Assembly (NCBI GenBank): GCA_013239625.1
Contig: MU053652.1
Coordinates: 3,213,902-3,277,901 of the forward strand
Source: Lama guanicoe
Lineage: Eukaryota
Reading direction: 5' to 3'
Length of the DNA stretch: 64,000 nt
This document shows positions 1 to 64,000 of the stretch, in pieces (positions within the stretch are counted from its first letter, which is position 1; each line of letters opens with the position of its first letter). The notes beneath the pieces are model-generated. The model was not told the origin of the DNA, searched no databases, and saw only the letters and a program-made list of their open reading frames with translations. A program made the position numbers and the translations under genes.

Positions 1-3000
1 GGAAGAATCACTGCTGTGCACCACCAGCCTGCCCCCCTGGGCTGCCCTCTCCCCTTGCCCGCCCCTGGCTTCCAGCAGTTGCCACTGACATTTGTTCCTC
101 AAAGATCCCAGCACTGTCCTCTTGGAACCATGCAGTCCCTTCAGCTGACACGTCTCAAACCCCAGTCTACTTTCCAGAGTTCTAAATTCCATTTTCTTAG
201 ATCTGTTCTCCCTCTGAATCAAGAATCAGTGTTGAGTGTGACTTTCTTTTTACGTAACTTCCTAAAGCATCCCTCATTCATTTCAGTGTTTTATGTTACT
301 TGTTTTCAAAGTGCTTAGTGTTCACTGTGTTACCGCTGAACTTTGGGAACCTACTCATTGGAGTACACCTTTTTTTTACACATTTAATATTTTGTAGAAC
401 ACACTCTAACCTTTTCCTCTCATCCCTTGTCCCTCTATTGCACTCTCATTGCCAGCTGTCTTCTGTCTCTTCTATACCTTGTTGAAAACTTGAACCTCAG
501 CTATAAAAAGGTACACATACCCATAACCCCCTCTTCTTAACCTGATTTTCTTCTCATTCCCACTTAACATTTTCTCCTCTTTTATTGATACTTAATATGG
601 TTTAAGTTTACATACTGTGACAAGTTTGTCCAGCCCCCTTACTCACTCTTTGCCTCCCTCGCACGCCCTGGGCTTACTGTACTCTTTTCTTTCACTGTCT
701 TTGTCTGTAATCTGTGTAGTGTTCCTCTCCTTTGTCCCACTTTTATTTCCTCTATTATTGAATAAGGAGATTTTCATCTCATTTTTGTTTCTTCTCATGG
801 ACTCCGTTAGTCCTGTGTGTAACTCTAGGTCCACATGTCTATCTTGTACCTCTTTCTCTTCTCTGCTGTGTTTAGACCCGCTGCCTTATCTGTCCCCCAT
901 TCCATTTGTCCAGTGCCATCTTTCTCATGAAATCAGAAGTCCTTTCTAGATATGGATGTGCAATTTTCAATCCCATTCCATGGCACCCTTTCCCCCATGT
1001 CACCTGAATTCCTCTTTATCTATTTCTTAACCTCTTTTCGCCTTCCTTTGTTTAGAATTGTATTGAATGTGCAACTCAGTCTGTCTGTCCCACTTTGCCC
1101 TCTTCTAATATTCTGCTCTAATGTATGTATTTGCCCTCTGACTCGCTTCCATCCTGCCTTCACTTGCTTCAATACTTTTGGCCCATCTTTAATCCTCTGT
1201 CCACTTCCTTCACTAATGCACTACTTCTACTGCCCTCAGTAAGGGTCTCTTCATTGTGAAACTGCTTTGCCCAATATTTAATCTACTTACTCTGAACTGT
1301 CTCTTCCAGACATTGCTCTTTTTACTTAGTTTCTATCACTGTAGTCTTCCTTGTTCCATTAGATTGTTAGAATGCCAAACCCTGTTTTTACTATGCCGTT
1401 CCTCACATGATCTTTCCCATCTAAAGTTTAATTCTGCTTTTCCACCCATTTTCTTTTTTTCCCCCCATTCTACCTTTTATTAGCTATCCATATACTGAGT
1501 ATGTACCATTCTCTATACATTCACTAATACCATGCTCTTTGGTTCCTCTCTGTTTTCTACATTCATTGCTCAATCCATTTCTGTATTTCTTCTTTGTTAC
1601 ATATTTTGCTGAATTGCTTTGGTTTTCTATTCATTCCACTAGGATCCCTGTAACTTGCCTCGTTTTAGGTCCACTTTACTGAACCTGTCTCTAACCTTTC
1701 TGTTGACTGCACTTTTTATGCAAACTTAGTTTCCTGGATACTGACCTTCTTATGTCTCACTTTCAGTTATCACTTTATCTCCCCCCCCTTTCTTCCTTTA
1801 AGAAATGCCTCACCACACAATTCTCTTCCTGACTCAGATCCTTCACAAGTACAAGCAATTTTCATTATCCTTGCTTTAAAACATGCTGAATAACAGTTTT
1901 TGTTAGTAAACACTGACACAGCAGTATCTTAAATTTGAGAAAGCCCATAACCATCTTCCTTTAAAAAAAAACTATCATATTTGCTCAACCATCACAAAAA
2001 CACCATTATAAAAACTTTTAAGTATTTCTTATACTATAAACCATTTTAAAGGACAACCATGTAATTATTTAACATAAAATTCATTCATTAGTGTGCAAGT
2101 TTGTTATGTAGTACAAAATGACCCCATACTATGATATGATTGTAATTGCATTCTCCTTTAAACTGCCTGGAATAATAAAAGGTTCTCAAGAGAAATAACA
2201 AGTACATATACATCTTTAAAATACAACATATGAATAAGAAACTTTTGGGAAACATTTACTTACCAACTGGTGAGCTGCTGGAGGTGTTCCGCAGATATTG
2301 CAGGGAAGATGACAGGACTAATGCACAACATATTTAAAAACTCGGAGCACAGGAAGGAAGCCTATCAGCAAAAGAACTATGACCACAGCAAACATACACC
2401 ATCCCGAACAGACCTGTGAACTCTGAAGTCTGCCAGCACAAGAATGCTAACTCACCAGACCAAGTTCCCCGAGCACATACACAGAGAAAAACTTTTCATG
2501 TTAACAAGTATTCTGATAGTAGCAGAGAGCTGGTGAAACCTGCATTCCTTCCTCTGGTCTCAGTAATATTTTCCATTCTGCACCTCGCATATTTAAAATG
2601 TGCCCTAATGCGTACATCCCTTCTCCAACTAGCATCTTCTCTCCCTTCCCCTTTCCTCTTTTTTTTAATGTAAGTCTTTGCAGTTGCTTCTTCCACTTTT
2701 AGCCAGTCCTGACATGATTCTTTAACATCTCAGCAAACTAACATCACACTCATAGGTGGGTCTTCCATAACTCCTTTTGAATATTTGCCCTACCAGATCT
2801 TAAATATTTTCCTCATCTTTCACCCAGAGACTCTATAATATATCAGTGAATGCAGTGTTATTCTCTTGAGGTTTAATATCATGATCCTCAACCACTCCTC
2901 AACCGTAGTATTCATTTGTTCCACTAGAAAAAGTATCCAATCCACATCTTCTAAAAGTTCAATCAATGGTGATGTTTTTAAGATTTCCACCAATGGCTTA

Positions 3001-3012
3001 TCAGGATTGATC

Positions 3013-3187
3013 TTTTTTTTAAAATGTCATGTTTGTTTTTCTTTTTTATAATTTTATTTACTATTATTTCTGTGGAGGTAATTAGGTTTGTCTATTTATT
3101 TATCTTTAGAGGAAATACTGGGAATTGAACCCAGGGCCTTGTGCATGCTAAGCACGCACTCTACCACTTGAGCTACATCCTCCCCCT
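3013..3187 (-). mobile_element. tRNA-derived SINE, camelid vic-1-like
   Basis: The - strand has GGGGGAGGATGTAGCTCAAGTGGTAGAG...GGTTCAATTCCC (A and B boxes), CCTAATTACCTCC and an A-rich tail. TSD ggattgatc at 3004-3012 and 3189-3197. Confidence 0.85.
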
Positions 3188-6100
3188 GGGATTGATCCTA
3201 ATCCATCACTTTTAACCTTTCCTAGCAAGCAATCACTTCAGTCGTAACTTTCCCACTAAAACTTCAAGAGCCATCCCGCCCAGGTCCTGTTCTTTTTCAG
3301 ACCCCAGATCCTCCTTCATTCTGCATAGAGTTCTGAGACTTGACAGTTGTGTGTTTGTTTCATTCACACCTGATCTGTCTTGTTGCCATTCCATCTACTC
3401 AGAACTGCTCTCTAATTCATATAAGGCCCCTTTACTTACTTGCCATCCTCTCTACTTTCTTTTTATTCTGTCATGACCTTTGGCCTAAGTATGGAGCAGT
3501 AGCTGTTTCTCCCATCAGTATGACTATTTAAATAATGTCTTTCCATCCACAAGCAACTTGCACATTGGTCTTCTATTCCTTTTCTCCTTTCTTCTGCTGC
3601 TGCAAACTCCCTACATTTCCTCCAGCATTCCTTCTTCTTTCAGCAGAATCATTCTGGTGCATCTAATTCTCTCTTCTGGAATGTACACTTTTGATATTCA
3701 GCACTTAGAATTTAGCCTTCATCTTCCTTACTTCCTACACTCTGTACTGAAATCTGTTTCCACTCTCCATTGAGTCTGGACCTTCCTAAGATTCCTGCTC
3801 CAGCCTATTTGAAGTCACATTTAATCACGTTTAATCACTCTCTAACTTCTCACTCTGTTGACTACACTGATTGCTTCAAATCTTTTTCCAGCAAAGCTTT
3901 CTGAGCAGCAACACATCATACAAGTTCTTTCTAGTGATATTCTCACCTCTTTCTTCAGTTGGTTGCCAACTGCCTTACCATACAGCTCTTCACTGAACTT
4001 CTGATTCTGGTCTCTCGGTGTTCCTCCTCCTGGCTTTCTTCAGTGCCCTTCCCTGTTCAACATTCTGCAGAACTGCATGCTCTGCACCTCAGCCTATAGC
4101 CTACACTCCTTCTCCTCATTTAGATTTCAGCCTGAATTTTTTTCTACTTTTTCCTTCTTTATCTTTTTAAAAATACATGTCTCAGTGGTTTCTCTCACAG
4201 CCAGTCCTAACATGATACTTTAATTTCTGAAGACTTTACCATCGTACCTCAACGAGGTCTTCGTGATTTCCTTTATTTGCCCTATCATATACACACATAT
4301 AATATTTTCAGCTTCCATCTCTAATCACAGTGATTACATTAATTAGTCTTCTCTTGAGTTATACTCCCACTCACTTCTTACCAAATACAGTTCATCTTTT
4401 CACCAGATAAACTACCACCCACATTCTCCAGTTGGTCAAACCAACATTGTTCAGGTTGCTGTCAATGGCTTTTCATCAAGATTCATCCTAATCTTCCCCC
4501 TCTAACTGTTTTTATCAACCAAGCCCTTTCATTAAAATGTTCTGTTCCCCCCAAATTCATACACCTACTACCCTACTTTTTTATATCTTAAAATTATGCT
4601 ATATATGACTGAGATTTTTTTAAAGAAATAAAACAATGTACATATAATTGAAACTTCCTTTGTACCACTTTAGAATTATTTACCTCTCTCCCTTCTAAGA
4701 GAAAATCACCAAATAATCTGATACTTTTCCTCATACATATTTTATAATTGTTATAAATATTCATGTATCTCTAAATAGGTAATGTTATCTTCGAGGGTTT
4801 TAAATATATGTAGATATATATAAATTCTTAAAAAAAATTTCTCCCATCAAGACTTTAATTGCTAGTCTACTTTCTAACTCCTGTTCACTCCTGTGCAGGC
4901 CTTTACATCTCTCTCATTATATATACCACTCATTGTAATCTTTAACACCAAACAGTTTTAACCAGTTAGAACTCTCCTGAAATCTGACAGACTTCTCCAT
5001 TCTGGTCTCTTTAGTCCACGTCTTATTTGCCTTTTTGCTCCTCTAACTACTGAGAACCCCACTCTAATTCATGCAGTGCTCCCGTTACATAGATTAAGAC
5101 CCTCCTCTTCTTTCTCATTCTGTCACACTCTGCCATGTCTTCACTAGCCATTCAGCTGCTACCCTGTATCACAGCAGTGGAGACAATATTTTTCTCCTAG
5201 GGTTTACTTCCCTAATGATTCCCAACCATTCCTCAAGAAACACAGTATTCTCTATAGACAAACACTGGCCCATGTTCCCAACTGGTCAATCCTGATGTAT
5301 TTTAAGAGTACTACAATGTCATTTTAGGAGAATTCATCATAATAAAACTCCCCTTAAACTTTCCTGTTAACTAAAAAAAATCTACTCACAGAATTAATGC
5401 CCGTCTCTAATTCCCACTTCTCTCCAGGTCCTTGAAACTCTGTTAGATGTACCATTCATTACCATTGGGCCTTCCCATCCAATTTGAATATTCAAACCCA
5501 TTTCAAGATCTCCATTCTTTCCTAAACTACTTCTGCTGGTTTGGTGCATCAGATAAAGTAATTATCACTTAGAAAATCACAACATTTTGTAGTCAACTAA
5601 ATTAATTAATAAAAAGTAATGTCTTAATCAAAAAGTGTTCAGTGCATGTGATACTACAAATCATAAAGGTCTCATATGTTAGCCTAAGTTATAATTTATA
5701 CGTCTGTAGTTAATATTAAGATCATAAACTAACCTTACTTTGAGTTAGTTAATCGTCTTTATATATAAGGACATTTTAATTTTAAAATACCTGTGATATT
5801 ATTTGCTACATTATAGAAGAAAAATCTCCATTCTGGGTCTCTTTATTACACACCTGATATGTATTGTTGCCACTCCGTTTACTCTAAAGTCTTCTCTAGT
5901 TCATACAGTGGTCCTTTACGCAACTGACAAACTCTCTTCTTATTCCAGCACAACCTTGGTCTAAATATGGTGCCATAATCCACTAGTCAATTGATGCCAT
6001 TTCTAAGATCATCCCTTCACAACTGCAGGAACCTTCACTTTGCTCTTCCATTCCTTTCCTCCTGTTTCTTATTTTGCCTTAGAGAAACATGCTGCCATGT

Positions 6101-7573
6101 CCCTCCTTTCAGCTTCCACCTGCATAGACATCATGCTTACAGATTCAGCTGTCCCTTTAGGTAGATACTCCCCTCCTGTCAGGCACTGGCTGCTCCACCC
6201 CTGCCGTCTCCCCTTTGTGTCCTACATTGTTTACTGCATCCGTTTGTACTCTCGGTGCAGCATAAACGACCATAGGCTTCCTGCCACTGGCCCGTCTTGT
6301 GTGTCCATCCCACTTAGCCTGTTTCAGACCATTCACCATATTGAAACCTATTATTTCTAGTATTTTTCCAAAAAAGAACCCTGGACAGCAAAACCTCATA
6401 CTCCAATTCTTACTTTGCTACATTTTTACCTTACTTTCTCTCCATCTTAATGCATAACTCTGACAAATATCCAACTCCCATTTCCTAATGTTCCCATTTA
6501 GCCCTCTTTAATGCCCTTCCAGGTTTATTTTTCTACACTGCATGTTCTGTACCCTTAGCCTCACTCACAAACTTTTTCCTTATTTAGCTTCCAGCCTCCA
6601 TCTTTTGCTCTTTCCTTCTTTGCTATTTTTTTCATACCAGTCTCCTCAGCTGCTTCTCTCACTTTCTGCAAATCCTAATATATTTCCTTAATTTCTGAAT
6701 CTATCTTTAACATCCCTCTTATAGGACTTTCTTTCCAATTTCCCTCTGGAGAATTCCCCCATGTATCTTAACCTTTCATAGTGATGAATGCAGAGTCTTT
6801 TTGAGGTTTCCTCCTCTCCTTATCCCCATTCTCTTCCTCACTCAACACCAATTTTCTACTCTTTAGACAAGTCTTCCCATTAGATTGTTTCTAACCTGTC
6901 TTCTCCCTTTCTCATCAAGGTCTTCCCCAGGCCTGGTGCCGTATGCTTCCCATTAGTATCAGTGACCATTTCTGTGTCAATATTAAGTGATACCTTGTCA
7001 TCTGGCGGCAATTTTACTTTTGCTATTTTACTCCTTTTTTATTTTGCCTTAGAAAACTACCTTCTGTTCAGCACCGCTCCTTCATTCAGAGACTACGCAC
7101 ATACACATCACTCCTAATACAGTGCTCTTTCTAGATAAACGGATTCCTCATATTCAGTGTTCACTGATCAGACTCTGTGGACTGGATTATAGCTCCTTCC
7201 CATGTTAGCCTCTCCACACAGCTTCCTGAACAGTTCCCCCTCATAACCTCAGCTCTTATTTAGCCACATTCCCTCCTTGCTCCCTCTCTCTGAGTGGCTG
7301 TGATCTGGATTAACATAAAATCACTGTTAAAGTTCCCACCCTCCCGTGTCCCGACAGTTGTCACTCTAGCGCTATCTGATGCCCCCACTAGCGGCCACGT
7401 TACTCTCCTGCAGGTCCATTTTCCCCTTTTCACTCTCCATTCTCTCCTTATCAACTATCCTCTCTTACAAGTCTCCTCAGTTGCTTCTGTAATTTTCAGC
7501 TACTCCTAATATGACAGCTTGCTAGCAAAGATTTTTTTTATCAGAATTACTTTTAATCTGCCTTCATCTAAAG

Positions 7574-7720
7574 CAGTGGCTCTCAAACTGCAGTTTGTTA
7601 AAATACACACTGCTGGGCCCCACCCCAGATTTCTGATTCAGTAGGACTGGTGGGGCCAAAGAATTTATATTGCTAAATATTCCTAGACAGTGCTAACAGA
7701 ACACATTTTAAGAAGCACTG
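7574..7720. mobile_element. MER5A-like hAT-Charlie MITE
   Basis: TIRs cagtggctctcaaa / tttaagaagcactg, internal ctgggccccaccccagatttctgattcagtagg, and a degenerate 8-bp TSD atctaaag / ctctaaac. Confidence 0.8.
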
Positions 7721-10700
7721 CTCTAAACTTTCCCTTCAACAAGCCCTTTAATTAAAAATTTCCCACCAGGGCTTCAAGAGCAAGTTTGCTTCTTTTCAGA
7801 CCTTTATTTCTCTCCCATTTTGTCCACTAGTCATTGCAGTCCAGCTTATACCCCACATACGGACCAGCTAGGCCCATGTTCACATCTGACGGGATTCTTC
7901 ATACTGGGATTCTGCATGGTGCATGGAGTTTTTCTTAGTACCAGGCCACCTACTCAGAATCGCTCTCCAGTCTCTGCAACACTCCTCTTAGCTTTAGCCC
8001 CACTTCTTCTGTGTCTTTTGGCCCAAATATGGGATCTGCTCCCTCCAGTCAATACCTGTCATTCTTCGGATGACCTTCTTTAATCTGGGGGCACCTGTAA
8101 TGTTACTCTCCCATTCCTTTTCCCTTGTTACCTGTCTTGCCCTAAAGAAATATACTACCTTATATCTTCAGTTCCTCTTCTTTTTGCTACCATCTATATT
8201 CATTCGGGTGGATTCAGTCTCCTCCAGAGCGGCACTCCCTAGCCAGGTTCTCTCCCCAGTAGCTGTCTCGGACTTTCAGAGAATCTTCACATGACAGAGT
8301 AAATAAGAATAACTTTAATGTGGCATTTGCATGATACGCATTTGTATCTCCCTTTGGTGGTTTGCCCTCCCACATAATTAGTTACATATAGTATAATTTC
8401 ATCTACCATCTGTACATGGAAATAACAGAAGTTTTACTCTGGAGCTTACGTGATCCTTAGCCAGTCATCTCCCAGGATTAGTCATCCATGCTACAGACAA
8501 ATGACTCAAGAGATTTTATCCTCGTGTCTCTAAGGTTGCTGGTGTGTTTTTACATCAGGGTTCATATCTTAATCCATCTCCTTCTAACCCTCCTACCTAA
8601 AACTTCCCACCAAAACTTCCCATATTGTTCAGACCCTATTCTTCCACCATATGTACTGCTTTTCACAGTCTGGTATTACAAGCCATCATTTGACCAAGCC
8701 GACCCATCGTAAAACCTCCCCCATGGGAAGCTCTCTCCCTCGTCTTGTCTGCCCGTGCCACTCCACCTGCTCTCTGCACCTCTTTGTATGGTGCTCCCTT
8801 TACAGAGCATCCAGTCTCTCTCCTTCCTCATCTAATCATGACCTTTGGTACAAGTACGGTGCCGTATCCCTCCTGCCAGTACCTGCCAGCTTCAAAGGAC
8901 CCCATCTCTTCTGTAGGCTCTTCCACCCTTTCCTTGACTGACCCTAGAGAAACACCTGTGCTACCTACACAGTTACTCGGCTTTTCAGCTGCCATCTTTA
9001 TATCATTTCTCATGGACTGAGTACTGTTTTCTTTCATGTTCCTTGTTTCCTCCACACTATTCTGAATACATTTGCCCTCTCAGTTCGGTGCCGACTTTCA
9101 TGGGATTCCTTCCACTGGCTGTGGCTTGGATACATCCCATTTAGAATCGAACATTTCACTCCACTGGTCACACTTGTTGCTTCAAATACCATTCAAGCAA
9201 AGGTCCCCAGTCAGTGAGGGACTCCCTCGTTAATACCAGCCTTAGTAGCCACTTCCACCTCATTCTCTCTCCTTCTTTGGTTGTAATCTAGCTTAGCTCA
9301 CACCTCTCTACTTCATATGCAGCCCTGCCATTTTCCAGTGTTCCTCATTCTGGCCCCCTTTAACGCCCTTCCCTACTCACACCGTATAGGCGACACCCCC
9401 GCTCAGATCCCGTGTCTTCCCTCTGTTTTCAGCTTCCAGCCTCCATCTTCCTTCTCTCTTCCTCCATGATATTGTCATACAAGTCTCCCTAGGAAATGTC
9501 TGTCACTTTTAGCCATGGCAGGGTCACTTCTAAGAACAACCAGTTGTAATGGCGCACTATGCAGCCATCTACCTACCATCTCTTACCTGCCCGTCACCCT
9601 TTCACTTACCATCTCTCTACAGAAGGAATGGATGCAGATTACCTCTCTTCAGATGGATTGCCTCAGAATCTTCACCCATTCCTCATCTACTACAGTCATC
9701 TCTTCTCTGGACAAACACCTGTTCTCACCCTCTAGTAAGGAACCTCATCTCTGTAAAGTTGCCAGCAATAGGTTCTTCTCAGCATTCATCATAAGCAGCT
9801 TCTTTGAAACTTTTCTGTTACCCGAGTCCTTTAACAATTTCCCTCCAATTGGTGCTTCAGGAGCTAATCTACTACTCAGGTCCTCACTCCTCACTCTCTG
9901 TATAATCCTCATTGCAGTACAGTCTCTACATCCAAAATGTGACCAATTAGACCTGTTTTGAGCTCTGCCAGGATTCCCCATTCAAGATCCTAATTCCACA
10001 CCTGCTCTGCCTCAAATGCTCGCCACTCTGTATAGCATTTCCTTTCTTTGCTTCTAGTCTCTTTTCTTTCTTATTCCCTTGTGACTTTCGGCCCAAGAAT
10101 GCTGTCTTGTTCTTCCAGCTGATGTCTGTTATTCCTTACCCGCTCCTTACCATCTGAGGGCAACTTTAACCTTATTTTTCTATACCTTTCTTCATTTCCT
10201 CCCATATTTATCCTTGAGAAAAACCTTACCTCTAGCATCCCTCCTGCCACATAGGTAGCGTTTTCCTGACAGGCATGTAGTCCTCATTTGGGGCACCCAC
10301 TGCTCGACTTGCTTTCATCTGCCTTGATTTCCTGCACACTTTCCTGCATCCGTTCCTTCTCGGCTCAGTCCAGACCTGTGTGGATTGCTGCGGCTGGCCT
10401 GTGTTTCAGGTCCATCCCTCCTGCCCTCTTTTGCCCTAGTGACCACATCCTTTTCTGTAACTGTCATTCCAACAAAGCATTCTGGGATCTCCTCATGACC
10501 CCATTTATTTAGTCCCGTGATGCCATATGCCACACTGCATGCCCTGCACCCCAGCCTAATTCACACGGCTCCTTCCTTTCTTAGCATCCATCTTTTCTCT
10601 GATTCCCTCCAGTGGTTGAGACCTGGCAACTCCCACCAGGGTTCCCGTGCTGATTCTGCATTTCTAAGTTTTTCTTCACACAAGTCTCCTCAGTAGTTGT

Positions 10701-12216
10701 CTCTTATTTTCAGTCAATCCTTACAAAATAAGCCTCATTTCTGAGAACAATTTTAATGTACATCTGCAGGGTATTCTCCTCTTACTCCCTCTGATTTTCT
10801 GCCTTGCTTTGCTCATGAAGCTTTCATCTTTAAATATGGCAGTGGACTCAGCATTGTTATGTTGGCATGGAAAGGCTCTCTCACCCCCCTCCTCATCACC
10901 CAGCGTTACTCATCCTTTCTCACAACAGTGACACTGCTCCCAACGGTTTTTAAGGGAGTTCACCTTAGATTCCCTGTAACCTCACTGTATTAACCAAACC
11001 ATTTGTTCCAGGAACATTATTTGTATTAATACCATTCCTATTTGCTTCCTTAATCCATTTCTCCTTATCACTTAGATACATGTCTTCTGTCTTTACTTAC
11101 ACGTAAAATCCAGTTTGCCCAGTCTGTGATCTACCATTGTTCCTGATTGTCTCCCCCTTTTCCTCTTCCTCATTTGCCTGCGGCCTCCATGAACGAAACT
11201 AGGGTTCATATCACTATCTACTAATCAACATCTATCCTGCCTCTCTGTTTTTAATTTGATCATGACCTTTGTCTATACCACAATCCCAATTTGCTCCTTT
11301 AATTTTTTTAAACACCTCAACTGACCCATTCTAGGTTTGTGTTTATTTCTACTTCTTTTCTTCTTCCTCCTTCCTCCTGCAGAACACCCTACCTTAACAA
11401 AGGTCATTCTTTCATCAGTCCCCTACTGTATTAAAAGATTCTGTGGTCTCAATAGGTACACTCTTTCCTATATACAGGGGTCAACCCACTACTAACATCT
11501 ATTAAATTTACTTGCTCTCTGAATTCAGATCTATTCTTCATAGGATTCCTACCAGTGGCTTTAATTATCCGTAACATTTCAGTCTCTCGAATGCCTCAGC
11601 TCATTAGAGCCTGCTGGAAAATATCTAGTCTCCTTCATCTGAAATATAAGATATTTCAGATTTGTTCCTAAACAGATTTTCTTCTTAGCACCTGTGTATT
11701 AGCATCTCTCTTGCTGTTTCCAATTACACCATGGCCTTTCTGGCCTTTCTTTTAGCTTGTGTACCTTCCTCTGCTTGCCAAAGCCCCTTTGCATCTTTTG
11801 AAATCCAGTTAAACTGTGTGTATATCCTTACAAATTTTTTAAACTTTTCCCAGGCTGTTAATCCTGCACTCCCATGCAGCACTCCATTAAACCTTATATT
11901 AGAGAACCTGTGACACTGAATTGTAATGTCATAGGTGTTATCTAGGTAGATCTTATCCAATTCCTAGACAATGGGCTCGTGAGGAAGGAGCTCATGTCTC
12001 AGTCATCTTTTTATCTAAGGGTCTGGCACATTCGTTTATACCTTTTACTGTAAACATATTGACTTTTTCCACATTTTGGATGAAGGGAGTGAGTTTAAAT
12101 TAAGACTGAGCAAATAAAAGTCTCACTAGCCAGCCTGTCATATATGGTCTTTACATTTGAGTTTATTCTCTCTTGTTCCTGCCTGTCCCCTAAATAACTT
12201 TCCAACTTCCCGATTT

Positions 12217-12220
<4 letters not shown>

Positions 12221-12252
<32 letters not shown>
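12221..12252. repeat. (TG)16 microsatellite
   Basis: Perfect TG dinucleotide run. Confidence 0.97.
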
Positions 12253-12257
<5 letters not shown>

Positions 12258-12775
12258 AAAACCTACTTATAAGCCTTTTCCAGACCATGGATTAGACCCT
12301 AGATTCTAAATGCCTTTTCTTTATCCATGATTAATAAATCCTCTCCTTCAGACAGTTCAGAAACTCCTACCTTCTTCATGAAGACTTCATATTCCTTCAT
12401 TTCTGATCATTTCCACCCATTATCTGAAAACATATAATTGCCCACTTGCTTTTCCACTGTAAGACACTCATTTTACCAACATTAGAACTTCATTACTGAC
12501 TGACCTACTCACTGTAGGTTGAAAGCTGTCATGAAGCCAGTTCATTCTGGTGACTTATGAACCCACTGTCTGTCCACAATCTACAGATATCAAGGACAGT
12601 ACCTCTAAACATACTGAGACTCCTATGGACTTGGCCAGTACTAATTTAATGATGTGTGCTTTTGACCATCCACATTTTATGCTTTGTTTATCGGCTCCCA
12701 AAGTAGTCATTCTTACGTTTCGACAGGCATGGCCAAAAGCCCCTTTAAAAGTATCTCCCCTACTGCCGTCCTTAC

Positions 12776-12811
12776 CTGCAGTCAGGTGCTCTACCGCTGA
12801 GCTATACCCCC
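12776..12811 (-). pseudogene. 5' half of tRNA-Cys(GCA), tailless retro-fragment
   Basis: The - strand reads GGGGGTATAGCTCAGCGGTAGAGCACCTGACTGCAG. This is 33/36 identical to the mammalian tRNA-Cys-GCA 5' half as I recall it, ends just after the anticodon, and has no T-arm. Confidence 0.8.
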
Positions 12812-13057
12812 TGCTTTCTATATCTGAATAGGAAAACGGAGCCGTGCCCATGTGGTCTTCTCCATACCACTCACACCCACGGCGGGGCAAGTCCAGCCTC
12901 CAGGCTGCTTGTAAGAACTACAGCCCTGGAAGCAGCCTGCACGTTTCACTGGACAGTACAGAACAGAGCCCAGGGCAGGTGGTGCTTCCTAAGCCACTGA
13001 TGGGGACTGTGCTTGCGCTGCCCACTGACATAGGCTCACCTGTTCTTTTTCCTCCAG

Positions 13058-13155
13058 TTGCAGGCACCTTTAGCTGCACCATGAAGTTCACCGTCCGGGA
13101 CTGCGACCCTGACACGGGGGTTCCAGTGGAGGAGGGGTATGATGATGAGTACGTG
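13058..13155 (+). CDS. COPG2: Coatomer subunit gamma-2, internal exon (4th from last; ~exon 21)
   Basis: Acceptor ttcttttttcctccAG and donor GTG/gtgag. Translates (V)[32 protein letters not shown], a gamma-COP appendage sequence. Confidence 0.96.
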
Positions 13156-13936
13156 GTGAGTCTCCCCTGCACAGAGACTCACTTGGACCCCGTGAACCAC
13201 GGAGGGACTTCTGCCTGGAGAGAATATTTTTCTAGGAACATATGACATCAACTTATGGGATTTTATTCTTTTCAAACAGATTACAGCTGAGGAGGACCTG
13301 GGCTACTCCTCCTCTGTAGTGGGAGTGCATCATGCCACAGAGAATTGGGATTTACCACTTCATGACTGATTAAAACAAAACCCACTCTTTTTTGTCTTTA
13401 TAATAGGGATAATTAAGACATGAAAATAATTACATTTACATTGAAATTTTCACTGAGATCAGTTTTATTTAAACTACTGACTTCTTTGGTTTTGGGGGGA
13501 GTTTGTTTTTGTGCAGCAGCTTTTAGTTTGCTTATAATAGAACCACATTGTGGACTGAAAAGCCTTCACATTACAATGCAGGGAAAAGTTTTTTAAAAAG
13601 TCAACCTTTTAGTGAATGCGGAGTTCAGAAGGCCTTGTAGGGCCTGAACTCGGTGGTTACTTGTGGCAGCCTGACTGCTCTGAACCCTCAGGCTACAGAT
13701 GTTGATCTGAATATGGCTCTTGCCAGATGGCCTGCTTTCTTGCTCTCCTTTGCGAGGGCCTACACTATTAGATTTATCCAGGCTACAGAACTTAAAACTA
13801 GTTTGGTAGTAGAGTTTTTCTAGGCTCCTGCAAAGACTATAACACAGCATGATAAAACCAGATTAACTAGTCTCTTCCATCTTTGCTCTGTACTAAGAGG
13901 ACTTTCATTTTCTGACCCCTGCTTATCACCCACCAG

Positions 13937-14075
13937 CTAGAAGATCTTGAAGTGACTGTGTCTGACCACATTCAGAAGGTAATGAAGCCTAACTTCGCTG
14001 CTGCCTGGGAAGAGATAGGAGACACCTTTGAGAAAGAGGAGACCTTTGCCCTCAGTTCTACTAAAACTCTTGAAG
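13937..14075 (+). CDS. COPG2: COPG2 exon (~22)
   Basis: caccAG/CTAGAAGAT...CTTGAAG/gtaag. Translates [46 protein letters not shown]; phase matches neighbours. Confidence 0.96.
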
Positions 14076-14371
14076 GTAAGAACAAGCTTGCTCTACCCAT
14101 GTATATTGCCTGATAGCAGTCTAACACCTGATAGGCATCTCTGTTATTCCAGAAGGACTCCCTTTTCTTTAAATACTTCATAAACTGTTTCACTTAAAAG
14201 GCCAGAACCCTATCTATCACCTGAGTCAACCAGTTTCCAGTCCTGCAGCCTCCCTCCATGCACTGGCACCAGCCCTGACCACTGCACCCCCACCCCCAGC
14301 ACACACCAGTGCAGAGGCAGGTCCCTACACTGACCTTTTCTGATACTGTTGCATCTGTCTTCTCAACACAG

Positions 14372-14470
14372 AAGCTGTCAACAACATCATCACATTTCTG
14401 GGCATGCAGCCCTGTGAGAGGTCAGACAAAGTACCTGAGAATAAAAATTCCCATTCCCTCTATCTGGCAG
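14372..14470 (+). CDS. COPG2: COPG2 exon (~23)
   Basis: acacAG/AAGCTGTC...CTGGCAG/gtaag. Translates (E)[32 protein letters not shown]. Confidence 0.96.
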
Positions 14471-14924
14471 GTAAGAAACTTCTATCATGTTCTCCCTTAA
14501 TTTTGTTGCAAAATTTGATAGAAAAGGATGTGCATGGGCCTCTCACACCCTGCTACCATCCCGTTATCTCACTGTAGGAGTTACAGTTTGCAGCCCCATC
14601 AGGATGAGTAATTTGCATGCTACTCTTAGCTCGTTCTTTTAAGATGTCTCTTTGGCCTGAAACACTCAAATCTCTCCTTCAGCTATCAATGCCCCCACCT
14701 TTAAGTACTCTGTACCAATATTATTGAATACCTTCTATGTACCTGGTATTATGGGAATATAAGAGATTAGAATTTGTATATAAGATTCAATTTCCAGCAT
14801 AAGCACAAATCTCTAGAAAAGCTAGACTAAAGTAATAGAAAGGAAATGCAGGCAGAGTATGATAAATTTCATTATTCAGAGTGTTTTTGAATTAACATGG
14901 TTTTCCTCACTTTTTTTCTCTCAG

Positions 14925-15055
14925 GTATATACAGAGGTGGCTGTGACCTGTTGGTGAGGTCCAGGCTGGCCTTAGCAGATGGAGTGACCATGCAGGTGAC
15001 TGTCAGAAGCAAAGAGGGGACACCTGTAGATGTTATCTTGGCTTCTGTTGGATAA
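14925..15055 (+). CDS. COPG2: COPG2 terminal coding exon (~24)
   Basis: ttttctctcAG/GTATATAC. Translates (G)[42 protein letters not shown], then TAA at 15053-15055. Confidence 0.96.
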
Positions 15056-15455
15056 GTTTTTACTGGGCAAGATGAAGCGGATGTCAGGGGACACAGTGGG
15101 CTTTCAGGCCAGTGGCATGAATTTCCCAGAATCATACTTCTAAAAATTAATGACTTTGGAGAAGCAAGTTAAATGTTTGGCCCTGAGCCAGCAGATCAAG
15201 GAAATGTCTGTCCTTATGCACGTCTCTCTGTTGTTGTTCCTTTTCCTTTTTATTACACTCAGTCAGCTTTGGTGTGATAATAACAGCTTTGGGTGATCTT
15301 GAAAATCAGATACTATCCTATACCCCAGCTGCTTAACTTCATTATATTCTTTAATTTAACGTGTATCTGAAAGCTCCTGGCAATGTTGGAAAGCTTTTAT
15401 CCCAGAGGGGTGGTAGGGGAGGGGGAGCCAGAGTCCACTTTTGTCAAAATTCATT

Positions 15456-15461
15456 TTTATT
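15456..15461 (-). terminator. MEST: MEST poly(A) signal AATAAA
   Basis: tttatt on + reads AATAAA on -, ~1.2 kb after the MEST stop. Consistent with the known short 3' overlap of MEST and COPG2. Confidence 0.75.
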
Positions 15462-15468
15462 AATGGAA

Positions 15469-15474
15469 AATAAA
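15469..15474 (+). terminator. COPG2: COPG2 poly(A) signal AATAAA (a second AATAAA at 15513-15518)
   Basis: AATAAA ~415 nt after the stop, followed by the GT/T-rich cagttgttata. Confidence 0.75.
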
Positions 15475-16676
15475 CACTTATTCCAGATTCAGTTGTTATA
15501 CTTGAAGTTGCTAATAAAAAAAATTTAAAATAATTACTTAATAATCCTGTTTTTAACTAAGACAATGAAATTGTGGCTTTAAAAAAAAGTATTCAGCACC
15601 ATTTGCTCATAGGCCTTTCAGAATTTGTTCTTAAAATTTCTGGAACTTTCCTGTGTGTAAAGTACAGGAATGGCTGAGCTACATGAGGAACCCTCTCTGG
15701 GACAACCAACGAGAAGTTAAGCAATCAGTATACATTCAGCCTGGTAACTTGGACTGGACAACGATCCCCTCCCCTCCACTCTAGCTCAGGAGGGACATTT
15801 CTAAGCACTGAGGTATGAAGAGTCCGACTGTCATTAGCTGGAAAGACCAGTCCTAGCAGCAAATAACAGTAAATCTCTGGCACAGATGCTGTTGGTCCTT
15901 AACGTCCTGTGATTTTAGGAAATTCTGTAAATAGTTTGGATTTAGTTCAATTTATTCAGAAACTAAACATGTTTAATAAGGTTAAACTGCTCTGCCAGAG
16001 TAAATGTCTGCTGGTTTAGTATCCTTATAAAAATGTATATATAATACATGTAGGTAAATCATAGTCTTAAGGTATACTTAGAATACTGCATTACTTAAAC
16101 TACGATCTAACAAAATGTCTACAATTAGAAGCAGCTGCTGAAACTAAACCCAAAGTTATGACAAGGGAGACTCACTCTCACTTGAAGGCATGCCGCTTAG
16201 AGAACTTAAAAAACCATTTGCCCTTAAAGCCATTCAAGGAGAGGTTAAGGACACACCTTCTTCTCATTCTTACACTAAATATAATTCCAATCAGGTTGGG
16301 CCAGAAATTAGCATTTCTGAATATTTCAGAAAAGTCCACAGAAGCATTTCAAAGACTTATGCAAAAGCACATCTGTCTGTCTGTCTTTCTACAAAAGTGA
16401 GTAGTGGTGTTCATCAGAATTACCTAATACCACAAAGACAAGGGCAGGTCCATACACTTGATCAGATGTCAAAGGAGCAGAAAGTGGACTATTAGGTCAC
16501 CCTTAGAGCTTCTGCTGGCTTTTTACTACCTGCTGTTCACCAGTGTGAGTCAGGTGGACTTTTGTGAGAGAATAGTGTCTGGTGGCCAGGACCTCTTTTG
16601 GGCATTTCTTCCTAAGTGGAGTACACAACAGGTAAGGGAATGGGGGAGGTAATACAGGGAAGCTACTCTTTCCAGC

Positions 16677-16868
<192 letters not shown>

Positions 16869-17712
16869 CTAGTAAATGCCCTGCGGACATACCACACTGG
16901 AAGGAACCACAAAGAGCTTATTCACCTTCTACTTTGGAATTGTATCTTAGGCAGATAAACCCGCCAATTCCATTTACGACGTATACGGACTAGTTTTTAA
17001 ATGCTCGTATTCCAACAGACAACAACTTGAAAATATAACACTTATGAAACACATGTCAAAGCAGGATGACTTCCAGCTCCTTAGAGAAGCATGAGGCATC
17101 AAACAAGTAGACCACTTAACAACTCACTGTCCAAGTGAAAATAACAAAAGACCTTGCTTAACCTGAGGTGAGAGAAGGTATTTTGTTTAAAATTAAATGC
17201 AAGCTGTTTATTACTGGGTTGTTTCTACTAGGCCATGTGAAGGTATGGAACGTTTTTATGTGACATAGTCAAGGTCTCATATTCCGACACCTTCCGAGTA
17301 AGTACCAAAAGAGAGTAACAACCAATAAGAAGGCACTTTTCCACAGCTCAGTCTCCCCAGCAGAAACCAACAAGTTGGCTTTACAATCAGACTTAAGCAA
17401 ACATTTCTTAAAATACATCCACTTCCATTCCTTGGTTCACATGATAGCTTTTTCTTACCTGTACATCTCTGAATATGTAGTGACCATGATAGTGAAAACA
17501 GACTCTATAAACCAAGAGAATGTATAACTTAGTTTCTTGATCTTTACATTATGTAAGAGTAAGATTCCCCAACTCATCCTTTTATTACATGTTTCCTGGA
17601 TGAACAGCCAGTGAGTTCGGAGGAGACTAGAGCAACAGCCCTCGACAGGCAGTCCTGTTCACTACCGGCAGGCTGAGGTACTAACAAAACAAAGACCCCT
17701 GGGGGAGACTCA

Positions 17713-17817
<105 letters not shown>

Positions 17818-18430
17818 CTATTCTCCCGCTCCTACCCTAAAATTAACTACCCCTGCAAAAAATAGATTTTCTTTAATTTGGCAATAATTGAGTAATAATA
17901 GAAAGCCTAGCTTCTTTCAGTAAGTAGGTTCTGAGAACAAGCCTTAAAATTAGTCCACTTGGCACTTTTTCTTCCATAAACAGCCATTCAGCCCCTCCTT
18001 CATCTCTTCTGTGCCCTGGACCAAAAGGAATAAGCCCCAGTTCCAACATTCTCTTTCTATAAATCCAGAATACTTTCATTCTTGAAATCTCTCTCTTCAG
18101 TTATAATTACCCTTGACGTTTGAAATCAACCAATAATATCGTGAATGCTAATTACGTTGTGTGACGTAGTACAATGAATTTCTTTTTAAACCCATTAAGA
18201 ATGAAGAGACAAGTGAGCAGAGACCACCTATAGCCTCTTGATTAGTAATCTCAACAGCCAGCCTTCCCAGCAGTTCAGTACTGAACATGGCAGCCGCTGA
18301 CAACACACAGCACAGAAACCAGTCTAACTCCCACTCTTGACAGAGACACCAGCTCTCTCTGCAATAGGCGCTCCATGTTTCATATACTTCACTCGACCAT
18401 GCAGGTCACTGGTGTTCCAGATGTTGGGAA

Positions 18431-18610
18431 TAGGGCTGCCAGATAAAGGATGGCCAGTTACATTTGAATTTCAGATAAATAATGATTTTCTTTTTTAGTA
18501 TGTCTCAAATATTACACAGCACATACTTATCCTAAATATGTATTTGTTGTTTATTTGAAATTCAAATTTAGCTGGGGTATCTTGTATCTTTACTTGCTAA
18601 GTCTGGCAAT
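18431..18610. mobile_element. MER53-like palindromic hAT MITE in MEST intron 10
   Basis: tagggctgccagata...atttgaatttcagataaataa paired with ttgtttatttgaaattcaaattt...tctggcaa. Confidence 0.8.
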
Positions 18611-18668
18611 TATCTTAACCCCATCATCCCTCAGTTTTCCTATCAAGAGGTAATATAGAAATACTCAC

Positions 18669-18745
18669 TGGGAATAGTTACAGAGGCCAGAGCTCCCACC
18701 CAGCGTCGTCTAAACTTCTTCCTCTGATTGATGTACTGCAACAGA
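18669..18745 (-). CDS. MEST: MEST exon 10
   Basis: ctacAG/T...CCCA/gtgag. Translates [25 protein letters not shown]. Confidence 0.96.
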
Positions 18746-19039
18746 CTGTAGGACACGAAAGTCAGCAGGAGTAGAACAAGAAACGTCTATTGTTTGTTTA
18801 TAGGGATGCAGAGGCCTGACACGAACCACGAGGCCCTATGTTTTCTTAATCCAGAAGCAACCTGGCATTCCCGGGATGGCCCACTTAATTTACTTATTTC
18901 TGTAAACCTCTGGAGTAAACCACCATGTGGCCATGGCAGTGACCATGGCTCCTATCAGTGTACGAATTAATGGTTCTTTGTGTTTATTAAACAGGGAATG
19001 AGATCTGGGAAGGCTGGAAGTTACTCTGGATTATATGTG

Positions 19040-19205
19040 TCTAAAGTCTGGGCCTAAAGTCCAATTTTGACTCCACTACTAACTAGCACTGTGATCAAAA
19101 GTTGTTAGTAACACAAACACATGTCTTTCACCTCAGTTTCCTCATCTTTAAAATCAGAGGACTGAACTACATGATCTCTAAACTGATATCCACTTGTAAA
19201 ATTCT
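19040..19205 (+). mobile_element. MIR fragment
   Basis: MIR core cctcagtttcctcatctttaaaat...ggactgaactacatgatctctaa. Confidence 0.7.
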
Positions 19206-20123
19206 CAGTGGAGAAGTTCATGAGCACAAGGCTTCATTTTCTGCATTTCATCTGACTACAGATAAAACGGAGGAGGATTCCTCTTCCTACAGTGTCAGAT
19301 GTCATAGCTACATTGTAGAACTCAAATTCATGTATTCTAATCATTCTGCCTGGCAACTCCAGGACAGTTATTTTCGTGAATTTCAATTATCACCTCTTAG
19401 AAATGGTATTTACCTTTTGGGAAACATAAGGGAATTTTAAAAGAATGTTTTGTTTGTTTCTCAATTTTTTTGTATTGAAATGAATCCTTAAGGATCCCAT
19501 GGGAGTTAGGGGTGGGAGGGAGGAATGGCTCCTGCCACCTCCCAATTCCCATCAAAGCCCTCAGTTAAAACACTGGAAGCAACACTGACCCAGCTGGCAA
19601 AAAGACAGGGCCTTATCTCAAGTAGTTAAGGATACACATCTCTAGGCCCCTCTGTGAAAGCGGCTAGATGCTTGTTTGAACCAACACATGGGAATTATTT
19701 GTACAACTGCCCTTCTCAGTCCCTGTTGCTACAGAAAAGACATGAAAAAGGAAGCGATTTGTACTTTGAGAGGCATTAGACACCTTTCACGATTGTGATT
19801 AGATGTTCTGAAGCATTTACTATTGACGAAAGGTCCAAAGACGGATTTACCAGAGTCAATCAGCCAGTTACAAACTGAATTAGCATTAGAATTTGCAGCT
19901 GTTTATTCAGACTTTTTGTGCCAAACGGCTTCGGCTCAGAGCTCACTCCATTCTCAGTTTCTTTCTTCTTAGAAAGTACAGAGCATGAATTTTTGGTTTG
20001 CCTCATAGGTCATCACCAATCTTCTTAGGAGAGGGAGAGAGCCAGCAAGAACAAGCAGTCCCACATCATTCCCCACTTCCAAAAAAGCCTCTCTGGAAAC
20101 CAAAGCAGAGGGTTATTTCTTAC

Positions 20124-20225
20124 CTGTCGATAACCAAGTTGCCGTCATTGTTGCGTATCCCTGCCCACATGTCCCACAGCTCACTCTCAGAGGGTCGGGT
20201 GTATGGCCCAAAGACTGGGGTGAGA
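20124..20225 (-). CDS. MEST: MEST exon 9
   Basis: ttcAG/T...GACAG/gtaag. Translates [33 protein letters not shown](S). Confidence 0.96.
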
Positions 20226-20481
20226 CTGAATGAGTCCAAAAAAGCAGAAAGATAAGTGTGAGAAGAAATCAGTATGTCAAGTACAATTGGAACCTCAGGT
20301 CGTGTCTGTCTGACCCTTGTCCAACCGATTTATGGATTCCTTCTACTACTGGCCTGGCAAGTGGTCAGCACCTTTGCTTTCAATATCAAACTCTTAAGAT
20401 TTGGCCCAGAATTTTAATGGCAGTGACATTTCAGCACATTGTTCCCAGGCTGAAGTGAATCAGTCTCTGACAATGACTTAC

Positions 20482-20552
20482 CCTCTAGAGAACACGAAGA
20501 AATTCATCAGCCGCGTGAGGATGGGTGACAGCATGCCTCCATCTTTGAGAAG
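20482..20552 (-). CDS. MEST: MEST exon 8
   Basis: ctacAG/CTT...AGAGG/gtaag. Translates [23 protein letters not shown](G). Confidence 0.96.
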
Positions 20553-21117
20553 CTGTAGGTGTAAAAGTAAAAATCAAGACTCCAGAGAAAGAAGACAACC
20601 AGCCCGGAGAAAAGGTTTTATACTAGAAGTAAAAAAGAAGTGTAGCCACATCTTCTACTCAAAGGTTTGATCACTGGCTTTCAGTTTTTTGTTTTGCCTA
20701 CCCGAATTCTTTTCTCTTGGAAGACAAATGTATTTCCGATTCCCTTTAAGATTACATTTCTGCACGTCACTAAGTCCCAATACTAAAGTCCCAAAGACTT
20801 TTAACGGATATATTCAACTTTAGACTAGGATCCCCATTTGTTCAAACATGCTAATGACACAAATCTTTAGATAGCGGTATTTCTCCAAATACATGTTGAT
20901 CTCTTATTCTCAGAAATAAGGCTTTATTCATCTAGGGGCCACTTCCACTGCTTTATTTGCATAAGAAGGAAAAAACTAACTTCATTAACATAAATTCATG
21001 AAGAAATGTTTTTAACTACAGCCCATGACAGCAGGTATGGCCCTTATAAACGTTCTAGTATTATTTATGTCAATATAAATCCTAAAAACTAAAGATCTAG
21101 TCAGTGGAAGAACCAAC

Positions 21118-21158
21118 CTTTTGGAGAAGGAGAGGACGGTGAGTCTCAGGAAATATAC
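21118..21158 (-). CDS. MEST: MEST exon 7
   Basis: ctgcAG/GT...CAAAAG/gttgg. Translates (G)IFPETHRPLLLQK. Confidence 0.95.
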
Positions 21159-21984
21159 CTGCAGGAGAAGAGAATTAAGTTAGTCATTTACTAACAGTTT
21201 TAGGCCAAACACAGGTCCATCATCAGAGACTATCCACCCTATTCACTGTCATCTTAGGGGCTTTTACTCCCAAAAACAGAATTACAAATAAAAACTTAGT
21301 GCTGTTTATTAGTAAAATGTATTACTCCTCCAGGGAATTCTGTGTCTAACAGGTCAAATTCTGTCCCCCTGCGATTCCTTTCCCCACTGTAAAGAAAGGG
21401 GAAAATATGTGCATGGTCATCCACACTGCCAATGACTAGACTCTGACCCCCCCTTAGCATTTCCTCCCATTCCTCAGAGTACAGACTGTCACTAACGATT
21501 CGGGCTACAAAGGAAACCAGAGACTTTTCAGGAAGTGTAGGTCCTTAAAAAAAGCTAGAGTTCTTCATTTACCATTTTTTCCTCCAGAGTCCATGGGAGA
21601 AAGCCATGAGCATTACCAATGGAGGGACAAACAGACCCCTCTCCCCGTCTGCCCTTAAGGTATTCAGGGGACACTTGAATATCCATGGACTGACAAGCCA
21701 GGCTCAATGGCAGGTGAAAACGAACATCTCCAAAAGGTCTCATCAAGGGTTCACTAATTTCTAACTGAAACTTGGCACTGCTGTGAATTAAAGAGTTTAT
21801 GAAACAAAGCTCAGTAGCATTTAGAAGCACCTGTGGCTTCCTTTCAACTGTCTGCCTCGCCCACTGCAGTTGCTACAGAGATGGCAAAAGAGCACATGCT
21901 CCTCACTACTTCTAATCACAGTTGTTGCCAGACCCACCACACGATCTTGCTGTAAAATACGTTAAACACATTTAAAAAGAAGCA

Positions 21985-22140
21985 CATCTTATTATCACAC
22001 AGCTTTTTATTAACTTATGTCAATAAATAAGTTATTCATTTTATTTTCTATATTTAAAAACATTATTCTGAGAAAGGGTCAGTAAATTTCATCAGACCAC
22101 CAAAGCAGTTCACGGCACAGAAGAGGCAGAGATCCCCTCG
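21985..22140. mobile_element. hAT-Charlie-like MITE remnant
   Basis: cattattctgagaaagggtc...ttcatcagaccaccaaag...ggcacagaagagg resembles a Charlie-type terminus; subfamily uncertain. Confidence 0.45.
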
Positions 22141-22258
22141 TTTAACTGTGTCCGTTTGCAGTACCATCGGATTTATATCCACTTAGATGTCACTGCCATA
22201 TCTGAATGTGGCCCTTCCAGGCTACACCTCATTCTTCCCCCACCTCCAAGGCAATTAC

Positions 22259-22317
22259 CTCCATTTGACAGACAGAGGCTCTTGATGGTAAGTCGACCAG
22301 ATCGATTCTGCTTGAAC
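22259..22317 (-). CDS. MEST: MEST exon 6
   Basis: cttAG/G...GGAG/gtaat. Translates FKQNRSGRLTIKSLCLSNG. Confidence 0.95.
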
Positions 22318-22474
22318 CTAAGAGACAAGAGGGAAACACACGGCTCACTGAGCGGACATACGCCAATGCAGAGGCTGAAGACGATTCTGAAGAGGGAACA
22401 GGGCCAGGAAGAACCCAGAACAATGCACCACCCCCATCATCAGTGAGTGAAACGTGTGAATCATACAGAAGTCA

Positions 22475-22624
<150 letters not shown>

Positions 22625-22744
22625 CTAGGGAAAGAACAGCCCAGGTACAGAGGGTGAAGTCGGGGGGAGGAGGGGTGTGCAGATCTGTCTGCCAGCCTGA
22701 CCCTCCGTCCTTACCCACTCCCACCCCCAACACTGTCCTATCTA

Positions 22745-22834
<90 letters not shown>

Positions 22835-23221
22835 CTACAAGAAAGAAAGGAATGGTTCGGTCCTTCCACTCCTGCTCCTCCTCTTCTCCAACCTACAGCA
22901 GCAAAGGAGTTTCATCCCTATCTCAGCTTAACAAACAGACTTTGATAAAGGGGAAATCTCATGAAACCACAGGCCCACAGATGATCCTCTTGGAAAGTGC
23001 TTTATTTCTAATAATTAATCTGCATTGACGGAGGAACTCTAGCATTTTTAACTTGGCAATGATCCCTCCCAGATTGCCAAAGACTTTAACTTCCTTTCAG
23101 TAAATGAGAAACAGTTCTACATTTAATCCTATTTTATTAAGCAATTCAAAAATGCAACAGCCTTCCAGTGCTGACAACAAAATCCTTGATTTTTAGATTT
23201 TTAAAGGCATAGTTGGACCTA

Positions 23222-23425
<204 letters not shown>

Positions 23426-23544
23426 TTAATGAAATTTAAATAACATATTTCTTTTTAAAATGCAAACTTACTGCTTTAGGTAAGAATAGGCATTTGATTA
23501 TTTTCTTTTATTCTGTATATTTAAAAGTTGTAAATACGGCCAGT

Positions 23545-23650
23545 ATTTTATAATAACTTTAAATGGAGTATAATCTATAAAAATATCAAATCTCTATTTT
23601 GTACACCTGAAACTAATATTGTAAGTCAACTATACTTCAATGAAAAAAAA
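23545..23650 (+). mobile_element. L1 extreme 3' fragment
   Basis: tgtacacctgaaactaatattgtaagtcaactatacttcaat followed by a poly(A) tail. Confidence 0.75.
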
Positions 23651-24418
23651 ATTGTAAGTAGCAGTTTATATAAAAATACTTGAAGGCAGTCTGCTTACTT
23701 TCACCTACATTTTTTTTAAGTACTTCCCCATTTCTCTCTTTATTCTGTAGTAACATGTAATTAACATGTAATTAACATCTTCTTCTACAGTAAAAAGTTT
23801 CATAGTTACAAGGATATATTCATAATTTACAAACTATAAATTCTTTGTACCTTATCACTCACAAAAATTTTCTAAAATAAATGAACTTTTCCTTAACCTG
23901 GTGAGCACCTCAGTTTATGCCATTTGTCCAATACTTTTACTTCTCAAAGAGGCAACTCAATCTAGTATTAAAAGGGTAATGCTCAATTATTGCAAAATTC
24001 TAACAACTATTAAAAAAGGTTAATCAATATAGACATGGGAACATTTGTTTAATGCACAAAAATCTTTTAAATTAACCAAATATTTAAACAGTAAATAGCC
24101 TTGCTAATAGTACTAGATTAAAACTGATACATTCATATACTGCCAGTAGCATGAGAATTTCTTAATGAAGTTTACAAAAATTAATTTACAAGCAATTAAA
24201 AATATTATATACTTTAGCCTAGGAGTCTTATTCTTGAGAATACATGCAAAAATACAATCCATGCAAATAAAATCATTCCATTTACAAGTAGTACAGACTG
24301 AAAAAAATAAGGAAAAAAACACATATATGAAGATTTTCCCTCAAAATTAACTATTTAAAACATTGAAAAACTGGAAACCTAAATGACCAACATAAAGAAA
24401 ATTATATACTTACTTAAT

Positions 24419-24512
24419 CGAATACAGCAAATGAGAGGAGGTCAGGAGCAATAATGAAAAACGGTTTATGACAAACATTTTTCGTTATTGCTCTTGACCC
24501 CCGCTCAAAAGA
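24419..24512 (-). ncRNA. MIR335: pre-miR-335 hairpin in MEST intron 2 (5p arm 24475-24497, 3p arm 24440-24461)
   Basis: The - strand reads UCAAGAGCAAUAACGAAAAAUGU (miR-335-5p) and UUUUUCAUUAUUGCUCCUGACC (miR-335-3p). The arms are complementary and the position in the host intron is the known one. Confidence 0.97.
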
Positions 24513-24519
24513 AATCTTT

Positions 24520-24665
24520 TCCAATCTCGTTTCTCAGTTTCTTTACCTATAAAATGAGGTGAACAGCACCGACCTCCAAATATGGTTGTAAAGATTAAAT
24601 GAAATAATGAAGGTTGAAAACGTAATTCAATGCCTAGCATACGGTAATTACTTGATAAGCAGCAG
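24520..24665 (+). mobile_element. MIR fragment adjacent to pre-miR-335
   Basis: ctcagtttctttacctataaaatgagg...ggttgtaaagattaaatga. Confidence 0.7.
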
Positions 24666-25149
24666 ACATAACAATAACTAGTACCAAATTAATTTATATA
24701 GAGGTGTAAGACAAATCACATTTAGTTATGCATATAACAAATAATCTTTATAGAAAACAATACAATGACGTCAGGGATGCGGGGAACAGAACCAGTGGCA
24801 GCTCCATCTGTGAATACTGTTTCTACCACCTGACACTAGGGGCGCTCAAAAGAGCAAACCAGTACTATCTATCAGTACAAATCAGGCTACAAAGAAAAAT
24901 AACATGAACAAGTCAGTCCATGGAGACTGGAATCTCAATTCCACCACCCTTTCCCTCCCAGCAGTTTTCTTTGAGTTTTATTGCATCAGGTTAAGGAGGG
25001 GGATTATCCATTCCTTCAAGCGCCTACAGGAAAAGGGGGTTTCCCCTCCATCACCGAGGGGCAACGGAGACCAACGGGCACAAAATAAGTACCTCAGTGG
25101 GACCCACAGGACCTTTACATGCAGAGGGTTCCAAGAGTCCTGTTCTTAC

Positions 25150-25304
25150 CTTGGTAGAAGATGCGCAGTCCCTTGTAGGTAAAAAATTTGCCTGACGACT
25201 TCCATGAGTGAAGAGCAGGGGAAAGCTGGGGGGGCGGGATGTGCAGATAGGCTGCAAGCAGGGGTACGGCCAGCAGCCCCACCTGGACCCACCACTCCCT
25301 CATC
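25150..25304 (-). CDS. MEST: MEST exon 2 (contains the second in-frame ATG at 25303, start of the shorter isoform)
   Basis: ctacAG/G ATG...CAAG/gtaag. Translates [51 protein letters not shown]. Confidence 0.97.
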
Positions 25305-27344
25305 CTGTAGGAAAATCAGACACCAGGGTAAGCAGCTGCGTGACCCTGCACACACTTCTACAAGCCCCTGGCTGGTAACACAGGTAGGGAATTTCTGTAT
25401 CACATGGTGACTACCTTGTCCTCCACATCAACCATGGCAGAAGCCTCACCAAGGAGAACATAAATGCACTCTGCCTGCTATGGCAGTCACCACATTTGCC
25501 CACCATTCTAATTTTAAGGGAAAAAAACATTATTTTAATATGTAATCTTCCCCCTCAACTTCCCCCAGCTTTAACCCCACAGCCCCTCCCCTTGTGCTCT
25601 TCAAAAGACCTGCTGTAGAGGTTTTATGTAAAGTAAAAGGATGATAAGTTTTGTGCATCTTTTCTTTAGCTTTTATCAAGGCTTGGAGGGGTGGGGGAGA
25701 GTGCAAATTTCCTCCATATTTACTCTAAAAGCTCTACCACCTACCCACTGCCCCCCCACCAGTAAAATGTTTTACATATATGTGTATTTTTTATATTAAT
25801 GTTTAAAAAAACAAAGATGCAGTAACACCATATGTCCTTAAGCAGAGAGCTGCTCTTGATTTTTCAATATTTATCAACCCTCTGACTCCAGTGAAGCCTC
25901 GTTTGGTACTGGATTTGAGCTGAGAAACTGCTCAGGGTAAAAAGTCTATGAGAGTAAGACTGCAGGTGCACCGTATATTCCAACATAAGCAGCTTTGTCA
26001 TGACCCTGAATATCTAATCTCTCAAGAGGTCAGGGCAGAAGATTATATTTCTGCTTTTCTTAGCAGACTCTTGAAGCTCTCATTTATTTAATTTCTTACG
26101 ACTCCCCTTCCTCCCACCCCCCTCCCCCAAAAAAGGGCAGAGCATCTGGGAATTGATTTTGTTGGGGGAGGAGAGCACTAATACACACACCCAACCTTCC
26201 CATGCCCAGGACGTCAAAGTTCCACATCAATTTATTTACAATGACAAGTGCTAAACAGGAATTAGAAACAATTCTCTGTGACTCCTGATGGTCACCAGGG
26301 AAAGAATTACCAATAGAATGGAAGTTTCTCTCAAATAGCCGGAATGGAAATACCTTCTAAAACTAAAATAAGGGCTGTCCAGAACACAGAACTACAAATA
26401 AGGGGAATTAATGGTTAAAGTCCCAGTGGAAATGCCTTTGTGTCTGTACACACACCCTCTACCATATTACCTGTAATCTGGCCAAGATCCCTAACAAGCT
26501 AATCCAGCTCACGAAATATTTATTTATTTCAGAGTTTAAAAAAAGAACAAAAGTAAACCTGTGGTTTCACGTCATTTAGAAAAACTCAGTTCCTTTGCCT
26601 ATTTTTTAGGCATCACTAGAGCAGTCTGTTTTCTTTTTTTTTCCCCCTCCAAAGTACCTACCCACAAAACAGACCTAGTGATTTGGTTCTACCTTTCAAG
26701 GTAATATTAAGAAATTATTTTTAAAGTGCCCCGAAAGTGATCATTATATCACAATATTCACCCTACAATTGTAGCAGGCTACATCCCAATATCTTCTTGA
26801 AAGATGAGATGACAAAAAAGTATTAAGTTTAAATTATCGTTTACCAGCGCTATCTGTCCTGTACTTCAGCTCATACCTTTTCACCTGCATATTTCATCAC
26901 TCCTTATCTCCCCCATACTTCTTATCTCATTCATTCCCGTTCCAGCCGAATATCTGCAATGACTCAGCAGAGAGCCTGGGAGGGGATAATAGGGGAGCGA
27001 GCAGCAGGAGGCTCCCGCGCTCCCAGGGTCGGGGGTGGGAGAGGAACACACTCCTCCCGGGGTGGGGGGGTGGGAGAGGAATACACTCCGCTTCTGGATA
27101 CCCTCCTCTCCCCACACTTCACACCGTCCTTCCCTTTTACTCGAGGAGAGCAGAGGCAACCCCTCAGGAAGTCGCCTTCCGTCTCAATTACCTCAATAAA
27201 AAATGTCCCTGACAACATTTTAGGGCTTTTAGTAGGGAAGCAATCAGGCACTTAGTAGGCAAAATGGATTAAACATTTTTTGACCAAAATGTCCATTATT
27301 TGATGAGCCCTGAGTCAAGAGTATAAATTCAGCAAACCTCCCGG

Positions 27345-27460
27345 AAATTAATGAACCTTTCAGAGCCTCAATTTCTTCATCTTGTAAATAGGAAAAAATA
27401 CACTCAAATCTGCATACTTTACAGCATTGCAGTGAGGCCATGAACTACTTTGTAAATCAC
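27345..27460 (+). mobile_element. MIR fragment
   Basis: cagagcctcaatttcttcatcttgtaaatagg. Confidence 0.55.
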
Positions 27461-27609
27461 TGCCAACAATTTGTGTGTAACATTATGGCAGTTTGGTCAA
27501 ATCATTCTCACTTGGGTGCTCATTACTAAAATGTCAAAAAATACTTACGCCTCGGTGGTAAGACACTGTTAAGTTCTAGTCACACCTATGCGGTTAACTC
27601 ACGCCACAG

Positions 27610-28280
27610 CGACACCAGGGTCTTCAAATCCTAAATCGCGGCAGGGTAATACCCAGGTCTTGAAATCCTAAATCACACCACTGCAACCCGGGGTCTCGAA
27701 ATTCTAAACCGCACCAAGGCGATGCCGGGATCTAGAAACCTTAAATCGCGTCAGGATGATATCGGCGATCTCCTAAATCATGCCAAGGTGAAACCCGGGT
27801 CTAGAAACACTAAATCGAGCCAAGGCGATGCCCGGAGTCTACAAATCCTAAATCGCGTCAAAGAAAACCCCAGGTCTAGGAACGCTAAATCGTACCAAGG
27901 TGGTGCGAAGGTCTAAAAATCCTAAATCACGCCAAGGCAATGCCGAGGATCTAAAAATCTTCAATCGCGCCAGCGCGACGCAGGGTCTAAAAATCCTCAA
28001 TCACATCAGGGCGATGCCACGGTCTAGAAATCCTAAATTACATCAGAGTAATACCAGTGTATAAAAATCGGAGTCCAGAAATCCTCAATCGCGCCAGGGC
28101 GATGCCGAGATCTAAAAATTCTAAATTACATCACAGCAATACCAGGGTCTAAAACTCCCAAGTCACTCAGGGCAATGCTGGGGTCTAGAAATGCTAAAAT
28201 ACGCAGGGCGACGCCAGGGTCTAGAAACTCTTAATCACAGGAGAGCAATTTCTAAATCGAAGTCTAGAAATCCTAAACCA
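27610..28280. repeat. ~37-bp tandem repeat array, ~18 degenerate copies
   Basis: Approximate consensus GGGTCTAGAAATCCTAAATCGCGCCAGGGCGATGCCA. The CCTAAATC anchor recurs at ~27630, 27667, 27703, 27740, 27772, 27810, 27847, 27884, 27921, 27959, 27995, 28032, 28083, 28120, 28157, 28193, 28230 and 28272. Confidence 0.92.
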
Positions 28281-28542
28281 GGGAGATCAGGCGTTCCGAA
28301 CATTCTACTGTCTGCAGGCGACACATCCCCTCCCAAGTAGGTAGGTAGAGCGGGCTCAGAGGACAGATATGCACGCTCCCCGATCCCAGGAGATTTTCCC
28401 TCCACTGCAGGAGTCATGGTCTGGTAGCCCCAGTTCGGACCAAGTCCCACCCGCTAGCCCGCATCCAATTTGGGGACAGCGGCTCCAATCCAACCAGCCA
28501 CACGCACACACACACACACCCTGCGCGTGCCGCGGCACCCAC

Positions 28543-28568
28543 CTGCGGAGGCGATCTCGGCGCACCAT
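28543..28568 (-). CDS. MEST: MEST exon 1 coding part
   Basis: Perfect Kozak GCCACCATGG; MVRRDRLR(R), then AG/gtggg. The 12 exons sum to 1008 nt = 335 codons + stop. Confidence 0.96.
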
Positions 28569-28577
28569 GGTGGCGTC

Positions 28578-28586
28578 TTATCCCAT
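28578..28586 (-). other. Minimal uORF ATG-GGA-TAA in the MEST 5' UTR
   Basis: The - strand reads gcggcATGGGATAAgacgccaccATGG. Confidence 0.8.
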
Positions 28587-31500
28587 GCCGCCTGCACACC
28601 CGCCGGGAGCAAAGGGCGCGCCGCAGCACCCGCAGCCGCGCAGGGTCGGCCGGCAGCTGGGCGCAACCCACAGCTCGCGAGGGCTGCGCGGCCGCGGCAA
28701 GCCGCGAGCAGCTATCGGGGCGTGCGCTGCGGCAATGAGCGAGGCGCGGTTGCCGCAGAGGAGGCGCCGCCCGCCGAGAGGCGCCGGGATGCGCTGGTGG
28801 CCGCCGCAGCGCCGAGCGAGCGGGCACCGACTTTTAGAGCCCACCCGGGCCCCGCCCCTGACCCGCCCACTGCGCTGCAGTGCCCCTCCTGCTGCAGACA
28901 CCGCCCCTCCCTGCAGCCCCGCTCTGCTGCGAGGGTGAGGCGCCCCCTCCCACAAAAGCTCCTGCGGGGGCACCTTCAGGGGTGTTGACCCCTCCCATCA
29001 CCCCACTGCTAGCTGACGGCCCCCAACTCTAGCCTCAAGTTCTGCGGCAAAAATCCTCATCTGGCAATTAATGCCTCAGGAAAAGACCACAGACCCCTGA
29101 GACCCCAACACTCCCCTTAGACCACCCATAGGCCCCCCAGCCCCAGAGGTGGACGCTCAACCTCAAATACGGTGGACCCAAGGCTGCCGCTGTGGCACCC
29201 ACGCCAACAGGGGCTCTGAACTGCGCGAGTGGCCAGGCCAAAGCAGCGGTCGGCCAGCGCCCAGACACCTAGGTCCTTAACTACGGGTACCCACCAAGGG
29301 CACAGCCAAGGGCTAGGAAGCGACAAGCTCGACTGGACCTACCGCCCAACTAATCAGTGATTCATGGGGGCAGCCGCTCTGGAGCAAAAAGGGCCAAACT
29401 TGCGGGAAGTCTGGGCTTTCTCGCTCGGCTGCCGCAGCGCGGGCCCCTTTCCCCTGCGGCAGCGCAACGTGGCGGGCAAGCCAGAGCCCGGCCGCAGCCC
29501 TCCCGCGGCACCCGCTCCCAGCACTGGCCCGTCCCGCGCCAGAAAGAACAAATGGCACGATTATGAGACTAGAGCTCCCTTTACTTATGTAAGATTGAAT
29601 CACAATGTGAGGGCCCCAGTGGTACAGAAAAGAGGGAAGGATTTTTTTCCCTTCATCTATAATCCTTTAAAAAGCATCTATTACGCCTTTAAAAAGTATA
29701 GAGAATTACAGTGTCTGTGCTCGTCTTCTGGCTGTAAATTGAAATTCTGACGAACGTGCAGGCTGCGGCGGGCGAGCCAGGCAGCCCGAGCAGGGCCGGC
29801 TCCCTCCAGCGGGGGCGCTGCAGGCCTCTCTTCCGCTGGCGCCCGCAGGGGCCACCCCGCTACTCCGCTCCTCCAGCGCGGGCAAGCAGGAGTCTGGACA
29901 TCTGGGCAAAACGCCGGGCTGGGCGAGCCCACCGGGCACCTCAGCGCGTCAGGGAGCTGAGGGCCACCAACCAGACATAGAAGAAACCACCATTTATAAG
30001 CGTGTCACCAAAATGTGTGGCGCGGTCCAGGGTACGCTTCTACTAGTCTCGATTCAGAGGGTCATGAAACCAATGTTTATTTAGCACCTCTTGCGCCCTA
30101 AGGGGCAGGGATGCAAAGACGAAGGAGAAACAGCCCCTGGCTCCACAGCAAGATGCTGACCATCCGGTGGGGATACCACCCAAGAACTGTCGCTGCTTAA
30201 ATTTCCCCTTTAATTTTCTTGCAGCATTTTGTGACAGGTTCCCCCCCCCCAACATGCAAGCCCCTCAAAGGCTGAGCCCAAGCATTATTCACCTTTTGTA
30301 TCCCCAGAGCCCGCCTCGGCGCTGGCCACAAAGCAGGCCCCTAATAAATACTGCATGAATAAGTACAAGAATTTGAGGGCGCACAGGGGAGGAAGTAATT
30401 AAGGGGGGGGGAGGGTTGTCTTGAATGATGAATAGACATTTACCAGAGACAAAGAGCATTCCAACCAGAGGGGACCGCATTCGCGAAGCACTGGAGACCC
30501 AGGACCGCACAACCTTTGGGGAAAACTGCAAGTCCTTTGGGTTGGGGCGCTGACAGGGAAAAGATTAGGCTAGAAAGAGTATTTCATCCTAAGGAGTTTG
30601 CAATTTGTCCTAAGGAAAAAAGAGAAGCCACCGATGGATTTAAACCCTTTATGGCCTTAATTGGTTACTTAACGAAATTTAAATTACTTCCCTTAACAAG
30701 GGGAGGATTACCTCTCTTTACTAACCACCATCTTTTAAGGGCTGAATTAATTAATTAACAAAATTTAAATCGGTCCTTTCAACAGAATAAAGACTTTCCT
30801 ATTTTAACTATTAATAACAAACTCGGCATTATATTTTTTTCCATATTTATTATCAGTGGAACCTGAGTCCTACGAACAATTCCGCACTTTCATTCTCACC
30901 AGGCCAGAATCACCAACCTCCAAGATGAAGGCGATTTTGTATTTAATGGACTGAGTGCTCACAAAGGATCTTATTCTGAAAGCCCGGGAATATGTCCACC
31001 CACATGGAACAAGTGGGCAGACAGGAGGGAAGACCCCTGGGGGGAGGGCCGGGAGGCGGAGGGATCAAGGGAAGCTCTTGAAGACAATGGGAATCCTAAA
31101 TCAACACTCAGGAAAAACCCTCCTGGACAGAGTGCTAGGAAAAACCTCCTTGGAGAAGGCGGGATCGAGGTGGAGAAGAACTTCAAACCCGAAACTCGTT
31201 TAGGCGAAGGAAGCGTTCCTATTTGGAAGAACCTTCCAGCACAGAGGCAAAAACGTAGTGGATACTATGAGTGAGATCGGCCTGGCTAAAGCCCGGAGAA
31301 AATGCTAGCGAGAATGCCCCAGGAGCCAAACAGTTAATGGGTTTTCTAACTGTGCCTGACTTACAGAGAGAAGCTTCCTCCACCAGGGGAGAATCTGGCC
31401 CAAAGTATAAAAACCATTGGAGCGCCTGAGAAAACATGTAACCGAACATAAATCCAAAGCCTGCTTCTGGCTGGCACTCAGCGCACCCTTTCAGTTCTTG

Positions 31501-31849
31501 GATACAAACACCACCCTTGACCAACAGCACATGCAGCAGCATTCCCTCAAGCCGTAGCTTATCATACATTCCTGTCACATTCCAATTCTCACACAGTCCC
31601 ACATAATAAGGCCTCAGATTTACGCAAAGATGAGGGTAGAAAGCTTCGCATTTATCAGCTCATCGATGTGCAACAGCGGTGTGAGATCAGCAGGGCTGGT
31701 ACCACGGGTTCAACTATCTTATTTTTCGAACCCCAGTCTCAGGCCCGTAATATGACAAACACAAGGATATTTACAGAGAAGACAGGACAGAAGTGGGACT
31801 GCCACTTTCAAGCGCCGTAATTATCGATTCAAATTAACTAAAGAAGTTC

Positions 31850-32630
31850 AAGATGGGGGAAACCTGGTTGAACAGCAGCACATAAAGAGACTCAGGATTT
31901 TAGCCGACAGTGAGTCAATGTGATATGGCTCCAAAAGAGCCACTGTAGACTGTAGATATAATTAAAGAAGCACCCAGAAAAAGCTAATCCTGCTCTGTTC
32001 TGCTAGTTGGACTTCACAGAATGTATTTTATTCCACAGAGCAGATATTAAGAGACACATGAACAGAAATTTGTTCAGAGAAGATCGACTCAAATGCTTTG
32101 CCAGTTCTGTCACTGAAGGTGTAACAGCTCTCATATTTTAAGCTCCTACTACAGCATAAATCTTCACCCAATTTATCCCTAATTCTCATAATAACTCAGC
32201 TAGATGAGTATTTTCATCTACATTTTTCAGAGAAAGATACAGCAGCTCAGAGCACTGTTAGTATGTGATGGGGCTGGGAACTGAACGCAGATGTGTCTGG
32301 CTCCAAAGCTGGCGTTCTTTCCACTACCCCACACTGCCTCCCTGTTTAAAATAACCGGGCATGTTTAGTCGGAAGAAAAGAAGCCTTGTGGAGTGAGTGG
32401 AAGAAGGAAATGTGTTAGCAGTCCTCAAATATTTGTGGAAGCAGCATTAGACATTTTATTCTGTACGGCTCCAATGAGTGCAAATTGTAGAGAAACAGAT
32501 GTCGATTCAACATAAAGAATTTTCTAACAGTCGGGGGTGTCTAGAGAGACTGGGTAGCTCAGCCATTTTGAAACATGACAAGTTGGCGTTCACTAGGAGT
32601 CGGATGAATGCAGGAATGACCTTAAAGGTC
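31850..32630. mobile_element. Ancient L3/CR1-like remnant interrupted by a MIR (~32150-32335)
   Basis: aacagcagcacataaagagactcaggatttta...tcaatgtgatatggct is CR1-like. catttttcagagaaagatac...gggctgggaactgaac is a reverse MIR. Confidence 0.5.
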
Positions 32631-33479
32631 TTTTCCCATGTGATAAAAACTAAAGCTCAAAGAGGTATTAAAACTTGGCCAGGGTGACCCCTCCACTGAA
32701 GGGTCAAATCCACAACAAGATCTTCCCTGGTTGTCCCTCAGCCCAGAGCTCTTTGTACAACATGCTGTTCCATGCTGAGGGCAAGAAAAACTGAAGAAAT
32801 TATCCATACAATCACATCAACCTCCCTCTCTATCAATTTAGCCCATATATCCCCAAAGCAACTGGTGTCTTCCTCTTCAAGCTCATTTTTGGGTAAAAGT
32901 CTTTGGCTGAAAAAAGAGTTCAAAAGAAATGTGGGAGAGGAGAGAAGCAAGGGAGCTGAATAACCCATTAACCAGATAAGATAAACTTCACAGACAGCTA
33001 GCTGTTTCCAGAGATAACAGTATTGCTGGGTACCTCTAAAGTATCTTTACAAACCCAGTCCATTACTGGGCATATCCCATAATCCCACGTCTGGTACTGT
33101 TCTGCTGTTCCACACCTGGTGTACATCTTACACACTCACAGAGATAAATAGGTTGAAGGATTCGAAATAAAATCATATCTTACATTTTTATAGCTCTTTA
33201 CCCTTTCATGTGTAGTATCTCATCTGATGTTCACCACAGTCCTCTAAGGAAAACAGCTTTCTTTCAGACTGACAAGCAATTTCCTAGCTGCCTGGGTAAG
33301 AAAGGGCTACAGCCCACAACCCACTCTCCTTTCTTTTTTTCAACTACTTTCCACATTAAATTATCCCTCCAGCCTGGATGAGTCAACCAGAAGCAGGTGT
33401 TTCGCTTCTCCTCGATTTCTACCAACACCTCACACCTTCAGCTGTCCTCCCCCACCGTGCCCTCCAGTGCCCCCACCCT

Positions 33480-34300
33480 CGCCACTACAGCAGAGCTTTG
33501 TCCCGAATCCCGTTGCTACGCACTTGCTGGGCGCAGCCCCGCACTGGCCGCGACTCCGAGCGAAAACCACCCCGGGCCGGCGCCGTGTGGCCGCGCCCCC
33601 CACCCCTCTCGCCCGCGACACTCGCCCAGGCCCGAGTGGCTGCGACCTTCCCAACCACCAAGGATGTCCCAGAGCGGGAAGGCACAGCCTCCCGGGAACT
33701 CGAGACCCGTTTCCCTGGAGGGCTGGTCTAGCCGACTGAGTGATTCAATGTGGGAAGGGGAGTCAAACCTCGGGCGAGGGTTAGGGGACTTTGTATTCTC
33801 CGCCCCGAGGTTCTGGGAGATGTTGACCGAGGACCTAGCTCGCGTGGCCCTCGAGTGGCGCGCACACCTCGTGCGTTCACCCACCAACCCAGCGCAGCCC
33901 CGCACGCCCCAGCCTGTCCTCGCGGCCTCCTGGGCCACTATTACTCAAGGTTTGGCCCCCAGGATTGGTGTGGTCCACGCACACTAGCCACATACCCACT
34001 CATCGGGTGGGCTGGGAGGGTGAGGGTAGAGGGCCACTCCTTCCCGCCTGTCTCCTACCTCATTCAGGTAAGACCTGGGATACAAGACTCCATGTTTGGG
34101 GGACCTGGTTGCGCATGCGCTCCCTGCGGCTGGAGCTTCGCCTGACCGGTCTTCAGGGAAGACCCGGCCAAGCCACCGAATACCCGGCTCTGGGCTAGAG
34201 CGTCGCCACCTCGGCGCACCGGCCCATCGCCCCCGAGCCCACCCTGTGCTGCAGCTTTCTCCCTGCCAGGCGTGAGCGCCACCTATTGTGAAGGGTATGA
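33480..34300. promoter_or_regulatory. MEST: Upstream CpG island, probable alternative MEST promoter (non-coding first exon)
   Basis: CpG-rich island ~5 kb upstream of exon 1, with an NRF1-type palindrome TGCGCATGCGC (34110-34120). Position resembles the human upstream MEST promoter. Exon boundaries were not determined. Confidence 0.65.
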
Positions 34301-34469
34301 AATGGCAGGCCCCGCTTTGAATAAAGGATTGAATAAACGAATACACTTTTATACGGCCTAATCTGAATACTTTTACATGATATAGCTGAAGGCCAAAGGA
34401 GTGATATTTTGATAGTTATTAAGTCGGCCGAGATCTTTGGCGAGACTTCCACATCTCAGACATTACCCT

Positions 34470-35600
34470 AACTTCATAGTTATTCTAAAGACTCCCAAAT
34501 CTATGTCTCCAACCCTATCCTCTACCCCAAACCTTAGATCCATGTGTTTGCCTGTCTTCTGTTCTTCTTGACATGAATGGCACACACACATCTACTCAAC
34601 AAGGGCCAAGTTAAATTCACTACCCTTTCTCTGTCTCTTCCTTCCCACACTACAAACTGACCTCCCCCTTCCCTGGAATCTGAGCTTCCTTCCATTTCTC
34701 TGTCTTGCTTAATGGCATCGTTATCCACTCCAGTCTCCTACACTCAGTCACCAATACCTGTGGCATAATGGAATGAGGCTAAAAAGCCAGGCAGCCTTGG
34801 GTACAAATCTCAGCAAGTTCCTTCCTTCCCCTTCCTTTTCATCTTACCTCCCAAGTACCTTGATTTCATCCAGCCTCTCTACCCCTTCCCCTTGCTCAGT
34901 CCTCATTATCTCTCACCTGGACTACTGCCTCCTAAATGGTTTCCAGGTCTTCACCATCACACCATTCTAATCTGTCATTCACACACCTGCCAAAAGTGAT
35001 TTTTCTAAAATGCAAATCAGATCACATCTTTCTTCTTAAAACTTTTTACTGACTCCTGTTCCCAATGTTGAATCCAAGCTCTTCAGCTTGTCATGCAAAA
35101 CACTTCAAAATCTGGCTGTTTCCTTCCTCTAGAATCTTCCTTCTTACCGCTCCCACCTCACCTGTCCCCCTCCCCCCAAACTTCATAATCTGACCAAACT
35201 TTGCTAATTGTAGTTTCTCCCAAAACACTGTGGTTTCCATTCTCAATGCCTTTACACGTGTTCTTTCCCCTACCAATTACGTTCTTTCCCACCTCGGCTA
35301 CCCAAAAAAATGCCATTCTTCAAAACTCAACTTAGTTGTCACATCCTCTTGCAAGCTTTCCCCACAACCTTCCTACAGAAATATCACTCCCTCTGTGCTA
35401 CTTCTGTCCCTGGTACAAACATTTGTTGACCACTCTGTGCTAGACTCTGTGCTTAACTCCTCCTTATGTATATTATATTATTGAATTCTGATGATGATGC
35501 CATAAAAGAAGTATGATCCTAATTCTACCAATGAGAAAACTGAGGCTTCAAAAGATAAGGGAGTTCGCCCAAGGTTGCAGAGGTGGAGCAAAAATTTGAA
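34470..35600. mobile_element. L2 fragments followed by a MIR
   Basis: tctctcacctggactactgcctcctaaatggt...aaaatgcaaatcagatcac (L2); atgagaaaactgaggct (MIR, ~35530). Confidence 0.65.
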
Positions 35601-38600
35601 CGTAGAAATGTCTGCTCATGTTCATCTGCTCATCAGAAAGGGCTGTAGAATTAAAATAGTTGGAAAATCACAGGTCATCTTTTAAAAGTATTAATGCTTA
35701 CAGAATCATTTTTAAAAGAAAAATGCACAGATATTCTCTAGTGGATGGAAATAGAGGGTTCAAATTTAAACTAATGGTATAGAAGGAAAATAAGTATTCT
35801 TGATGTCAGGCTAAAGAAGAAAACAGTCTTGCTATTATTCTGTATAATCTGTTCTTATTATATGAATATTTTTGCTAAGGAACTGACATGTTGTAAACCA
35901 ATTATAAGTAGATTTTTTCCCCCAAATCCTTCTGGATTAGTGGAGGAAGAGAGATCAAAATTGAAAGGGTCACCATAGAATGTTCAAAAACTTGCCACAG
36001 ATGGGGATACCAAGATACCATAAGGGATGTATGAAGTCTAAATGAGTTAATAAGTGTAAAGAAAAGAGTTGCTGGCACAGAGGGAGCACTACATCATTGC
36101 TATTGCTATTATTGTTGTTGTTGCTATTATTAAGAATTTCAATAGCTTCCAATCCAGTGGTAAAGGTAAACACAGAAGCAGTGTAATGAATGAACTGCAC
36201 AACTATGAACAGAAGTCAGTGGAGTTCCCAGAGTGGGTGGGGGTATCTGCCAGGGAATAGAGAGAGGGGCAGGGAACAAGATGGCATCAGAGTTCATATG
36301 ACTGAGAATGGAGCAAGTTGCTAGAACCAGAGCAACAGCACCCAGCTTCTGCAGAAACATTTTTTTTGTTATTGTTGGCCAATCTTTCACTACTGAAGGC
36401 TCTGTTTCTTAGAACCTCTGGTATTTAAAGTTTCCTCACTATGCCAAGCACTCTTTTGCCTCTGGCCCAGCAATGGGTCCTTGGTCACTGGGCAAAAGAG
36501 CAAGACTTTCACCCAGAAGACTTGAGAGTATGGAGGAGGGAGGAAGAGGTGACTGAAGTTTACGATGGGGTGATCCAGGACACGAGGGATGCTCCAGCTG
36601 CACCCAGAAGTCCAAATGGGATAAATAATCAAGACTCCAGGAGGGGAAAGCACATTCCCATCCCCCAGGCTCCAGTCCCTCCCCAGCAGAGGGGAAACAG
36701 ATGGGCACAGACTTAGTGATGTATGCACTGAACAAGAGGGAAAGGCAGAGGCCGTCATCAAACTTGGCGGGCACTGCCCAAGAAAGCCCACCTTTTTCCT
36801 CCCAACCCATGCCAGGTGTCTAGCACACTAACCCAGTGTTTCCCAAGCCAAACGACATGGAAGGCTGCTTAAAAGTCTACATTCTTTACCACAGGCCATT
36901 AACTTTATATGTAGGCAAAACATATTTATGTCCCTCCTGTTCTTCAATAAACAGAGTAAAGAAACTGTCTGTGGGTAGTTCACTCTGCACCAATGAATCG
37001 AGGGCAGCTATTCTGATGGGAATAACTAATGAGACACATACAGGGGGAAAAAAAGTTAAACATTAAACAGAGGAACACTGTTGGTAGAATTAAATAGATA
37101 CAACTTTTGGGGGGAGGGCATCTTGGCAATAGCTATTAAAATTAATTCCACTTTGCCAAATTTATCCTATGTGCATACTCCCTGACATGTGTCCAAGGAT
37201 GGACAATGCTGCATTATTTGGAAAAAAATTTTTAAACTGAAAGCAAGCTAAATATCCATTTACTAAGTGCAGCATGAGTCTGTCTAACGTAACGCTTTTC
37301 AACATACATGAAAAAACAAGGTTCAGAACAGTAGGTATATTATAATCCTACTTGTATAAAAACATATGTGTACCATATAAATACCTATGTTTATATTTAT
37401 AATATTGACATATCTGTATATGTATTAGAAATCTCTGGGAAGAACCAGATGTGGGAAAGTAGCAGCTTAGGGACAAATCTGGTCTACAGGAAGATTTGTT
37501 TATTGGGTTTTTTGTTTTAAATTTAAATGTGAATGCATTTAGAAAGGGCTCACATGGGGTCCTCTTTACTCTCTATTGTCTTACACCCTTCAGTTCCTCC
37601 CCCCTCCCCCCGCTGTTACTTCCTGGCCCCTAAATGCAAGTGAGGGTAGACGTAGGCATGTGGGGGGGTAGCTGGAGGCATGCTTTTCGTATTTACTTTC
37701 CACTTCTGTTCTATAAGCAAACATGACATTTATGACTTAAGGGAGGGTGGAGTGGGGACTGATATCTTTGCTTGTCTGAGAGAAGAAGGACTAGAGAAAA
37801 ATAAGGATCCTGAAAGAAGAGACACTGATCTGGAAGCTATGGCTACAGTTAAGATAAGAAGCAAGCAGAGTCTGAACTAGCCAGTAACAGCAAGGATGAA
37901 TTGTGAAACCCAGATTTGAAACTTCTTTTAAAATCCCTTATCAGCCACTGCAGTTAAAGGAATGTACCGGCTCTCCTTTCTTCTTCCTTCTTCCCCTGTC
38001 ATGAAAAATTGCAGCCTGTGGTTTATCACATGAGCCTCTGGGCAGGGCTCTGTTGTGCTCTGTGGGAATCCAGCTCTGCTCATAGCACTCCTGGAGAGTC
38101 TCATTCTCCTGTGCCTGTGAGTTAATTTCTTTTTCTTCACCGTGTTGGCACCAGATGTACAAAAACGCGGGAGTCTACAGCACCAAAAGTACAGCAGAAA
38201 TCAAACTTAGATGTGCCTGGACAGGGTCTACCAGATAGTACTGTCCTGGCCTTTGTCTACCTTGTAGGATCAGCAGCCTCCACATTTAACTTCGAGATAA
38301 TATTATAAACGCTGCAGCCTAGAAATAAAAGTAAAGCTTTACCTTAAAATAAGAACAAAGAAAACTTCCAAACGAAACGTTCTCTTGTTTTTCACAGCAG
38401 CTAAAAGACAGCCTGGTGTTAGAGTCCTGGATGCCATACTATGCTCTTTCATAAGATGAAAATTCTTCAGTTGAATGAAATTATTTCTTTGAAAAAGTTT
38501 CATTGAATTTGGGTTAGTATCTCAGGGACTTTCTCGTCTGCAGTCTGAACAGTGGTGAATGCAACATGGTGTTAACCTGGGGAAGGTGGGCCATGAATAA

Positions 38601-39959
38601 AGACAGATCCGTGAATTACTCCTCTTTTTGTGGGGGCAGGGGAGCTGGTTCATATTAAGAGAGAGAGAGAGAAATCAGAGGTTTTACAATCATGGAAGGG
38701 GTTATGTCTCATCTTCGATCCATTCAACCCATTGCCACTGTCTCTGTCCCATGACATTTTGACTGTCAAGACATTCAAGTCCTTCAGTGCAAATCCACTG
38801 AGTTCACACAAGGGTCCCAAATGACCATCAACTAATGAATGGATAAATAAAATGCGGTATATGCACACGATGGAATATTATTTGGCAATAAAAAGGATTG
38901 AAGTACATGACACATGACATACCATGGATGAACCTTGAAAACATTATGTTAAGTGAAAGAAACCAGACACAAAAGACCACATATTGTATAATTCCATTTC
39001 TACAAAATGTCCAGAATAGGCGAATCTATGGAGACCAAAAGTCAATTAGTGGTTGCCTAGGGCTGGGGGAGGAAGTGGGGAAGGGGAGTGATTGCTAATA
39101 GGTATAGGGGTTTCTGTAGGGAGGCGGTGAATAGTCTAAAATTAATAGTGTTGGTAATTACACAATTCTGTGAATATACTAAGAACCACTGTATATCTTA
39201 AATAGATTAATTATATGCTATATAAAGTATATCTCAATAAAGTCATTATTAAAAAATAAAAGGAAGAAAAGCTGTATAACAAGAAAACATTAGCTTAAAA
39301 AGCTGAAGTGGTATAATATTTTTTAAAAGGATTTTGGAACAAGGAATATTACCATGGATAATGATTTCACAGAAAGAAATCAATTCATCCAAAAAGAGAA
39401 AATCCTAAATGTGTATGCATATAATGATAGAGATTCAAAATAACTTTAGCAAAAGCTGATGGAATTAGAGGAAGAATAGACAAGTCCACAATTATAACTA
39501 GGGATTTTTATGCACCTCTCTTAGTAATTTATAGAGGAAACAGCAAGTTAGAATATGGAATACTGGAACAATAATATCCATCAACGAGAACTGTCATTTA
39601 AAGAAAACTCCACACAACAAAAGTAGAGCACACAGTTTTTTCAAATAAACATGGAATATTCACCAAGATAGGTCATATTCTGGACCATAAAACAGGTCTC
39701 AAAAAATTTTAAAGGATTGGATTCATATGACTCACATTCTCTAACCACAATACAATTAAATTATAAATCAATAACAGAAAAATATATGGAAGTCCTCAAG
39801 TATTTGGAAATTAAACAATAGACTTCAAATTGTCCATGGGTCAAATAACAGATCACAAGAGAAATTATAAAATATTTGAACTGAATGGAAATAAAAACAC
39901 AATATATCAAAATTTGTGGGACACAAAGTTGTGCTCAGAAGGAAATTCATAGCAATGAA

Positions 39960-40156
39960 TACAGTCATCCCTCGGTATCTGTAAAGGGATTAGTTCCAGG
40001 ACCAACCCCTGTATCAAAGTCCAAGGATGCTCAAGTCCTTTCTATAAATGGCAGTAGTACAGGCGGCCCTCCTCATCTGCAGGTTCCTCATCCTAGAATT
40101 CAACCAACTGTGAAAGTCACGGTTGATTGAACCTGCAGTTAAGGAGGGCCAACCCA
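39960..40156. mobile_element. MER2/Tigger-like MITE nested in L1
   Basis: ta-cagtcatccctcggtatctg...gttccaggacc...aaggatgctcaagtcctt terminus. Confidence 0.7.
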
Positions 40157-43116
40157 TATTTAACATGAAGAAATGTCTCAGATCAAAAATCTAATCTTCT
40201 GCCTCAAGAAACTGTAAGAGCAATATACACCCAAGTAAATAAAAGGAAGGAAATAATAAAGAGCAGAATTGATGAAAGACAAAACAGAAAAAAATAGAGA
40301 AAATCAATCAAAATAAAAGCTAATTCTTTGAAAAGATCAATAAAATTCATAAAACTGAAGCCAGATTAATCAGGGAAAAGAAAAGGAAGACAAAATTTAC
40401 CAATATCGGGAATAAAAGAGAAGAGAATACAGATCTTCAGACATTAAAAGAATGAAAAGGGAATATTGTGGACAACTTTATGCCAATAAATTCAACAACC
40501 CAATGGAAGACAAATTCCTTGAAAAATCCAAATTACCAAAGATCATTCAAGAAGAAAGAGAGAAACAGAATAGCCCTGTATCTACCAAATAAATTGAACT
40601 CACAGTAAAAACCTCCCTGTGAAGAAAATTCCAAGTGTATATGTCTTCACGGGTGAACGGGTGAACGCAAACATTCCAGGAAGTAATAATCCCAATTTTA
40701 CACAGTCTTCTAGAAACAGAAGAGGAGGGGACACTTCCCAACTCATTTTATGAGGCCAGCATTATTCTGTTCCCAAAGCCAGACAAAGACATTATAAGAA
40801 GAGAAAAGTACACACTAATATTCTCTTGAACATAGATGCAGAAATCCTTAACAAATTTTTGGCAAATTAAATCTAACAATATGTAAAAGGAAGGACATAT
40901 CATGGCTACATGGGACTTATCCCAGGAATATAAATTTGTTTCAATATGCAAAAATCAATCCATGTAATTTACCACATTAACAGACTGAAAAAGAAAAACC
41001 ATCTCAATAGATGCAGAAAACTCTTAGCAAACTAGAAATAGAAGGAAATTCCTCAACCCAGTACAGGACATCAATGAAAAACCTACAGCTAACATTATTC
41101 TTAATGCCTTCCCTCCTAATAGAGGGGGAAATGCAAGGATTTCTACCTAATCACATTTCTGTTCAGCATTGTCCTAAAGGCCCTAACCAGTGGAATAATG
41201 AAAAAGGAATAAAACTCTTACATATTGAAAAAGAATAAGTAAACCTGCTTCTATTTATATACAACATGATTGTTTATGTTGAAAATGCTAAAGATGCTAC
41301 AGAAAAGCTACCAGAACCAAGGAGTGAGTGTAGTAAGATTATAAAACATAAGGTTAATATACAAAATCAACTGTATGTCTACTTACTAGCAATGAACAAC
41401 TAAAAACTGAATTTTTAAACAATACCATTAACATCCAAAAATATGAACTACTTGGAGGTAAATTAAATAAAACATTACAAGAGCTATTCACTGAAAACAT
41501 TACTGAGAAAAGTTAAGGAAGAGTAAATAAGTGAAGGGTTATAGCATGTTCATGAATTAAAAAGCTCAATATTGTTAAAATACCAAATTGATCTATAGAT
41601 TTGACACAATCACAATAAAAAGCCAAGCAGGCTTTTTTTTTTTTTTGGTAGAAAATAACAAGCTAATTCTAAAGTTTATGTGGACATGTAAAAAGCCTAG
41701 CATAGCCATAACAGGTTTTAAAATAAAATACAAAGTTAGAGGACTTACACTATCTCATTTTCAGACTTAATGTAAAGCTGTAATAATCAAGACAATGTGA
41801 TATAGATGTAAAAACAGACATGTAGAACAATGTAATAGAATAGAGAGGCTAGAGATAGACCTACATGTGTATGGTCATTTGATTTTCAACAAAATTGCCA
41901 AGGCAATTCAGTAGTGAAAAGATAGTATTTTCAGAAAATAACACTGGGATAAGTGGATATTGATATGCAAAACACACACATGTGTACAGACACAAAAATG
42001 AGGGGGTAGAAAACCTGGACTCTTACTTTACTCCATCTACAAAATTTAATTCAAAATGAATGATAGCCCACATTAAAAATGTATTCAAAGTGGCTTACAG
42101 ATCTGCACATTATAGGAGCTATGATGGTAATAGCTCAAGAAGAAAACATAACAGAAAAGTCTTAGTGGGCTTTGGTTAAGGCAAAGATGTCTTAACCAGG
42201 ACACAAAAATATAAAATATAACAGGAAAAATAATAAGATGGACTTCATCAAAAGCAAAACCTTTTGTTCTCAAAAGACATTGTGATAAAATGAAAAGGAA
42301 AATGACTCACTGAAAGTATTCACAATACATATAAACTTATAAAGGACTTGTATCCAACATATATAAGAATCCTGCAACTCAATGAGACAAACATCCCAAA
42401 TTTTAAATGAGCAAAAGATTGAAACAGACACTTCGCCAAAGAAGGGATATGAATGGCAAATAAGCACATGAAAAGATGCTCAATATTATTCAACATTAGA
42501 GAAAACTGAAATCACAATGAAATACTACTTCAGACCCAGTAAAGTGACTAAAATTTAAAAGACTAAGAATCCAAGTGTCAGCAAGGATGTGGAACAACTG
42601 AAACTCTCATACATTGCTGGTGAGAATGCAAATTATATAATCCCTTTGGAAAACAAACTGTTTCTTATAAAGCTAATAATGTACTTACTATATGGACTCA
42701 ATTACTCTGATACTGGGTATTACCCAAGAGAAATGAAAATGTGTGTTCATAGAAAGACTTGTTGAATGTTCAGAGCAATTTTATTTAGAACAGTCAAATC
42801 TAGAAAGAACCCAAATGTCCTTCAACTTATAAATGCATAAATTATACAGTATCCACTCAATCAAATATGTTTCTTAAAAGCATTCTAAGTGAAAGAAGTC
42901 AGACACAAGAGACTGCAAACTATATAATTCCATTTACATAAAATTCCCCAAAGGGCAAAACTATAGATCCATAGACAGAAAGCAAATCAGTAGTGGCCAG
43001 AGGCCGGGGTGGGGAGAGGGAATTAATTGCAGAGGTAGCCCAGGGAAATTCTGCAGACAGTTGAGATGTTCTATATATCATGATTATGAATGTGGTGACA
43101 TGGCTACATACAATAC

Positions 43117-43328
43117 ACAGTTGACTCTTGAACAACATGGGGATTAGAGGTACCAGTCCTCCACATGGTCAAAAATCCGAGTATCATTTTACAGTCAACC
43201 CTCCACATCCTCAGAATCAACCATCCACAGATCATGTAGTACCGTAGTACAAATTTTGTGGGAAAAAAAATCTGCATATAAGTGGACCCACACAGTTCAA
43301 ACCCATGTTGTTAAAGGGTTGATTGTAC
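43117..43328. mobile_element. Tigger1-derived MITE nested in the L1 3' end
   Basis: TIRs cagttgactcttgaacaacatgg / ccatgttgttaaagggttgattg. Confidence 0.8.
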
Positions 43329-43534
43329 ACTTAAACTTATTAAATGTTATTGTATGTAAATTATTCTTCAAAAAAACTGATTTCTCAGATGATAAAATAT
43401 CTAGTATAAGGTTAGAAAAAGTCTGGAAGAATGTACATTAAATTCTTAACAATGGAGATGAGATTGCAAAAGACTTTCACTTGCTATTTTACTTTGTTAC
43501 GTATTTCTTTGTGTTTTATCATTTTCCAAAGAGA

Positions 43535-44050
43535 TTTCTATATTAGTCAGCAGTCTCATGATTGGCTGGTGACAGAAACCCAACTCTAACTTTAAAAAAG
43601 GCAGAATTTGTTGGTTCACATGCCTGTATAGTCTTGGGATAGCTTCAGACATAGCTGGATCCAAGTGCTCTACTGAATTTTCTGAGATTGAGGTTTTCTT
43701 CATCTATTGGTTCTTCTTCCCCTATGTTGACTTCATTCTCAGATTAACTCTCTCCCTTTGATGATGACAAAGCAGCTTACTAGCTTAGCAGCCCCAGAGG
43801 AAAAGACACACCAGGAAAAGTCCTGAGCCAACTCTTAATGACCGAGCTTGAGACGTACATCCTTCCCTGAGCACTGGGACTCTTATGGCCAGGCCTGGGA
43901 CACAGGACCATGCATGGACCTGAGCGAGGGCAGGGTAATCTCAGCCCCACACTGAAGAGTGGTTGCCAAAAGGAGAAAAAGAAGAAAAAAAAAAGGGAAG
44001 AGGGTCTGTTATCAGAATAAAGGCAGCGTGGCAGGCAAAAACAGCAGATG
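43535..44050. mobile_element. Old MLT1-type (MaLR) LTR
   Basis: tatattagtcag...gtgacagaaacccaactc...gcttcagacatagctggatccaag. Confidence 0.6.
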
Positions 44051-44167
44051 ACTACTATAATGCACTACTTCTGGAATTAGGAGAACGCTATTTGGTTTTT
44101 AACCGTTACACAGAGCCCAAGGCAATATCCTCTGGTGTTTTTCTAACAGAGCATAGCATAAATTTAT

Positions 44168-44532
44168 TGTTACGAACTGAATGTTTGTGGCCCTTCAAAA
44201 TTCATATGTTAAAACCCTAACCCACAATGTAATGCTATTTGGAGGTAGGGCCTTTGAGAGGTAGCTGAGTTTAGCTGAGGTCACGATGGTGGAACCTCCA
44301 CAATGAGATTAGTTTCCTTCTAAGAAGAGGAAAGGATAGAACTCTTCTCCAACATGTGAGGACACAGTGAGAAGGTAGCCATCTACAAACCACGAAGCAG
44401 GCCCTCATAGGACACTGACCCTGCCAGCACCTTGACCTTGGACTTCCCAGCCTCCAGAACTGTAAGAAATAAATGTTGTGTAAGTCGCCCAACCGACTGT
44501 CATTGTTATAGCAGCCCAAGCTGACGTCCACA
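44168..44532 (+). mobile_element. MLT1A/B-like solo LTR
   Basis: tgttacgaactgaatgtttgt...aaattcatatgttaaaaccctaa...ttggacttcccagcctccagaactgtaagaaataaa...gttatagcagccc. Confidence 0.85.
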
Positions 44533-46775
44533 TCTCAGCATTCTCTGATGGATTAGAAGGGGGTTAGGAAGTTGCCACCTAAGGGGAACCCTTTCTTTGT
44601 CAAACAGGATAATTTGTAGAAAAAGGTAGAGGTAGGGTTGGGCTTGGAGGGGACTGGTGTAATCCGTTGAGGGAAACGGCATAGGAGGTTGAGAGGGGAT
44701 GAAGAAAAGGGGCTTCCAAATCAAGCTGAAGGTGGCCGTGTGATTGCACCATGTGACCATTCTGGTGCGTGAGGATGTCTGAAACCCTCGTGGGGCTGCT
44801 TCCATGCACCACCTGAACTCGAGCTCCAGGACAAAGATACTGCACTTCTGAAGTGTCAGGCCAATTTTGCTTGATGGTAAATCATTTTAAACACTTTTAT
44901 CTTAATACAAATAGGAATGCATTATGAAGTAGAATGCAAAAATTGCATGCATTTGTAAGATAAAATACAAATTTTTCACTTGCAATAACTCCTTCAGGCT
45001 GCCTCTCACTCTCTCCTTCATGGGAATTCAGTCTCCTCTGCTGTTAGAAATGCTTTGAAGAAAAATCTTGAGAAGTATTTCTTTAAGGAGTAAGGGCTGG
45101 GGATAAGGGATGTTCTTGGGAGTTTTTTTACAGTGTCCAGACACTTTGCCAGAAGAGGAAACCAGGCAAGGATTCAGAATTGAAAGATTTGGGATTTTGA
45201 GGACAGAGCTAACATCTGGTGGGGTTGGCAGAACGGATGGGAGTATGTGCATTAGGGACTGAGGTTCAGGGCTGCTCACGTAAATCCTGAAAGCAGCTGC
45301 ATTCCTGGGTAACATCTCATGTGGAAAGCATGGGATCCTGCCCTGGCTTAGGGTCTGGATTAGCATCTCTTTGAGGAGCAGGAATCTAGTGTTCTTGGAG
45401 AGGCAGATTCATTTCTGGGGTCAGGGGAAGTTCATCTCCAAACAACAAGCTCTAGTGAGCAGCTTTTCGCCTCAGAATTGTGGAGAAGAGAGATGGAGCT
45501 CAGAAGGTTTAGAATTCATAGGTTTAATTAGGATATGGGAGACCCACAAAGGGTGATCGAAATAAACGGACACTTTAACACTACAAAAGTAAGAAGGACA
45601 AAATGGAAATGACAGCTCTTCCCCAGAAAAAGACCGTTATCTGGCACCTTTATTTTTTTCCTTTCATCACAAGGCAGAAGACAAGTTTTATCACAGATCA
45701 CATCATTCTGAGGAACTGAGAACGCTTTGCGGAAGGACAGGTGGGTCCTTCCCTTCATACATTCTGGAATGACATGAAAATTACCCCCAGGAGGACTTTT
45801 TTTTTTAAGACAGAGAGATGAGCTAACATTACTGTAATAATCATTTTGCAATATTTTAAATGTATCAGACCTACACATTGTACACCTTAAACTTACACAG
45901 TGTTATATGTCAATTATACCTCAATTAGGAAAAAAAGACAGGCAGAGAGACCAGCTCATGGTCATTGGCAGGACATCTACAGCCTGACCACAGATAGCAA
46001 AGGACACTGCTGCTTCTGTCTCTCCTGGGCAGGGACCCTCTGGAAACCTTAATTACTAAGTCTTGGCCACCATGGTGACTTTTACAGAGCAAGGAACAAG
46101 AGGAGGTGGGGCAGATGGGAGGATTAAATTGGAAATATAGATTCTTGCACTGAGGTAGATGAAGAAATTAAATAATTATAAACCCAAAGGCCAAACAAAA
46201 GAAAAAACCAATCAGCCTGCACCTGGAGCATTAGGTTCTAGAAATCCAATTTGCACACAGAGAGTGGAGGGGCCTTCGCTGAGGGGGCAGGAGCTGAGGC
46301 CTCACTGGTGAGCAGAGGGCCGTTGCCCTGGAGACGGTCTTAGCTTAGAAATGGCAAACAGGAAAATAACAGGGGCTTAAGGGAGAAAGAAGAAAAAAGG
46401 CGCTGCTTAGGATGGTTGACATCTTAGAAAGCAGACTAGACCACATGAAATAAATGTACTTAAAAGGATAAATACAGATTTAACTGCTTTCAAAAATGAA
46501 GATAGGAAGAAGGAAGCAACTTGAGTTGTTTCTGGGTTAGGATGGTTGATCAGACACTCAAGAGATTTAATAGAGGGAAAAGGGGAATTTTGTTAGGAGC
46601 AAAAACTGGGCCACACATGCCTAACTCCCAGCCTTTGTCCCAGAGTATACTATTGAAATGTGCTCTCAGAGAGCTATTGATAGAGAAATAATAATAAAAA
46701 TAAATTCAGGGAGCCTCCTTCAAGGTGCCCATGACAATATCTCAAGATGGTAGATTTAAAAGGGAGATGTCCAGA

Positions 46776-46955
46776 GGGGAGGGTATAGCTCAGTGGTAGA
46801 GCATGTGCTTAGTATGCACGAGGTCCTGGGTTCAATCCTCAGTACTTCCATTAAATAAATAAACAAACAAACAAATCTAATTACCTACTCCTTCAAAAAA
46901 AAAAAACTTAAAAAAAAGGAAAAAATGAGGGGAAAAAAAAGATGTGAAATTTTTT
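46776..46955 (+). mobile_element. tRNA-derived SINE, camelid vic-1-like
   Basis: GGGGAGGGTATAGCTCAGTGGTAGAGCATGTGCTTAGTATGCACGAGGTCCTGGGTTCAATCC...CTAATTACCT plus A tail. Degenerate TSD aaaagggagatgtccagag / aaaagagggggatgtctagag. Confidence 0.88.
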
Positions 46956-47089
46956 AAAAAGAGGGGGATGTCTAGAGCTATTTAGCACAAAATCCACAGG
47001 TATTAATTATCTAGTGTATATATACACACATATATATAGGTGTGTATGTATATATGTACACATATGTGCATACATATATATATACACAC

Positions 47090-47522
47090 ACATTAAAAAG
47101 AATAAAATAATGCCATTTGCCGCCATATGGATGGACTTGGAGATTGTCATACTAAGTGAAGTCAGGCAGAGAAAGAAAAATACCAATGATATCACGTATA
47201 TGTGGAATCGAAAAAAGATACACAAATGAACTTATTTACAAAACAGAAACAAACTCACAGATATAGACAACAAACTTATGTTTACCAGGGAGGGGGGCAA
47301 GAGAGTGGGACGGGATAAGTTGGGAGTTTGAGATTTGCAGATACTAACTATTAACTGTATAAACTGTATAGCACAGGGAACTATATTCGATATCTTGTAG
47401 TAACCTATAATGAAAAAGAATATGAAAATGAATATATGTATGAATATATATGACTGAAACATTATGCTGTACACCAGAAATTGACACAATATCGTAAACT
47501 GACTATACTTCAATTAAAAAAA
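47090..47522 (+). mobile_element. Younger L1 3' end (end of ORF2 plus 3' UTR)
   Basis: Reads IMPFAAIWMDLEIVILSEVRQ (L1 ORF2 C-terminus), then ...tgctgtacaccagaaattgacacaa...tatacttcaattaaaaa. Confidence 0.88.
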
Positions 47523-47915
47523 CACAGAAGTCCAGAGCTGTTTAGCACAAAATCTATAGGTATTAATTAGTTTCAAGGCAAGGCAGTAATTAGGGGAAAT
47601 GGGATGGGCAATCACAGCCAGGAGATTTGGGGGTTGGGACTTGGTAAAAGTGGGTCTGGACACCCCCTGCAAGGTGGTTAAGGGTTTCAGTACTAAAATT
47701 GGAACCCTGAGAAGATGGAGCTAGAGAAGCAGCTTCCAGGAGCTGAAAGAGCCAGCAAGATCGGTCAAGGGGCTTGGGGTAAGCGACAACCAAGCCCAGG
47801 ATGTGCATGGGGGATAGATGTGAAGCTGAAAATGGTAGCCAATAACAAGGGAAAGAGGACTAGGGGCAGGTGGGTAATATGTTGCCCTGGGCAATTGCTG
47901 AGAATGAAACTAAAG

Positions 47916-48084
47916 CAGTGGTTCTCAAAGTGTCGTCTCCTGAGCAGCAGCATCGGCATGATCTGGAATTTGATAAAATGAAAACGCTCAGTCTCCCTGA
48001 ATCAGTAACCCTGGGGATGGGGCTCAGCAATCTGAGCAAACCCTCAAGGTGAGAGCAATGCACACTAAAGTTTGAGAACAACCC
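47916..48084. mobile_element. MER5A-like MITE
   Basis: cagtggttctcaaagtg...cagcagcatc...ctaaagtttgagaac. Confidence 0.8.
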
Positions 48085-49329
48085 TACAAAAGCACCTGCC
48101 ACTTGCCTTTAATGGCTGCTGAGACCAACTGGGCAGGGAGCAGGGAGCCCTTAAACCTCCGGTTTGGCCTAGATGGATGAAAAAATGGTGAGACTCTCTG
48201 AAGGGGAGCCACAAGAAGCCACGTCTGGTTTGACAATGGTGTTGGACTGATGGTGGGAGAGATTTTAAGACAAACTACCCAGCTCCTAGAAGAGAGCGAG
48301 ATAGGACTAGCTTTAGTAATAGGACTTTGGAAAGAATCAGAATTCGCTGATAATCTCTCCCTATTAGAGAACTAACTCAGGAAAACTCCAGGTTTGTAAC
48401 AGAATTAGTGAACCCAATAACAGAAAATAAACAAATAAAGGTGACCCTATGATATTAATATTGAAGTGTGACAGAACAGAAGGCCCCCAGGAAATGGAAA
48501 AAGTACATTTTCAGCTTGGAGAGATCAGGTAGTAAAGCAACTAGAAGCTTTAGACATCAGGAACCAAAAACATGCAGACCTAGCTGGATGGGGTCAGGGC
48601 ACTAATGGAGAAGACTGTAAATGACTGTAATTTTCAGAGCTGTGAAGCCATAAATTGCACTGGGAGGACTGCCTGCTATTAGTGTAGCACTCTGTGCTCT
48701 CAAGATGAAGCAGCTGGAGGTTGTGAAATTGGTCAAAATGATTCCCAGAAAAAGAAAGAAAATTGAATATGAAGGATAAGAGGTCTTCTGCCACCCTCTC
48801 AAAAGAGATGGGGCCCAAAGCCCTGGACGTAGGGGCCTGGACCATCTTCAGAGGTGAGACTGTCTTCAAGTTCCTGCAATCCAAGGATGGTGTTTTAAGG
48901 CTAAAATCTCAAGGGCACTAAAAAGTAAACAGACTGACAATTCTTGCTACCATTAAACTTTTGGTTTTATAGAGAGGCAATGGAAGTGCCTCCGCCTATG
49001 GGGCAGAGACTATATACAGAATGTATAGGAACAAAACCTGTTGCTTTGGAATGGTCTTAGCTTTGAAAATGACAGACAGCAAACTAGGGATATAACAGGG
49101 TCTTAAGGGAAAGAGTGAAAAGACCCAGGACACTCTCCAAATTCTAACCCAACAAACTGCTGATGCAGCAATAGGAAAGAAAAGCTAAGAAACAGAATCA
49201 AAATGAGGGAAAATCAAGGCACTGGGGAACCCAAGAATGAGAACTAGGCAAGCGTGTGAGGCAGAGATGGATGACCACCAGAGACCAAGCCCACTTAAAG
49301 CTTTCCTTAGCCCTCCCTCTTTTTCTAGG

Positions 49330-50490
49330 GGGTGAGTTTTTAACAGTTTTATTGAGATGTAACTGATGTACAACTAATCACAAATATTCAAAATAAAATT
49401 CATGAATTTTGAGATATGTTTACACCCCTGAAATCATCACCATAACCCATGTAACATACCTGTTACCCCCCAAATTTCTTCCTGCTCTTTTGTAGTCCAT
49501 TTCTTTTCCTTCTCTCACCTCCTATCCACCATCCTCATACCTAGGCAACCAATGATCCAATTTCTATAATGATAGGTTAGTTAGAATTTTCTAGAATTTC
49601 ATATACATAAAATTTTACAGTATGTGTTCTTTTTTGAATGACTTCTTTGACTCAACATAATGATCTTGAGATCCATCCATGTTGTTGTGTGTATCATTAC
49701 TTTATTCCTTTTCACTGCTGAATAGTATTCCATAGTTGTATGGAATCAACTACATATTCACTGATTCATTTATCTTGTCATCTATAGGTGGACATTTGAG
49801 TTGTTTCCATTTTGAGGTATTATAAGTCAAGCTATAGTGAATATTCATGTAATAAAACTTGGTGTGGACATGTCTCTTAGGTAAATGCTGATTATGTATT
49901 ATTTGATTTGGGTTTGATTTGCTAAACTTTTGTGAACATTCTTGTGACTATGTTCATGAAAATATTCACATCTAGTTTTCCTTTATTTTAATGTCTTTGC
50001 CAGCTCTGGTATCAAGGCAACACCGGCCTAATAAGATGAGTTGGGAAACGTTTCTTCTTCTTCTATTTTCTAGAAAAGTTTGTACAGAATTGGTACTTTT
50101 CTCCCCTAAATTGTCAGTAGAATTAATCAATGAAGCTATCTTGGCCTGGAGGATTTTTTTTTTTTTTGCTCAGTTAGTTTGTTTGGCCGGGGGTGGGGGG
50201 TGCACGGGAAGGGAGGTTTTTTTAATCTACAAATTCAATTTCTTTAAAAGATACAGGACTAGTCAGGTTACCAATTTCTACTTGAGTAAGATTTGATAGT
50301 TTGTATCATTGTCAGATTTATTGGCATACATTTTTTTCATAAATACTATTATCCTTTTAATGTCCATTAGAACTGTAGTGATATCCCCTCATTTATTCCT
50401 GATATCAGTCATTTTTTTCTCTCTTTTCTTCCTAATCAGTGTGGCTACAGGTTTATTTACTTTATAGATGTTCCCAAAGAACCAGCTTTA
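49330..50490 (-). mobile_element. Degraded L1 fragments, reverse orientation
   Basis: cagttttattgagat; ttgagatccatccatgttgttg; ggtggacatttgagttgtttcca; ttcccaaagaaccagcttt. Confidence 0.8.
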
Positions 50491-50924
50491 AGTATCTCAA
50501 AGAATGAGCTCTTAAGCAAGTTTCCAGGACCTTGAACCATTAGTTAATCCCTTATCACAAAAGCATTCCAGACCCACATCTAAAGGCACTCACTTATTAT
50601 TACAACTAAAGTAACTCAGGTTGCCAAGGAATTATGCTAGAACATAAATTCAGCATTCATCTCAATACAGAGGTCCCCAGGAGGATCAATAGCGCTAGCC
50701 TTCCTGATACCAAGAAATTCAATTTTTCACTGAGAGTCAAAAATCTACAGGTGTTCGAACACATGAGAAAAAAAAAAACAGATAATAAAAGGAGATGAAC
50801 ACTTGAGAAAAAAAAAATCTACAGGTGTTCTTAGACTAGTGCTTGAGTTCACTGCATACTATGATTTTCTAGACATGTTGTTCCTTCCTGAATATTCCTC
50901 CTTCCCCAGTAAGAACCAGATACT

Positions 50925-53900
50925 AATATGGCTAACCAAGAAAAAAAAGAGATAAAAGGAAAGAGAGATCCCACTGACTTTAAAAAGATAATAAGGCAAT
51001 GTTAAAAACAACTATCTCAAAATTCAAAATCTTTGATAAAATGGACCAATTCCTTGAAAGACACAAATTACCAAAACTTGCCACAGAAGGAATAGAAAAG
51101 GCTAGTTCTGATATCTGTTAAAGAAACTAAATTTATAGTTAAAAACTTTCCCCTAAAATAAACTCTATAACAAGACAGTTTTGTGAATTCTATTAAATAT
51201 TTAAGGAAGAAATAACACTAACTCTGCACACTCTCTTACACAAAATATAAAAGGAGGTACACTTTCCAACTTATTTTATGAGACCAGCACTATCCTAAAC
51301 ACAAAAATCAGACAAAGACTGATTTTCGGAAAAGAAAACCATAGACTAAAATCGCTCATAAATTAGACACAAAAAACCTTAACAAAATATCAGCAAATTG
51401 AATCCACTAGTATATAAAAAGGAAAATACATATGACTAAGTGATGTTTATAGGAATGCAAGACTGAATCAACATGCAAAAAATCATCAATATAATGGTAT
51501 ATTTAATTCTCAATACTGTTATATACCTGAAAGTGTTAAAGAGAGTAGGTAGACCTTAAATATTATCACCACACACACACATACCCAATTGTGATTATGT
51601 GAAGGGAGAGAGATGTTAACTAATCTTATTGTGGTAATCATTTTGTAATATGTACATGTATCTAATCACACTGTATAGCTTAAGTTACATATGTTATATG
51701 TCAATAATATCTCAGTAAAGCTGGGAATAAAATAAATCAATATAATTCACCATATTAATAGACTGAATGATAAAATCTTATGACCATATCAGTAGATGTA
51801 GAAAAAGTTTTTGACAAAATGCAGGCAGAAAAGGAGAAAAAGAACAAAAATCAGATGAGACAAATAGAAAAGTAATAGCAAGATGGTAGACATAAACCAG
51901 ACTATGTATGTAATTAAATTAAATGTAAATAAATGAAAACACTCAATTATAAGGCAGAGCTTGTCAGAGTGAATAACAAAACAAGGCCCAACTATATGAT
52001 GGCTACAAGAGACACACTTGATATTTAAAGAAATAGACTAAAATAAAAAGATGGAGAGAGAACATGCAAACAACTAACCATAAGAAAACTGGGGCAAAGA
52101 TATAAATATCAGAGAAAGGAGACTTTAGAATAAGGAATATTACTAAGAGATAAAGAAGGATTGTACTGGTTTTCTGTTGCTGCGTAACAAATCACCACAA
52201 GCCTGGCCACTTAAAACAACATCGCCATATTAGTTCACATTCTGTACATTAGAAGCCCAGCAGGGCACGACTGTGTTCTCCAGTCAAGATATCACAAGGC
52301 TGAAATCAGCCAGGACGAGTTTTCATCTAGAAGCTCTGGGGGAAAAAAATCTGCTTTCAAGTTCACTTTTGTTGTTGGAAGAGTTCAATTCCTGGGGTTG
52401 TATAACTAAGTTCCCCATTTCTTTGCTGTCCATCAGCCAGAGGTCTTGCTCAGCAACTAAGGGTTACTGTCATTCCTTGATATGTGGTACCCCATCTCCC
52501 TTCTTCAGGCCATCAAAGGGCAATGAATCTTTCTCATGCTTCAAATTTCTGACTTCTCTTCTGTGACCAGGTGGAGAAAACTTTTCTGCTTTTGTGTGAT
52601 TAGATCAGGACTTCCCAGATAATCTCTCCAGTTTCAGGTCAATAGTCCCAATATAATGTAAACTAATCCAGGGGGTAAAATCCACCACATTAACAGCCCT
52701 GGAGATTATTCAGGTTATATATAACAGAAGGGAAGGAAATTTTGTGGGTCATCTTAGAGTTATTCCTGTCACAAGGACATTTCATGATAAAATAACCAAT
52801 TCATCTAGACATAGCAAAACTAAATACCTTTGCATCTAGTAACAGGCTTTAAAATATATGAGGCAAAAACCAATGCAACTAAAAAAATTATGCAAATTCA
52901 CAATTATGGTTGGAGATTTCAGCCTTCCTTTTTCAGTGACTAATAGAACAAATGGACAGAAAATTAGTTCAGATATAGAAGACTTGAACAACTCTATTAA
53001 CCAAATTGACCTCATCGACATTGGTACAGCACTACTTCCAATGATTTTAGAAAGGCTATTCTTTTCAAGTGCATGTGATACAGTCACCACTATAAACTAT
53101 ATGTTGGGCCACAGAATAAGTTTAAATGAATGTAAAAGGATGGAAATTATACAGATTGTATTCTCTGACTGCAAAGGCATTGAATTAGAACTCAATAAAA
53201 CCCCTGTTATAGCAACTCCACCATAACATGGAGCCACTCCAACCATGTTTGGATGTCAGTAAGACAGTAATCCTTCAGTATGATCAAAGAAATATTAATT
53301 ACTCACATAGAGTAGAAGTCCCAAGGTGAGTGGTGGGAAGGATTGCTCTCTCTGAGAGAAAGTCCAGGACAGAGAGAAAGTGACTAGTGAGTGGGCAATG
53401 TTTTATAAAGGGAAATACCCACCAGTGTAAAGTTTGAAAGAGTTTCCATAAAAAGAGGCAAAGAGGCAGCAAGAGGTTGCATGTGCTTGTGGGGTCTGGG
53501 CACTAGCGAGCTTTATCAGGATGCTAAAGGAAGCATCAACAAGCCTTTAAGAAGTCTCGCATTGAATCAGATGTCAATGGGAGTTTTAGTTTCTTTCATA
53601 TGGTCATCATGACCCCAAACAGAAGGAAATAAAACATAGCAAGACAAAAAAAATCACAACAAACATAAATAATTTATGGATTAAAGATACAATCACAAGG
53701 AAAATGAATATATATTTTGAACTGAATGACAATGAAATGTAACATATTAAAATTTCTGGGATGCAGCTAAGGCAGTGCTTATAGGGAAACTTACACCTTA
53801 TCAAAAAGAGACAGGTCTTAAATCAATGGCCTAAGCTTCCACCTTAAGAAACTGGAATGAAAAGAGAAAAGCAAGCTCATAGCCATAAAAGGAAAGAAAT

Positions 53901-55625
53901 AATAAAGATAAGAGCAGAAATTAACAAATGAGAAAACAGACAGATAATGGAAAAATTAAGAAAGCAAAAAAGTGCTTCTTGGAAAGCACTGACAAAACTG
54001 AGAAACCCTTAGCTAGACTGATTCAGGAATAAAGAACACAAATCACCAATATCAGGAATGAAAAGGTGTTATCACCACAGATCCTGAAGACATTAAAAGG
54101 CTAATAATATAATATTTTAATAATATTGAATAACTTTATGCCAATAAATTTAACAACCAAGATGAAATGGAGAAAATCCTTGAAAAATACCATTTATAAT
54201 AATAATTGACACCCTGAAAAAGGAAGTTTTCACAACACATATACCAGACAAAAGACTTGTATCCAGAATATATCTATAGATCTCTTACAACTTATTAATA
54301 AGACAAACTGTCCAATTTAAAAATGGGGGGGAGGGTATAGCTCAAGAGGTAGAGTGCAGGCCTAGCATGCACAGGGTCCTAGGTTCAATCCCCAGGACCT
54401 CCTCTAAAAATAAATAAACCTAATTACCTCCCCATAGACACACCAAAAACAAACAGAAAAAACCCAAATAAAATAAAAATGGGCAAAGGATTTGAAGAGA
54501 TCTTTACAAAATAAATATATAGTCAATAAGCACATGAAAGATATGCAAAAAGTGAGTCATCAGGGGAATGCAAACTAAAACTATAATAATTTACAACTAT
54601 ACACTCACTAGAGTGATTATAATTTTTTAAAGTGACAATTCTAAGTGTTGGAGAAGATGTGGAGGAATTAGAACTCTCATATATTGTGGGTGAGAAGATA
54701 AAATGGTATAACCATTTTAGAAAACAGTTTGGCAATTCCTTATATAGATAAACATACAGTAACAATACAACTTAGAAATTCTACTCCTGGTTACTAAAAA
54801 GAAAACCTGCACGTGAATATTCATAGCAGTTTTATTCATAATAGTTAAAGTCTGAAAACAACCCAAATGTCAACTAACAGGTAAATGGATATACAAATTG
54901 TGGCATAGCCACACCCAGCAATAAAAAGGAACTAAGTACTGATACCTACAGCAACATGGATAAATCTCAAAAAACATTATAATGAACAACAAGAACCAAG
55001 CCATATGATTCCATTTAAATGAAATTCTAGAAAATGCAAATCCAACCTACAGTGATAGACAGTACATCAATGGTGGCCTAGGACAAAGGGAAGATATATT
55101 GTCCTCAAAGGGCACAGAGGAAATTTTAGGGGTGATGGAATTGCTTGCAGGTGTGGTTACCTGGATAGACACGTTTGTCAAAATTTACTGGATTGTGCTT
55201 TAAATTAGTGCATTTTATTGCTTGTAAATAGTAACTCAAAGTTGAATATAAAAAAATCTTCCCACAAGGAAAACTCCAAGCCCAGATGGTTTCACTGGGT
55301 TTTATTAAACATTTAAGGAGGAAACCATGCCAATCTTACCAAAATGCTTTCAGAAAATAGAGGAGGAAACACTTTTCGATTCATTTTATGAGACCAGCAA
55401 TACTGCGATACCGAGACCAAACACATTTCAAAAAAAATAAACTCCAGGTCAGTATTCCTCATGAACATAGATAAACTATTATAAATTGGATGCAACATAT
55501 GAAAATGATAATATATCATGACCAAGGGGGGAGTTTATCCCTAGAATGGAAGACTGACTTAACATGTGAAAATCAGTTAATGTAGTTCAATATTTTAATT
55601 AAATAAAAGAGAAAAAAACATAAAT
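50925..55625 (+). mobile_element. Mosaic of degraded L1 fragments with nested LTRs (~52160-52775 MLT1-like; ~53205-53610) and a SINE
   Basis: L1 ORF2 motifs, including the endonuclease remnant TIMVGDFSLPFS...DIEDLNNSINQIDLIDI (52858-53200). Confidence 0.8.
54328..54475 (+). mobile_element. tRNA-derived SINE, camelid vic-1-like, inserted in L1
   Basis: GGGGAGGGTATAGCTCAAGAGGTAGAG...GGTTCAATCCCC...CCTAATTACCTCCC; TSD aaaaatggg on both sides. Confidence 0.88.
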
Positions 55626-56670
55626 GAGACAGACAATTTTGTAGGTACTCCAAGAATATCTTTTAAACAATTTTCCCTCCAGCTGAATCTTGTCTGATAT
55701 GGGTTAATATTATGTGAGTGGCTTGACCCCACCTGCCAATTTGCCCCACACCTAATCAACAGCTCTTCTTTGAAAGAGCTTTGCATTATCAGCACCCCAG
55801 GCCCATGCCTGCATGATCGCACGTGAGGGTCAGAACAAGCATTCAGATGATGACATTGCCCTTGCTTCCTGACTGTTGAAAGATTTTGTTTGAAGAAAGG
55901 GTTTACATTGCTATGGCAATCACATTGGATTCTGGGATTTGCCATGTTTTATTTTCCAGTGAGAAACATCCAAATATTTGCCCCAGATAAAGAGAATTTC
56001 TGTCTGATGCTCCTCCCCTCCAAAAATTTAAGAAGCTAGTGTAATATGCTGCCTGCCCTCGAACCAGAGCCAGATTTTGCATGTAACAGCCACCCAGAAT
56101 CCTGGGAACCTGCTCTCACTAATTTCTAGGCAGCAGGACTCAGCTTCAATACTTCCAAACCTGATTACTTACCTAGATCCCAATAGCCAACATGAGTCTC
56201 CTTTCCTGCACTTTCAAAGAAGCTTCAGCAAATTGCCTAACACCAAGATCATTATACCCAGATTTCTTTCACCACAAATCCCAAGCCATACCATGGGTCA
56301 AGGAGCCCAGAGAGCGATTATCATATAGATGCCCTTACCCGTGATAAATGGGAAACACCTGCAAGAGCCTGGAGACGGGCCTGAAATCCCCTGCTGGCCA
56401 AAAGCAGGTGGGAGAAGGATCTAGTGATTGCTTGTAGTTACTCAGGAGGAATCAGTTTGAACCAAGAACTCACCCAAGATGAGGGTCAAAGAGATACTTG
56501 AGAAACTGGTGGAAACCTCTATGTGTTTGTTGGAGAGCCATTCTCAGGACTTTCAACTGTTCATCCTCCAGTTCATTCTTGGTGCTAGACTGGCTCACTA
56601 TGTGTTCTGTTCTTGCAGCCTTCCCTGAGTCATCTGTTGATTTTTCTCACCTCCTGCTGCTGTCAATAAC

Positions 56671-56805
56671 TAGAGTGGCCATAAAATTTATCAACCAAAC
56701 TGGGACACTTTTGAGAATGTAAAGTGGGTGCTATTAATTATTAGGGTATGGTAACAGGTATAAACTGGGATTGTCCCAGGAAAATCAGGACATATGGTCA
56801 CTGTA
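56671..56805. mobile_element. MER94-like hAT-Blackjack MITE
   Basis: TIRs tagagtggccata / tatggtcactgta; internal aactgggacactttt and ttgtcccag. Confidence 0.7.
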
Positions 56806-57209
56806 ATGATGATTCCTCTGCCCCAAGGAGTTCTCTGTCTCAAAACTAACTGGAGGGTCACAGGCACCACACCATTCTCTTTGTTGCCCCCACAAAGATG
56901 AGGACAGGTTTTTCATTTTAAAGGCTTTATTTCTAATCATTAGAGGTAAATTGACAGAGATAACTGAAAAAGCCAGTAAGAGAAAAGTAAAAGAATATAA
57001 GTTTCCTAATTTATGGTCCCTGAATAGCCAGATTCACTAAGCTGGCAACTAAAATTTCATAGACTTTAGTCTTAGATTTTATTTCTTTTTTTTTATGTAA
57101 ATGACCACTTATCATTGCAGGCACATCACATGTGTATTGTGAAAAATTAGAAGATGTTGACGAGCCAAAACTACAAAATAAAACACCTGCACCTAGAAAT
57201 TATCACTAC

Positions 57210-60200
57210 TGAGGGATGTTAGCAAAAATAATGGGCTAAGAACCTCAAATTTTTCTCTTCCATAAAAGTAATGAAAAACTAGCAAAAATAATTAGAATCA
57301 ACTTTTTCAGAACTCAGGAAATTAAACAGAGGGTTACAGTAATATGCAAAGTATTTATTTTTAAAAGGGTGAATCTCAGTAAGAACTATGAGTTTTATGA
57401 TAATTTAACTTGTTCTAGTCCCATGCACCTCTTTCCAGCTCCATAGTAGCCTTGAAAACCAGTAGCCCACAATTACAGTGAAAATCAGCAGCCTGGCAGC
57501 TACCAGAGGGGCAGAATGGAGTTGGAGCTCCTTCAGAGCCTCATTCAAAAAGAATTATCATTATTTGACCTGTCTGGTGGTTCCTGGGAGACCCCACTTG
57601 CAAGGCTGGCTTCATTTGACTGACTTGGGGTTCATCTAGTACAAAAGCCCCTTTCCCCAAGACAATTGTCAAAAACAGTTAGAGGTAAATATTTAACTTC
57701 ATAGCTGCCTCAGTCATTGGATAACGGTTGGGGCAAATAATAGACTAATCAAAAAGCTTAAAAGGAAAATTTGACAATGAAACCACAGGGACTGTAAAAA
57801 GATCTGCATATTCCTGGGAATCTAGAAGGCCCATATTTGTATTTGGGGCTGGGCTTATGCCCAGCGCTGTGCTCATAATCAGCAAAGACCTTAGGAGCTC
57901 ATTTTTGCTGATCTCGAGGCTCTGTGCAAGCAGGATATGAAGGCAAAGAAGAAATTTCAACTACCTGGATGAGTGTTGAAGGTGGGCCCCAACATACACA
58001 TTCAGCTCCTCTGCAAAGACTGGAAGACTTACTGGTTCCAAGGATATGTCTGTCCCATTACTAGCTGACCACTAAGCTAACAAAGCAGAGACTTCATTGG
58101 TCATATACAGCAAGAAAATAGACTTTACAGAATTCGTTCAAAAAATTTACTAAACAACTTAGTAATAACAAACAGCAACAGCAATGACAAATCCTGGGGA
58201 GGGGAGGGAATCTGATTTACAGATTATATTCCAGATTGCCAATCTGAATTCCAGATTATCATATTATACTATTTAAAATGCCCAGTTTTTTGTAAACAAT
58301 TATGAGAAATGAAAATAAATATTAATATATGGTCAATACATGGGGGGAAATCAATCAGCAGAAATTCCCTGAGGAAGCCCAGATGTTGGACTGAAAGAAC
58401 AAAGATTTAAATCAGCTATTATGAACATTTTCAAAGAACAAAAGGAAACCATGTCTAAAAACTAATGGAAAGTATGAGAACAATATGTCATAAAATGAAG
58501 ACCATCAATAAAGAGGTAAGAGACTTTATAGTAAAAATAAGAACCAAATAAAAATTCTATAGTTGAAGAGTACTGTAATGGAAACGAAAATTTCACTAGA
58601 GGCTCTGAAACAGATTTGAGCAGGCAAAAGAAAAAATTTCCAAACTTGAAAAAAATCTAGTTGAGTTTATCTAGACTGAAGAATAGAAAGAAAAAAGAAT
58701 GAAAAAAATTTTTAAAAAATCTCAGAGACAGAATCAATAATTTAACAAAAGGTGAAAACTTCAAAACCCACTTTCAATAATGGTACAACAACTAGACAGA
58801 TTAGCAAGGATACAGAAGACTTAAACAACAATATAATTCAACTAGATCTAACAGGCATCTACAGAACACCCCACTCAACGACATTAGAATACACACCCTT
58901 CTCAGCAGGGGGGACAGGAGGCGTGGAGGGATAAATTGGGAGTTCCTGATTAGCAGGTACTATTATATATAAAATAAACAACAAGGTTCTACTGTATAGC
59001 ACAGGGAGCTATATTTAATATTTTGTAATAGCCTATAATGAAAAACAATATGAAAAGGAATATATATATATATGTGCATAACTGAATCACTATGCTGTAC
59101 AACAGAAATTAACACAACATTGTCAACTGACAATATTTCAATAAAAAAAATACAGAACACACATCCTTCTCAAATGCTTATAGAACTTTCTCCAGGATAG
59201 ACTGTATGTTAGACCATTTTAAAAAATCTTAATAAATTTAAAAGGATTGAAATCATACAAAGTATCTTCCTGCCCAAATTAGACTGAAATTAGAAATCAC
59301 TAACAGAAGGAAATCTGGTGACTTCACAAATATTTGGAAATTAAGCAACACACCTCTAAATAAATACCAGGTCAAAAAAAGTCACAAGGGAAATAGAAAA
59401 CACAGTTGACCCTTGGACACCACAGGGTTAGGGATGCTGACCCTCTATGCAGTCAAACATCTGTGTCTAACTTTACAGTTGGCCCTCCACATTCTCAGTT
59501 CTGCATCCATGAGTTCAATAAGCTGCAGATTGCATAGTACTATAGTACATAATTATTGAAAAAGAACCATGTATAAGTGGACCTGCACAGTTCAAACCTG
59601 TGTTGCTCAGGGGTCAACTGCACTTTGATAGGAATGAAAATGAAAACACAACATACCAAAGCTTTTGGGCTGCAGTGAAAGCAGTGCTTATATGCAAATG
59701 GATAGTTGTAAATTACTACATTTAAAAAGAAGAAAATTTTCATATCAATAATCTAACTTCCCATACTAAGAAACTAGCCAAAAAAAAAAGAAAAAAGAAA
59801 GAAAGAAAGTAGCAAAGGAAAGCAATCTAAACCCAAAGCAAACAAAAAGATGGAAATAAAGATTAGAGCTGAATTAAATGAAATAGAAAATATAGGGAGA
59901 GAAAAGACAAATTTATTTATAAAATAGAAACAGACTCACAGACATAGAAAACAAACTTACGGTTACCAAAGAGGGAAGGGGATGAGAAGGGATAAACTAG
60001 GAGTTCAAGATTTGCAGATACTAACTAATATATATAAAACAGATAAACAACAAGTTTACACTGTATAGCACAGGGAACTACATTCAATATCTTGTAGTAA
60101 CTTTTGGTGAAAAAGAATATGAAAACGAATATATTTATATTCTTGTACGACTGAAGCATTGTGCTATACACCAGAAATTGACACAACATTGTAAACTGAC

Positions 60201-60725
60201 TGTACTTCAATAAAAAAATATTTTTTTAAAAAGGAAGTGTAAGACTGGTTCAGTGAAACAGCAAAAACTTGGCTGAAATAAATTAAAGAAGATCTAAATA
60301 AATGGAAAGTCTTCTGTGATTATGGGTTAGAAGATCTATTATTATTATTATTAAGATGGTAATACTCCCCAAATTCATCTACTGATTCAGTGCAATTCCC
60401 ATCAAATCCCAGGTGCCTTTTTTGCACACAGTCACAACAGAATCCTAAAAATTAACGGGAAATGCAAGGGACCCCAAAGATCCAAACAATCTTGAAAAAG
60501 AAGAACAAAGGTGGAGAACTCACATTTCCGATTTCAAAACTTACTACACAGCTATAATATTCACAACTGTGTGTGGTTCTGCCATACGGATAGACATGTA
60601 GATGAATAACTTGAATTGAGAGTTCAGAAATAAACCCATACATTTATGGTCAATTGATTTTTCACAAGAGTTCCAAGACAATTCAGTAGGGAAAGAGTTG
60701 TCCTTTCAACAGACATTTCTGGGGC
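57210..60725 (+). mobile_element. Degraded L1 (5' region, ORF1 and ORF2 pieces) with nested L1 3' ends (~58915-59150, ~59905-60220) and a Tigger1-type MITE (59403-59621)
   Basis: gaggaagcccagatgttggac...aaatcagctatt (ORF1). aaggattgaaatcatacaaagtat (ORF2). MITE TIRs cagttgaccctt / ggggtcaactg. Confidence 0.8.
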
Positions 60726-62774
60726 AACAGGGTCCCTCTTCCATGACCCCAGCTGTTGACGAGGCCACGTCAGTTGTCTTGCAGAACATCATGCTGTGTG
60801 AATTTGTTCAGCTTGTTCCTCCATCTCCTGTTTTTCATATAAAATAAAAGTTATATCTAAACTATATATTCAAGTTAAATATATTTGGCTAGAATGTATC
60901 ATAGGCTGTACTGTATATGCCATATTGAGTCACATCGCAGGACACATAACATCTGATTGACTGTCTATTAGCAACACTAAGACTGATCCCAGGATATGAG
61001 AGTGATGACGGTCTGACCCCGTCTCTGTGTGGTTTCATCACCTTGCCACTGGCAAGCTCTCTGTGGTGTGCTGCTTGGCACTACACAACTATCAGCTCCC
61101 CAACAACCATTCAGCAAATAGTCTTTTAACACCAATTGATGCGCCTGGCCTGAATCAATATTTTCGTTAGAGTTTCCCCCAAATCGTTTTCCTTATTGTG
61201 TAATTCCCTCTATATTTATTTGCTGGCATTCTTCTGGTACTTTTCAGCGAGGACTACTTGCTTACCCCGAAATATAGTTTCTGCTGGAAAGGGAGGATAA
61301 ACGCTTAACCCCTCCTCTTTAATTACAAATTTTCAGGGATTTTTTTTTCCTTAAAATAGAGTTCACCAACCCCATCTTTCTTTCCTCTATTTTCAGTGGA
61401 GTTTCCTTTCAGCCTGAGTTTGTATTCAAGGCCTCTCTCCAACCCAGCATTGATCCTTTTGGCATTTCCTCTCAGCAACCCCATTAACTTAGTCCCTACC
61501 TTTTCCTAGAACTCAAAGCACCCCACAGAACACCCACAGGACTACTGGAATCATTAGCTGAGGCCTTAGGCCTACAGAAATTGTCCAAGCATGCATTTCA
61601 ACAAGACTAACTCAACCAGGTAGAGGCTGGTCTTCTTTTCCATCTTCTATGCTAATTGTGCCAAAGTCCTTGACAGGAGAAGCCCTTGCCAGACTCATAT
61701 CAACTCTAACCATGTTCTCTGAAAGTATTTTGCCTAATCCCTGGCCTTTGGAAATAATTACTAAGGTAAATAAACACTTTGGCAAGGAATCAGTGTACGG
61801 GAAGCTGAGAAGTGTATCATCAGCCCAGGCCAGACTTTCAGGAGGAGGGAGAGTCCTGAGGAAAGACCCTGCACATCAGCATGGACTGTGGGTCCAAGAG
61901 CCCTTTTCCTCTATGAAGAAGGTGTGAGTTGAAGCGAGATGGGCTCGAACCTGGAGGAGCTATGGCTGGCTTGTGATACTTTGTCCTCAGCCCATGCCGA
62001 GTGAGGGTGCAAACAAAGGGAACAGGACCTTGCTGGCAGTCTCTGCAAGAGCTGGGAGAACCAGCACCTCTGCAGCCCCTGGGGTGTATGAACTGACTGA
62101 TGTATAAACCAGAACACCAGCACATTCATATACAAAGAGGACACTCCTTGCCAAAGGGACCAGATGTTCATGCTGACTGGTCAGCGCATTCTGTCCTGTT
62201 GGAAAATCTACATGGAAAGCCAAATTATAATCAAGAGGTTGTTTGCGAGCATGAAATTAGAACAAAGGGAGGGAATTGGATGAGCTCTGTGGCATCCATA
62301 GGGATATAGGGTGGACTGCATATTTGTGTCAAATGGTCAAAAAACAACTCTTTCCCTTGACGAGGTTGGAGACATGATGACAAATGTTTGTTCCTTGGCT
62401 CCACTTTTCAGCACTCCCTGCAGACCACCCCCCTTCTGCTCACATATTCTTCAGCTGTTAAGGCCATTGATTAGGTTACTGCTTTGCTCCACATTCCATC
62501 ATGCCTTGATTAAATTTCCAGGCGCTGCAACATCCTGTTTCTTAGGATGACATTTGCAGACATTTATTCACATTCATTGTGTGCAGATTTCACTAGCTTA
62601 GCAATCAATGGCTAATATTATTTACCGGTTTGGGGGATACTTAATGATTGTGCCTGATGTACTGATACACTAGACAGCAGAAAAAAAGGTTGAGAATGAC
62701 CAGTGTGATAAAGGGAAAGACTTCCCATGTTTTGGTCTCCTGTGTGCCTTCACGAGCACTATCATAGAATTTCA

Positions 62775-63490
62775 TTTACTTGACAAGTATTTACTGTGTC
62801 CTACCATATGCCACATACCACACCAGGCACTAGGAATTTAAAGAACAAGATATGTATCCCTGCCTTCAAGGAGCTGGCAAGACGATGAAGGAGGCAGGCA
62901 AGGAAATCACCCAGCACAGCACAGCACAGTAGACGGGGGGCCATGGAAGCATTTTGAAAACTACCTCCCAAAGTCTAGGATGAAGAGTAGGCTGCCAGAA
63001 AGGATGATTTCCATCTGTATCCCAGAGGAAGAATGAAGAGTGAGAAAAGGACTTTCCAAACATAAAGAATAGCAGGCACAAAGACTCAGAGGCAAGAGAC
63101 AACATGGCATACTTGAAGCCATTCTGTATGGTAAAAGATTGGGCTGAAATGCTAGGCAGAGGACAGAATTTCAAAGGTCTTGCATGTCATCTAAAGAATA
63201 CAGATTTGATCAGATTTACAAATATTAACTACTATATACAAAAATAGGTGAAAAAATTTTTCTGTATAGCATAGGGAACTATATTCAATATCTTATAATA
63301 ACCTCTAATCAAAAAGAATATGAAAACAATCTATGTATATATATGTATGATTGGGACATTATGCTGTACACCAGAAATTGACACATTGGAACTGACTCTA
63401 CTTCAATTAAAAAAATTTTTTTAATAATAATTAAAAAATAGAGAATATAAATTTGACCATAAGACTATAGAAAATCACTGAAGGGTTCTA
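62775..63490. mobile_element. L2 remnant interrupted by a young L1 3' end (~63210-63415)
   Basis: caagtatttactgtgtcctaccatatgcca...ccctgccttcaaggagct (L2); atgctgtacaccagaaattgacaca (L1). Confidence 0.7.
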
Positions 63491-63574
63491 AAACCCACTT
63501 TGTCTAAAAATATATCCAGTCCAGCTGTTGTTTTGTCTTGTTTCTGTGATGGTAAAATATATATTACCAGAAAG

Positions 63575-64000
63575 TTTACCATTTTAAAATACTTTGTTTG
63601 TACCATATTTTGTTTATCCATTCATCAGTTGATGGACACTTGGGTTGTTTCCACCTTTTGGCTAGTGTGAATAATGCAGTATGAACATTGAAGTACACGT
63701 ATCTGTTTGGGTCTCTGTTTTCTTCTGCCTTCTTTGGAGTAACTGTATTCTTATTAATCCATCTTATCTCCATTACTGGCTTATTATTTATGAATTTTTT
63801 AATTGGTTGCTCTAAGATTTATAATATACATGCTACACTTATTACAGTCTACCTTGAAATAATATACTGCTCCATATTTAGTTTAAGACCCTTACAACAG
63901 TACACCTAAATTTTCTTTTAAACAGAATAAACATAAAAAGGAAAATGCTTTTTATATTTACCCCCATTTTACATTTCCATTACTCTTCGTATGTGTATGT
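63575..64000 (-). mobile_element. L1 fragments, reverse orientation
   Basis: The - strand ORF contains ALFTLAKRWKQPKCPSTDEWINKIWY, the L1 ORF2 C-terminal motif. Confidence 0.8.

Follow-up and report, generated by a model that had tools for sequence, protein, structure and literature searches.

Does the 3' end of COPG2 intron 20, which lies beside the imprinted gene MEST, hold an ancient tandem array, and does such an array serve the antisense RNA made from this intron in other species? The initial annotation had read four recurring motif blocks (A to D) as a hidden array, and had suggested either a repeat scaffold of the imprinted RNA or the relic of a small-RNA or exon cassette. We find that the array is real: the intron contains an ancient, highly diverged tandem array, whose units, age and possible function were analysed within a window of 64 kb (the whole stretch of DNA under study).

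A diverged head-to-tail array in COPG2 intron 20

Self-alignment of positions 1-11700 (blastn, E<1e-3) gave 19 off-diagonal HSPs on the plus strand, the best scoring 179 bits, and none on the minus strand. In 100 dinucleotide shuffles of the same region, 50 global and 50 local (200-nt blocks), the mean number of HSPs was 0.02 and 0.04, respectively, with maxima of 1 and 2 and a top score of 41 bits. The proposal that diverged units recur in a consistent order, for which an off-diagonal ladder above a shuffled control had been named as the check, is thus confirmed. A profile built from any seven of the units recovered the eighth in all eight cases, with E-values from 1e-23 to 1e-108. Homologous same-strand units arranged head to tail above chance are the hallmark of a degenerate local array.

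Eight partial units of a ~1.4-kb sequence (a profile of 1375 positions) cover 2630-11400, and the more decayed ninth piece, unit 0, is the only significant signal upstream of them (Table 1). The clear array is therefore shorter than the 1-11700 originally given, and its unit longer than the ~1-kb period proposed; the spacings of 0.8-1.6 kb stem from internal deletions and insertions. Homology extends along the entire unit, end to end, and is not limited to the four blocks. Most of their listed positions could be retraced by pattern searches and alignments: block A at 3471, 8836 and 11260; block D at 3395, 5047, 5879 and 7950, with a further copy at ~8760 that had been missed; block B at 4073, 6538 and 10535, but not at ~12, where the profile has no match; and block C at 6639, 7469, 9481 and 10682 by pattern, at ~2672 and ~4178 by alignment, and also at ~8250, likewise missed before.

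Table 1. Units of the array, elements inserted into them and neighbouring COPG2 exons
Feature	Position	Strand	Remarks
Unit 0, strongly decayed partial	1237..1831	+	profile positions 570-1237; 19.9 bits; top score among 30 local shuffles 0.8 bits
Unit 1, nearly complete, SINE-interrupted	2633..4134	+	leave-one-out E 1e-108
tRNA-derived SINE	3010..3190	-	in unit 1 only; flanked by 9-bp direct repeats; Rfam tRNA match 3110-3182; related copies at 46.8 and 54.4 kb
Unit 2, restricted to its first half (profile 8-700)	4139..5130	+	leave-one-out E 4e-53; AT-rich insert ~4545-4820
Unit 3, without first ~180 positions	5148..6596	+	leave-one-out E 3e-77; AT-rich insert ~5515-5812
Unit 4, profile positions ~300-650 deleted internally	6599..7425	+	leave-one-out E 1e-23
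Unit 5, several deletions, MITE-interrupted	7430..8236	+	leave-one-out E 3e-47
Palindromic MITE	7572..7720	.	in unit 5 only; terminal inverted repeats; 8-bp target-site-like duplication
Unit 6, nearly complete	8237..9441	+	leave-one-out E 1e-82
Unit 7, nearly complete	9442..10593	+	leave-one-out E 5e-86
Unit 8, first third clear (to ~11000)	10643..11564	+	leave-one-out E 4e-23; weaker A-block piece ~11234-11564 (tile match E 3e-3)
COPG2 exon 21, closes host intron	13058..13155	+	fourth exon from end
COPG2 exons 22-24	13937-14075, 14372-14470, 14925-15055	+	coding exons

The assignment to COPG2 is borne out by the gene context, as four coding exons of this gene (numbered after the mouse papers) lie downstream on the plus strand, followed by MEST, mir-335 and the MESTIT1 Rfam regions. 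The statement that the array fills the intron goes beyond what can be seen, since the visible intron is its last 13 kb and exon 20 lies outside the window. In a non-mammalian COPG2-like locus the intron at the equivalent place is 966 bp long and has no match to the unit profile; none of the 15 COPG2-like loci retrieved was mammalian. Shares of 0.94-0.99 of the array's words were found in four organisms, all near-identical.

Tandem Repeats Finder reported nothing of the array's period, and kilobase-unit tandem arrays of such age escape this program. Our literature searches found no earlier description of the array.

Age of the array and source of its unit

The best local alignments between units are 66.7% identical (K2P 0.45 over 5064 columns), and identity between copies ranges from 51 to 67%. 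Unit trees are star-like, with tip branches mostly of 0.3-0.5 and no bootstrap value above 78. The MITE, the SINE and the two AT-rich inserts are each private to one unit, and the other units show an empty MITE site. Because the copies differ by ~0.45 or more substitutions per site, the tree is star-like, and MITE and SINE each occur in one unit, the array is best read as the outcome of an old burst followed by decay. A second MITE copy at ~47.9-48.05 kb is 68% identical over 114 columns (K2P 0.41), so that the divergence of the units equals or exceeds that of the MITE. We take the MITE to be MER5-like (hAT-Charlie), and the SINE presumably resembles a camelid SINE. The array probably multiplied early in mammal history. 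This age estimate leans on the naming of the MITE as MER5-like. A MER5A insertion reported to be limited to sirenians indicates that elements of this kind continued to move once the superorders had separated.

The plus strand of the unit is C/T-rich (A.23, C.28, G.13, T.35). So is that of an L2-like copy elsewhere in the window (34.45-35.48 kb; A.24, C.33, G.11, T.33), and the depth of decay is comparable. A decayed sense-strand segment of an L2-like LINE is our leading guess for the source, judged by base composition only, and one to which we would give somewhat less than an even chance. L2 profiles were built from 20 loci with the L2-clade motif and from 265 proteins, the named profile members being fish. 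Against the L2 protein profile, the unit alignments as well as units 6 and 7 have best matches that end at one and the same model position, ~770. Of 40 shuffles, 2 attained the forward score of one alignment and 6 that of the other. A first test gave z=0.0, and in a targeted endonuclease test the score was reached by 9-127 of 200 shuffles over 12 settings. Comparison with L2-clade ORF2 profiles, endonuclease or reverse transcriptase, was thus negative to marginal and in no case significant, with a positive control that was itself weak (0 of 30 shuffles, 6.9 vs 4.8 bits); nor did the unit match the DNA of the L2-like copy significantly. No mammal-like L2 protein was among 18 candidates, queried with one, probably poorly chosen, frame of the L2-like copy. 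Neither the L2 motif nor the block-A pattern occurred in viral contigs (0 matches each). The possibility that 11.45-12.03 kb represents the 3' end of an L2 was not borne out.

The likeness to L2, including the common end at ~770 and the one alignment with 2 of 40 shuffles, could also mean that the units are separate, clustered insertions of an old dispersed family, such as an L2/CR1-group LINE segment, and not the product of tandem duplication. We consider this quite unlikely. L2 relics are dispersed, whereas all units here share one strand, adjoin each other head to tail in register and span an identical 1.4-kb stretch. Furthermore, the unit profile finds no other copy in the window: the best match in the remaining 52 kb, L2-like copy included, has 5 bits (34038-34089, E 0.019 window-wide) and was treated as a chance match. 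The weaker alignment, the z-score and the endonuclease test likewise argue against it.

Conservation, coding capacity and small-RNA content of the units

If the paternal antisense RNA (MestXL/COPG2IT1) used the array as a repeat scaffold, with sites in the units for RNA-binding proteins that retain, stabilise or localise the RNA, short motifs or folds should be kept across units beyond the neutral expectation, as in a functional lncRNA module of the NORAD, Xist or Firre type. None was found. In the first alignment, with units cut at block C, the best window reached 0.70 and exceeded all 25 simulations (maximum 0.65), whose mean identity was, however, lower than that of the alignment (0.48 vs 0.51). 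When units were re-cut so that block C lies internally, the best 40-column window lay 0.136 above the mean, compared with 0.130 +/- 0.022 in 20 neutral simulations. With units cut in this way none of the four blocks shows conservation beyond neutral simulation, and we attribute the apparent special conservation of block C to anchoring of the alignment at this place. Block C is retained in 7 of 8 units, and other parts survive in 4-6. Even decay in this comparison, which is between copies only, is compatible with constraint that began after the copies had diverged. There is no folding excess either, the z-scores averaging 0.01 on the plus and -0.09 on the minus strand (147 windows each), and none of 10 RNA-protein motifs is enriched on the antisense (minus) strand, the lowest fractions being 0.06 and 0.065 of 200 shuffles. 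The units are also broken by large deletions that differ between them.

The second proposal saw in the array what is left of a repeated cassette, either a snoRNA/miRNA array or a duplicated COPG2 exon. A spacing of ~1.4 kb in an imprinted setting does resemble snoRNA/miRNA clusters, and block C, which contains AG, is preceded by a pyrimidine run, as a plus-strand 3' splice site would be. Yet one small-RNA gene per unit, as expected of an imprinted array of this kind, was not found: apart from the tRNA of the SINE, no Rfam family matches the array at gathering level, no sub-threshold match (E<=5) recurs between units, and neither does any hairpin. The likeness of block C to the start of exon 21 failed in both directions, as a profile of exon 21 and its flanks (6 loci) matched nothing in the array at E below 5, and exon 21 was missed by block-C profiles. 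Periodicity, an open frame and homology to a host exon, which would mark a duplicated coding exon, are likewise lacking. The lag-3 autocorrelation of matches is -0.001 +/- 0.017, gaps of 3 bases are not in excess, and gap lengths fall steadily (50, 20, 14, 8 and 5 for 1-5 nt). Six-frame translation revealed no Pfam family in the array at E<0.05, the single match (E 0.079) lying outside the clear array, and 12 shorter frames gave none. For the longest plus-strand ORF (9470-9961), 132 candidates included no homologue, and there was no usable Atlas match. On the minus strand, expected stop codons were slightly fewer than in shuffles (97 vs 108 +/- 5; 99 vs 106 +/- 5). Long stop-free stretches beyond those in shuffles were not found. 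A coding relic was rejected on the lag-3, Pfam and gap-length results, and we regard a cassette of any of these kinds as highly improbable.

The array might instead have a role for the COPG2 sense strand, as DNA or within the pre-mRNA, for instance through repeated RBFOX sites with an effect on neuronal splicing or termination close to exon 21. On the plus strand there are 8 copies of TGCATG, where 1.8 are expected and none of 200 shuffles reaches 8, and three of the copies share the same unit position (4074, 6539 and 10536); isoform-specific imprinting of COPG2 has been described in pig (available text of PMC12969872). Against this, TGCATG was one of 20 tests and ranks 12th among all 6-mers (p 8e-4), which fails correction for 4096 tests. 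One site lies within the SINE, three descend from one ancestral site, and of the 6 units covering block B, 3 have lost it. We consider such an action very unlikely.

Taken together, we favour as the probable explanation that the array goes back to an old local amplification and is now a neutral relic, which a MestXL-type RNA may cross passively. As the surviving units show, a ~1.4-kb C/T-rich segment in the 3' part of COPG2 intron 20 gave rise to nine or more head-to-tail copies. The copying would have taken place within a short period, probably through unequal crossing-over, in an ancestor of early mammals no later than the placental radiation. Homogenisation then ceased, each copy acquiring the substitutions, large deletions and insertions of its own that are seen today. 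Decay is even along the unit and, within the limits of the tests, has spared no motif, frame or fold. Judged by other species, MestXL/COPG2IT1-type antisense transcription probably crosses the array, which would add length and no sequence-specific function.

Probable transcription through the intron and comparison with known repeat systems

That the host intron carries paternal antisense RNA, as the initial annotation held, agrees with the available texts on human, mouse and pig (10.64898/2026.03.13.711300, PMC3287194, PMC12969872). Mouse MestXL keeps most of intron 20 in the mature RNA, according to the accessible part of 10.64898/2026.03.13.711300. The array lies in the part of the intron that a MEST read-through would enter first, and in two RNA-seq runs of one study the contigs, taken without regard to strand or level, contain 0.48 and 0.46 of the array's sampled words. 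These points may speak for the scaffold, which is nevertheless unlikely given the even decay, the lack of folding or motif excess and the differing deletions described above. Three other RNA runs had shares of 0.09-0.14, which we do not count as evidence, and a further run of presumed kind is left aside as well.

MestXL, Mit1 and COPG2IT1 (PMC3287194, PMC13691114 and its preprint, PMC12969872) arise in the same intron, and such an RNA would cross the array if present in this species; the accessible parts of these papers describe transcriptional interference and leave a repeat array unmentioned. The model for MestXL is transcriptional interference (available text of PMC3287194), so no particular sequence would be needed. 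The word 'repeat' does not occur in PMC3287194, and mouse and human intron 20 are called '80% identical' there, the place within the intron being unspecified in the text seen.

The local repeats of Xist, Rsx and Firre (PMC6316617, as far as available) also lie at loci with an allele-specific long RNA, but their short monomers amplify protein-binding sites (the Firre RRD has 156 bp), of which none was found here on the antisense strand. The units of NORAD (PMC5828396, as far as available) likewise go back to an old tandem duplication at about the rise of mammals, and are recognisable, strongly diverged copies within a long transcript. They are ~300 nt long and keep Pumilio sites and hairpins, whereas those in COPG2 are ~1.4 kb, intronic and crossed by read-through, with no protected motif or fold.

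It is similarly unlikely, in our view, that the array arose together with MEST imprinting and read-through in early mammals, is common to placentals and was later co-opted; it would then have enlarged an ancestral intron of ~1 kb to form the body of MestXL, with lineage-conserved sites that stabilise the read-through RNA, keep it in the nucleus or enable it to repress paternal COPG2. Such a scaffold, built of kilobase repeat units, would form part of an imprinted mRNA with an extended 3' end, and its constraint would show in comparisons of species and not of copies. Units constrained across mammals would provide the first sequence-specific element for MestXL/COPG2IT1, and would allow 'interference by transcription alone' to be tested directly against 'function of the RNA'.

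Macrosatellites and other kilobase-unit arrays consist of head-to-tail units of ~1-3 kb at a single locus, as does the array in COPG2. Live macrosatellites are homogenised and highly identical, whereas the copies described here are only 51-67% identical, so that the array is a fossil. If neutral, it is a clean one, in which a short ancestral intron (such as the 966 bp of the non-mammalian locus) would have grown in mammals by local amplification, and it offers a datable marker for the building of the region that MestXL crosses.

The array and its units

The COPG2 intron contains a real tandem array. When 1-11700 was compared with itself by blastn (E<1e-3), 19 HSPs were found on the plus strand and none on the minus strand, with a top score of 179 bits, while 100 dinucleotide shuffles of this region gave at most 2 HSPs and at most 41 bits; the array proposed in the initial annotation and its off-diagonal ladder are both borne out by this control. 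Under permissive settings the ladder comprises same-strand matches of 60-75% identity and up to 930 nt, and 400-nt tiles of the array each match up to five other places; Tandem Repeats Finder reported no repeat of the array's period. A unit profile of 1375 positions was built from eight units, all eight of which were recovered by the seven-unit profile in leave-one-out searches (E 1e-23 to 1e-108).

Because the units carry deletions and private insertions, the true period is ~1.4 kb instead of the ~1 kb first read, and the four motif blocks (A-D), which do recur along the units, are points on one continuous homology. By the unit profile, units 1, 6 and 7 are close to complete, unit 2 ends at position ~700, unit 3 begins at ~180, units 4 and 5 are each missing large internal parts, and the match of unit 8 fades beyond its first third. 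Four insertions are each confined to one unit, among them a SINE of camelid appearance. An upstream remnant (unit 0) scores 19.9 bits against 0.8 bits in the best of 30 shuffles. Further units, older or more decayed, may lie within 1-2629 and past the window edge, as the base composition of 1-2629 is that of the array. Here 1-1900 is pyrimidine-rich, with the profile match restricted to unit 0, and an A-rich stretch (1900-2600), matching nothing elsewhere in the window, interrupts the pyrimidine skew directly before unit 1.

Features of the array and its surroundings (window coordinates)
Feature	Position	Strand	Remark
Unit 0	1237-1831		remnant
SINE	~3010-3190		in unit 1 only
AT-rich inserts			one in unit 2, one in unit 3
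Palindromic MITE			in unit 5 only; 8-bp target-like duplication
TGCATG (RBFOX-type)	3142, 4074, 5643, 6539, 7913, 7920, 8328, 10536	+	COPG2 sense
COPG2 3'-end coding exons	13058-13155, 13937-14075, 14372-14470, 14925-15055	+	
mir-335	24419-24510		
37-bp tandem repeat	27595-28300		diverged
MEST CpG island	~28.3-30 kb		
MESTIT1 regions (n=3)	30904-32996 (~30.9-33.0 kb)		Rfam models
L2-like LINE	34450-35480		decayed
Overlapping stop-free frames	61562-61927	both	121 + 87 codons

COPG2 (+) and MEST (-) are convergent, and only the 3' end of COPG2 is visible, exon 20 lying beyond the window edge. As the long intron has four exons 3' of it, it is intron 20 by the mouse numbering in the accessible text of 10.64898/2026.03.13.711300. 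MESTIT1 is described as antisense, yet here its three Rfam models share the strand of MEST and mir-335; the models may have been based on the genomic strand. The CpG-rich 37-bp repeat adjoins the MEST CpG island; Tandem Repeats Finder counts about 12 copies at 67%, and part of the repeat has an 88-bp higher-order structure. Tandem repeats are known from the neighbourhood of other methylated regions at imprinted loci; the period is close to 75/2, and each unit may contain a protein-binding site. The overlapping stop-free frames could be due to chance or to a fragment of a processed pseudogene.

Transcription and the search for protected sequence

Part of the stretch is present in 20 of the 24 sequencing runs listed, and four organisms share 0.94-0.99 of its sampled words. 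Contigs of two RNA-seq runs, both from a single study, contain 0.48 and 0.46 of the words; these may stem from either strand, at any level of expression, or from carried-over DNA. The accessible parts of published work describe mouse MestXL as ~45 kb long and retaining most of intron 20 (10.64898/2026.03.13.711300), acting via transcriptional interference and maintaining the maternal bias of Copg2 (PMC3287194), and report paternal antisense transcripts in human (PMC3287194; 10.64898/2026.03.13.711300) and pig hypothalamus (PMC12969872).

It had been proposed that the array could be a repeat scaffold of such an RNA. When block C served as the boundary between units, the top 40-column window exceeded 25/25 neutral simulations; in the re-cut comparison, with block C internal and simulations nearer in identity, which we judge the fair test and prefer, the excess is 0.136 vs 0.130 +/- 0.022 (20 simulations). 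The mean fold z-score is zero for either strand, with 6/147 (+) and 3/147 (-) windows below -2 and the lowest within the MITE. Of the 10 motifs counted on each strand, TGCATG alone exceeds 200/200 shuffles, and does so on the plus strand (8 vs 1.8-1.9 expected; 1 on the minus strand); one site lies inside the SINE, three derive from one ancestral site, and the motif ranks 12th among 6-mers, not significant across all of them. With no window conserved past neutral simulations in the re-cut comparison, no fold excess and no antisense-strand motif above shuffles, the scaffold proposal is unsupported within this genome and unlikely.

The other suggestion, a relic of a small-RNA or exon cassette, fares no better. 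Rfam finds only the SINE's tRNA in the array, with sub-threshold matches that do not recur between units. No codon periodicity was detected across units, and no stop-free stretches beyond shuffles in the array, the minus strand having slightly fewer stop codons than shuffled sequence; Pfam gave no family below E 0.05, and no homologue of the longest ORF was found. Profile tests rejected block C as a copy of COPG2 exon 21.

Age and source

The best local unit alignments show 66.7% identity (K2P 0.45 over 5064 columns). Full alignments give 41-58% pairwise identity and a weakly supported tree with tip branches mostly of 0.3-0.5, a divergence probably inflated by misalignment. The MITE in unit 5, presumably MER5-like, inserted after amplification, because its empty site is visible in other units; the two MITE copies within the window diverge by 0.41 over 114 columns. 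In the accessible text, MER5A is grouped with Charlie elements (PMC5753468), and a MER3 hAT-Charlie copy is reported to be common to all 11 placentals examined, but one MER5A copy to be restricted to sirenians (PMC3758187); the MITE alone is thus no proof of pre-placental age. In L001, a non-mammalian locus COPG2-like only by sequence (28/32 residues identical to exon 21; COPG1 orthology is the alternative), the intron at this position has 966 bp, and the unit profile matches none of 15 COPG-like loci at E<1. We infer that the array belongs to the mammal lineage and dates from roughly the time of the placental radiation or from before it. In two invertebrate-like COPG loci, L002 (407-950) and L007 (54-408), exon 22 is matched two or three times consecutively, which suggests tandem partial duplications of the exon.

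The array plus strand is 64% C+T, resembling the L2-like element that adjoins the upstream MEST CpG island; in the accessible text on frog L2, C is most abundant and T next (PMC7140322). Unit alignments were scored, tolerating frameshifts, against L2-clade ORF2 profiles from 18, 120 and 257 sequences. The L2-like element, our positive control and the best match and only one above 4 bits for the L2-clade protein profile, exceeds 30/30 shuffles, yet weakly; the unit alignments' scores were reached by 2/40 and 6/40 shuffles. For both alignments, as for units 6 and 7, the best match ends near model position 770, and an endonuclease-targeted score was reached by 9-127 of 200 shuffles over 12 settings. 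By these protein-profile comparisons, an L2 source of the unit is possible. The searches also gathered 20 contigs filed under bacterial genomes with animal-type non-LTR retrotransposon ORF2 (L016-L035), which look like host contamination; the best named relatives of one (L027) are fish proteins.

Reading of the array

No array is described in the accessible literature on COPG2, Mit1 and COPG2IT1, and it is apparently unrecorded; the papers that first described Mit1 and CIT1, supplementary data and genome-browser annotation could be relevant here. The accessible text of PMC3287194 states that the intron was once gapped in both mouse and human assemblies, which may be why its structure drew scant attention.

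None of the tests applied, all of them within a single genome, supports the functional reading. We favour, as reasonably probable, a fossil tandem array of kb-sized units, crossed passively by imprinted read-through. A protected motif, the defining mark of the NORAD repeats, was not found across the COPG2 units, so we keep the array apart from that class; what the two share, as far as the accessible NORAD text goes, is their build, tandem copies of old date within a long transcript.
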